From contig CAWBHS010000063.1 in assembly GCA_963788655.1 (NCBI GenBank), forward strand, positions 1 to 48,268: DNA of 48,268 nucleotides, in the 5' to 3' direction. This stretch comes from an uncultured Verrucomicrobiae bacterium (lineage in GTDB: Bacteria > Verrucomicrobiota > Verrucomicrobiia > Limisphaerales > JAFGQR01). A program made the position numbers and the translations under genes. The notes below the pieces were generated by a model. It searched no databases. It was not told where the DNA came from and saw only the letters and a list, made by a program, of their open reading frames with translations. This document shows positions 1 to 48,268 of the stretch, one piece after another (position 1 is the stretch's first letter; each line of letters starts with the position of its first letter).

Positions 1-261
1 AGGGCAAGGCGAGTCTTTTATCCGTTGAAGCATAAGTCACCATTTGGTGACCTTTAGTTTTCGTTCAACACACGATCCAAGTCTCAGTCTGGGGGTATTC
101 GTGTCCATTCGTGGTTGAATTGAATAGATACGGCTAAGGTGCTGTTGATCCGGCATTCCCTTGTCCATGGTAAGGACGCATCAAAGTCAACTGCCGGAAG
201 GGAGCATTTGACAGGGGCGAGGGGCAAAGGACCAAAGGACGAATCTGAAATGTTGAAACCT

Positions 262-386
262 TCTAAAACACTGAAAAGCTGAAAAGCTGAGATCAGGACC
301 ACGCGACAGAGGACGGGGGACAGAGGTCAGCGGTCAGATGTCAGAGGGGCAGGGTTCAGGAGTCAGGAGACAGGAAACAGAGGTCG
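262..386. repeat. Degenerate 7-8 bp tandem repeats (aaaagctg; cagaggt/cagcggt/cagatgt/caggagt/caggaga)
   Basis: Short periodic units visible directly in a non-coding stretch. Confidence 0.7.
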
Positions 387-1366
387 ATGGTCCTTTGGTC
401 TTTGCGCCTTCGTGTGGCCAATTACTTCAGGTCATTTCCTGTCGCATTCAACTATAGCGTTAACCACAATTTCAGATTTGGAAGCGATTTGTGCCGTCAG
501 TCCCAATTCGAGGCTGTATTTCGGACCTATCATCCTGCGTTCATCCTGACTGTGATCCTGGCTTGATCGTAACTAGAGCCTGCAATTGTTGGCTGCGGGT
601 GCGGCAAGCGCGGAACGCAGGTCGCAGACATGACAGTTATTAGATGCTGCCAGATCCTGGACGCGGCATTGGTGCTGGAAACGCTCTTGAACAAGCAGTT
701 CCTTCCTCGCGATCCGAATCGAAAATGGTCAAGTGCAGATGGCAGATTTCAAATTCTTTTGCTCTTTTGCGTTTCTTGCCGCCAGTTTTTTTGAGTCAAT
801 TCCGGTTTCGATGCTGCCGCCCTTGCCCCTTTGCCGAGTTGCTCGACAAGAGCCTCTGCCGTTCGCTGTTCGCACTTCGACCCCAAGCGATCCTAATTGT
901 AACATCACAACGCCAGCCTGCTCCCGATTAAGCGCGGCGCTGCTTCAAGTTCATATATTGCCGACGGGGATGCGTTCCGCCAAGGCCATTCCTCGGGTTT
1001 GACCGCTCACCCGCAATCATGGCCGTCCACGCCTGACAATGAACCGCTGGTTGCATAGCAGATTTTCGGCCTGATCTACCATCAATCTTTCCGGCTGCAC
1101 ATTCCGACGTGCCTTAATGCCAAGGATATGGGCGTTTTTTTGTGGATCAGAAATTCCCAAAGAATGCGCATAGTGCATCGTTTTGCCGGGGATTGAATGG
1201 TTTCCCCCAAACAAGGCAGTTTACCTGCAAAAAACAAAAAGAACGTAAAGAACACCACAGAATCTGAGGTGTTTCTGATGTCACCTTAAAACTGAGAACT
1301 CGTTTTTCTTAACTTCCTACCTTTGTGATCTATGCGCTCTTGATGGTGTATCAAATCTAGTTGAGC

Positions 1367-2411
1367 TCAATCCCGCTCGGTGTTCAGGCCGAGCTGAAGA
1401 ATGCGTGCGATCAGTTGCGAATACGACCAGCCGGCCTGCAACCCCGATTGGGCAAAGTCCTCGTCCTGCGCGAGGATCGGATTGGGATTGGCCTCGATGA
1501 AGACGACCTGGTTGTCCGGGGTCAGGCGCAAATCCAGGCGCGCGTAACCGTCAATGGCCAGCAAGCGATAGATCTTTTTGCAGGTTTTCTCGATCTGGCG
1601 CACCAGGGCCGGGTCCAGTTGCTGGGCTGGTTCATTCTGGATACCCCAGCGTTTGCGGTAAGCCTCGTCCCATTTGGCCTTGTAGGTGGCGATACGGGGT
1701 TCGTCGGACGGCACTTCGTGAAACACCATTTCGCGCACGGGGAACACTTGGAGCCGGCCATTGCCCAGTAGGCTCACGTACAATTCCCGGCCATCGATGT
1801 ATTCCTCGGCAATGGCGTCCTGGGCAAATTTTTCGTGGATGAACGTCACCCGTTCCTTGAATTCCGCGTCGTCCTCGACCAGCGAGGCTTGTGCAATGCC
1901 GAGGGAAGCTTCTTCCTTGAGCGGCTTGATGAGTAGCGGGAACCGCAGCCGCCGGGGACGGGTGATCCGCGCGCCGCAGGAGAGGGTGACGAACCCGGGC
2001 ACGCGCACGCGATGGTAACTCAGGATTTGTTTGGAAATGTCCTTGTGCTTGCACAGCAGCAGGCCGGCGGCGCCGCAGCCGGTGAAGGGCACGCCTTGCA
2101 TTTCCAGAAATGCGGCGATGTTATGGTCGAACTTGCGGTTGTTTTTGAACTGATCGGCCAGGTTGAAAACGATGTCCGGCTGAAAACTGCGGAGTTTTTG
2201 GCAGATCAAATCCGGGGTCGTCAAAAATGACCTGGTGTTCCGTGACGCAGCCCAGCGCCTCCAGCGCTTTGAGCACGTCGGCTTCGGTTTTCCAATCCTC
2301 GGTTTGCAGCTCGCTGGTGAGATCCTGGCCGAGGATCGCCGGGCCGCCGGTGTCGAACAGGGCAAGCACCTTAAGCGGCTGTTTCAAGTTCGCTGGGAAG
2401 GCGCCGTTCAT
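1367..2411 (-). CDS. D-Ala-D-Ala-ligase-like ATP-grasp protein (one frameshift)
   Basis: PDIVFNLAD, GVPFTGCG, FPLLIKP..EEASLGI, EEYIDGRE, GYARLDLRL, FIEANPNP motifs. The N-terminus (ORF 2121..2411) joins ORF 1367..2365 if one G is removed from GGGG at 2214-2217. ATGA overlap with the upstream gene. Confidence 0.85.
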
Positions 2412-3424
2412 TTCGAGCGTTTGAATTTGCCGGTGAACAGGTAGTTCATAATCAGGGTGGTGATGAAGGCGGACAATTGGAGGTGCAGGTGCGGGTCGGC
2501 GGGATTGACGTGGAGGTTCAAAGCGTCGCAGCGCCGGATCAACCGTTGCAGTAACTGGTCCACGCGGTATTTGCGCTCGTTGGTCCAGCCGCAGACCGCC
2601 TTCAGGATTTGGCGGCGGCGCTGACGCAGAAAGAGCGCCGCCGGTTGCGCTCCGGGCGTGGTGGTTTCGGCTCCGAAAAGCCGGGTGAGATCCTGGTCAT
2701 AAAAATCTGGATACGAATCCGCATACTGTTTGCGCTTGCGGGCATAATATGTCTTGAGCTTGATGTTCAGGCAATCGTATTCGCGGACGCGGAACGGCGG
2801 CTGGTGCAAGGGCGGTTGGCCGGCCAGCGAGCGCATCAGGGTATCGACGTATTCCAGTTTCTGGAGCGCCTTCCAGCCGCGGTAGCGTGCGCGCCAATCG
2901 AGATCCGGCGTCAACCACACGGCGAACGTTTCGGCGAAATCCTCGTCGGGATGGCTTTGCGCGTACCAGTCGTCCAGGTGCGTGACAAAGGAACGGCTGT
3001 ACGGCCGGGGCCGGTAGAATTCGGTTTCCTCAGTGGACGCCAGCCCGAAGGCCTGCTGCCATTTCTTCTTGCGTTGGAGGTGGAAGGCGTAGGAATAAGC
3101 GTGCGCGGCTTCGTGGCGCATCAGCCGCATGAACCACTCCTCCGTTTCCCCCTCGACTTCGAGCATCATTTTGCGCTCGAGTTTGCGCAGCCGTTCGTGA
3201 ACCAGAAAGAACGGGATGAAAATCGCGGGGATGCCGACCGGGCAGAACCACTCGTCGCCCACGAAACAGAGCGGATGAAAGACCAATCCTTTTTGGGACA
3301 GTTCCTCGTAAAGGCGGCGGATGCGGGGTTCCAGTTCGGTGCCCGCCAGCGTGAGATTGAGCTGGGAAATCCGTTGGTCGAGCAACTGCTCATCACTGAG
3401 ATTCGCCCACTCGAGGGTGTCCAT
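2408..3424 (-). CDS. Putative zinc-binding metallopeptidase (zincin, HExxH)
   Basis: RLMRHEAAHAY and YAQSHPDEDFAETFAVWL motifs; probable start MDTLEW at 3424. Confidence 0.85.
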   Translation of the reverse strand: MDTLEWANLSDEQLLDQRISQLNLTLAGTELEPRIRRLYEELSQKGLVFHPLCFVGDEWFCPVGIPAIFIPFFLVHERLRKLERKMMLEVEGETEEWFMRLMRHEAAHAYSYAFHLQRKKKWQQAFGLASTEETEFYRPRPYSRSFVTHLDDWYAQSHPDEDFAETFAVWLTPDLDWRARYRGWKALQKLEYVDTLMRSLAGQPPLHQPPFRVREYDCLNIKLKTYYARKRKQYADSYPDFYDQDLTRLFGAETTTPGAQPAALFLRQRRRQILKAVCGWTNERKYRVDQLLQRLIRRCDALNLHVNPADPHLHLQLSAFITTLIMNYLFTGKFKRSK

Positions 3425-3523
3425 GCCGACCATTCTACCGGGCACCCTCATGGCGAACAAGCGCGGGCTGCCGTGAATTCGTGCTGCGGTGTCCCAGGGT
3501 GCCGGAAACGGCAAGACTATTCG

Positions 3524-4051
3524 TCACCGTGCCAGCGTAATTGCCCAGGAACTCTTTGGTGCTGGGAGTACGCCATTCGCGTAGGCCAGGCGTCCATCGG
3601 TCAGCGTCACCGGCGGGTTGGTGCCCACCGTCAAGCGGATCGATTCCGGATCAATCCCGGTTTCATCCCGCAAATAGACTTTCAGCGGGCTTTGCCGGCT
3701 CACGCCAATCGCTCCGTCCGCCAGCGCCGCACGCCAGACCTCCGGCGGATCGGTGTCGAGTTTGACCACCTGGTAAAACCGCGCGGTCTGATCATAAGCG
3801 TCCGGGAAACGCACCCGGTTATTGGAAGCGTAGATCGGGCTGGGATTCAGAGTCTTCCAGGGCTGTTGCCCCAACGCGGGCGCGGTCAACACGTTGAAGT
3901 GCTTGGTCGGAATCGCTTCCCAAGTGAGCACGATTACGTGGGTGGGATCATTCACGTCGTAAGCGATGGAGCTGTTCAGGGGGATTTGCTGCGCGGCGCA
4001 AGGCCAGGCAAGCAACAGAGAATTGAGAATGAAAGAACCAACTTGTTTCAT
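3524..4051 (-). pseudogene. Secreted protein, apparently 3'-truncated
   Basis: Signal peptide (MKQVGSFILNSLLLAWPCAA), an LTW...RFYQV beta domain, then an Ig-like domain (DTDPP...DETGIDPESIRLTV) that ends abruptly after YANGVL. Confidence 0.55.
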
Positions 4052-4095
4052 AATGAATCTTTCCCATTGGTTCAACCAAGTGAATCACGGCTTAG

Positions 4096-4287
4096 CCGTA
4101 TCCATTCAGTAGCTGGAGCAGCGATGACGCGATTCGGGGCGGTAGGAAAGGCGTCTCGCCTGTCTCGGATAATGAAGGGCGTTCTCACCTGTTGGTGACC
4201 TGGAGAGATTTCCTGCGCCGCGTTGCAAATCGATGGTTGGCAGTCGTTCGGGACAGGCGGGACGCCTGTCCTACTGAATAGTCACGG
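4096..4287. repeat. REP/REPIN-like nested inverted repeat (GTAG type)
   Basis: gtaggaaaggcgtctcgcctgtc (4142-4164) pairs with gacaggcgggacgcctgtcctac (4252-4274); outer imperfect arms ccgtatccattcagtag / ctactgaatagtcacgg. Confidence 0.8.
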
Positions 4288-4426
4288 CTTAGGCCAAATG
4301 AACAGCTTGCAATGCTAAAATTCTCCGCCAAAGCTGACTCGGCGCCAGCTTTGTTCGTCCGTCGCTCCGTCGCTATGCGCGCACAAGTTTTATTGCAATC
4401 CAATCGGCTCCGGCTAGACTGAAGAT

Positions 4427-4672
4427 ATGACAGTCAGCTTGGAAGAAGCGCAAGCCAACCTCGCAGAAATCGTGGCCAAAGCCGTGACCGGCGAGGAGGT
4501 CTTCATTGCCACGGGCAGCGGAAAGCCTGTCGTCAAACTCGTCGCCGTGGCGGTTAACGGCTCGCGATTGGCCCAGAACCCGCAGGTGAAGGGCGCGCTG
4601 ACTATCCTGGACCACGAAGCGTTGGTGAAGCCACTCCCGTCGGAGGAGTGGGGCGAGTTGGCGAAGCGTTAA
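4427..4672 (+). CDS. Type II antitoxin, Phd/YefM-like
   Basis: MTVSLEEAQANLAEIVAKAVTGEEVFI...KPVVKLV signature, upstream of a PIN gene. Confidence 0.85.
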   Translation: MTVSLEEAQANLAEIVAKAVTGEEVFIATGSGKPVVKLVAVAVNGSRLAQNPQVKGALTILDHEALVKPLPSEEWGELAKR

Positions 4673-5096
4673 GCGACTGGCGACAGCCCAAACGCGCGCT
4701 CAGGCAAGACCTCCTGGATACCTGCACTTTTCTCTGGCTGGCGGCCGACCAGAGCAAACTCTCGACGGCTGCGCAGCAGACTATCGCCGACTTCAACCAC
4801 ACACTCCTCATTTCTGCTATCACCGTCAGCGAGACCCATCGGTTAGTGCGGAAGGGAAAAATCACGTTTCAAGCCAACTTGCCTCTGGATGTCTGGTTCA
4901 GTGCCGCATTGGCCCAGCACCAAATTCAGTGCGAACCGATTACCCTGGAGATAGCGCACACAGCGGAAATCCTGCCCGCTATTCATAACGATCCAGCGGA
5001 TCGATTCATCCTGGCGACAGCACAGGTGATGGGAGCGCACATTTGTCGCCGGATCGACTCATGCGACAGTATCCGGGATTTACCGTCGAGTGGTGA
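4648..5096 (+). CDS. vapC: PIN-domain (VapC-family) toxin; start uncertain, frameshift near 5043
   Basis: LLDTCTFLWL, ISAITVSE, HNDPADRFILATA. Adding one T near 5043 gives the expected tail LSPDRLMRQYPGFTVEW* (TGA 5094-5096). Confidence 0.8.
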
Positions 5097-5144
5097 CGCG
5101 ACTAAGCCGAATAATTCACGCCGAGCTTAGAACGCCGAGAGCTT

Positions 5145-5214
5145 GTAGCCGCCGACGTGAGGAGACGGACCTGGAGCCCCTTCCTTCACTCCGCCTCCTC
5201 ACGTCGGCGGCTAC
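5145..5214. repeat. REP hairpin (gtagccgccgacgtgagga...tcctcacgtcggcggctac)
   Basis: Near-perfect inverted repeat between convergent genes; a related copy lies at 45330-45402. Confidence 0.85.
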
Positions 5215-5300
5215 AGTGCGTGTGAAATGTTCGTGGTAAGCAGTTGAACGGAAATGCGAATTCTCCGTAATCAACGGTATTGCCCCGGCTGGCCCACAGC

Positions 5301-7802
5301 CTATTCCGCAGCCACCTTCAACCCCTCCAACGCCCCGCCATCAGGTCGGCGCACGCGACAGCAGAATTGCCAGCCCCCTTCGTGGTCCACGACTTTGAGC
5401 AGGAGATCGTTCCAGCCTTCCTGAAGTTGCACCTTCACGATGTCCTGGCGCGGGGCCAGGCCACGGTTCTGGTATTTGTCTTGAACCAACTTGCCGTTGA
5501 ACCAGACTTTGAGCGCGTCATCGGCGCCCATTTCCAGGCGGGCTTCCTGCGCCAGCGGCGACCAGACGCGCGTCTTCATGTAGGCGGCGCAATGGTCCAA
5601 CGAGCCATACACCGATTCGAGGTTAATGTCCCACGAGCCGAGGCCTTTTGTTAGCGGTTTCCATTTCACGTCCGTGGCCGACGGTTTCTCGGGCGTGTAT
5701 GCGGTATTGTAAGCCTCCTGGCCGTCGCGGGCTTTGAAGGGGCCAGTCTCCTGCCAAACGAGAATGTAACCTTCGTACTGGTCCATCTCGTTGAGAATGT
5801 CCTGAGCCTGTTTGCGGATGTTCGGTTCGTTGACCGTGGCCAGCACTTGTTTCACGGCGGCGCGGGCTGGTTCGGCATCGGTTTGCCGAAGACGATTGGC
5901 GATCTGGACCATGGCCAGCGCCGCCTCGGCCTGTAAGGCTTCGGTATTCAAATATTGCTGAACCAGCTTGAGCGCATCCAATGAACTGGCGGTGCCCAGA
6001 CCGCCCAGAACCAGTTTCTTGTCTTCAGGCCGGGTGGCCAATTCCATCGCACGGACGTATTGGACGGTTGGGTTCTTCGTCAGCGCTGCCAGACGCACAT
6101 AGCCTCGCAAGGCCAGAACTTTGTGCGTCGGATTGGCCGCGGTACGCACAACTTCGAGCAAATCGTCCACCGGCGCTGGATTGGGCCAATCGGCCAACGT
6201 GCGTACGGCGGCATCGACAATTTCCGGATGCCCATCATTCAACGCCGCCCGAACCGCGTCGAGGGCGGCCGGCGTTGCGGCACGTCCGAGCAAACGGAGC
6301 AACGTGGGCTTGGCTTCCGTCGGTGCCGTGGTCAATGCGGCCAGAACAGGTGCCGCCTGTTTTTCGGATTCAGGAACCCGGTGAAAGGCCGAGGCAATGG
6401 CCTCTTCGATGGCGAGACGATCATTCGCAACTTTTGGTTTAACCGCCAACGCCACAAGCGCTGAAAGGTCGCGATCACTGGCCAATGAACCCAGCGCATC
6501 GAATGCAGCGCGGCGCACGGAGTTGTCCTCAGCAACCGCCATTTTGAGCAATGAAGCGACAGCCTCAGTAGCGCGCCGCCCTGCCAGCGCTCGCATGACT
6601 TCGATGACCAATTTCGAATCCTCGGAATCGAGCGCCTGGATGAGCGCGCCATTAATGTGGTCGCCCGGAACACGCAGCAGGCTGGCCCGGGCCGCCTGTT
6701 GTTCCAGCCCACGAGCCGTGGCCGCGGTGCGAACGAGTTGGTCCACCGCCGAAGCGTCACCCAGGTTGCCGAGGGCTTCACAGGCGGCGATGCGAATGGA
6801 TTCATTGTCGCTCTTGGTTGCGGTCATGACCACCGGCAGCGCCGCGTTGTCACCGCGCACACTCAAGGCGTTTAACAGCAACGCTTGCCCGTCGGCGGGC
6901 AGAGAGGGAAGCATTCCGGCCAGGGTTAAGGTTGTCTGCCGTCCGGGCGCGGTGCGCGCAAAACCAATCGCAATGGCTTGGAGATCGGGGTCGCTGCCCT
7001 TGATGGCTTCGGTGAGCAGATTCAACGCATTGCGACTTTGCGTGCCCACCAGTCCCCGCAACGCCGCGATGCGCAGATGCCGGGGCTGATCGGCCGCATA
7101 AAACTTTTCGTAGATTCGGGCCGCGGCCGCTTCCTGTCCCTTCGCCAACAACTGATCGGCGCACGCCAGCAACGCGTCGTCAATCCGTTCGCCCACTTCG
7201 ACGGTGGCGTTCGGACGCACGGCTTCCAGCGCCTGGACGGCATCGGCATTCCCGAAGTTGCCCAACGCTGCCGCGGCGGCACCGGCTAGCAACGGATCGT
7301 TGGCTTGCAGCAATTTCACCATGTCCGGCACCGCGGACGCACAGCGTCGGTTGCCGAGGGTGTTCAAGATGCCCACCTGGATTTTGCCGGAAGTCTTGCC
7401 CAACGCCCGCAGCAACGCGGCATCGGCTGCCGGATCAGCGATGCGGCCCAGCGTGTAACGCGCAATGTGTGAAAGGCCAGGATCGGTCAACAACGCTTCC
7501 AATTGCGGCACGCAATGCGCGGTGCCCACAAAAAAGAGTTGGCGGCACAGAAACTCTTTCGCATCGCGAGTGGCCGGCGAACCAAGCGCCTGCAACAAGC
7601 GCGTTTCTACCGCGGCCCGTTGCTCAGGATGAGTGACGGATTCAACGACGATCTGTTCCGCTGTCTGCAAGGGCCCAGAGTCCCCGCCGTATTCGAATTG
7701 GGCGGCGGCTTGCAGAGCCTGGTCCAATCGTTGGAGGGTGTCGGTGTCAGCGGCGGTGGCGGCGAAGGCCAGGGCCAGGAAAAGGGGCAACAGAGCTTTC
7801 AT
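5301..7802 (-). CDS. Secreted HEAT-repeat protein with C-terminal beta-sandwich domain
   Basis: Signal peptide MKALLPLFLALAFAATAA; many AA..ALG.LG repeats; C-terminal W..GPF...AYMKTRVWSP...GADDALKVWFNG domain. Confidence 0.85.
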   Translation of the reverse strand: MKALLPLFLALAFAATAADTDTLQRLDQALQAAAQFEYGGDSGPLQTAEQIVVESVTHPEQRAAVETRLLQALGSPATRDAKEFLCRQLFFVGTAHCVPQLEALLTDPGLSHIARYTLGRIADPAADAALLRALGKTSGKIQVGILNTLGNRRCASAVPDMVKLLQANDPLLAGAAAAALGNFGNADAVQALEAVRPNATVEVGERIDDALLACADQLLAKGQEAAAARIYEKFYAADQPRHLRIAALRGLVGTQSRNALNLLTEAIKGSDPDLQAIAIGFARTAPGRQTTLTLAGMLPSLPADGQALLLNALSVRGDNAALPVVMTATKSDNESIRIAACEALGNLGDASAVDQLVRTAATARGLEQQAARASLLRVPGDHINGALIQALDSEDSKLVIEVMRALAGRRATEAVASLLKMAVAEDNSVRRAAFDALGSLASDRDLSALVALAVKPKVANDRLAIEEAIASAFHRVPESEKQAAPVLAALTTAPTEAKPTLLRLLGRAATPAALDAVRAALNDGHPEIVDAAVRTLADWPNPAPVDDLLEVVRTAANPTHKVLALRGYVRLAALTKNPTVQYVRAMELATRPEDKKLVLGGLGTASSLDALKLVQQYLNTEALQAEAALAMVQIANRLRQTDAEPARAAVKQVLATVNEPNIRKQAQDILNEMDQYEGYILVWQETGPFKARDGQEAYNTAYTPEKPSATDVKWKPLTKGLGSWDINLESVYGSLDHCAAYMKTRVWSPLAQEARLEMGADDALKVWFNGKLVQDKYQNRGLAPRQDIVKVQLQEGWNDLLLKVVDHEGGWQFCCRVRRPDGGALEGLKVAAE

Positions 7803-7837
7803 GGGATGGGTCGCAATCATGGATTGGGTTTCTTTCA

Positions 7838-9146
7838 TCAGGCAAGGTTCCAGGGTTCGCGCATGGGGCGGTCGAGCCATCGACTGGCTTCCGGATCGCC
7901 AATGATTTCCTCCTTCACCGGATCCCATTTCAATGGACGTTTCAGCCAGTAGGCAATGTTGCCCAGGTGACAATGCGTGGCCGTGCGATGCGCGATGGCG
8001 ATGTCGCGGAACGGACGTTCGCGGGTGCGGACGCAATGCAGGAAGTCGCCAAAAATTCCGCCGCTGCCTTTGTAATTTGGAATGTGTATGTCCGGCGGTT
8101 GTTGCTGCTCGCCCTTGCCGTCACGCGCGGGAATCTCGCCTTCAGTCCCGCGGAAGGACAGGAGGCCGCCCCAGCCGCCGCCGTGATAAATGCGAATGCC
8201 GTTGGCAAACACGTAAGTCAACTGCGGGTGGTCCTTGTCGGGCGGAATAATTTCCACCGGGCCGGTCTCTGTGAAGATTCAACGCGAACAAGGCGCCGCC
8301 GAAAGTGTGGCAGCCCCAGTCGGTCATGCCGCCGCCCGAGTAATCGCGATAGGGCCGGAACCCGCCGGTGATCAGCGTCGGATGAAACGGTCGCCACGGG
8401 GTCGGACCGAGCCAGAAGTCCCAATCGACTTCCGCCGGCGTGGGCACCGGCGGCAGGTAACAGGGACCCGATGGTCCGCCGACATTGACCCAGGCCTCCT
8501 TCGGTTCGCCAATGGCGCCGCCGCGGACCATCCGATGGAACCAGTTGTAATCGCCCCACACGCGCTGGCTGCCGCCGGAAAACACGCGGCCATAACGGCG
8601 GGCCACGGTGCGCATCACCTGGCCCTGGTGAATGGTCAGCGTCTCCGGCTTCTCGCAATACACGTCCTTGCCGTGCTTCATGGCGTCGAGGGAAATCAAC
8701 GCGTGCCAATGGTCCGGCGTGGCGATCAACACGGCGTCAATATCCGGCCGCCGGGTGATCTCGTGAAAATCGTTGTCGGTTCGGCAATCGCGGTTGCCGT
8801 AGCGTCCATCGACCGTGCCTTTGGCTTGGTTCCGGTGGCTGGCCACCACGTCGCAAACCGCCACGACCTGCACTTGTTTGAAGCCCAGGAAACCGCCCAT
8901 GTCGCCGCGGCCCTGGCCCCCCATGCCGATGCAACCCATGACAATCCGGTCATTGGCGCCAAAGGACCGGGCGTCGAGGAAGAGGGGGGCAGTGCCGGCA
9001 ACCACTGCCGCTTGTTTCAAAAAGGAACGTCGAGTCACACCGAGCGGCGGGGCCGCAGCCAAAGTTGAAGGCTTAGGAAGTTGAAGAGTTGACGCGGCAG
9101 GAGATTTACGAGGCCCGCCCAAATTTGTAAGTAGTGGGTTCTTCAT
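7838..9146 (-). CDS. Gfo/Idh/MocA-family oxidoreductase with Tat signal (frameshift near 8270)
   Basis: TRRSFLK twin-arginine motif, IGMGGQG, IATPDHWHA, DVYCEKP, DWGCH; the C-terminus HRTATHCHLGNIA..WDP..E is in ORF 7838..8257. Confidence 0.9.
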
Positions 9147-9258
9147 ATAGATCGTTGCTTACGTAGCAGCAGTAAAACAGATCACCAAATGAGTGAAAAC
9201 GCGCCAATCAGAAATGCAAGGACTTTCCCAACCCTCATGCCAATACTTTTCTGTTGGT

Positions 9259-9312
9259 AGCATGGGGCTACAGAATACCGTCAGGCCGGTAGCGCAGATT
9301 TGCAGTCTGCTG
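9259..9312. repeat. Left copy of imperfect ~54 bp direct repeat (includes a GTAG REP arm)
   Basis: agcatggggctacagaataccgtcaggccggtagcgcagatttgcagtctgctg matches 24906-24958 with 8 mismatches and 1 gap (manual alignment). Confidence 0.75.
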
Positions 9313-9364
9313 TACCGCAGGGCTGCTCGCTCAGTTCCTGGCTGCTTCAGGTGCCGTAGCTAGC

Positions 9365-11296
9365 TCATAGCCTCGCTTCCGTGCTGCCTGACCAATCAAT
9401 TGCACCGCCGCTTTCGCGGGCAGACATCGTTGCGGATGCAGCCGCCAGCGGCCCCAGTTCGTAAAGGTCTTTGGGGGAAAAGACTTCCTCCAACAGGGCG
9501 TGCTTTGTCAGCCAATTCCCGATGGCGGAATTTGAGGTCCAAACCGCCATCGGGATCGACAGCACCCAGCCAACGAGCACGGGCAGCAGGAAGATCAGGA
9601 AGGCAGGTGTCTTAATCGCAGCAGCAATCAGCCACACAGTCCCGAGAAGGGTGGGCAGCCAAAACAATCCAGCGGAAGTGCCCCAATTCAAACCGTCGTG
9701 CGGATTGCGCGACTGGTTTTTCCAAGGCACGACATGGCCTGTGAGGACTTCCAAAATGAACCGGCCATGGAGATAGAAAAAAGATGGTGAAATCAACACG
9801 CTCAGGAAGAGTTCGACTCCGGCGGATTTTAGCTCGCGCCAGAACGGCACCCCTTTCTTGATTACTCGCAGAAAACCCAGAATGCGAGGAACCAACAGAA
9901 TCGCGCCAAAGAATACGATGAATGGTACCACCGTCCACTCGTCCAGCCGATAAGCACGGCCACGCAATCCTTGCACAAAACCCAGCAACAGCAGCGTCAG
10001 GAACAGCGGAGCGGCGGCATAGGAAAAAATGCCGTTGGCGAAATAGAGACGGTGGAAAAGCCTCATCCGGTCGCCAAAGATCAACCAGAAATGCTGGAAG
10101 TTGCCCTGACACCAGCGACGATCCCGTTTACCGTAGGTGAGCACATTTGCGGGCACTTCATCGAAAGAACCGCCAGCGTCCACGTCCCATTCCACCGCCC
10201 ACCCAGCGCGGCCCAGCAACGCGGCTTCCACGATGTCTTGGCTCATGATGTGACCGCCCGAAGGTGGTTTGCCCGGCATGATGGGCAGATTGCAATATCG
10301 CATGAACGGCTCAATACGAAGCAGGGCGTTGTGGCCCCAATACACGGATTCCGGTCCGTAGAACCAATACATGCCCGCCGCGTAAATGCGCAGACAGCGT
10401 TCGGCGCCAAACCGGATGATCTGGGCAAACGGTGTAGCCGCGCGGATGGGCAGCATGACGGTCTGGAGAATGCCAACGTTATTGCGCTGCTGCATCCGCA
10501 GAATTAACCGTTTGACCGTCTCGCCGAACATCACGCTGTCGGCATCCAGCACCAGTAGGAAGTCATATTGCCAGCCGCCCTTCTCCAGGAAATGGGCAAT
10601 GTTGCCCGCCTTGAACTTCTCGCGTTTTTCCCGGCGTACGAGATAGAACTTCCCTGATGTCAAGCCGGCATCGTCCCACTCCGCGCCCGTGCAGCCGGGG
10701 TCAGTTGGCGCTGAATAATCTGCGACTTGGCATTGCCCCTGGGCGAGTGCAGCCATTTCGGCGCACCCAGACGCTTCGGCGTCCCCTGCGGACACCAGTT
10801 CGGCAGATTCCGGGTCTGCAAGCTCTTCTCGCAACCGTGCCACGACTTTTTCTTCCCGCCGACAAGTCTGCGTATCGGTGCTATCCGACAGCAAAAAGAA
10901 ATCGCAATGCGCAGCCAATCCCGCCCGAACCATGCTCCGCCAGGTTTGCCGCGCACCCCAATAAACGCGTTCGGGATCCTCGTTCATGATTGGCATCACG
11001 ATCGCTGTCCGCGTCGTGACTTGATCTTCTGAGCGCAGACGGCCGGATCCTGGATCCTGATTTCCGTCCTCGGCCTTCTCTCGCGTGATGACAAAGCCAA
11101 TGACGTAGAGCCAGAAATTGAAGCTGCCGGCCGTCATCACGGTGATGAAGATCATGGTCGCTGCGAGATCGACCCAATCCATCCGCCGGAATGACCACGC
11201 CGTCCAGAGGCCCAGCGATGCCGCCGTTACGAACAAGGCGCTCAACAGCAGGATCATCAGGCGGCGGGAGAAGAGGGAAAGGTTGGCGAGGTGCAT
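9365..11296 (-). CDS. opgH: Glucans biosynthesis glucosyltransferase H (GT2)
   Basis: TAIVMPIMNED, FFLLSDS, KAGNIAHF, LVLDADSVM, YWGHNALLR, SQDIVEAALL, RDRRWCQGNFQH and C-terminal TM helices. Confidence 0.93.
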   Translation of the reverse strand: MHLANLSLFSRRLMILLLSALFVTAASLGLWTAWSFRRMDWVDLAATMIFITVMTAGSFNFWLYVIGFVITREKAEDGNQDPGSGRLRSEDQVTTRTAIVMPIMNEDPERVYWGARQTWRSMVRAGLAAHCDFFLLSDSTDTQTCRREEKVVARLREELADPESAELVSAGDAEASGCAEMAALAQGQCQVADYSAPTDPGCTGAEWDDAGLTSGKFYLVRREKREKFKAGNIAHFLEKGGWQYDFLLVLDADSVMFGETVKRLILRMQQRNNVGILQTVMLPIRAATPFAQIIRFGAERCLRIYAAGMYWFYGPESVYWGHNALLRIEPFMRYCNLPIMPGKPPSGGHIMSQDIVEAALLGRAGWAVEWDVDAGGSFDEVPANVLTYGKRDRRWCQGNFQHFWLIFGDRMRLFHRLYFANGIFSYAAAPLFLTLLLLGFVQGLRGRAYRLDEWTVVPFIVFFGAILLVPRILGFLRVIKKGVPFWRELKSAGVELFLSVLISPSFFYLHGRFILEVLTGHVVPWKNQSRNPHDGLNWGTSAGLFWLPTLLGTVWLIAAAIKTPAFLIFLLPVLVGWVLSIPMAVWTSNSAIGNWLTKHALLEEVFSPKDLYELGPLAAASATMSARESGGAIDWSGSTEARL

Positions 11297-11705
11297 TTAG
11301 ATCGCAAAAAATTAGATCAAAGCGAATGCCGACAGTACCAGTTTGGCCAAGCGCTTCACGTGGCCAGGAAAACCAAGATGGCCAATAGGACAGCCAGACA
11401 AAGAGGACACAACCGTGGCGCCCGCACTTCACCGGGAACCGTGCTGGCACAGCCGCCGAGTGGCAGTTTGACGCGTGTGGGAGCGAACAGCCCATTCATT
11501 TCCAGATGCGCATTATCTGTTTTGGTAGTGAGCATTACAAAGACAAGAGTTGAGCAAATTCCTGGCCCGCAGACCGCTGATGCCAAGCCGGTGTGTTTGC
11601 CCCGAATGCAGCCGCTTCAGTTCGTTGGCCGGACCAAGCATTTGGCAGATAACAATCCCGCATTTGTTTTCCAATCCTGGGCCGTCTTTCATGGCAAGTG
11701 GATTC

Positions 11706-12368
11706 TTAATGATGGGCCGCCTTGTTAGCCAGCAAGAGGACCGCAGACTTTAGCTCAGCCTCGCTCAGGGTGTTAGTGACAATGTTTACAACGCGTTCCG
11801 TGCCCTTAGGTTTCCAGGATGCCTGTCGGACGTACAAATCGACTTCATCCATGCACTCATCGATTACCTTTTGAAGCTCTCGTTCACGCTGCCATTTGGC
11901 TAGCTTCCGATTGTTTTCGGCAATGGCTTCTTCGTATGCACGCCGCGCCACCGGATCCTTCACGTCCTTTGGCGCCATCCCCGCCATTGCGCCGGGAAAC
12001 AAAATCGGAGGCATAACCTTCATTGCGATATCGCTCCGACGCTTGGTGCTGTAACTATGATCTCGGGCACGGTAACTTCGTTCGAGAACCTGCAAGACCA
12101 GGTGAATCATTGGGTCACCCACTTCCGGTTGGGAACGGTAGCGGTTCGTGCTCGATGCCCATGAAGCCAGTTTTTGAGCGTCTCGCAAATGTTGAACATC
12201 CCCGTCTTTGTCAAACGCTTCTATCTTCTGATGCACTTGAGGCTCGATTTCCTGGGTGACTTTCAGCACTGCCTCCCGCGGCGGCGGCGCGGCGGCCACT
12301 TGACCGGCTTGGTAAAACAAAAGTAGCAAACCGAGGTAATTGACGTTTACGACAAGAATGCATTTCAT
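11706..12368 (-). CDS. Signal-peptide helical protein; candidate immunity protein, paralog of 14147..14813
   Basis: Hydrophobic N-terminus ending AAA; directly follows variable C-terminal domain C; shares a V.PP...AG..P...DP..R..YE.AI..N..K motif with 14147..14813. Confidence 0.7.
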   Translation of the reverse strand: MKCILVVNVNYLGLLLLFYQAGQVAAAPPPREAVLKVTQEIEPQVHQKIEAFDKDGDVQHLRDAQKLASWASSTNRYRSQPEVGDPMIHLVLQVLERSYRARDHSYSTKRRSDIAMKVMPPILFPGAMAGMAPKDVKDPVARRAYEEAIAENNRKLAKWQRERELQKVIDECMDEVDLYVRQASWKPKGTERVVNIVTNTLSEAELKSAVLLLANKAAHH

Positions 12369-12379
12369 AAGCATGGCAT

Positions 12380-14147
12380 TTATGGCAAGGGTTGAGCAAT
12401 GCAATTGGAGGTGCTGATAAAATAGCCAGAACTGCGCTTGGTCCAGGAATACGTTGTGTCGGCACCAAAGATGGCAAGCTCACTTTCCATGCACACCGTG
12501 TCAAAACCGTGTAACTCCCCACCTGCGCCTGTGTCATAAAGCCAATCAATGTCGTAACTTAGAGTGCCGTTAGTAAACGGCGGAGGGCCTGCAGCGTAAC
12601 CGATTACATCGTACGTTGCCATCTTCGTGCCTTTGCCGGTAACAACCAAATCAGCGAATTGATGCGGCCCATTAGGATCATGGTTACGTGTTGCTGGATT
12701 ATCGACAAAGTATCCCGTCTTGGTGGGAGCTGCCTCAGATTCGTAGCTTCGGACCATCGAGAAGTTTACAGTGTCAGGCTGTAGATAGACGTTAGCATGG
12801 TAGGTCAGGTAAATGTAATTTATAGATGGCGGATTAGGACAGCCAGATGCAGCCGCCTCCAGATTTTCAAACACCGTAAGTGAGGGTTCAATTACGTTAA
12901 GGATGATTGACCAATTCAGCTCTGCCGTAGCAGCAGTTATTGTATTCGTCGATCGAACGTCTGGCGCTTCGAAGTCCACCACTGAACCGTTCGTTGCACT
13001 TAGATTTCCGCCCCCAGAAACAGACCATACCGCATCCTCTATTACAGGAGGTTCGAAAAACAACCGAACCAACTCCCCGACGCCAATTGTCGTTCGAAAC
13101 CGATTATCAGGCTCCGTGGCAATTGTTCGATTTACAAGCTTTATAGCCATGCACGTCGCCGTATCCGTGGCGTCCGGGTAAATGTCGCTGGTGGCGGTGA
13201 TGCTGTAGATACCCCCATTGGTGCCCGAGGCAATTTCCACAGTCGCCCCGACGTTCGTCCCCGCGAAAAACGCCCCGCCATTCGTGCTCAGGTCCGGATC
13301 AATACTCCACGTCACATTCGTGAAGCTGTCCTCCGTCAGACTGAAAGTGTTCGTGGTCATGTTGGTGCCCGTGATGCTGGTGTACACGTTGGTTTGTTGA
13401 ATGTCCACCTTCACCACGATGAACCGGCAGAAGTTGCTTGAACTGCCCGCTTCCACCGCCAGGTCGTTCGTACCCGGCACCGACACGTTCACGTACCGCC
13501 GCAGCGGGTCGTACGGGTCCGGCTCGACAATGCCGGGACCGGTGGTCGTCCATTGCCAACAACCGGGCAACTGGGCAGCCGGCAGTCCGGGCGGCGAATA
13601 ATCGGCCAGGAACGTCACCAGGTACGGCGGCCCGACTTCCGGTGGTGGCGCCCACAACGTGGCCCGCGTGGGCGAATCGGCATCGTCCGGCGGCAGCGGA
13701 TCACCGCCACTGGGAGTCAGGGATTCCGCCTCAACAATCGTCAGGTTGGCCGTGTCGAAGCAACTGTCCAGGCCATTCATATACGCCTTGAGCGTGACGC
13801 TGGCGCCGTGGGGCCCCGACAGAATGCTCACCGGGGTGCCGCTATTGGTGCCTCCTTCAAACACCGGTCCCGCGTCGGCTGGCTCCAGTTCCCAGAGCAC
13901 GTCGGCCGAACTGTCCGCGGTCAGGCTGAACACGTTCGTACTGCCCAGGCAATTGGTGAGGCCCGTCGGCGCGATGTCCGCCCGGCCCACGATCAGCGTG
14001 GCCGACGCGCTGGAACTGCCGGCCGTGGCGGTAATCACGTTCGTGCCCACTCGGGTGATGTCCGCGGGTACGTTCCAAGAGGTTGGTGCCCGGCTGATGG
14101 TCATGGCGATAAACAAAAGGATTAAACTCGCACCGTGAGGCTCTCAT
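12380..14147 (-). CDS. Second (orphan-type) copy of the secreted Ig-like stalk with alternative C-terminal domain C
   Basis: Open from 14116 to 12380; 13153-14091 duplicates 17050-17988; unique C-terminus starts KLVNRTIATEPDNRFRTTIGVGELV. Possible ATG at 14147 is one base out of frame with the signal-peptide remnant. Confidence 0.8.
13153..14091. repeat. 939 bp direct repeat, copy 1 (constant stalk)
   Basis: Constant offset of 3897 to 17050-17988, no indels, about two dozen substitutions by manual comparison. Confidence 0.97.
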
Positions 14148-14813
14148 TACTGCGCTTTCGCTTTGACTGGAAGCAATTCGCCCTTGATTTTCTCCCTTCT
14201 CACGGTACTCTGAGCAGGTAGCATTCACAGTATTTCTCACCTCGTCTGCATCCTGCTTTGAGGAAGAAAAGTTAGCCCTAACGTAGGACTTGAGACGTTG
14301 TGTCAGTCGGTCTTCTACTTCACGCAGTTTATTCTGAAGACGATAGCGTTTCGCCTTCTCGGTGTTTAAATTGATCGCATCCTCATATTCTTTGCGCAGC
14401 TTTGGATCACTGATGGCGCTCGGATGTGAACCGGCCGATACTATCGTGCCAGGAGGGGGAGCGACATTTTCTTGCGGAACGTCATTCGGATCGAACGTTG
14501 GATCTCTAAATCTCCCGATGCCATCCAACACTTTGATGAATAATATAAGCTTTACACGTCGCCGGTATTTCCATTCCGCAGTGTTCTCCGGCCCAAGCGG
14601 CAGCTTCTCGATCTCCGACGCTAATTGGTAAAGCATTGGCAAATCGAGGGGGAGCTGAATTGCGTCGACGCGGTTGCTAATTGCCTCGTACCTTTCTCGC
14701 ATACTCTTTAGGTCTTGGCTTGAAGGGACACGGGCCTGAGAAACAGCACCCTCCAATGGCCCCCGCACAAAAACGGTTATTGGAATTGCTAGCAATACAA
14801 GGTAATCTTTCAT
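14147..14813 (-). CDS. Signal-peptide helical protein; candidate orphan immunity protein (probable frameshift near 14210)
   Basis: MKDYLVLLAIPITVFV start; RDPTFDPNDVPQENVAPPPGTIVSAGSHPSAISDPKLRKEYEDAINLN. Removing one base near 14210 gives ...RREKIKGELLPVKAKAQ* with TAA at 14147-14149. Confidence 0.7.
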
Positions 14814-14839
14814 AAATTCTTCAGTAGTTCGAAGTTGGA

Positions 14840-15130
14840 TCATTCGTCGTTTGGAACGTATTGCGGTTTGATGACAGCCTTGGACCACGCAGCAAAATCA
14901 GCACACACTTGGAGGTGCTTGTCGGCTGGAAGCGGAGATTCCCCTTTCGGTACTCTCAGAAATGGACGAATATCTTCGGGAATGTCTCCGTCCGAATTGG
15001 AAAAACATGATGTCATCGTTCCAGGATAAATGTCGCTGCTGTTCTTCCCGGTCTGGCCTTGACCGACATCAGTACCGGTAATCACACCAAGGCTCACGAC
15101 CACGAACATGATGCTCTTAACTGTTTTCAT
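14840..15130 (-). pseudogene. Short signal-peptide ORF, probably a truncated immunity-like gene
   Basis: MKTVKSIMFVVVSLGVITG start, 96 aa, begins 28 bp after the orphan tip remnant. Confidence 0.5.
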
Positions 15131-15158
15131 AACGAGATTCGTAAAAATTCTTGTTCTT

Positions 15159-15284
15159 CTAAGGTGTGCCAGGAGCGTAAGACACGGCTGTTGCAGTATC
15201 ATGAGACCATGCCTGATGCGATGTGCTGGTTCCGCTTGTGTTGGGCTGGGTTGAATCCAACAGCACTTGATAACAACCAGTCTT
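15159..15284 (-). pseudogene. Orphan C-terminal tip remnant homologous to the end of 16028..18686 (not in ORF track)
   Basis: Translates KTGCYQVLLDSTQPNTSGTSTSHQAWSHDTATAVSYAPGTP*, which aligns with ETKAVDVLHHWVDPNTAATGNHQCYFDQQNQVVPYAPPPEPTY*. Confidence 0.7.
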
Positions 15285-15375
15285 GATATTGATATATGCG
15301 AGGATTGCGCCGGGAAAGCCGGCGAGGAGGAATACCCAATATCAAGACCCGTTGCCGTTGCCGTTGCCCGTTGCA

Positions 15376-15978
15376 TTATTTTAGGCCTTCCGGATAGGCG
15401 ACCCGTATAGCCCGCAACGATCTGCTCAACGCCTCAACGTATTTCTCAACAACATCTCTCACCGCTTTTTCCATCGCGCGGTCAGGCGGATTCTCTTCCA
15501 AGTGCATAATCAGCCGCATTTGGTTGTTGCCCTCTCCCAGCGGCAAAAGAAAAATCGTGCCGGCCACCTTAACGGGTCGATTAACGATATAAATCTCCAG
15601 TTCTACTCCACCATTCTCCACAATATGCCTTTCACCTGATGCTGAGACGCGGCCCTGTGAATCCGGTGGGATCTGTTCGATGCGGACATTCTTGCGATAA
15701 TCGAGGTGGTGATAAACGGGGAGCGGCTTTTGCTCGGCTTTGTTATAAGGCTGTCCGTTCACGATCTTGGCCGCCGCAAGTCCGTCCAACGGAGGGAACT
15801 TCTGTCCCAATGTTTTCAAGTCTTGATCAATATTCGTAAGCGCTGTCGCACAGGCTCCGAATATATCCTCGCGGGCCTGCTGAGCAACTTCTTGAGAACC
15901 AAAAGCTCGCTGGCACACTGCCAACAATAGGCACGAAAGAGTGATACTGCACAAGATGCTTGTTGGCTGTCTCATCAT
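15376..15978 (-). CDS. Signal-peptide protein; candidate immunity protein for C-terminal domain A
   Basis: Sec signal (…LSCLLLAVCQRAFG), 200 aa, starts about 50 bp after the effector stop; gagagga RBS-like sequence upstream. Confidence 0.7.
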   Translation of the reverse strand: MMRQPTSILCSITLSCLLLAVCQRAFGSQEVAQQAREDIFGACATALTNIDQDLKTLGQKFPPLDGLAAAKIVNGQPYNKAEQKPLPVYHHLDYRKNVRIEQIPPDSQGRVSASGERHIVENGGVELEIYIVNRPVKVAGTIFLLPLGEGNNQMRLIMHLEENPPDRAMEKAVRDVVEKYVEALSRSLRAIRVAYPEGLK

Positions 15979-16027
15979 AACTTTCTCCTCTCGATTTTTC
16001 TCATGGTTTGCTGTTCAAGCGGCTCGA

Positions 16028-18686
16028 TCAATAAGTTGGCTCGGGTGGTGGAGCGTATGGAACCACCTGGTTCTGCTGGTCGAAATAGCATTGGTGGTTT
16101 CCTGTAGCCGCAGTGTTCGGATCCACCCAGTGATGCAGCACGTCAACCGCTTTGGTCTCCGCCGCTCCAGCACCTCCCATCCAATATTTACTTCTGAAAA
16201 GACAGCATCCTTCGTAATTGTTCCAACCACCAGAGATGAAGCCCAACCGGGTGTTATTGTCGCCCGGCACACGGTGTTCCATCACACTAAAGCTTGGGCT
16301 ATCGCTTACCAGGCCGCTCCAACTTGCGTGCCGCGCGTACACATATTTGACCGCAGAACCAGTCGCTCCAAGCAAATCCAGCTCGTATTTCATCAGCGTG
16401 GATAAGGTGCCGCAGTCAGCGCTCGTTCCATCCATCACCTGCCAAGCGTTGGTCATTCCACCAAAGATGCTGTTATTCGGGTCAAATCGTGAATGTGCGG
16501 TTGCGTCCGGACCGACCGTGTCACCAATCTTGTCGAGCGTGTCCTGGCCTTGCGCCAAAGTGCAAACCCAATCAATCCGTTTGATCGTCGGCTCGGTTGT
16601 GGTGGTCGGGCTATCCCATAGCACATAAATTTTATGTGGTCCCGAAGTTCCCGCGTCGCACGTGTGAGTTGAATTAATCGTCACCGTCCAGACGACCGAG
16701 TTGTTCAGGATATCAATCTGGGGCGGCAGATTCGTGTCAGCAGTCATCGCCAGGGTTTGATCGCCACCGCTCGAGGTGATTCCGGTGCTGTGGAAGCTCA
16801 ACGCGGGGCTTCCACTCTCACCAGCAAGATCGTAGGTCAGATCGCCTGGCGCCACGCTGATGACCACGTTCACGCCAACACTCTGGCCTTTGGTATGCGT
16901 TACCGGATTGTTCGTCAACGGAAACTTTCGCCAGCCACGAGGGCTGAAAACAGTACCACCTTCGCCAGCATAATTCGTATTATAATCAGTCAACACGCCA
17001 TGGTCCGTGGTAAAAATCACCGATTTCACTTCGGTTTTAAACACGGTCAACGTCGCCGTATCCGTGGCGTCGGGATAAAAGTCGCTGGTGGCGGTGATGC
17101 GGTAGATACCCCCATTGGTGCCCGAGGCAATTTCCACAGTCGCCCCGACGTTCGTCCCCGCGAAAAACGCCCCGCCATTCGTGCTCAGGTCCGGATCAAT
17201 ACTCCACGTCACATTCGTGAAGCTGTCCTCCGTCAAACTGAAAGTGTTCGTGACCATGTTCGTGCCCGTGAGGCAAGTGTACACGTTGGTTTGTTGAACG
17301 TCCACCTTCACCACGATGAACCGGCAGAAGTTGCTTGAACTGCCCGCTTCCACCGCCAGGTCGTTCGTGCCCGGCACCGACACGTTCACGTACCGCCGCA
17401 GCGGATCGTACGGGTCCGGCTCGACAATGCCGGGACCGGTGGTCGTCCATTGCCAACAGCCCGGCAACTGGCCAACCGGCAGCCCGGGCGGCGAATAATC
17501 GGCCAGGAACGTCACCAGGTACGGCGGCCCGACTTCCGGTGGCGGCGCCCACAACGTGGCCCGCGTGGGCGAATCGGCATCGTCCGGCGGCAGCGGATCA
17601 CCGCCACTGGGAGTCAAGGATTCCGCCTCGACAATCGTCAGGTTGGCCGTGTCGAAGCAACTGTCCAGGCCATTCATATACGCCTTGAGCGTGACGCTGG
17701 CGCCGTGGGGCCCCGACAGAATGCTCACCGGGGTGCCGCTATTGGTGCCTCCTTCAAACACCGGTCCCGCGTCGGCTGGCTCCAGTTCCCAGAGCACGTC
17801 GGCCGAACTGTCCGCGGTCAGGCTGAACACGTTCGTACTGCCCAGGCAATTGGTGAGGCCCGTCGGCGCGATGTCCGCCCGGCCCACGATCAGCGTGGCC
17901 GACGCGCTGGAACTGCCGGCCGTGGCGGTAATCACGTTCGTGCCCACTCGGGTGATGTCCACGGGTACGTTCCAAGAGGTTGGTGCCCTGCGCGCCCGGC
18001 CCGGTGCTGGTCAGGCTGTAGCCCGCGGGCAGGTCCGCGGCGCTGACGGTGGGCGTGATCTGCACTTGCACGTTAAGGTTGGTGGTCGGGGCGTTGGTCG
18101 CAACCGCGCAAATGCGATAGGTGGTGTCATCCTGCACATACGTCAGCCCACCCAGCGGAGTCACGTTCAGGCCGGTGACGCCCAGGAAGGCGAAGTCCTG
18201 GTTGATCGAGGCGGTTTCATTGCTGCCACAGGGCGCCGGGCGGTTGGTGTATTGCAGGGTGAAGTTCAAACTGCCCACGCCGGGCGTCGTGGCCGTAAAG
18301 CTGGCCTCGCCGGAGCCGCTGGCCGGCGAGGTCGCCAAGTCGCTTGTGCTCCAGTTGGTGCCCGCCATGGCCGGCTCGAGTGGGGTTGGGTACTGGTTGG
18401 AGGAGGAGCAACTGGCTCCGGAGGCGTTGGTGAAATAAATGGTGATGACATTGCTGCCCAAGCCGGTGGCGTATTGCACCGAGGCGTTGAGATTACTTCC
18501 CACACAAGCCAGGGCCTTGAACGAATACCCGGCATTGGTGAGGGTAGGCGACCACGAGATGTTCGTCAGCGCCAGCGACGAGGCGGTGCAGTTGGTGCTG
18601 CGGCTCGATTCGGTGCATGGATTGGCTGCCCGGGCGATGGTCATCGCGATAAGCAAAAGGCTTAAACTGGTTATTGTCTTGCTCAT
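16028..18686 (-). CDS. Secreted Thr/Ser/Asn-rich Ig-like-repeat protein with variable, possibly transglutaminase-like, C-terminal domain A (frameshift near 17964)
   Basis: GGAG RBS and signal peptide MSKTITSLSLLLIAMTIARA. ORFs 17754..18686 and 16028..17962 join as GTNLLERT-VDITRV if one G of 17963-17965 is removed. C-terminal ADCGTLSTLMKYELDLLG motif. Confidence 0.8.
17050..17988. repeat. 939 bp direct repeat, copy 2 (constant stalk)
   Basis: Matches 13153-14091. Confidence 0.97.
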
Positions 18687-18698
18687 ACTCCGCCGTTT

Positions 18699-19694
18699 CT
18701 AGCCGTTGTTCAAGGGGCTTTCCTTTTGACTGCGATGTTCCATTCGCAAAAGGGCGGTCCGCGCCGCCGGGCGCAGTCGAATGGGGCCGTTCGTGGCCAG
18801 AGCCTTCAGAAATGGGACTTCTTCGGCCCCGCCCAGGCTTCCCAGGGCAGCCACCGCCGAAATCTGCAACGCTGTGGTCGAGGCGTACCGCGCGACGCCC
18901 AGCACAGCCGGCAAAGCCTCATGAACTCCGCCTTCGGCGCAGACCTGGATCGCGGTAATTCGACTGAGTTCCCCGGTATCTTCCTGTTCCACCAAGCGCA
19001 AAGCCATCCGCGCGATTCGCTGGCGGTCGAGAGTCGGATAGGATGCAGCCAGGCGCCGCAGCCCCAAGAGAGCCGTGCCGGCGATGCTGCTGTTGGTTTC
19101 GGACATCGTATCCCAAAAAACCTCGAAGAACCGTGTGGCAGACATCGGCTCCGAAGCCGACGACCCACTTGGCCGCAGTCGTTCGAGCCAGACCACCAAG
19201 TGCTGCAAGGCGTAATCACGCATCACAGTTTCCTGCTCTGAATCCCGGCAGATTTCCGTGAGCACGTTCCCCAAATCCGTCGGGGGGACCGCTTGGCGAC
19301 AAAGAACATCCAGGATGTCGTTCTTCAGCACGTGATCATCACTGGCAAACGAACGGTTTGGCGCCGGTTTGGTGCGCACCAATTTGTACAAGGCCTGGCA
19401 TTCCTGGTGATTCAGGTTTTTGTCCAATTGGTGTACCGCAGCCAATCGTGCCCAAAAATTGGTGTGACCATCTAGGCCGAAAACAGGACGCAGGGAGATC
19501 GGGAGGTTGAGAGTCACGGATTTTGGGTTGAGGGAAGAAGCCGGGAGCTTTGGCGGCGCGACAACCTGCTGGCGCGGAGGGGGCGTGGGCGACGGTGGGT
19601 CCGGTCGGCTCAACGGACGGTACTTAACCAGCCAAGCCAAGCTGGCAGCCGTCGCCACCAATGCTGCAATCACAATGAACTTCCTGACTTTCAT
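18699..19694 (-). CDS. Membrane-anchored or secreted HEAT-like helical protein
   Basis: MKVRKFIVIAALVATAASLAWL, Pro-rich linker, KNDILDVL, MRDYALQHL, SAVAALGSLG; ATGA overlap with the upstream gene. Confidence 0.8.
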   Translation of the reverse strand: MKVRKFIVIAALVATAASLAWLVKYRPLSRPDPPSPTPPPRQQVVAPPKLPASSLNPKSVTLNLPISLRPVFGLDGHTNFWARLAAVHQLDKNLNHQECQALYKLVRTKPAPNRSFASDDHVLKNDILDVLCRQAVPPTDLGNVLTEICRDSEQETVMRDYALQHLVVWLERLRPSGSSASEPMSATRFFEVFWDTMSETNSSIAGTALLGLRRLAASYPTLDRQRIARMALRLVEQEDTGELSRITAIQVCAEGGVHEALPAVLGVARYASTTALQISAVAALGSLGGAEEVPFLKALATNGPIRLRPAARTALLRMEHRSQKESPLNNG

Positions 19695-22600
19695 GGCACC
19701 AGTCCCAATTGGATTTCGCCCTGGAACGCTGTGGTGGTATGGCACACCGAGGTCTGGGCGGTGCGGGGCCGCAGAAACCGCACTTCCGCCTGACCCAACT
19801 CGTTAAAATTTCCTGCGTGCAGGATCTTGGTGATTGTTCCGTCGTCAAAAATGATGCCCCCCACGATGATCTGCACCCTTACCGACACCGGCGGACGTAC
19901 GGGACTGAGCACCAGCCCCATTGCTACGAGTTGACTGCCGTCCTCGTAATTCTCGAGCACGCGCAAATAAACATCCGTACCCGCGTAAAGACGAAAGCCA
20001 TCCACCGCCGTGGTTCCCAGCACCGGACCATGGTCGCCCAGGCGCGCATCCACAAACCGGGTTTCGGGTGCGTCGGTGTTGAGATTGAAACGAGGGGTAT
20101 CGTTGGTCGATGTCTCATCCCCGAACGAAAGTGGTTCCAGTAACAAACGCGGATCAGCCTCAAGCGAAACTTCCGGGAGAAGGTTCCGGCACATCCAAGT
20201 ACGGGTTTGGCCCGCCCAGACAGCGGGCGCCTCGTCAAACGAGCAACTCACGACTTGAACGGTAAGGCGGCCGGTTTGGTGGGCGCCCTGGACCGGCGCA
20301 CACGTGCCGGTGACCACGTAACGACCCGGTTGGTCGAAACGGCATGGCAGCAAGGTGCCGGCCGGACCGGTGTAGTTGGTCAAGCCGGGAATGTCGAGAG
20401 ACATCGCGGCAGATAGGCTGTCTGAATCGGCCACCGGAAATTCCCGCCCGACCGTGAACAGCACGGCGTCTCCCTGCCGGATAGTCAGGTCGCGGGCCTT
20501 CAAGACATCGGTGGGGCGCCAAGCGATTTGGGTGGCTTGCGTCAGGCCCCCGTTTTGGAACGAGATTCCAACGGTGGTTGTAAGGGCGGGCAAGAGGGTT
20601 ACGTTGGCAAACCAATGATGGCCGGCGGCCGGCTGCGGCGCCTCGCCGCCGGTGATGCGTATCATGCTCAGATAGCTGCCGCGGCCATCCAGACAGCAGG
20701 GAGAGGTGGGCGAGAGCATTATGTTGGTGCCATTGGAACTCAGCGGCTCCCCGGTCTTGGTTTCGATACCACAGAGGGTCTGGAGACGATGCTCAGCCCA
20801 GTCGTTCACGCCGTTGCCGTTGGCATCCATCCCCTGGAGGGATTGGAAACGGACAGCGACTAACCGTAGCGAGCGGTAGGGAGCGACATTATCCCAATAA
20901 ATCCGGATGCGGTGGTCCCCGCCATTGAGCCAGGGCATCAGGACCTGAACCAAACCTGTAGCCTCACTGCCAGCCCGCAGGTATTTGCGCCCCAAAAATT
21001 CACCATCCACGGAAAGGAGCAACTCAAATTCGGGATTGATGTCATTGGGATTCTGCGAAGCGCCCTCAACTTCGAGCCGATACATATCGGCTTGCGGTGC
21101 GGTAAGGATATATTCCACGAAACCGCGAGCATCCTTGGCAAATAGAGCCGTGCCTTCAACGGCCCATTGGCCAAGCGTAGCCACTGCGGCAGCCCCTGGC
21201 ACTTCCGCTACGGTAGTGATCTCCTGGATATCGCTTTCCAGCGGGTTGGTGCCCGTTTCCCTCAACTCCACGGCATCGGGCAGTCCATCGCCATCGCTGT
21301 CTTCGCGTTGCGGATTCGTTTTCGCTTGGAATTCCTCCAAGTTGGAGAGGCCGTCCCGATCCGCGTCCTTTTGCGCGTCGCCAGACTGGGTGGCAAGGAG
21401 ACCATTGTGAATTTCCCATGAGTCGGGCAATCCATCGTCATCCGTGTCGGCTTGCCGCGGATCCGTGCCAGCCAAATATTCCTGGAGATTGGTCAGCCCA
21501 TCGCCATCCAAATCGGTGGAGGCGTCGCTGGCATCGGTGTCATCCAGTCCATACAATCGTTCCCAGCGGTCGGGCAACCCGTCGCGGTCCTTGTCCTCAA
21601 TCTGGGCGTAGAACGCGTTCGTCGGGGAATAAAGCTGGCTTTGGGGCACCGTTTGTCTGGGGGTCGAAGGGCTGCTCCATTGGAATTGAGCTACCGCTTC
21701 CCCCAGGTTCTCGTAGTACTCCAGCCGGACGAGATACTTGTGCCCAACCAGTAGCGGCACTTTTGCTGTCATGCGGGTGGCCGCGCGGTCACTCCAGCCG
21801 TCGATGACTTTGCGCCCATCCAGCCATAAGCGACATCCATCGTCGCTAATGACATGAAACGCGTATGGTTCGCTGAATTGCGCCTCAACCATCCCTTCCC
21901 ACCGTACGCTGAATCGGTCCGCACTGATGCCGGTAGTTGGCGTGCTGCGTCCCCAATTAAAACCGACGGTGGGATCAATCCGGGAAACAATCGTTTGAGA
22001 ACCTTCATTAAAATAGGTTCCGAGAAGGCCGTCACCAGTCCCGGTCAACGCCGCCAGTCGCGGCGAGACGACAGAACTTTCAGTATAACCAACTTTCACA
22101 TTCTCGAATAATGCGGTGCAGCTCTTTTGGTTGTTATGACTCGTGACCGCCAACCCAACCTGGATACTGGTGGGCATGGGCACCGCTTCGGTCGCCACCC
22201 ATTCCCACTGCGCTCCATCACTCGAACGGTAACCAGTGAAGGTGTTTCCATATCTCACCAGTTTGAGCCAGCAGGGCGCGGTGGCTGACCCTCCAGGATC
22301 GTCGATGCTAATGCCGGCAAGATTGCTCCGGAACTGGAAGGAAACCCCTTTTTCGGGCGTGAGGCTTATCATTACCTGGCGCGAGTCATCGGCCAAAGTC
22401 TCGCGCATCATAATGCATGCTTTGGCCCACGGATCCGTGTTTTGTACCGCCACGACACGGGCAACGATTTGGGCCTCGCCGTTAATCGACTGATAGACAT
22501 AATGGCACGCATCTGCATTTCCCCAAATGTCCCAGCCCGAACCAGTAACCATGTAGGTTCCACTACCAAAGGAACTTGCCCCGAACTGACCTGGATTTCC

Positions 22601-24001
22601 GATATCCCGCGCCAGCCAAGGGAAAGGCACATTCAAGGAGTAGTTGTCCGGCACCCTCGGATTCTTGCCAGCCCTGTATTCTTCGAGGTTGGAAAGGCCG
22701 TCACTGTCCGGATCGTCAAAGGCATCCGCCGCATCTTGGGGATCAAGCCGGTAGTCCTCTTCCCAAGAATCAGGCAAGCCATCGTGGTCCGTATCGGTAA
22801 CGTGGGAATAAAGCTGGCTTGTGGGAATGATCTGCTTTGGCGTGGAAGGACTGCTCCACAATAGCTTGCACACCGCGGCTTGCCCGTGCTGGAAATACTC
22901 CAATCGAATCAAGTATTTCGCGCCGGCTGTCAAAGTGATGAGGCCGCTTGACTCCGTAGCGGCGTGGGCGGCGGAGTCATCTACCAACAGTTGCCCATTC
23001 ACCCAAAGTCGGGCCCGGTCATCGCTGACCACGTGGAACCCATACGGCTCACTGAATTGCGCCTGCACTTCACCTTCCCAACGGACACTGAACCGTTCTT
23101 GCTCAATCCCCTTCGCCGGATTCGTCGTCCAATTGAAATCAATAATTGGCAAAATCTCTGAAACGGTGTTGCCACTTAAATCGATATCTTCAAAAAAGGT
23201 CGCTTTCAGCCCGTCACCAGTGCCGGGCGCTGACGCACCAGCGGGCTCAACCGGTGGAGCTTCGTCAGCCGGTGCATTGGCAAATTCCAGACTGTTCAAT
23301 ATGGCCAGACATCGCCGGAGGGCATCCCGGCTCGACAGCGCCAAGCCACCATAAAGGCCATCCGGCATTTCCACGCGCTGAGTCCCCGCCCACTGCCATT
23401 CGGTGCCATCCTCAGAGTAATAGCCACTGAATAGATTCCCTCGGCGCACCAGCTTGAGCCAGCAAGGCACGGTAACGGGTTGCGCGGGCAGCAATGCTAG
23501 AGAACGGCTTTGTCGCTCTGGGCTGTCGGTTCGTGAATTTGCGGTTCTTCTCAGGAAAGGTGTGTCGGCTGCGCTGTCCTCACCCTTCGCCAACCGATAT
23601 TGAAAAGACACCCCGTTACTCAGCGTTAGGAAGATCGACACCTGGGGCGAGTCCGCTGCCAAGGAGTGCCGCAGCATCAATCCGGTTTTTGCCCAAGGAT
23701 CGTTACTGTGAATTTCCAGCACGCGCACCACAAGCTCTCCGTCACCCTCAAAACTGGACCACGCAAATTGGCACGCATCCGCCTTACCCCATATATCCCC
23801 TGAACCGGCCATGAACACAGTTCCCTGCCAGTTCGAGAAGCTTCCGCCTTGTGGCACAGAACCCAAGTCCCCTGAAACAAGAAGTGATGAGATACTTTCG
23901 CTGGGATTCGCTGGGAGAGTAGAAGCAGCCAAAATGTTTCCGGTTTCTTGCCAGCACAAAAGAACCAAACAGACCCAACCGAAGTGCCTTACCTTTTTCA
24001 T
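19691..24001 (-). CDS. Large secreted protein: 2x ConA-like beta-sandwich, 2x PA14, TSP3-like Ca-binding repeats, uncharacterised C-terminal ~500 aa
   Basis: Signal peptide from MKKVRHF; G.DIWG.AD and DPWAK twice; FSVRWEG...SDD..RLW PA14 twice; repeated D.D.DGL.D/N..E motifs. Confidence 0.88.
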   Translation of the reverse strand: MKKVRHFGWVCLVLLCWQETGNILAASTLPANPSESISSLLVSGDLGSVPQGGSFSNWQGTVFMAGSGDIWGKADACQFAWSSFEGDGELVVRVLEIHSNDPWAKTGLMLRHSLAADSPQVSIFLTLSNGVSFQYRLAKGEDSAADTPFLRRTANSRTDSPERQSRSLALLPAQPVTVPCWLKLVRRGNLFSGYYSEDGTEWQWAGTQRVEMPDGLYGGLALSSRDALRRCLAILNSLEFANAPADEAPPVEPAGASAPGTGDGLKATFFEDIDLSGNTVSEILPIIDFNWTTNPAKGIEQERFSVRWEGEVQAQFSEPYGFHVVSDDRARLWVNGQLLVDDSAAHAATESSGLITLTAGAKYLIRLEYFQHGQAAVCKLLWSSPSTPKQIIPTSQLYSHVTDTDHDGLPDSWEEDYRLDPQDAADAFDDPDSDGLSNLEEYRAGKNPRVPDNYSLNVPFPWLARDIGNPGQFGASSFGSGTYMVTGSGWDIWGNADACHYVYQSINGEAQIVARVVAVQNTDPWAKACIMMRETLADDSRQVMISLTPEKGVSFQFRSNLAGISIDDPGGSATAPCWLKLVRYGNTFTGYRSSDGAQWEWVATEAVPMPTSIQVGLAVTSHNNQKSCTALFENVKVGYTESSVVSPRLAALTGTGDGLLGTYFNEGSQTIVSRIDPTVGFNWGRSTPTTGISADRFSVRWEGMVEAQFSEPYAFHVISDDGCRLWLDGRKVIDGWSDRAATRMTAKVPLLVGHKYLVRLEYYENLGEAVAQFQWSSPSTPRQTVPQSQLYSPTNAFYAQIEDKDRDGLPDRWERLYGLDDTDASDASTDLDGDGLTNLQEYLAGTDPRQADTDDDGLPDSWEIHNGLLATQSGDAQKDADRDGLSNLEEFQAKTNPQREDSDGDGLPDAVELRETGTNPLESDIQEITTVAEVPGAAAVATLGQWAVEGTALFAKDARGFVEYILTAPQADMYRLEVEGASQNPNDINPEFELLLSVDGEFLGRKYLRAGSEATGLVQVLMPWLNGGDHRIRIYWDNVAPYRSLRLVAVRFQSLQGMDANGNGVNDWAEHRLQTLCGIETKTGEPLSSNGTNIMLSPTSPCCLDGRGSYLSMIRITGGEAPQPAAGHHWFANVTLLPALTTTVGISFQNGGLTQATQIAWRPTDVLKARDLTIRQGDAVLFTVGREFPVADSDSLSAAMSLDIPGLTNYTGPAGTLLPCRFDQPGRYVVTGTCAPVQGAHQTGRLTVQVVSCSFDEAPAVWAGQTRTWMCRNLLPEVSLEADPRLLLEPLSFGDETSTNDTPRFNLNTDAPETRFVDARLGDHGPVLGTTAVDGFRLYAGTDVYLRVLENYEDGSQLVAMGLVLSPVRPPVSVRVQIIVGGIIFDDGTITKILHAGNFNELGQAEVRFLRPRTAQTSVCHTTTAFQGEIQLGLVP

Positions 24002-24017
24002 AACACTTGTCCATTCT

Positions 24018-24638
24018 TCATCGTTCGGCGCCGTCCCCGGCTTCACGGAGTATTCGGCGAAGCTTCATGAGGATGCGGTCTTTGGCCCGCTTGACCCTTT
24101 GCCGCTGCTCCAGCGGCGCCAAATGAGCCAAGCCCATAATCTCCGAAAACTCCACTGTTCGCCGTTCACCCGAGAGCCACCTCTTGAAGATTTCTCTGTC
24201 CACGGGATCTTCAATAAGTTTGATCGCCCGCTCGAACTGCTGCTGAGGAATCGAATTCCCATCCATTGATATATTCCCCGCCGATGGACTGAGTTCGACA
24301 GAGTTTTTGAGGAAATCTTCGGCCGCCTGTCGTTCACGGTCTTTCCGACGTTGCTCGGCGCGGTGCAGATTGCAGAGGTTCTTCCACGCATTGTGCGACA
24401 GGAACCGATCAAGCGGCACATGCAGGGAAACCTGAAAACGTCCTGGCTTCGCCAAATAATCCAGGAGCGCATCCACAGATGCATCGAAAATTAAATCCTT
24501 GTCAACAAAAGGGAGTCGTTTCCTTGTCGCTTCAAGCAGTCTTGGCAGTAGTTGTTGTGCAAGCACTTGGCCGGCTGCCTCCCTTCCAGAAATCAACTGA
24601 TGGTGCAACGCCAGAAGCTGATCCTGGGCGGATTGCAT
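24018..24638 (-). CDS. ECF-type sigma-70 factor
   Basis: Region-2-like DASVDALLDYL...LDRFLSHNAWKNLCNLHRAEQRR and region-4-like DREIFKRWLSGE..TVEFSEIMG...VKRAKDRILMKLRR. Confidence 0.75.
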   Translation of the reverse strand: MQSAQDQLLALHHQLISGREAAGQVLAQQLLPRLLEATRKRLPFVDKDLIFDASVDALLDYLAKPGRFQVSLHVPLDRFLSHNAWKNLCNLHRAEQRRKDRERQAAEDFLKNSVELSPSAGNISMDGNSIPQQQFERAIKLIEDPVDREIFKRWLSGERRTVEFSEIMGLAHLAPLEQRQRVKRAKDRILMKLRRILREAGDGAER

Positions 24639-24905
24639 TGCTGCATGCGGCTGATTGGCAGAGCAGGAAATTGACGCCGGCATCGACAACCCAAAGCTCC
24701 GCGTACGCTTGACGTCGTCGTCGTCTGCCGAGGTATGCGCGACGACCGCGTTCACCTGTGCGCGGCAGTCTTCCGGCCTTGACTGTTCCTTGCCCATACG
24801 AGATCTCCAAGCAACTTGGTTAAACTTACAGCGAAGTGGAGTCAAGCTATTATCTGGCTCGTCGGACTTGCGCACGTGCTGGCGCTGAGGCACTGAGGAA
24901 TCGGA

Positions 24906-25137
24906 AGCATGGGCTACAGAATGACCTCAGACTGGTAGCGCAGAGTTGCAACCTGCTGAGCGCCACTCCAATCCCCCTCGGCTTCGGAGTTGCGGACGCC
25001 TTGCCAAATGCAATTCGGCGATTGGCTTGTTCGCTCCAACTCACTCGGCCCTGCGGGCCTTGGCCAGGCTGCGCCAGGCCGATCCCTTTCGCCGTCTCCC
25101 AGGCGGCTCAAGTCAGAAGACTGAAAATCTGCGCTAC
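24906..25137. repeat. Right copy of the ~54 bp direct repeat plus complete REPIN (gtagcgcaga...tctgcgctac)
   Basis: 24906-24958 matches 9259-9312; inverted arm cagaagactgaaaatctgcgctac at 25114-25137. Confidence 0.75.
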
Positions 25138-25174
25138 GGCAAGAGGTAGCCCATCCTGCGGTTTGATTAGCACT

Positions 25175-27053
25175 TCAGTTCTTGGTGATGGTTTGGACCA
25201 GCCGCCCGACATAACCGTTGGCGCGACCAGGGGCTTGGGGGTCTTTAATCGGCATGGACTTGATAAAGGGCTTCAAACTGTCGGCCTTGTCGCCCAGCGC
25301 GTCGATGGCGTTCAAGGCCTGGATCGAAATGTAAGCGCCGTTCTTGTCGGGCGGCGCCAATTCCTTGAGCGTGGCCAGCGCCTTCTCGAGATCGCGCCGG
25401 CTGCCGTACTCGCCCAACGCCCGCGCCGCCGTCACGCGCACCGTCGGGGAGTCGTCCAGCAGCGCTTGATACAGGGCGGCCCGCGACGAACCGACCGCCG
25501 GCTCGCCGCGCACCAACATGCCCATCGCCGCCCAGTAGCGCACCGCGCTGTCCTCGGCGCGCAATCCGGCCTTGAGCTTCGACAAATCGCCCGGCACCGG
25601 CATCGTGGCGGTGTCGGCCATCATCATGATCCGCACCAGCGGGTACTTCTCGGGATCGTGGCCCATTTCGTAAATGGTCGTGCCGGCGGCGCGACGGTGC
25701 ATTTCCGCTTCGGATAGAAAACCGACGTCGCGAATTTTCAACGCGTGCTCACGCTGGGCCAGACGCAGTTCCTGCAAAATCTCCTGGTGCGCCGGCGAGT
25801 TGACCAGGTTGACGACTTCGTCGCGATCGTTCTGCAAATCGTAAAGTTCTTCGGCCGGCTTGCGTTCCCAGAAATAGGTTTGGGGCGGCTTCAATTTGCC
25901 TTCGTCATAAAGTTGCTTCCACACGCGGGTGGTCGGCGTTTGGAACATGTAGTCGATATGCTGGCCGTAGATCAGGTGCGGCATGTAATTGCGGATGTAA
26001 ATGTACCGGTCGTTGCGCACCGAGCGGACCATGTCGTAGCGCTCGTCCATCCGGCCGCGAAAGCCGAACTGGTATTTCGGCGGCGGCGTTTGATACTTGC
26101 CCATGAAGGCATGCCCTTGCATCCAATCCGGCGGTTGTTCCCCGGCGAGACTCAAGAGCGTTGGCGCCAGATCGATGAATCCCACCAAGCGGTCGGACCA
26201 CCCGCCCACGGAGTATTCGGGGGGCGCCAGGTCCTTGAACTTTTCCGGCACATACACAATGAGCGCCACGTGCAGACCAGAGTTGTACGGCCAGCGTTTG
26301 CTGCGCGGCATGCCGGAACCGTGATCGCCGTAGAAGAAAACAATGGTGTCCTCCATGAGTCCCGCCGCTTCGAGCTCTTGCAGACGCTTGCCCGCCTGCG
26401 TGTCCATTTCGGTGACGATGTCATAGAATTGCGCCCAGTCATGACGCACCTCCGGCGTGTCCGGGTGATACGCCCGCACGCGCGCCTTGGCCGGATCGTG
26501 GACGAGCGTGTGGGGGCGTTTTCGGATTTGGCTCTCGTGACTGATGGTGAGGTTGAAGATCGAGAAGAACGGCTGGCCGGGCTTGCGGTTTTTCCAGTGC
26601 GCCTTTTTGGACGAATCGTCCCAGACCTTGCCCGGCTTGGTGACGTTGTAATCTTCCTTGTTGTTGTTGCTGCAATAATAACCGCGCTCGCGCAGGAACT
26701 GCGGATACAGCTTCATGAACGAAGGCAGTTTGACCTCGCTGCGCATGTGCTGACCGCCGAGAGCGGGGGGATACACGCCGGTGATGATCGTGGTTCGAGC
26801 CGGCGCGCAGACCGGCGCGGTGGACCAGCAGACGCGATAGCGCATGCCCTTTTTGGCGAAGCGCATCCAGGTTGGGCGTTACGGCGTAATCATCGCCGTA
26901 GCAGCCCAGTTCCGGGCCGGTGTCTTCGCAGGTAATCCACAAGATGTTGGGCAGGTCGGCACCGCGGGCGGATTGCGCCAGCCAACTGGCAGCGAGGCAT
27001 AGAGACAACAACACGAAGCAACAAGTCGAAGCCGGAAAACGTCGGTGGTTCAT
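25175..27053 (-). CDS. Sulfatase (Cys-type CxPxR) with C-terminal HEAT repeats (frameshift near 26862)
   Basis: Signal peptide, PNILWITCED, TPNLD, CAPARTTIITG, FFYGDHG, EELYDL..D..E..NL, VRYWAA. Confidence 0.92.
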
Positions 27054-27234
27054 GGGCGAGAAAACAACATTGGCGCGTCGAATTGTCAAACGTGATTTCG
27101 GGGCGCAAGTTGAGAACAACCCCTGCGCCGAACTGTTGGCAAAGCGAAAGTATCACTGTGGAGGACACAGCAGTTCCCCTCAAAAAGTCAGCGGCGCTCT
27201 CCCGGGACGCTGCCGCGAACCGACTGGGATTGGG

Positions 27235-28416
27235 TTACGCCGATGGCAGGGTGAAGGCAAACGTGGTTCCTTTGCCGGGTTCGCTTTCCACCGAAACTTC
27301 CCCGCCGTGCGCTTGCACAATGTGTTTGACAATGGACAGGCCCAGGCCGGTGCCGCCGCTTTCGCGGGAACGGGCCCGGTCCACCCGATAGAACCGTTCG
27401 AAGATGCGCTCGGTGGCTTCATCCGGAATGCCCGGCCCGTCGTCCTGCACCCAGACCCGCACTTTGCCGGCGACGGCGGATGTGCCACCGATACATACGC
27501 ACCCGTCGCTGCGACCGTACTTGATGGCGTTTTCAATCAGGTTGAACAGCACCTGTTCGAGCCGGTCCACGTCCGCACTGACCGATAGTCCGGCAGGTAC
27601 CTGGTTCGTCAAGGCCACCTGCTTATCGGTGGCACGGGCCTGCAAATCGTCAATAACCCGCTGCACTTCGTTCCCCATGTCCACCGGCTGGAGATTCATG
27701 ATGATTTGGCCACTCTCAAGCCGGGAGATGGTGAGCAGATCCTCGATGAGAAAGGTCAAGCGGTCGGTGTGTTTCTCAATGGTCTTCAAGAAGCGCGTGG
27801 TGGTTTCCGGGTCATTCTTGGCGCCCTCCAGCAGGGTTTCGACAAATCCCTTGATCAAGGAAAGCGGAGTGCGCAGCTCATGGCTGACGTTGGCCACGAA
27901 TTCCTTGCGGGTGTTTTCCAGTTGCTTGATCCGTGTCAGGTCGTGAAAAACCAAGATGGCCCCGCGCGACTGCCCCTGCGCGTCAAACAAAGCGGAGGCG
28001 TTGATTTGCACCCAACGCTCCTCCATGCCCGGCATTTCCATTTCGAAGCCGTTTACCATTTGTTCCCGGGGCAGCCGTTTGACCAATTCGGCCAGGGCCT
28101 GCAACCGAAAGGCCTCGAGAATGGTCTGGCCGCGGGTTTCCCCCGTCAATCCGAAGAGCCGTTGCAGTGACTGATTGACCAACTGGATGCGACCGGCGGG
28201 ATCCAACACCAACACGCCTTCGGCCATACTGTTGAACAGCGCCTGCATTTGGGCCTGCTGTTCGGCGTACATTTGGTCGTAATGAGACTTGAAATCCGAG
28301 CAGGCGTGGCGTTGCGCGGACAAGTCACCGCGCAGCCGCGCGTATCGCCGCCACCACCCGAAATGAATCGCTGCCGCACCCAACAGGACCATCAGGATTG
28401 CAAGATAGGTCAACAT
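27235..28416 (-). CDS. phoR: Phosphate regulon sensor histidine kinase
   Basis: TM helix, PAS, FVANVSHELRTPL, NLIENAIKY, DDGPGI, RIFERFYRVD, GTGLGL; in operon with phoU/phoB. Confidence 0.9.
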   Translation of the reverse strand: MLTYLAILMVLLGAAAIHFGWWRRYARLRGDLSAQRHACSDFKSHYDQMYAEQQAQMQALFNSMAEGVLVLDPAGRIQLVNQSLQRLFGLTGETRGQTILEAFRLQALAELVKRLPREQMVNGFEMEMPGMEERWVQINASALFDAQGQSRGAILVFHDLTRIKQLENTRKEFVANVSHELRTPLSLIKGFVETLLEGAKNDPETTTRFLKTIEKHTDRLTFLIEDLLTISRLESGQIIMNLQPVDMGNEVQRVIDDLQARATDKQVALTNQVPAGLSVSADVDRLEQVLFNLIENAIKYGRSDGCVCIGGTSAVAGKVRVWVQDDGPGIPDEATERIFERFYRVDRARSRESGGTGLGLSIVKHIVQAHGGEVSVESEPGKGTTFAFTLPSA

Positions 28417-28465
28417 AGCGGAAATAGGTTATGCTGAAATCGTCCCCAGCGCACGCCTGCCGAAA

Positions 28466-28612
28466 CAATGACCAATGACCAATGACCAAGCACCAGAGAA
28501 GGTCCAATACCCAAGGTCCAATTCCATCTCGAGCCGCCTGGCGCCGGTTAACTGGTCAATGAACATTGGGCATTCTCTGGTCAATGGATACTGGTCATTG
28601 GGCATTCATCAT
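28466..28612. repeat. Inverted pair of heptamer arrays (caatgac)n ... (tggtcat/tgggcat)n
   Basis: 7 bp periodic units on both arms with a matching ccagagaa/ttctctgg phase break; short REP-like hairpin ccgcctaaaggcgg nearby. Confidence 0.8.
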
Positions 28613-28691
28613 CGGCTCCCAATCCCTGGCCGCCTAAAGGCGGGACTCCGAACCCAGGGTATCCACGCTCAGAGTCGGCCATTCGCTTCGG

Positions 28692-29375
28692 TCAGTCATC
28701 GACAAAGCGATAGCCCACGCCACGCACGGTGTCCAGATACCGGGCGGCGGGGCCGAGTTTCTCGCGCAGGCGGCGCATGTGAGTATCGACGGTGCGGGTG
28801 TCAATGAGGCTGTCGTATTCCCACACGTCCTGGAGCAACTTGTCGCGGGACTGCACCCGCCCCCGACGTTGGGCCAGGGTGGTCAGGAGTTTGAACTCAG
28901 TAGCAGTCAAATCCACGACCTTGCCTTTGACGACGACCTGATGGCGCGGGACATCGATGATGATGTCCTTGAGCTCGATATGCTCGGCTTTGTCGGGAAC
29001 GTCCTGCCCGGTGCGGAGCAACCGCTTGACACGCAAGACCAGTTCCCGCGGGCTGAAGGGTTTGGTGATGTAATCATCCGCGCCCAGTTCGAGGCCCAAA
29101 ACGCGGTCGATCTCGGCGGCTTTGGCCGTGACCATCACAATCGGGATCGCGCTGGTTTTCGGATCGCGCCGGAGGATTTTGCACACTTCCAGGCCATCGA
29201 CTTCGGGCAACATCAGGTCCAGGATGATCAAAGCGGGCAACACCTCGCGGGCTTTTTTCAAGGCTTCCTCGCCATCGGCGGCGGTTACCACCTCGTACCC
29301 GGCTGACTTGAGATTGAACTCGATCAGCTCGATGGCATCCGGCTCATCATCCACGATCAGGATTTTGGTTTTCAT
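28692..29375 (-). CDS. phoB: Phosphate regulon response regulator (OmpR/PhoB family)
   Basis: ILIVDDE, LDLMLP, GADDYITKPFS, TRTVDTHMRRLREKLG, TVRGVGY. Confidence 0.9.
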   Translation of the reverse strand: MKTKILIVDDEPDAIELIEFNLKSAGYEVVTAADGEEALKKAREVLPALIILDLMLPEVDGLEVCKILRRDPKTSAIPIVMVTAKAAEIDRVLGLELGADDYITKPFSPRELVLRVKRLLRTGQDVPDKAEHIELKDIIIDVPRHQVVVKGKVVDLTATEFKLLTTLAQRRGRVQSRDKLLQDVWEYDSLIDTRTVDTHMRRLREKLGPAARYLDTVRGVGYRFVDD

Positions 29376-30097
29376 AACGATTCGTTCACAGGCCTCTCGT
29401 CCACGGGGCGACGCTCGCGGTGGGAGGGATCGGAATTGTCCGGCAATGCGGAGCGGTGGCGGATGTCCTCGCCGTCATACAAATAGACCACTTCTTCCGC
29501 GATGTTTTTGGCGTGATCAGCAATCCGCTCCAGGCTTTTGAAAATGACCATCAGATTCAAACAACGTTCCACCGCGGAGGAATGCTCGGCCATGTACACG
29601 GATAATTCCTGACGGTGCTGTTTGTGCAACCGGTCCACTTCCGCATCGCCCGGGATCACGGCGCGGGCGCGGGCCGGGTCGCGATTCACGAAAGCATCCA
29701 GGGCCTCTTTGAGCAATTGCATGGCCAGTTGCGCCATGGGGGGCACGTCGCTGGCCTGTCGCAATTGGGGATCCAAACTGAGCGCCAGGCAGCGCCGCGA
29801 GATGGTGGTAGCCTCGTCGCCAACCCGCTCCAGGTTGTGGGCGATCTTCATACCCACCGCCACCATCCGCACGTCGGCGCGGGAAAGCCTCTGGGTGAAC
29901 AGGGCCACGGCGGTTTCGTCGATCTCGATTTCCAACCGGTCAATGATGGAATCGTCTTCCTTGGTTTGGCGGGCCAATTCATCGTCCCGCCGCAGCAGTG
30001 CGCGCACGGAACGGGTGACGGCGGCTTCGGCGTGACTGGCCATGGTAAGCAGCTTTTCTTTCAACTCACCCATTTTGCTGTCGATTGGGAACGCCAC
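29372..30097 (-). CDS. phoU: Phosphate signalling protein PhoU
   Basis: DD..ID.LE..ID, NLERVGDEA, KSLERIADHAKNIAEEVVYLY.GEDIRH. Confidence 0.93.
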   Translation of the reverse strand: MAFPIDSKMGELKEKLLTMASHAEAAVTRSVRALLRRDDELARQTKEDDSIIDRLEIEIDETAVALFTQRLSRADVRMVAVGMKIAHNLERVGDEATTISRRCLALSLDPQLRQASDVPPMAQLAMQLLKEALDAFVNRDPARARAVIPGDAEVDRLHKQHRQELSVYMAEHSSAVERCLNLMVIFKSLERIADHAKNIAEEVVYLYDGEDIRHRSALPDNSDPSHRERRPVDERPVNESL

Positions 30098-30254
30098 GGT
30101 ATTGATTGTTTGCTTTGCGTATCAAACGGCACTGGGCGGCAAAATAAAATAGATTTCTTGGCACAAAGTCAGATTAGTATCGATTAATGCCGAAGACCCC
30201 ATCCCCGGAGCGGCGTGGCGTCACGTTGTGGTCCTGTTTGCATGGCCCCATCAT

Positions 30255-30293
30255 CCGACAGCTTTGTTACGCTCCGGTGACCAACGGGTAAAC
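30255..30293 (-). promoter_or_regulatory. Candidate Pho box
   Basis: Minus strand gtttac/ggtcac/cgtaac/tgtcgg at exact 11 bp spacing, ~160-200 bp upstream of phoU. Confidence 0.4.
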
Positions 30294-30554
30294 ATTGCGC
30301 AAAGTCCAGCCAGAGCATCCAGGAGCAGACCTGGTCAAACACGTAGGGAAGGTGTCAGGACCGGGCGTTGCTTTCGAGCGTGGGATACTTCGGATTTCGT
30401 GTTTGATACGGCTTTGGCCTTCGGCCTTTCTATCCTTGCGCCCTGCGGACGGAAATCGTAAAAGCTTGAACTCCATCGCGTGGGGCCAGCCGCAATGCCG
30501 GCCATGCTCCCGGGACGGTGCAACTCAACTTGTTGATGAATCATTACATACGCT

Positions 30555-32798
30555 ATGGCCACCAGTGCTGATACGACCGAACGACCGACTTTGCAGACTT
30601 TGCCCGGTGACGACGTCCGCCAGATCTTATGGCGGTTTGCCGACCGCTATGACCTGGCGATGATGGTGCAATCCACCCGCGCCGTTGCCCGCGGTCCCGT
30701 AGCGCGGTTGGTGGCCGATGGCGGCCGCAATTCCCACGATTGGACTCCGGAGAAGGACGCGCTGTTGAAGGCCTTCGACGAGCGGGCATTACTGCGGCCT
30801 TCATGGATCCGAATGAGGGCGGATACATCGAAGGGCCCAAGAACCTGGCGCTGGCGCTGCTGGCGTTTGAATTGTCCTGGGTGGATGCCGGTGCCGCCAC
30901 CGCCAGCCTGGCCGGCAATCTCGGCCTGTCGCCCATTCACGAACGCGGCACGCCGGAGCAGAGCGAATACTACATGAGCCGCGCGGTGCCGCCGCAACCC
31001 GGCGAGGACCGCAAACCCTGGCGTTACGCGTTTGCGCTCACCGAACCCCTGCCCTTCGTCGGCGTTGAAACCGGCATGCTCTCCGGCAAGGTCCGCGTGG
31101 CCGAATGGGAAGCGGGCAAAGAACCCATCCTGCAAGTTGATAAACGCGGGCGATTCATCACCAACATGGGTTTCGCCAATGTCGTCACCGCCGCGGTGGA
31201 TTCCGACGACCAACGGATCAAGGGCAGTTGCATGGTCATTCTCGAGGAGACTGATCCCGGCGTCTTCGACCGCGGCACGCCCACCAAGAAACTGGTTCAT
31301 CAGCTTTCCTCGACGAGCGATCCGGTCTTCAACTTGAAAGTGCCGGCCAGCCGCATCATCGGCGGTTACACGATCAAGGACGGCGTGATCGTGCCGAATT
31401 ATTCGCACGGCGAAATCATCGAGGCGGTCTTTCGCCGCACGCGCGTGACGGTGGCCTTGATGACCTCCGCCAAGTTGCTCTCGGCCATCGAACCCGTCAT
31501 CCTGTACCAACGCCGCCGGTTCCGCGGCGGCGAAGGCGGCACGGGCTCGCCGCGTTATGAACTGGGCTTGCAGCAGAAGGAAGATGCGCTGCACCGGTTG
31601 GTGGATATTTGGGCGACCGGCGAAGCCAGCGCGTCGCTGGGTTTCGAGGCCGCGCGGTTGTTTGACGAACTGGATCCGCTCGAGAAGGACAAGGACCGTC
31701 TCTTCGCCGAGAAGAAGATCGAAGGCGGACGCGCCGCAAATGAAGGCGTTGATGGCCGATCCAAAAACAGGCCCTGGAATTCGTCGAACTATCCGCCCAG
31801 CCCGAGGCCAATCGCGACGCGGCTCGGTATGAGGCGTTGCAGCAGGACTCCTTGGTGCAATACGTCATTCTCGACTCGCTGGCCAATGTCCTGTGCCCGG
31901 CATGCAAGTTGTGGAATACCGGTTACGGCGCCAACATGATGCGCGAAGCGGTCAGCCTCATGGGCGGTTACGGCATCACCGAGGATTGCCCCGGCTTCCT
32001 GCGGCCAGAAATGGATGGACGCCCAACTCGAAGCCACCTACGAAGGCCCGGAGGCCGTGCAGCGCCTCCAGCTTTCCATCACCATGACGAACGAGTTGTT
32101 CCTCGCCCAATTCCGCCAATGGATTGTCGAGATGCGCCGCATCGCGAGCGACAAACCGGGCACGGGCGCCTGCACGCTGGCCACCGCCATGCAACTGTGG
32201 CTCTGGACCCTCAATCACCTGCAGACCGCCACCGATGCCGATGGTTCGAGGCTTTACCATAAGAGCCGTCAGGGCGTGACCTTTCCGCTGGCCGACGCAC
32301 TTTGCTGGCTGCTGGCCGCGCGGCAATTGATTCTCGACGTGATGGAACTGGAAACCAAAGGCCCGTCCAATCCTGCGCTCGCGGACGGCTTGCCCGGACT
32401 GTTGCAATTCTTCACCGACTTGTGCCACGTCCAAGCGCGCGGGCCGCCGGGGAAGCGGGCCGGGTTTGCGCTGAACTGGTTTACGGCTACAACCGCCACC
32501 CCGCCTGGGACGAGCGAAAGTTGCCATGCCTGTTACGATGCCGACGAACTCGACGCGCTGGAAGGCATCATCCCGGGCATCGCCGGTTCCGCCCGCGCGA
32601 ATTTCGGACATCAAAGAAGCCGGCCAGGCGCATCCCACCAAAGCCGGGCCGTGCGTGTGTTTCACCGGCTTGGAAGCCTTTGCCCGCCTGCGCATGAAAC
32701 TCGATGGCTGCTTGACCGGCTGCCGGCTGGCCAAAGATCGCGCGGCGGAAGCGCTGACGAAGGTGATGATTCCCGAAGCGCTGGATTATCCGGTGTAA
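30555..32798 (+). CDS. Long acyl-CoA dehydrogenase-family protein (several frameshifts)
   Basis: AFALTEP, GRFITN, CKLWNT, REAVSLMGGYG, EATYEGPEAVQR spread across ORFs 30555, 30740, 31837, 32015, 32302 and 32526. Confidence 0.88.
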
Positions 32799-32802
32799 CG
32801 CC

Positions 32803-34688
32803 ATGGCTGATTCCACTCCAGAGACTCCCGCCGTCGAGCGCCAGCGCATGGACGTGGACATCGTCTGCGTCGGCTTCGGACCTGCCACGGCCGGATTTCT
32901 TGTCCACGTTGTCCAAAGCAGCTTGCTCAAGGCCGACGGCACGCCGGCCGTCGAAAGCGCCGTCATGCCCGGCATGCCGCCGCAGGTGATCTGCTACGAA
33001 CGCGCCGATGACATCGGCTTCGGCGTATCCGGCGTGGTCACCCGGCGCGCGGGCTTCGGGCAACCTTTCCGAATCTCGACAACGAATGCCATTCCCATGG
33101 CGGCGCCCGGTCGGCGAGGAAAAGGTGGTTTACCTGCTGGACCCAGTGGGCGCGAGCCGGCGTTCGCTCGCTGCTGCAGGCTGGCGGACGCGTTGCATTC
33201 GGGCCTTCAAATGGGCGCTGCCGGTCGAGCACGACGCGTTGAATTTGCCTTGGACGCCAGGCTTCCTGCACAAGCCCGGCGGCCTGGTGCTGTCGATGGG
33301 CCAATTCATGCAATGGGTCGGTGCGCAGGTCCAAAGCACGGGTGCCGTGCAAATCTGGCCGGGCACCCCGGTGTCCGAAGCATTCTCGGAAGACAACCGA
33401 GGTGGCGGGCGTTCGCCTGCTTGACCAGGGTGTGGACAAGCAGGGCCAGCCCAGCGACGGCTTCATGCCCGGCATGGATATTCACGCCGCGCTTGACCGT
33501 CATTGGGGATGGCCCGGTGGGCCCCATCGGCCAGCAGCTCGATGCCCATTTCGGCATGCCCGAAGGCCATCACACCCGCGATTGGGCCGTGGGCATGAAG
33601 TTCGTCGTGGACCTGCCGGAAGACACGCCGCTCAAACCCGGCACGGTGTTGCACACGTTCGGTTATCCCGAGCCGGAGATTTTCGGTTTCCTCTACGTCC
33701 ATCCCGGATCGCGTCGCCTCGCTCGGCATCTTCGTGCCGTCCTGGTTCGACAGTCCGATGCGCACAGCCTATCGCTACCTCCAGCACTGGATGCTGCACC
33801 CGTATCTCTGGCGCTACCTCAAGGGCGGCAAGCTCCGGTCCTGGGGCGCCAAAACGTTGGGCGAATCCGGCCGGCGCGGCGAACCGCATCTCGCGGGCGA
33901 CGGTTATGCGCGCATCGGCGAAGGCTCCGGCAGCACCAACGTCCTGACCGGTTCCGGCGTGGACGAAGCCTGGACCACGGGCACTCAGCTGGCCGAAAGC
34001 GTCCTGGAATTGCTCAAGGCGAATAAGCCGTTCACGAAGGAAAACCTGGAAGGCACCTACGTCCAACGCCGCCGGGCCAGTTGGGTGGAAGCCGAAGGCC
34101 GCGTCGCCGAGAAATCGCGCGATGGTTTTCAAAAGGGCGTCGTGCGCGGCATGATGGGAATGGCGCTGGCCGGCATGACCAATGGACGCTTCACACTGGC
34201 CGGCGAACCCGTGCAACCCTACAAACGCATTCCGTCCCTCGAGGAATATTATCGCGGCCGAATCCCGCTCGCGGAAATCGAGCGGTTGCGCCAAGAATGC
34301 GCCGCCAAGGGCACGTCGTTGCACGCCACGCTGATGGAGCGCGTGGGCTGGCCGGCGATTCCCTACGACGGCCAACTGCTCGTCTCCCAGCAGGACGCAC
34401 TCTTGCTGGGCGGCAAAGTCCAGGCGCCGCCCGGCTACGCCGATCACGTGGTCTTTCTTTATCCCGAACCTCTGCGAACAGTGCGGCACGAAAATTTGCA
34501 TCGAAGTCTGTTCCGGCCAGGCCATCACGCCCGGCGAACGGCGGCGTGCCGGCGTTCGACCGCGAGAAATGTGTCCACTGCGGCGCCTGCTATTGGAACT
34601 GCTCGCAACCGACGCCGGATGATCCGGAACAGCATGAACATCGCCTTCCGTCGCCGGCACTGGCGGATTGCACTCGGCGGAAAACTGA
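32803..34688 (+). CDS. ETF:quinone oxidoreductase/FixC-like flavoprotein with C-terminal 4Fe-4S domain (several frameshifts)
   Basis: DIVCVGFGPA, VLHTFGYPE..FGFLY, GYARIGEGSG, FDREKCVHCGACYWNC; ends GGLHSAEN* at 34688. Confidence 0.85.
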
Positions 34689-34719
34689 GGACGCACTTTT
34701 GGGCAGCGGCACATGATGA

Positions 34720-34867
34720 GTCGCGCCAGCGTTTGGTGCGACCGGCTTGCCGGCGCTATTGGCGCGAAAGGAAGCAGTCTAGTCCTTGCACGTTGCCTTC
34801 TTCTCTGCTCGTTCTGGGTTTCAACCAAAGCGGGAGCAAGCTCCACGCACTCCAAACGCTGCGCGAC
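34720..34867. repeat. REPIN-like imperfect inverted repeat
   Basis: gtcgcgccagcgtttggtgcg…cttgccggcgct pairs with agcgggagcaagctccacgcactccaaacgctgcgcgac. Confidence 0.7.
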
Positions 34868-35121
34868 GTTCAGAGGCTGCCGGCAACTCGACCCCGCACA
34901 ACCCCGAGCCCGGTGAAGTGGTACGCTCGGCAATCGTGGCTCCTGCTTTGTGCCAGGATTGAATCGCTGACGATTCTCAGCGCCAGCCCAAGTAACACCT
35001 GACGATATTGATTGCCGCGTTCTTGATTGCCCAGCGCTTGGTTTGGCGGCATGATGGCCGGGCATTGTGCGGACCAGGAATTGCTGACTGAAGCCTTCCG
35101 GAACACAATCGAAAACAAACC

Positions 35122-36273
35122 ATGAGCCGCGTGGCAAATCGGACTCGATTCGAGCGGGCGTTGATCAACATCGCCGCGTTCGTGATTCTCGTGGCGGGCA
35201 TGCGCGCCGCGGCGCCGATCCTCGTGCCGTTTTTGTTCGCGATCTTCGTCGCGGTCATCATTACCCCGCTATTCATTGCGTTGCGGCGGATGGGAATGCG
35301 TTCGGGTTTCGCGCTGCTGATCATTTCGCTGGGATTGGTCGGGATGGGGTTCCTGGCGGTACAGGTGGCCGGCAACGCGCTGAATGATTTCACCAAAAAA
35401 CTGCCGGCGTACCAGCGACGGTTGCAAACGCAGGAAGACAACTTTGTGGCGTGGCTCAAGTCGAAGGGCATCGAGGTGCCGCGGCAGGCTGCCTCCAAAG
35501 AACCGTCCGGCGCCGAGGACGCCGTGGGAGCTAACAATAACGCTGAAATCATGCTGAACCCGCAGGCCGTCCTGCGCTATGCTGGAAACCTGGCCGCCAC
35601 GCTGAGTTCCCTCTTCGGCAAAGGAATGATCATTATGCTCGTGGTGATTTTCATTCTGCTGGAGGTGGCCATCCTCCCCGGACGCATCCGCCAGGTGCCG
35701 GGGCTGACGGAAGAACTGTGGGACCAGCTCATGGAAATGACCGACAACGTGCGGCAATACATGGTCATGAAAACCGTCATGAGTCTGGTCACGGGCGTGT
35801 TGGTATGGCTGTGGTTGGAAGTGCTGGGCGTCGATTACGCGCTGCTGCTCGGCATGCTCGCGTTTGGCTTGAACTTCATCCCGGCCATCGGGTCGATCAT
35901 CGCGTCGATTCCCGGAATCCTGTTGGCCTTGGTGCTGTTCGGTCCCGGCAGTGCCCTGCTGTGCGCGATTGGCTACCTGGTCATCAACATCGGCATCAGC
36001 AATTTTATCGAACCCCGGTACATGGGCCGCGGCCTGCGGCTGTCCCCGCTCACCATCCTGCTGTCGGTCATCTTTTGGGGTTGGGTGCTCGGCCCCTTGG
36101 GCATGCTGCTCTCCGTGCCCATTACCATGGCCACCAAAATCATCCTGGAAAGCAGCGCCGACACGGTCTGGCTGGCGTTGTTGCTGGGTCCCCCGGCGGT
36201 AAAAAAACGACCTCCGGCAGACGTGATGGAAATTCCGGCCGCAGTGGACCCGGAGTCCGAATCCAATCCTTAG
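35122..36273 (+). CDS. AI-2E family transporter
   Basis: Multi-TM; LNFIPAIGS, NFIEPRYMGRGLRLSP, FWGWVLGPLGMLLSVP. Confidence 0.92.
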   Translation: MSRVANRTRFERALINIAAFVILVAGMRAAAPILVPFLFAIFVAVIITPLFIALRRMGMRSGFALLIISLGLVGMGFLAVQVAGNALNDFTKKLPAYQRRLQTQEDNFVAWLKSKGIEVPRQAASKEPSGAEDAVGANNNAEIMLNPQAVLRYAGNLAATLSSLFGKGMIIMLVVIFILLEVAILPGRIRQVPGLTEELWDQLMEMTDNVRQYMVMKTVMSLVTGVLVWLWLEVLGVDYALLLGMLAFGLNFIPAIGSIIASIPGILLALVLFGPGSALLCAIGYLVINIGISNFIEPRYMGRGLRLSPLTILLSVIFWGWVLGPLGMLLSVPITMATKIILESSADTVWLALLLGPPAVKKRPPADVMEIPAAVDPESESNP

Positions 36274-36390
36274 CCGAAGGAAAATTGTTAAGCCCGTGTT
36301 AATTTTGCAGCGGGTTCGACTTCCCCCCATTAAACTGCTGCGTGCGAATTGCCGGTTTCTTTCCCGTTCGGGCGCCGCCGGCCAATGCTT

Positions 36391-37155
36391 ATGTTGAATT
36401 CAGATTCACCGCGTAAAACGGACGCGTCGGCCGCCGGCCGCACACGTTTGCTGGTGATTGATGACGACCGCGAATTGTGCTGGCTCATCAGGGACTACCT
36501 GGAGCCGTTGGGCTACGAAGTCACCGCGGCCCACAACGGTCCGGCGGGATTGGAACAGGCGGTGGCCGACCCCTTCGACGCGGTCATTCTGGATGTCATG
36601 CTACCGGGCCTGGACGGCTTCGAGGTATTGAAGCGCATCCGCCAGCAATCGAACGTGCCCGTGCTGATGCTGACGGCCCGAGGCGAGGAAGCGGACCGCA
36701 TCGCGGGGCTGGAAGTGGGCGCCGACGATTATCTGCCCAAGACCTTTTCCACCCGCGAACTGCTGGCCCGTTTGCGGGCGGTGTTGCGTCGCACCTCAGC
36801 GGCACCGGCCAAATCCGCTCCGGATGCGGAAGCCGAACTGGTGGTGGGGTCGTTGCGGCTCAACCCTGGCACCCGCACCGCCGTGCTGGGCGACCAACCA
36901 CTGTCGCTCACCGCGCTGGAGTTCGAGCTGCTCGCTTGTCTCGCCCGCGGACGGGGCCGGGTCAAGTCGCGCGAACAACTGCTGGAAGCCATCACCGAAC
37001 GCAATTACGACGTGTTCGACCGTTCGATTGATGTTCACATCTGGTCCCTCCGCAAGAAACTGGGCGACGATCCCAAGCAACCGCGGTTCATCCGGACGAT
37101 CCGTTCGGTGGGCTACATGCTCATCAATCCGGACTACGAAAAGGGCTCGGCATGA
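36391..37155 (+). CDS. OmpR-family response regulator (CpxR-like)
   Basis: LLVIDDD, LDVMLP, GADDYLPK, FDRSIDVHI..LRKKLG, IRTIRSVGY. Confidence 0.92.
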   Translation: MLNSDSPRKTDASAAGRTRLLVIDDDRELCWLIRDYLEPLGYEVTAAHNGPAGLEQAVADPFDAVILDVMLPGLDGFEVLKRIRQQSNVPVLMLTARGEEADRIAGLEVGADDYLPKTFSTRELLARLRAVLRRTSAAPAKSAPDAEAELVVGSLRLNPGTRTAVLGDQPLSLTALEFELLACLARGRGRVKSREQLLEAITERNYDVFDRSIDVHIWSLRKKLGDDPKQPRFIRTIRSVGYMLINPDYEKGSA

Positions 37156-38760
37156 AACGCCGCTTTCCACTTTATGCGAAAATCCTGGTTTGGTTCTTCT
37201 TGAACCTGGTGTTGTTGGGCGCCGCATTTTATCTCCTGCTTTCGGGCCCAGTTTGGACTGGGGCTGGACCAACTGCTGGCGGGCCGGGCGAGCGAGCGCA
37301 TCAGCCCCGTGGCGGACCTGATTCTCGAGGAACTTGAAAACAAGCCCACCGCCGAATGGAGTTCCGTACTCGAACGTTTCAGCGAGACATTCCAAGTTGA
37401 GTTTGCGCTCTTCCGCAACGATGGCGCGCAATTGGCCGGGTCCGCCCTGCGGTTGCCTGAAAAGGTTCGCGCCCGTCTGACCGAACCCATCGTGCGCATT
37501 GGTCCGGGGCCACCGCAACGCCGCTTCCTGACCGATCGGCCCCCGGCCGAATCCGAGGCGGTTCACCCGGAAACCGCGCCGCAGGATTCAGCGCGGCCTG
37601 GCGATCGGGACGCGCCGCCCGGCCCGGCGGAACGCGATCTCATGCCGCGCCGGTTTCGCGGCGGGCGCGACTTTGAGGGTGGTCCGGGGTTTGGCCGGCG
37701 GCCTTTGGTGCGGCCGCGCGGACCGTATCCCACCATCTTGATGCACACCGCCGAGCCGACACGATACTGGATGCTGGTCCGGGTGGTGCTCCCGGATCCC
37801 GACCGGCCACGGTTCACGCCCGCGACCCTGGTGGCCATCTCACCGACGATGAGCGCCGGCGGCTTGTTCTTCGATGTCCGTCCCTGGCTGGCGGTGGGAA
37901 TCGGGGTGGTGGTGTTCTCCGTGCTGTTCTGGTTTCCCCTGATGCGCGGGATCACCCGTTCCCTCGGCCAAATGACGCAGGCCACCCGCCAAATTGCCGA
38001 CGGCCGGTTTGACGCCCGCGTTGATGAGAGTCGCCGGGACGAATTGGGTTCGCTCGGACAATCCGTCAATCAGATGGCGGGACGTTTGGAAGGATTTGTG
38101 GCCGGGCAAAAGCGCTTCTTGGGCGACATTGCGCACGAGTTGTGTTCTCCCCTCGCGCGGTTGCGCGTGGCGTTGGGCATCCTTGAACAACGCGCCGGTG
38201 ACCAACAACAGACTTACGTCCAAGTGGCCAACGAAAAGGCCGAGCAAATGGCCAACCTCATTAACGAACTGCTCTCGTTTTCGAAGGCGTCCATGGGCCA
38301 CGCGCCAACGGCCCTCCAACCGGTGTCCTTGCGGGACGTCGCCGAAAAAGCCGTCCAACGCGAAGTGCCGGAGGGCGTGCCGGTTCAGACCGAAGTGCCG
38401 GATGGTTTCTTCGCCCAGGCCGAACCGGAGCTGCTGATGCGGGCCTTGTCCAATCTGCTGCGGAACGCGGTGCGGTATGCCGGCGAGGCCGGTCCTATTT
38501 CGGTGATGACGCGACGTGACCATGAGCACGTCGAGCTGGTGGTGGCCGATGGCGGCCCCGGTATTCCCGCCGAAGAATTGGCGAAGGTCTTTGATCCCTT
38601 CTATCGCGTGGATGTGTCCCGCGACCGCGAAACGGGCGGCGCCGGCCTGGGATTGGCCATCGTAAAAACCTGCGTCGAATCGTGCGGTGGCACCGTGACC
38701 TGCCGCAACCGCCAGCCCACCGGATTGGAAGTCGTGATTCGTTTGCGCGCCGCTCGATAA
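37152..38760 (+). CDS. HAMP sensor histidine kinase (CpxA-like; frameshift near 37241)
   Basis: ATGA overlap with the regulator, two TM helices, RRDELGSL HAMP, GDIAHELCSPL, NLLRNAVRY, GAGLGL. Confidence 0.9.
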
Positions 38761-38872
38761 GTCCGAGGAGCGGGAGAACTCTTACCCGGCGTCCTGACCC
38801 GCGAAGGCGCCCTCAATTCCGCCAGCGGCCGACTGGCACGCTCGGTCAGCTCTCTCGAGCGAGGTGCCTCCG

Positions 38873-38893
38873 ACGCTCCTCATTGAGGAGCGT
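38873..38893. terminator. Perfect palindrome between convergent genes (terminator or REP-like)
   Basis: acgctcctca-t-tgaggagcgt; no U tract. Confidence 0.35.
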
Positions 38894-38976
38894 GAGTTAA
38901 CGTCCGGCGTGATCGTGCTGGCGACGTTCGGAATGCGCTGGGAAGGCCGACGGCGTGGCGGCTGCGCTCGAATGCG

Positions 38977-39549
38977 CTATTTCTCCTTGATCAGCTTTTT
39001 GACTTCGGCCAGGTCTGCCGTCGTCTGGTCCACACTGCGTTGAAGATTCCGGAACACCGTGGACCATCTCACAATGAACCAGACGATTCCGAGAACCAGA
39101 AACGCAAGGACCAGCACGACCAGCAGCAGCAGGAGCGCGAGCGGCCCCAAGCCGTAAAACAACGAGGGCCATGCCGAGAATTTGGCCTGGCGCGTTTCGA
39201 ATCGGCCACTGTTGAGCACCTGGTCTTCCAAGGTATCAGTGAGCCGGACTTTGGCGGTGAAGGGGGTTCCCTGGCGTTGGCGATTTGCTGAGGCGGATGG
39301 GTTATCGACTTTCGCCCCCTGATAATAGGTGCCCTCAATGGTCTGCAAATAGGGGCTCTGCGGATCGTAGGTGATCACGCCGTGCGCGATTCGATTGGAG
39401 TGCAGCAGGCTCAGGAAGTCCTCTTGCGATAGAGTTTGCGACGGTGGTTGCGCCTCCTGTCGGCAACCGCCGCTCAACGCGGTGAGACAAACGATCACGA
39501 CGAGGGGCAGCAAACGAAATTGCGTGGTGCGGACAGTGTGCATGTTCAT
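38977..39549 (-). CDS. Putative lipoprotein with FtsH-periplasmic-like domain and C-terminal TM helix
   Basis: Lipobox-like LSGGC; LSQEDFLSLL...YDPQS...PFTAKVRLT..LE; long hydrophobic segment and short coiled tail. Confidence 0.6.
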   Translation of the reverse strand: MNMHTVRTTQFRLLPLVVIVCLTALSGGCRQEAQPPSQTLSQEDFLSLLHSNRIAHGVITYDPQSPYLQTIEGTYYQGAKVDNPSASANRQRQGTPFTAKVRLTDTLEDQVLNSGRFETRQAKFSAWPSLFYGLGPLALLLLLVVLVLAFLVLGIVWFIVRWSTVFRNLQRSVDQTTADLAEVKKLIKEK

Positions 39550-39591
39550 GTTCAATTTCACGTTAAGGTTCTTGTTAATGGTTATCGATGT

Positions 39592-42500
39592 TTACGGCGC
39601 TTGCACGCCCACCCGATAGAAACGAAGCGGCGCGCCGGTGGCATTGGTGTCGGTGAAAGTGGTGGTTCCCGGCTGGCCGGCAACGTTCCTGGCCAGCGGT
39701 TGGAAAATTGGCGACGCCGACAGGTTCGTGCGGTACTCCAGGAGGTAATTCACGCCGGCAACACTCTCCCAGCCAACAGTCACGTTGTCACCGTCGGTCG
39801 AAAGCGGCAGCAACCGCAGCACGGAGAGGGCGTTGGTGGGATCGGTTTGGCTACGCCACTCCTGCCAATTGTTTAAGAGATCGTTGTCCGCATCGTTGAA
39901 GTCCGCGGAGCCGTCGGTGGGCAAACCATATTGTTGCAGCCAGGCGTACGAGATGACGCTGGAGGGAGATTGAAACTCGTACGCACCCAGGTCCACGGTT
40001 CCACCAACGAGGCGCGGATTTCCACCCAGGTCGCTGTTGCTGACCACTGCGGAGTTGATCCCGGTGTTGATGCAGGGCGAGTTGGGCTGCAGATGGAGGT
40101 TGCCGGTAGCATTGTCTGCAAAAAGAGGATTCAGATCGATATTGCCGGCGCCAGGTGGCAAAGGTGCAGCGCAGCTATAGCGAAGCATACTGCCTTGATC
40201 GTAGTTTTTGCCTATATTCTGATACAAGATGCACTGCATCAGCGTGCTGGCAGCCGCCCCGCCGATGCCAGCCGCTGAGTTGTCGCTGAGCGTGCAGTTG
40301 TTCAACGTACAGGTATGAACCCCGCCTCCCACGTAAGACGCGGAGTTGCCAGTCAGCGCGCAATTGTTCAGCAGGCTTGCGGAGGCTCCGCCGCCGTATT
40401 GCGATGAGTTGCTGACCAGGGTGCAATGGTTCAACACCCCGTTGTTCACCCCGCCCCCATAGCTGTAAGAACCCATGGCGGAATTGCGCGTGAAGGTGCA
40501 GCCAGAAAAGGTGCCGCCATACGCTCCCCCGCCGAATCGATTAGCCGCGTTCCCAGCCAGATTACAGTTCGTGACCATGGCGCCGGTCGATTCGCACCAG
40601 ATGCCACCACCGTTTTGTTCCTGATCGATGTCTCCCGACCGGCGAGTAGCGCCGTTCGTCAGCGTGAATCCGTCGAGTACGCCTCCGCTGGCCAGATACA
40701 CACACCGAACTGCTCCATCCCCGGTGAAGCCGAATGGTAATTGATCCCCTTGGATGGCAGTGACCTCGGGACCGTTCACACTCTGCACGACCACTGGTTT
40801 GTCCACTACGACGCGATTGGTCATCGCCCCGTACACCGCCCGTCCGCCGGCGGCATACACCCCGTTGCTCACCAGCACCAGTGCTCCTGGCACCAGCGCG
40901 GCATCGACCGCCTCCTGGATCGTCGCCGCCGCTGTGGCCCACGACTCGAACGGCCAGGTGGGCGTCATCGCACTGGTCGCCACATAATGAACTTCATTCG
41001 TCACCTGCACCGTCACTGTGGCGAGCGCGCCTTCCGGGTGGGTTTCATTCCAAGCCCGGAACTCGACGACGTACGTCCCGCTCATTGCCCAGGCGTGGCT
41101 GGCGAAAGGACGGTTGCTCACGATCACCCCATCCCCAAAATCCCAGGCGCTGGCGCTGACCTGGCCGTCAACAGCAGCCCGGAACGTCACCGGATAAGCC
41201 AAGGCGACATTCGTCCAGGCGGCGGCGACCGACACGTTCAACGGTCCGGTGGCTGCTCCGGGCCAGTATTCATCACACCCGATGGACGGCAGATTGCTCC
41301 AGGCTTCGCCATCGATATCCATAGCGGGAGCGGAGGCAGAAGATCCAGCGCCGATGCACGGGGAAACCGCGCTCAGATGCGATGCGCTGGCCAGTTGTGG
41401 TTCGAAAGTCACATTGCCCGTTCCGTCAGGAGGCAGTGGGGTGGTACAACAATAGTTCAAGGTGCCATCGAAGTAATTGCCCACCGAACCCGAACGTGCT
41501 GCGTTGTAGTAAAGGATGCAATTGTTCGCTGTCCCCTCCAACGTTCCGGCTCCATAGTCGCCGGAATTACCGGTGACAGTGCAATGGATTAAGGTTCCTC
41601 CATAAGCGCCGCCGCCATTCCGAGCCGAATTGCCAGTTAGTGCGCAGTTTTCCAGAGTACAGATCCAGGCCCCACCGCCCCAACTGGCGGCCACGTTGCC
41701 ATCTAACATGCATTGTCTTACGACGCTGGCGTAGGCCCCGCCGCCGGAGTCAGCGGTGTTGTTGACAAGCTTACACCGGTTTAACGTGCCAAAATATGCT
41801 CCCCCGCCGCCACCCGCCGCCGAGTTGCTTATGATCGTGCAATTGGTCACCACGGCATTGACCGATTCACACCAAATCCCGCCGCCGTTCTGTTCGGCAT
41901 CGTCGTCTCCGGTGTTTCGGGTAGCTCCATTGGTCAGTGTGAATCCGCTGAGAACTGCGCCATTGGCCAGATACACACACCGGATTGCTCCATCGCCGTT
42001 CGTGCTGCCGGGTACTTGGCAACCTTGGATGATGGTGGACTCGGACCCGTTGATACTGCGGACCACCATCGGCCGGTCCACCAACACCCGGTTGGTCATG
42101 GTGCCAACCGCCGCCCGCCCGCCAGTTGCATAGACTCCGGCCCCAACCAACACCTCCGCTCCCGGCACGCTGACCGCGTCAACAGCATCCTGAATTGTGG
42201 GAGCCGCCGTGGCCCACGAAGTGAACGGCCACACCGGCGCGCTGTTTCCGGCCATTACGTAGTGCCGCGGAGCTTCGATTACTTCCACCATGACAACGGC
42301 GCTCACACCCTCGGGGTTGTTGTGGTTCCAGGCTCTCAACGTTACTGGATACCATCCTGGGGCCATCCAGATGTGACTGACCAGAGGTCGATTGGTGCCC
42401 GAGGTGCCATCACCGAAGTCCCAAACGCTGGCGCGCGTTTGCCCCTCAATCAGGGCTTTGAAATCCACTCCATAACCGACAGATACTCTTGTGTAGGTTG

Positions 42501-45138
42501 CCGATACGCCCACCTTCAATGGCCCTGCGGGCTGGCCATATTCGTCACACCCAATGGATGGAGGATTGGCCCAGTCTTCCGCATCGATATCTGTGTCCGT
42601 GGTGTAGGTTCGGGAACCCGCTCCAATACACGGAGAAGTCGCGCCCAGATGTGACGAACTGGCCAGTTCCGGCGGAACATCGATATTGCCAAGGCCGCTG
42701 GAAGGCAACGGCGTGGTGCAGCAGAAGTTCAGAGTGCCGCCCGAGTAGTTGGCTTGGGGATCGGCACGCGACGAGTTGAAATAGACAATGCAATTCGTCA
42801 ATTTGCAGGAGTCCGTGCCGCCGCCAAATCGGCCTTGGGCCGAGTTACCGGTAATAGTGCAGTGGTTCAGGGTTCCCCATGCTGCGCCGCCACCTTGGGC
42901 AGCCAGGTTGCCGCTCAGCGCGGAGTGGTTCACCGTGGCGGCAAAAGCACCGCCCCCTTTGTCTGCGGCGACATTGTCTGTGAGGACACAGCGGTTCAAT
43001 GTGCCACTATAAACACCGCCTCCCGACAAGGCCCGGTTGCCAGTAAGCGTGCAATCGTTCAGCACGCCTTGATACACTCCCCCGCCGTGGGTAGCAGAGT
43101 TATCGATGATTACACAATGGTTCAACGCTCCATCATAGGCTCCGCCACCATAGGAGGAGGAGCCCAAAGCCGAGTTACCAACCAGCGTGCAGTTGTTCAG
43201 CGTGGCTTGACAGGAGCCGCCGCCGCTGGTGGCGGCGTTGGCTCTGAGCGTGCAATTGGTCACGACCGCCTGAGTGGATTCCCCCCACACGCCGCCGCCG
43301 CTTTCCTGCGGCCAATCGGTGGTGTGAGTGGCGCCGTTAATCAGCGTAAAGCCGCTTAAGACCGCGCCATTGGTCAAGTACACGCAGCGAACCGCCGCGT
43401 TGCCATTGGTGGTGCCCGGGATCTGGAAGCCTTGGATGATCGTGACTTCCGGGCCATTGACGCTCTGCACTACCAGCGGCTTGTCCACCGCCACGCGGTT
43501 GGTCAAGGTTCCATAAATGCGCTTACCACCGGTGGCGTATACCCCATTGCTCACCAGGACCAAATTGCCAGGAATCGACGCGTCCACGGCATCCTGAATT
43601 CGCCGGGCGGCTGTGGTCCAGGAATCGTACGGCCAGACCGGAGTCGGATTTGCCGCAGCCACATAATGCACGCCGCCCACCACCTGCATGATCATCTGCG
43701 TGCTGACGCCCTCGGGATGGTCCTCATTCCAGGCCCACAGGGCTATTGCGTATGTTCCCGGTAGTGTCCAGGTGTGACTCGCGTACGGCCGGTTGCTCAC
43801 CACAATTCCGTCGCCAAAGTCCCACGCGCTGGCGCTGGCGTCGCCTTCGATCCAGGCGCGGAAGTCCACGGCAAACCCGGTGGCCACGTTCGTCCAGGCG
43901 CTGGTCATCTGCACGCTCAGTGGACCTGAGGCTTGTCCGGCCCGGTATTCATCGCATCCGATGGATGGCGGATGGTTCCAAACGTCCCCGTCAATATCGG
44001 TGCCATTCGCATAGGCCGGATAACCAGCATGGCGGCAGGGAGAGATTTCACTGATGTGGGTGGTATCGGCAAGCTGAGGCTCGAGGTCCAAATTACCCAC
44101 GCCGCTGGACGGCAACGGAGCGGTGCAGGAATAGCTGAAGGTGCACTGGTAATGGTTGGAATCGGGACCCGAAGGCACCGTATTGTAATATAGAATGCAG
44201 TTGTACAGCCAACTGAATGACGCCCCGCCTCCCGATTGAGCGGCGGTATTCCCAGTGGCTGTACAATTTCGAAGGGTGCTCTGATGGGTTGCCCCACCGG
44301 AGTGGGCCGCCGAATTGCTGGTCAGCGTGCAATTGTACAACTTGGCCCAAGCTGCGCCGCCCCCTTGTAGTTTTGCGGAGTTGCCCACGATGGCACAGTT
44401 GCTCAACGAGCTGGAATACCCGCCACCACCATACGAAGCCAAGTTCTCCAGCAGGGCACACTGGCTCAAGGTACCCCGGTAACATCCCCCACCGTAGTAA
44501 TAGGCCGAATTCCTGACGAGTGTGCAGTTGGTCAGCAAGGCATTTTCCGATTCACACCATACTCCGCCGCCACTTTGACCTTCGTAAGGATTACCCCCAG
44601 TGCGGGTGGCCCCCTGGGTCAAAGTGAAGCCGCTCAGCACCGCGCCATTGGCCAAGTAAACGCACCGAACAGCAGCCTCCCCGTTGGTGAGACCGGGCAA
44701 CTGATAGCCTTCAATGACGGTTGCCGCCGGGCCGTTGACACTCTCGAGCAGAACCGGTTTATCCACCACCACCCGGGTGCCGGTTTCACGGACCACTCGC
44801 TTGCCGGTAGCATACACCCCATTAGTGACCACGATTTCATCACCAGCGTTGGCGGCGTCCACAGCATCCTGGATGGTGTGGGCGGCGGTGGGCCAACCAG
44901 TGAAAGGTGGGGTTGGAGCGGGGCTTTCCTGCCAGACGTAGAGCGTCCCCGCACGAATAGTCACGGTGACCAGCAAGCTGCACAGGAGCCAAAGCGGGAC
45001 GTAGCGAAAGAAAGTCCAGAGGATCCGGGGCAAAATCGGCTTGCTGGAAATGGGGTTGCGTTTGCGGTCCGCTAACGCAAGGGACCAAGAGCCTGTAGCT
45101 CGTGGCACAATGGCTGTTCTTCGGAGATTCGTCTTCAT
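39592..45138 (-). CDS. Giant secreted protein: 4x GGG-rich parallel beta-helix modules, 3x PKD, choice-of-anchor-Q-like region, C-terminal RFYRV domain
   Basis: Four TAA..IQ(D/E)AVDA / AVRCVYL.NGAVLSGFTLT.G / NC....NSA..GGG units; three WDFGDG PKD motifs; LHLQPNSPCINTG..DL.GNPR..GGTVDLGAYE. Confidence 0.9.
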   Translation of the reverse strand: MKTNLRRTAIVPRATGSWSLALADRKRNPISSKPILPRILWTFFRYVPLWLLCSLLVTVTIRAGTLYVWQESPAPTPPFTGWPTAAHTIQDAVDAANAGDEIVVTNGVYATGKRVVRETGTRVVVDKPVLLESVNGPAATVIEGYQLPGLTNGEAAVRCVYLANGAVLSGFTLTQGATRTGGNPYEGQSGGGVWCESENALLTNCTLVRNSAYYYGGGCYRGTLSQCALLENLASYGGGGYSSSLSNCAIVGNSAKLQGGGAAWAKLYNCTLTSNSAAHSGGATHQSTLRNCTATGNTAAQSGGGASFSWLYNCILYYNTVPSGPDSNHYQCTFSYSCTAPLPSSGVGNLDLEPQLADTTHISEISPCRHAGYPAYANGTDIDGDVWNHPPSIGCDEYRAGQASGPLSVQMTSAWTNVATGFAVDFRAWIEGDASASAWDFGDGIVVSNRPYASHTWTLPGTYAIALWAWNEDHPEGVSTQMIMQVVGGVHYVAAANPTPVWPYDSWTTAARRIQDAVDASIPGNLVLVSNGVYATGGKRIYGTLTNRVAVDKPLVVQSVNGPEVTIIQGFQIPGTTNGNAAVRCVYLTNGAVLSGFTLINGATHTTDWPQESGGGVWGESTQAVVTNCTLRANAATSGGGSCQATLNNCTLVGNSALGSSSYGGGAYDGALNHCVIIDNSATHGGGVYQGVLNDCTLTGNRALSGGGVYSGTLNRCVLTDNVAADKGGGAFAATVNHSALSGNLAAQGGGAAWGTLNHCTITGNSAQGRFGGGTDSCKLTNCIVYFNSSRADPQANYSGGTLNFCCTTPLPSSGLGNIDVPPELASSSHLGATSPCIGAGSRTYTTDTDIDAEDWANPPSIGCDEYGQPAGPLKVGVSATYTRVSVGYGVDFKALIEGQTRASVWDFGDGTSGTNRPLVSHIWMAPGWYPVTLRAWNHNNPEGVSAVVMVEVIEAPRHYVMAGNSAPVWPFTSWATAAPTIQDAVDAVSVPGAEVLVGAGVYATGGRAAVGTMTNRVLVDRPMVVRSINGSESTIIQGCQVPGSTNGDGAIRCVYLANGAVLSGFTLTNGATRNTGDDDAEQNGGGIWCESVNAVVTNCTIISNSAAGGGGGAYFGTLNRCKLVNNTADSGGGAYASVVRQCMLDGNVAASWGGGAWICTLENCALTGNSARNGGGAYGGTLIHCTVTGNSGDYGAGTLEGTANNCILYYNAARSGSVGNYFDGTLNYCCTTPLPPDGTGNVTFEPQLASASHLSAVSPCIGAGSSASAPAMDIDGEAWSNLPSIGCDEYWPGAATGPLNVSVAAAWTNVALAYPVTFRAAVDGQVSASAWDFGDGVIVSNRPFASHAWAMSGTYVVEFRAWNETHPEGALATVTVQVTNEVHYVATSAMTPTWPFESWATAAATIQEAVDAALVPGALVLVSNGVYAAGGRAVYGAMTNRVVVDKPVVVQSVNGPEVTAIQGDQLPFGFTGDGAVRCVYLASGGVLDGFTLTNGATRRSGDIDQEQNGGGIWCESTGAMVTNCNLAGNAANRFGGGAYGGTFSGCTFTRNSAMGSYSYGGGVNNGVLNHCTLVSNSSQYGGGASASLLNNCALTGNSASYVGGGVHTCTLNNCTLSDNSAAGIGGAAASTLMQCILYQNIGKNYDQGSMLRYSCAAPLPPGAGNIDLNPLFADNATGNLHLQPNSPCINTGINSAVVSNSDLGGNPRLVGGTVDLGAYEFQSPSSVISYAWLQQYGLPTDGSADFNDADNDLLNNWQEWRSQTDPTNALSVLRLLPLSTDGDNVTVGWESVAGVNYLLEYRTNLSASPIFQPLARNVAGQPGTTTFTDTNATGAPLRFYRVGVQAP

Positions 45139-45329
45139 TTTGGCATCATGTCCATGGCCCAACTATTTACCCACCAAACCACCAACCACCCCTTGCTCGC
45201 CTAACCGAAGCAACAAACGGAACTGCGTGGCTGGGATAATTACATATCAGATTCCCTTCAGGCGGGAAAGCAAAATTATCACTGCAGCGATGCTTTCAAA
45301 CAGGTATGGCGGGTTAATCGCCAGCTTCC

Positions 45330-45402
45330 GTAGCAGCCGACGTGAGCCGGCTCTAACTTCCTCGAACGCGGAAAGAGTGAGCGGACTCACGTCCGCTGCT
45401 AC
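45330..45402. repeat. REP hairpin (gtagcagccgacgtgag...ctcacgtccgctgctac)
   Basis: Inverted repeat of the same family as 5145-5214. Confidence 0.8.
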
Positions 45403-45667
45403 GCACCGAAGAAGAGTTGACGAGTGCCGGGGATTGGCGGGCGTTTTTCGGGTCAACGGCGAGGGCGCCGTTGATAGCGCCCGGGGCGGGCGCGCTCCCA
45501 TTCCGTTTAAATGGAAAAAACCGTACTAACGAGACTTGCCGTCGGAAGAATTGTTTCGCTGGCCGGTCGTGATCAGCGCATACCAGAGGCCTTCGATCAG
45601 CACCCGGAGCAGGATGCCGATCAATAGCAGGATGCGCCAGGCCAGGCAGAAGCCTTCGCCGACGTTG

Positions 45668-47477
45668 CTAATGATATTCCTGAAGCGTTTTGACGTCGTA
45701 ACCGCTTTTCTTCAGGGCGGCGATACCGCGGGCGGCCGCTTTGGCGCCGCTCAGGGTGGTCATGATCGGCGTGCCGGTGTAAACGGCCGTGGTGCGGATT
45801 TTGACTTCGTCGGCGCGCGGGTTTGGCCGGCGGGCGTGTTGATGACGAGTTGGATTTCCTTGTTCTTGAGCAGGTCAAGCGCGTTGGGCCGGCCTTCGGA
45901 CAAGCTTGAAAACGCGCTGCACCTTCAGGCCGGCTTTCTCCAGCACCGCCGCCGTGCCGCCGGTGGCGACCAGTTCAAATCCCAAGTTCGCAAACTGCCT
46001 GGCCACGGCCGCCACGTGCGGTCTTGTGCGCGTCGCTGACGCTGATGAACACGTGCCCGCTCGTCGGCAACGGCGCGCCAGCCGCCATCTGCGATTTGGC
46101 GTAGGCGATGCCCAGGTCCGCGTCCAGGCCCATGACTTCGCCGGTGGAACGCATTTCCGGCGAGAGCAAAATGTCCTGGCCGTGAAAGCGGTTGAACGGG
46201 AACACCGATTCCTTGACCGCCCAATACTTCGGCCAGATTTCCTCGGTGAATCCCAGTTCCTGCGAGCGTTTTGCCGGCCATGACTTTGGCCGCCAGTTTG
46301 GCCAGCGGCACGCCGATGGCCTTGCTGACAAACGGCACGGTGCGCGAGGCGCGCGGATTGACTTCCAGCACATAAACCATCTTCGTCCTTCACCGCGTAC
46401 TGCACGTTCATCAGGCCGACCACGTTCAATTCGCGCGCCATGGCGTGGGTGTAGTCGCGGATGGTGTCGATGACCTTCTGGCGAAAGCGTGTGCGGCGGC
46501 AGCACCATCGCGGCATCGCCGGAATGCACGCCGGCAAATTCGATGTGCTCCAGCATGCCGCCGATGACAATGTGTGCCCTGGGCCGGATCGTCGAAAAGG
46601 CCCACGTCCGCGATGCAATCCACGTCCACTTCGGTGGCGTCTTCGAGGAATTTGTCCACCAGCACCGGCCGTTCGCGGCGAAGCCTCGACGGCGAACCGC
46701 ATGTAGTGCTGCAGTTCGGCATCGGAATAAACGATCTGCATCGCGCGCCCGCCAAGCACGAAGCTGAGGGCGCACCAGCACGGGATAACCCAGCTGTCTT
46801 GCGAAGCGCCGAGCGCCTCGGCTTCGTTGGTGGCGATGCCGTTGGGCGGCTGCGGAATGTTCAGCTTGTGCAGCATCGCCGCGAAGAGCTTGCGGTCTTC
46901 GGCGATCTCGATGCTTTGCGGCGAGGTGCCGATGATGTTGACGCCGTTCTTCTGCAGGCCGAGCGCGAGGTTCAGCGGCGTCTGGCCGCCGAATTGGGCG
47001 ATGGCGCCCCAGCACTTCTCCCGCTCGTAAATGTGCAGCACGTCTTCCAGCGTGAGCGGCTCGAAATACAGCTTGTCGCTGGTGTCGTAATCGGTGGAAA
47101 CGGTTTCCGGATTCGAGTTCACCATGATGGTTTCAAAGCCGTCCTCCTTGAGCGCGAAGGCGGCGTGCACGCAGCAGTAATCGAACTCGATGCCCTGCCC
47201 GATGCGGTTCGGCCCGCCGCCGAGAATCATGACCTTCTTCGGTCGGAGGGCTTGCACCTCGTCGTCGCCGCGGTCGTAGGTCGAATAATAGTAAGGCGTG
47301 TAGGCCTCGAACTCGGCGGCGCAGGTGTCCACCAGCCGGTAGCTGGGAACCAGGCCGAGCTTGCTTGCGCTCGGCGCGGACTGCGTCTTCGGTTTGCCCG
47401 GTCAAATGGGCGATCTGGCGGTCGGAGAATCCGAGCGATTTGGCTTTGGCCAACAGATCTGCGTTCAAATGTGACAT
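45668..47477 (-). CDS. carB: Carbamoyl-phosphate synthase large subunit, C-terminal half only (multiple frameshifts)
   Basis: [69 protein letters not shown]; ends LQEYH* (TAG 45668-45670); ATG at 47477. Confidence 0.9.
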
Positions 47478-47591
47478 CGTGTTTCTGGCGAACCACCGCG
47501 GGCAGATGGGGCCGACGAAGGTCCGGTAAATTGGGGCGATACCATGCCAACCGCAGAACACGGTGTCAAAGGGAAAGGGGACTCGGAGGAA

Positions 47592-47851
47592 GTCCGAGGA
47601 CCGAAGGCCGAAATCCGAAGGAAATCCGTTAGCGTATTTCTGAAACAGATCGCTCCACACAGAATTTGGAGAGCTGCCTTTCACCGCCAAGGCACGAAGA
47701 GCGCAAAGGTCTTGCGTTCACGCCTTTGCGCTCTTCGTGCCTTGGCGGTGAAGAGAAGCCTGCCATGTGCAGTGACCAGCGCGACAGTCTTGAACCTTCG
47801 GGCTTCGGACTTCGGGCCTCTTTCGGTCTTCGGTCTTCGGAATTCGGATTC
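47592..47851. repeat. Inverted heptamer arrays (ccgaagg/ttcggtc) enclosing a perfect 30 bp hairpin
   Basis: 47680-47709 is the exact reverse complement of 47723-47752; ccga/tcgg 7-mers flank it. Confidence 0.85.
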
Positions 47852-47891
47852 TGGGCGGGAATGCTGCGAACGAAGCACCGAAATCAAACCG

Positions 47892-47967
47892 TGGTGGAGC
47901 CATGGGGAGTCGAACCCCAGACCTTCTCATTGCGAACGAGACGCTCTACCAACTGAGCTATGACCCC
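47892..47967 (-). tRNA. tRNA-Ala (anticodon CGC)
   Basis: GGGGTCATAGCTCAGTTGGTAGAGCGTCTCGTTCGCAATGAGAAGGTCTGGGGTTCGACTCCCCATGGCTCCACCA; 76 nt cloverleaf with G3:U70 and encoded CCA. Confidence 0.97.
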
Positions 47968-48099
47968 AAACCAATGCCGTTAAGTTAATGTCTGGCCAAC
48001 AGCGTCACAAGAAAAAATTCGTTGACTTTGGCATGGGAGGCAACGTAAATACATTGTAACGACAATGCATGGCCTTTGGATATACGAGCGGTGCGGATT

Positions 48100-48268
48100 A
48101 TGGACTTTGATTGGAACAACCCTCCATTCAACTTGAACGAGACTGTTTCGAGTATAAAGACATCGAAGAATCGTTTGAAAATCCGTTTGCTGTTCGGCTC
48201 CTGCCGGATTCACCGCGTTTCTCCGTTCAAGCCCGCTATTTCAATCTTGGGAATGTCGGCGGCGGGGA
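48100..48268 (+). CDS. BrnT-family toxin-like protein, partial (frameshift near 48150, runs off window)
   Basis: MDFDWNNPPFNL… then KDIEESFENPFAVRLLPDSPRFSVQARYFNLG, resembling the BrnT F.WD / E..F.DP / R...G pattern. Confidence 0.6.
   Translation, partial: MDFDWNNPPFNLNETVSSIKTSKNRLKIRLLFGSCRIHRVSPFKPAISILGMSAAG

Follow-up and report, generated by a model that had tools for sequence, protein, structure and literature searches.

Polymorphic toxin loci with orphan cassettes, such as those of the Rhs and CDI systems, are well studied in Proteobacteria. A stalk conserved across strains is a hallmark of polymorphic toxins, and the VENN motif is a feature of CDI toxins. Soil and water harbour Verrucomicrobiota and their relatives in abundance, and to our knowledge orphan-cassette loci have hardly been studied in these groups.

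In Salmonella Typhimurium LT2, according to the sections of Koskiniemi et al. (2014, PMC3967940) dealing with the locus, rhs-main and the rhs-CT-orphan share a block of 522 bp at 95% identity. The orphan is described there as a fragment devoid of initiation and export signals, which carries a different C-terminal domain (CT) and is followed by a small gene of its own. When the shared block recombines, the delivery part acquires the orphan CT, and the CT of the main gene is lost together with its partner. For CDI, the part of Poole et al. (2011, PMC3150448) on orphan cdiA-CT/cdiI modules presents them as displaced CT/immunity pairs located downstream, with a piece of conserved upstream coding sequence. 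In passages of Zhang et al. (2012, PMC3482391) and Geller et al. (2021, PMC8213781), the PVC-metallopeptidase or DUF4157 domain (eCIS_core in Pfam) is N-terminal with the toxin at the C-terminus, and an excerpt of the former defines Tox-TGase by the residues C, H and D.

The DNA analysed here, referred to as the window, is an entire contig of 48,268 nucleotides from a genome bin of 115 contigs (86% complete, 5.6% contamination). The host is an uncultured soil-type bacterium. All parts of the locus described below are encoded on the minus strand. A locus in the window resembles the rhs locus as given in the sections cited: a putatively exported main gene and a candidate partner are followed by a start-less fragment, the shared block being here 939 bp at 97.6% identity. 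Unlike rhs, the carrier consists of a putative signal peptide and an Ig-like stalk, the orphan retains a signal-peptide remnant, RHS/YD repeats and a T6SS context were not found by Pfam analysis, and the locus is known from sequence alone. As in the CDI orphans of the part cited, a CT and a small ORF are found 3' of the main gene and keep an upstream coding piece. Unlike CDI, neither a TPS domain nor FHA repeats nor a VENN motif were seen (Pfam, E <= 0.01) and a CdiB-like gene was absent from the window ORFs scanned. By analogy, this arrangement of a main gene and a spare cassette 3' of it appears to be one already known from bacterial polymorphic toxin genes. With moderate confidence, we read the region as a polymorphic-effector (toxin-like) locus of the Sec-exported type, in which a main gene is followed by an orphan cassette; from this we infer that secretion, toxicity, an immunity function and actual switching may take place.

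Extent and divergence of the stalk repeat

The stalk is present in two copies. Copy 2 (17050..17988; ~313 residues in Ig-like units) lies in the upstream main gene and copy 1 (13153..14091) in the downstream, 5'-truncated orphan gene. An earlier, sequence-only reading had claimed an alignment of both copies without gaps, and 916 of the 939 positions do match at an offset of 3897, with 23 substitutions and no gap (97.6% identity). A repeat search also recovered the pair. On either side of the 939-bp repeat, identity on the offset-3897 diagonal is at background level, and no further copies of any part of the locus were found elsewhere in this genome by tblastn.

The substitutions were said to crowd toward the CT junction; 22 of the 23 are located within 13153-13733, the 581 bp next to the C-terminal domains, and the remaining one is at 14064. 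The identical stretch on the gene-5' side, put at about 320 bp, measures 330 bp (13734-14063). The binomial P for at most one of 23 substitutions in the last 358 bp of the repeat is 2.4e-4, and an identical run of at least 330 bp was obtained in 0.1% of 100,000 permutations (p ~0.001). The 330-bp identical tract suggests a recent gene conversion between the stalk copies. In the stalk frame, 13 of the differing codons are synonymous and 9 non-synonymous, a substitution pattern in which coding constraint, or purifying selection, is visible.

On the CT side, identity ends as claimed at ...YPDATDTAT, after which one copy continues with LTVFKTEVKSVIF and the other with CMAIKLVNRTIATEP. At DTAT the shared stalk switches abruptly to unrelated C-terminal domains, as is expected of polymorphic toxins. 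This end falls within the last strand of an Ig-like unit or immediately ahead of it, and therefore within a few residues of a domain boundary; the claim that the two coincide exactly holds at that resolution, at which exactness is not provable. The gene-5' end of the repeat falls midway through an Ig-like unit. GC3 falls at the DTAT junction in both copies, from 0.80 to 0.47-0.59. The stalk has a GC of 0.64 and a GC3 of 0.80-0.81 (genome GC 0.596), CT-C, the domain of the orphan, 0.49 and 0.47, and CT-B, that of the main gene, 0.54 and 0.59; the GC of the small ORFs is 0.49-0.53.

These data bear on a different explanation, in which the genes are tandem paralogs of modular surface proteins that arose when an Ig-stalk gene was duplicated, its domains were shuffled and gene conversion occasionally occurred. 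The heads, binding or enzymatic, would then act on environmental substrates, the small ORFs would be unrelated, and the truncated copy would be a decaying pseudogene without switching. We consider this rather unlikely: the GC3 break is located exactly at the junction in both copies, and the substitutions of the repeat still show purifying selection.

Main gene and orphan gene

The main gene encodes, in this order, a putative signal peptide, an N-domain, the Ig-like stalk and CT-B. Its 5' part (17989..18686) comprises a signal-peptide-like start (MSKTITSLSLLLIAMTIARA), assigned by eye, and an N-domain of ~210 residues. As assembled, this N-terminal export signal is out of frame with the stalk, and the 5' ORF continues out of frame to 17754. 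What had been called a full-length gene is thus not a single frame, the ORFs 17754-18686 and 16028-17962 being in different frames. The break is situated inside the repeat, ~25 nt in, and is common to copies 1 and 2. Its likeliest site is a C-run at 17963..17965 (equivalent to 14066-14068 in copy 1), where the N-domain frame runs through ...GTNLLERT and the stalk frame starts from VDITRV. Comparison of motifs with P0013, P0017 and P0008 makes a frame change at this run most likely, and GGG at 17984-17988 is the alternative site. A break exactly at the repeat boundary was considered and rejected, since the motifs of the relatives favour the C-run ~25 nt inside. The homologs P0013 and P0017 are uninterrupted across the N-domain/stalk joint, and indel errors are numerous in the assembly, a split rpoB included.

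The stalk of copy 2 is 45% identical to P0017 over its length and 36% identical to P0013. Besides these two distant relatives, a single weak match was found and no more: 60 related genomes contained only one weak match, and none of 153 pattern matches in metagenome contigs was confirmed. Pfam families were not detected in either stalk protein at E <= 0.01. A stalk-like protein of a same-order genome (L002) carries a different end domain with an HExxH motif, recognised by eye.

The orphan gene is composed of a signal-peptide remnant, the stalk and CT-C. Rather than a plain second gene, copy 1 represents a 5'-truncated one, whose signal peptide is devoid of start codon and n-region. The remnant DNA (14087..14128) is identical at 37 of 42 positions to 18627-18668 in the upstream gene. 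Remnant and repeat overlap in the pentamer GGGCA, and neither an ATG nor an n-region occurs upstream of the remnant. Copy 1 therefore lacks initiation and export signals and yet is homologous to the main gene, as is expected of an orphan. The missing start codon also speaks in favour of the paralog explanation.

A start-less truncated copy that shares a conserved 5' block, together with the evidence for non-reciprocal exchange in the repeat, would also suit a silent-cassette type of variation, where the truncated copy is a pilS-type donor that, by gene conversion or deletion, changes the specificity of a surface adhesin tip and not of a toxin. This is improbable, one argument being that there is just one silent copy.

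Stitching in tandem of two strain alleles with different CTs during assembly of the metagenome bin is very improbable. The contamination of the bin (5.6%) and the many indel errors of the genome, with rpoB split, are compatible with such an artefact. However, allelic stitching predicts an N-domain ahead of copy 1, and this is not the case. The joint is unique, being made of the 3' end of p257, the 42-nt signal-peptide remnant and the GGGCA overlap. The small ORFs p257 and p232 are only 28% identical and thus not alleles, and the same tandem design is seen in independent assemblies from other phyla.

C-terminal domains

CT-B (16028..17049; 340 residues) is predicted to contain a beta-sandwich and a transglutaminase-like core. 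Its AlphaFold2 model reached a pLDDT of 96.9. Foldseek returned TG3, factor XIII and protein 4.2 with E values of 1e-5 to 1e-3, and VIA-align gave Z scores of 10.9 for factor XIII and 10.1 for TG3. In the model, the resemblance to transglutaminases is clear at the level of the fold. As in Tox-TGase and in factor XIII, TG3 and TG2, the beta-sandwich precedes the transglutaminase-like core, and an invariant Cys is located at a helix start (Cys213, in 56 of 56 aligned sequences). Unlike Tox-TGase, CT-B has no Pfam match at E <= 0.01, Transglut_core (PF01841) included, and neither a conserved His nor a His/Asp pair was seen in the alignment of 56 sequences. Asn277 is present in 54 and Glu280 in 50 of the 56. 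From the alignment, we take Asn277 to stand at the position where the Transglut_core motif expects His. Since a conserved His is missing and an Asn occupies its expected place, CT-B may not be a standard Cys-His-Asp enzyme. The absence of the His is a point for the paralog explanation; the enzyme-like fold with its invariant Cys argues against a silent cassette for an adhesin tip.

A 50%-identity library contains 491 representatives related to CT-B at E <= 0.001. Among the matches listed, nearly all span query residues ~300 to 644, behind differing N-termini. CT-B is regarded as a large and uncurated family of C-terminal modules.

CT-C (12380..13152; 257 residues) consists of an Ig-like domain and an all-beta domain of unknown function, without any Pfam match. 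Its relatives P0006 and L022-L024 are 30-37% identical. The model has a pLDDT of 69.4, and the fold search produced generic Ig and beta-sandwich matches only, Big_2-CBM56 among them. The beta-sandwich folds, modelled with modest confidence, are equally compatible with a toxin and with a binding domain. The resemblance of CT-C to tandem beta-sandwiches fits the paralog explanation, and its likeness to Ig and CBM-like folds, Big_2-CBM56 included, fits the silent cassette.

Candidate partner genes

Small ORFs with signal-peptide-like starts come after both CTs. The ORF p200 (15376..15978; 200 residues), which has a signal-peptide-like start and lies 49 nt 3' of CT-B, is a candidate partner. The next one, p178 (14840..15376), likely gives a shorter product starting from an internal signal-peptide-like stretch, MKTVKSIMF..., identified by eye. 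The third, p257 (14150..14888), is a full-length paralog of p232 (28% identity). As assembled, its frame stays open as far as 13857; with a frame slip near 14190 it would terminate after ...AKAQ at two stops, similarly to the end of p232. The ORF p232 (11706..12404) has a signal-peptide-like start, its start region overlapping or closely abutting the CT-C stop, and is by adjacency alone the candidate partner of CT-C.

No Pfam families were detected in the small ORFs. Among 400 genomes of the phylum, p200 was found in the window's own genome only, and it is not a member of the partner family A3 described below (hhalign probability 0.2%). A search of 5.8 billion proteins revealed no homolog of p232 outside the window, and an atlas search gave no usable match. 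The p232/p257 profile aligned at equivalent positions with the ORF following the CT-C relative in L022, over 50 columns, with an E value of 0.025 and a probability of 2%, which is not significant; BLASTP of p232/p257 against this ORF returned nothing. Relatives of p200, p178, p257 and p232 were searched for outside the window and none was found. As p200 does not belong to A3 and the partner ORFs of the window have no relatives, the window locus is without the partner conserved in related loci. Complex prediction of CT-B with mature p200 scored 0.01 against a mark of 0.32, which is neither for nor against binding. That p200 and p232 have no relatives favours tandem paralogs. Each CT is accompanied by a small, putatively secreted ORF of its own, for which a binding tip would have no need, and this weighs against a silent cassette.

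Related loci and genomic surroundings

Related loci were retrieved with a 10-row CT-B alignment. In 9 of 10 of them, A3, a conserved secreted partner family without Pfam match, was detected by HMM directly 3' of the CT-B gene; the HMM was built from five of those nine loci, and the independent detections are four of the five remaining ones. Truncated orphan copies with near-identical 5' blocks occur in two of these loci. In L015, main gene and orphan agree in 30, 30 and 26 of 30 columns in successive blocks and in at most 11 thereafter, and the orphan has a second, divergent partner gene. L019 contains two more truncated copies. Loci of other phyla repeat the layout of a main gene, a 5'-truncated orphan and a second partner gene.

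Relatives of both CT families were found behind unrelated N-termini. Among 38 proteins scanned, eCIS_core was present in three, P0016 and P0079 with CT-B and an ORF of L024 with CT-C; the other carrier domains were PKD, HYR, Kelch, fn3 and Transglut_core. As in DUF4157 toxins, the CTs of these three are C-terminal to eCIS_core. Unlike them, the window proteins combine an Ig-like stalk with a putative signal peptide of the Sec type, and eCIS_core (PF13699) was absent from the 11 window proteins scanned with Pfam. The eCIS_core carriers in both CT families, the dedicated secreted partner after CT-B in 9 of 10 loci, and the recurrence of a truncated copy with a new partner all argue against tandem paralogs; the tie of the relatives to eCIS_core carriers also argues against a silent cassette.

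Giant modular exoproteins (PA14/TSP3 and PKD) are encoded in the window, and many in the same-genus genome G001. The richness of the genome in such proteins favours the paralog explanation. Synteny with G001 was not observed, as no ortholog of the flanking glycosyltransferase was found there and the PA14 protein gave domain-level matches only. The HEAT protein of the window shows no similarity to the HEAT-like ORF that follows the stalk protein in L002. A promoter and terminator scan of 11300-19900 gave fewer sites than in shuffles.

Proposed mechanism and significance

The sequence-only reading had proposed that recombination between the copies would act as a ready-made cassette switch. The geometry is as claimed: both repeats have the same orientation on the coding (minus) strand, and exactly 3897 bp, containing CT-B, p200, p178 and p257, would be removed by a crossover. 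The idea is partly supported, by the 330-bp conversion tract, the GC3 drop at the junction and the same layout in other phyla; it needs amending for the split frame of the main gene as assembled and for the 5' truncation of copy 1.

In the polymorphic-effector reading, the main gene would lead from a signal peptide through an N-domain and an Ig-like stalk to CT-B, with small secreted-protein ORFs after it. The orphan would have kept 939 bp of stalk, fused to the unrelated CT-C with its own closely abutting p232, and would be missing the start codon, the N-domain and all but a remnant of the signal peptide. Homologous recombination would have its substrate in the stalk DNA common to both genes. 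Non-reciprocal exchange would, to judge from the tract, already have made 330 bp identical. Through a reciprocal crossover, 3897 bp would be lost, and the exported N-domain and stalk would be followed by CT-C and p232. CT and partner modules, with a GC below that of the stalk and relatives on unrelated carriers, would act as exchangeable cassettes.

More tentatively, the locus could represent an undescribed Sec-exported polymorphic-effector class of the PVC superphylum, characterised by an Ig-like stalk, a head with a beta-sandwich and a transglutaminase fold, and a secreted partner, whose heads are traded. The alignment suggests that the head of such a class may have a Cys/Asn/Glu centre instead of Cys/His/Asp. 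Its partner may be a dedicated secreted family of ~250 residues, present in no domain library scanned, which neutralises the head. The heads may be traded between Sec-stalk and eCIS (DUF4157) carriers. In that case the window would show a locus caught mid-act, with a main gene, an orphan with an unrelated head and a fresh conversion tract.

If the reading fails, the locus would be another tandem pair of modular surface proteins. If it is true, a signal peptide with an Ig-like stalk would be a new carrier type, and the locus would define both the large, uncurated effector-head family CT-B and a conserved partner family. It would also offer a natural example in which the sequence itself displays both the substrate of recombination and a recent tract of conversion.

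Two stalk copies ending in different C-terminal domains

The contig carries two direct, co-oriented stalk segments, at 13153–14091 (copy 1) and 17050–17988 (copy 2), with an offset of 3897 bp; the second stalk gene, which holds copy 1, is truncated. The segments are identical at 916 of 939 positions (97.6%) without any gap, identity drops to background immediately outside, and the same pair was recovered by a repeat finder. Translations of both copies are shared up to ...YPDATDTAT, after which they diverge (LTVFKTEVKSVIF... vs CMAIKLVNRTIATEP...). All genes of the locus lie on the minus strand. The sequence-only reading had described this repeat, the end of identity at DTAT and an identical tract at the gene-5' side, and all three were confirmed.

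Differences between the copies are unevenly distributed: 22 of the 23 fall within 13153–13733 and the remaining one at 14064, leaving 13734–14063 (330 bp) without differences. If the 23 differences fell at random, the last 358 bp of the repeat would receive one or none with a binomial probability of 2.4e-4, and an identical run of at least 330 bp was obtained in 0.1% of 100,000 random placements. The identical tract is thus conversion-like. Among the differing codons 13 are synonymous and 9 non-synonymous, with a dN/dS of about 0.25 (an estimate from a rough site count, not model-based), which argues that the shared stalk frame is kept under purifying selection. By tblastn, neither the stalk nor the end domains nor the small adjacent ORFs occur a further time in the same genome bin. 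Among related genomes and metagenome contigs the stalk is nearly unique in sequence; it aligns along its whole length to the relative P0017, with 45% identity.

Base composition changes where identity ends. GC3 is 0.80–0.81 in the stalk copies and 0.82 in the N-domain of the main gene, and falls to 0.59 in CT-B, the end domain of the main gene (16028–17049), and to 0.47 in CT-C, the end domain of the orphan gene (12380–13152). The corresponding GC contents are 0.64 for the stalk copies, 0.54 for CT-B, 0.49 for CT-C and 0.49–0.53 for the small ORFs, with a genome mean of 0.596. Composition and identity therefore break at one point in both copies, and the CT modules are compositionally foreign, as would be expected if each end domain had entered as a cassette together with its neighbours.

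Main gene, orphan gene and small ORFs

The main gene begins with a signal-peptide-like start at 18686, followed by the N-domain of about 210 residues (ORF 17754–18686); stalk and the 340-residue CT-B follow in another frame (ORF 16028–17962). The orphan gene (ORF 12380–14116) consists of a signal-peptide remnant, the stalk and the 257-residue CT-C. Its first 42 nt match the DNA encoding the signal peptide of the main gene (18627–18668) at 37 positions, and the remnant has neither ATG nor n-region. This start-less remnant in front of the stalk points to copy 1 as a 5'-truncated orphan. The pentamer GGGCA forms the overlap of remnant and repeat in copy 1 (14087–14091), and in the main gene it ends both the signal-peptide segment (18627–18631) and the N-domain (17984–17988). 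The 5' end of copy 1 could thus be derived from a main-gene-like copy by a 643-bp microhomology deletion between GGGCA pentamers.

Four small ORFs are found, three between the two stalk genes and one behind the second. One (p200) is located 49 nt downstream of CT-B and has a signal-peptide-like start, and another (p178) lies between the two stalk units, its product being probably shorter than the ORF. The ORF p257 (14150–14888) precedes the orphan copy, and p232 (11706–12404) follows it, with a start region overlapping or closely abutting the CT-C stop. The latter two are full-length paralogs with 28% identity. As assembled, the frame of p257 stays open as far as copy 1; with a one-base slip near 14190 its end would resemble that of p232. 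This ORF may have been left behind as the partner of a former CT-C-like domain that was displaced by the CT-B module.

Three ORFs lie immediately upstream of the stalk gene on the same strand (18699–24893). They encode a HEAT-repeat protein of 348 residues with a membrane anchor, a protein of 1451 residues in which two PA14 domains occur together with TSP3 repeats and DUF1349, and a product of 291 residues. Given the very short distances between them, these ORFs and the stalk gene may be a single operon. A further large exoprotein, encoded by the 1856-residue ORF at 39592–45162, has three PKD domains and beta-helix matches of the NosD/chondroitinase-B type.

The frame break of the main gene

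The sequence-only reading had spoken of a full-length gene. The layout of N-domain, stalk and CT-B is present, but the frame is broken as assembled. The window is one whole contig (48,268 bp) from a bin of 115 contigs and 8.96 Mb (86% complete, 5.6% contaminated) in which the essential gene rpoB is divided over two frames (contig C45, 53113–54568), with several single-base indels relative to a same-genus genome of 83% identity. An ATP-grasp gene on another contig of the bin is spread over three frames, and within the window genes for Gfo/Idh/MocA (7838–9146), a sulfatase (25175–27119) and carB (45875–47690) are split. Single-base indel errors are therefore frequent, which makes the ORF calls of this genome unreliable and any lone frameshift in the contig suspect.

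In two distant relatives of full length, P0013 and P0017, N-domain and stalk are joined without interruption. Of the ten residues flanking the break, four in the N-domain frame (…TGPGAQGTNLLERT) are shared with P0013 (…TGPGVGGEGKLSRT) and none in the alternative frame (…PTSWNVP); a K/L-L-x-R-T-V motif at the break is also present in other units of these stalk proteins. On this basis the frame change is best placed in the C-run 17963–17965, about 25 nt inside the repeat, and would be common to copy 1 at 14066–14068. The likeliest cause of the shared break is a systematic or cross-polished consensus error, since the assembly is error-prone; a real frameshift spread between the copies by conversion is a less probable alternative. 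With an X inserted for the break, the product of the main gene would comprise about 885 residues.

Folds and relatives of CT-B and CT-C

Stalk, CTs and small ORFs of the window all lack a Pfam match. An exhaustive HMMER search with the 644-residue ORF carrying stalk and CT-B against 1.84 billion representatives retrieved 491 proteins at E ≤ 0.001, of which 306 remained at 1e-10 and 93 at 1e-30. In nearly all matches listed the best stretch was CT-B (query residues ~300 to 644), located behind N-termini of widely differing length; of those listed, only the second copy in the window, P0017 and P0036 matched from before query residue 200.

The AlphaFold2 model of CT-B (56-row alignment, pLDDT 96.9) shows a beta-sandwich (residues ~1–145) followed by an alpha/beta core. 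Foldseek retrieved transglutaminase 3, factor XIII and protein 4.2 (E 1.7e-5 to ~1e-3), and VIA-align gave Z scores of 10.9 for factor XIII (259 aligned), 10.1 for TG3, 8.1 for TG2, 8.6 for a putative Cytophaga cysteine protease and 6.8 for LapG. Cys213, at a helix start, and Trp203 are invariant (56/56 each), Asn277 (54/56) and Glu280 (50/56) nearly so, and no conserved His was found in the 56-row alignment. CT-B is thus predicted to be a transglutaminase-fold domain with an unusual centre. Tox-TGase is marked by C, H and D (PMC3482391), and CT-B is at most a candidate member of it. Few relatives of CT-C were found, at 30–37% identity: P0006 and three loci from metagenomes. The CT-C model (pLDDT 69.4) comprises an Ig-like and an all-beta domain with generic structure matches only, and CT-C could equally be a binding domain.

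Carriers and partners in related loci

A Pfam scan covering 38 relatives and neighbours placed CT-B C-terminal to eCIS_core (formerly DUF4157) and OmpA in P0016 and P0079; other CT-B carriers showed PKD, HYR, Kelch, fn3, TPR or Transglut_core domains. CT-C was located C-terminal to eCIS_core in one related locus (L024). DUF4157/PVC-metallopeptidase is described as an N-terminal carrier of variable C-terminal toxin domains (PMC8213781; PMC3482391). In the same-order genome G025, a 635-residue protein (L002, 982–2889) combines stalk-like Ig units with a different C-terminal domain, which has an HExxH motif (HEQVH, by eye). A HEAT-like ORF follows the gene, and the domain may represent a further head carried by a stalk of this type.

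Ten loci with CT-B relatives were compared; each stems from a metagenome bin, with labels including Verrucomicrobia, Kiritimatiellia, Planctomycetota and Omnitrophota. In nine of them (among L012–L021) a gene of one family, named A3, lies directly behind the CT-B gene on the same strand, for example at L018 11049–11801, L012 3884–4606 and L017 11082–11831; the locus without it, L014, has a carrier of the OmpA type. The A3 profile was built from five of the ten loci and detected members independently in four of the remaining five. Members have about 230–340 residues and signal-peptide-like starts, and none of the eight scanned matched Pfam; A3 is a candidate for an immunity or partner family that is not yet curated. 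Modularity and partner synteny are thus family-wide.

Orphan cassettes recur as well. In L015 (Planctomycetota bin) the order is main gene, partner, 5'-truncated CT-B copy and second, divergent partner, and identities of main and orphan copies per 30 columns are 30, 30, 26 and then ≤11. L019 has one main copy and two truncated copies with partners, and in L018 the partner gene is duplicated. The arrangement found in the window is thus seen again within this protein family, in assemblies made independently. An ORF with a transposase-like N-terminus (by eye) was seen right after the orphan cassette of L015 (7258–8334).

The local partners are less clear. The ORF p200 lies outside A3 (hhalign probability 0.2%, no match to the A3 HMM) and has no relatives in 400 genomes of the phylum. 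For p232, no relatives were found in a 5.8-billion-protein search, no usable atlas match was obtained, and the link to the ORF behind a CT-C relative (L022) was not significant. The pairing of each CT with its neighbouring ORF is therefore putative, adjacency being what connects them.

A possible cassette switch

The main gene product would be exported by the Sec pathway, and CT-B, as well as CT-C once recombined, would act on other cells or the envelope, with the adjacent secreted ORFs shielding the producer. Recombination between the stalk copies would have two outcomes. Either the copies would be homogenised, as appears to have happened already, or 3897 bp would be lost, which would activate CT-C and p232 and discard CT-B, p200, p178 and p257. 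In Salmonella rhs the shared block measures 522 bp at 95% identity, and a prior duplication is proposed to guard against losing the main immunity gene (PMC3967940); the same problem would arise here upon deletion.

The cassette switch put forward from the sequence is partly supported. In its architecture the locus matches a polymorphic-effector gene followed by an orphan cassette, and the relatives agree with this. The main gene is frame-broken as assembled, and the local partners have no relatives. The locus would belong to a known type of system, with a carrier that is unusual and a host phylum that has been little studied.
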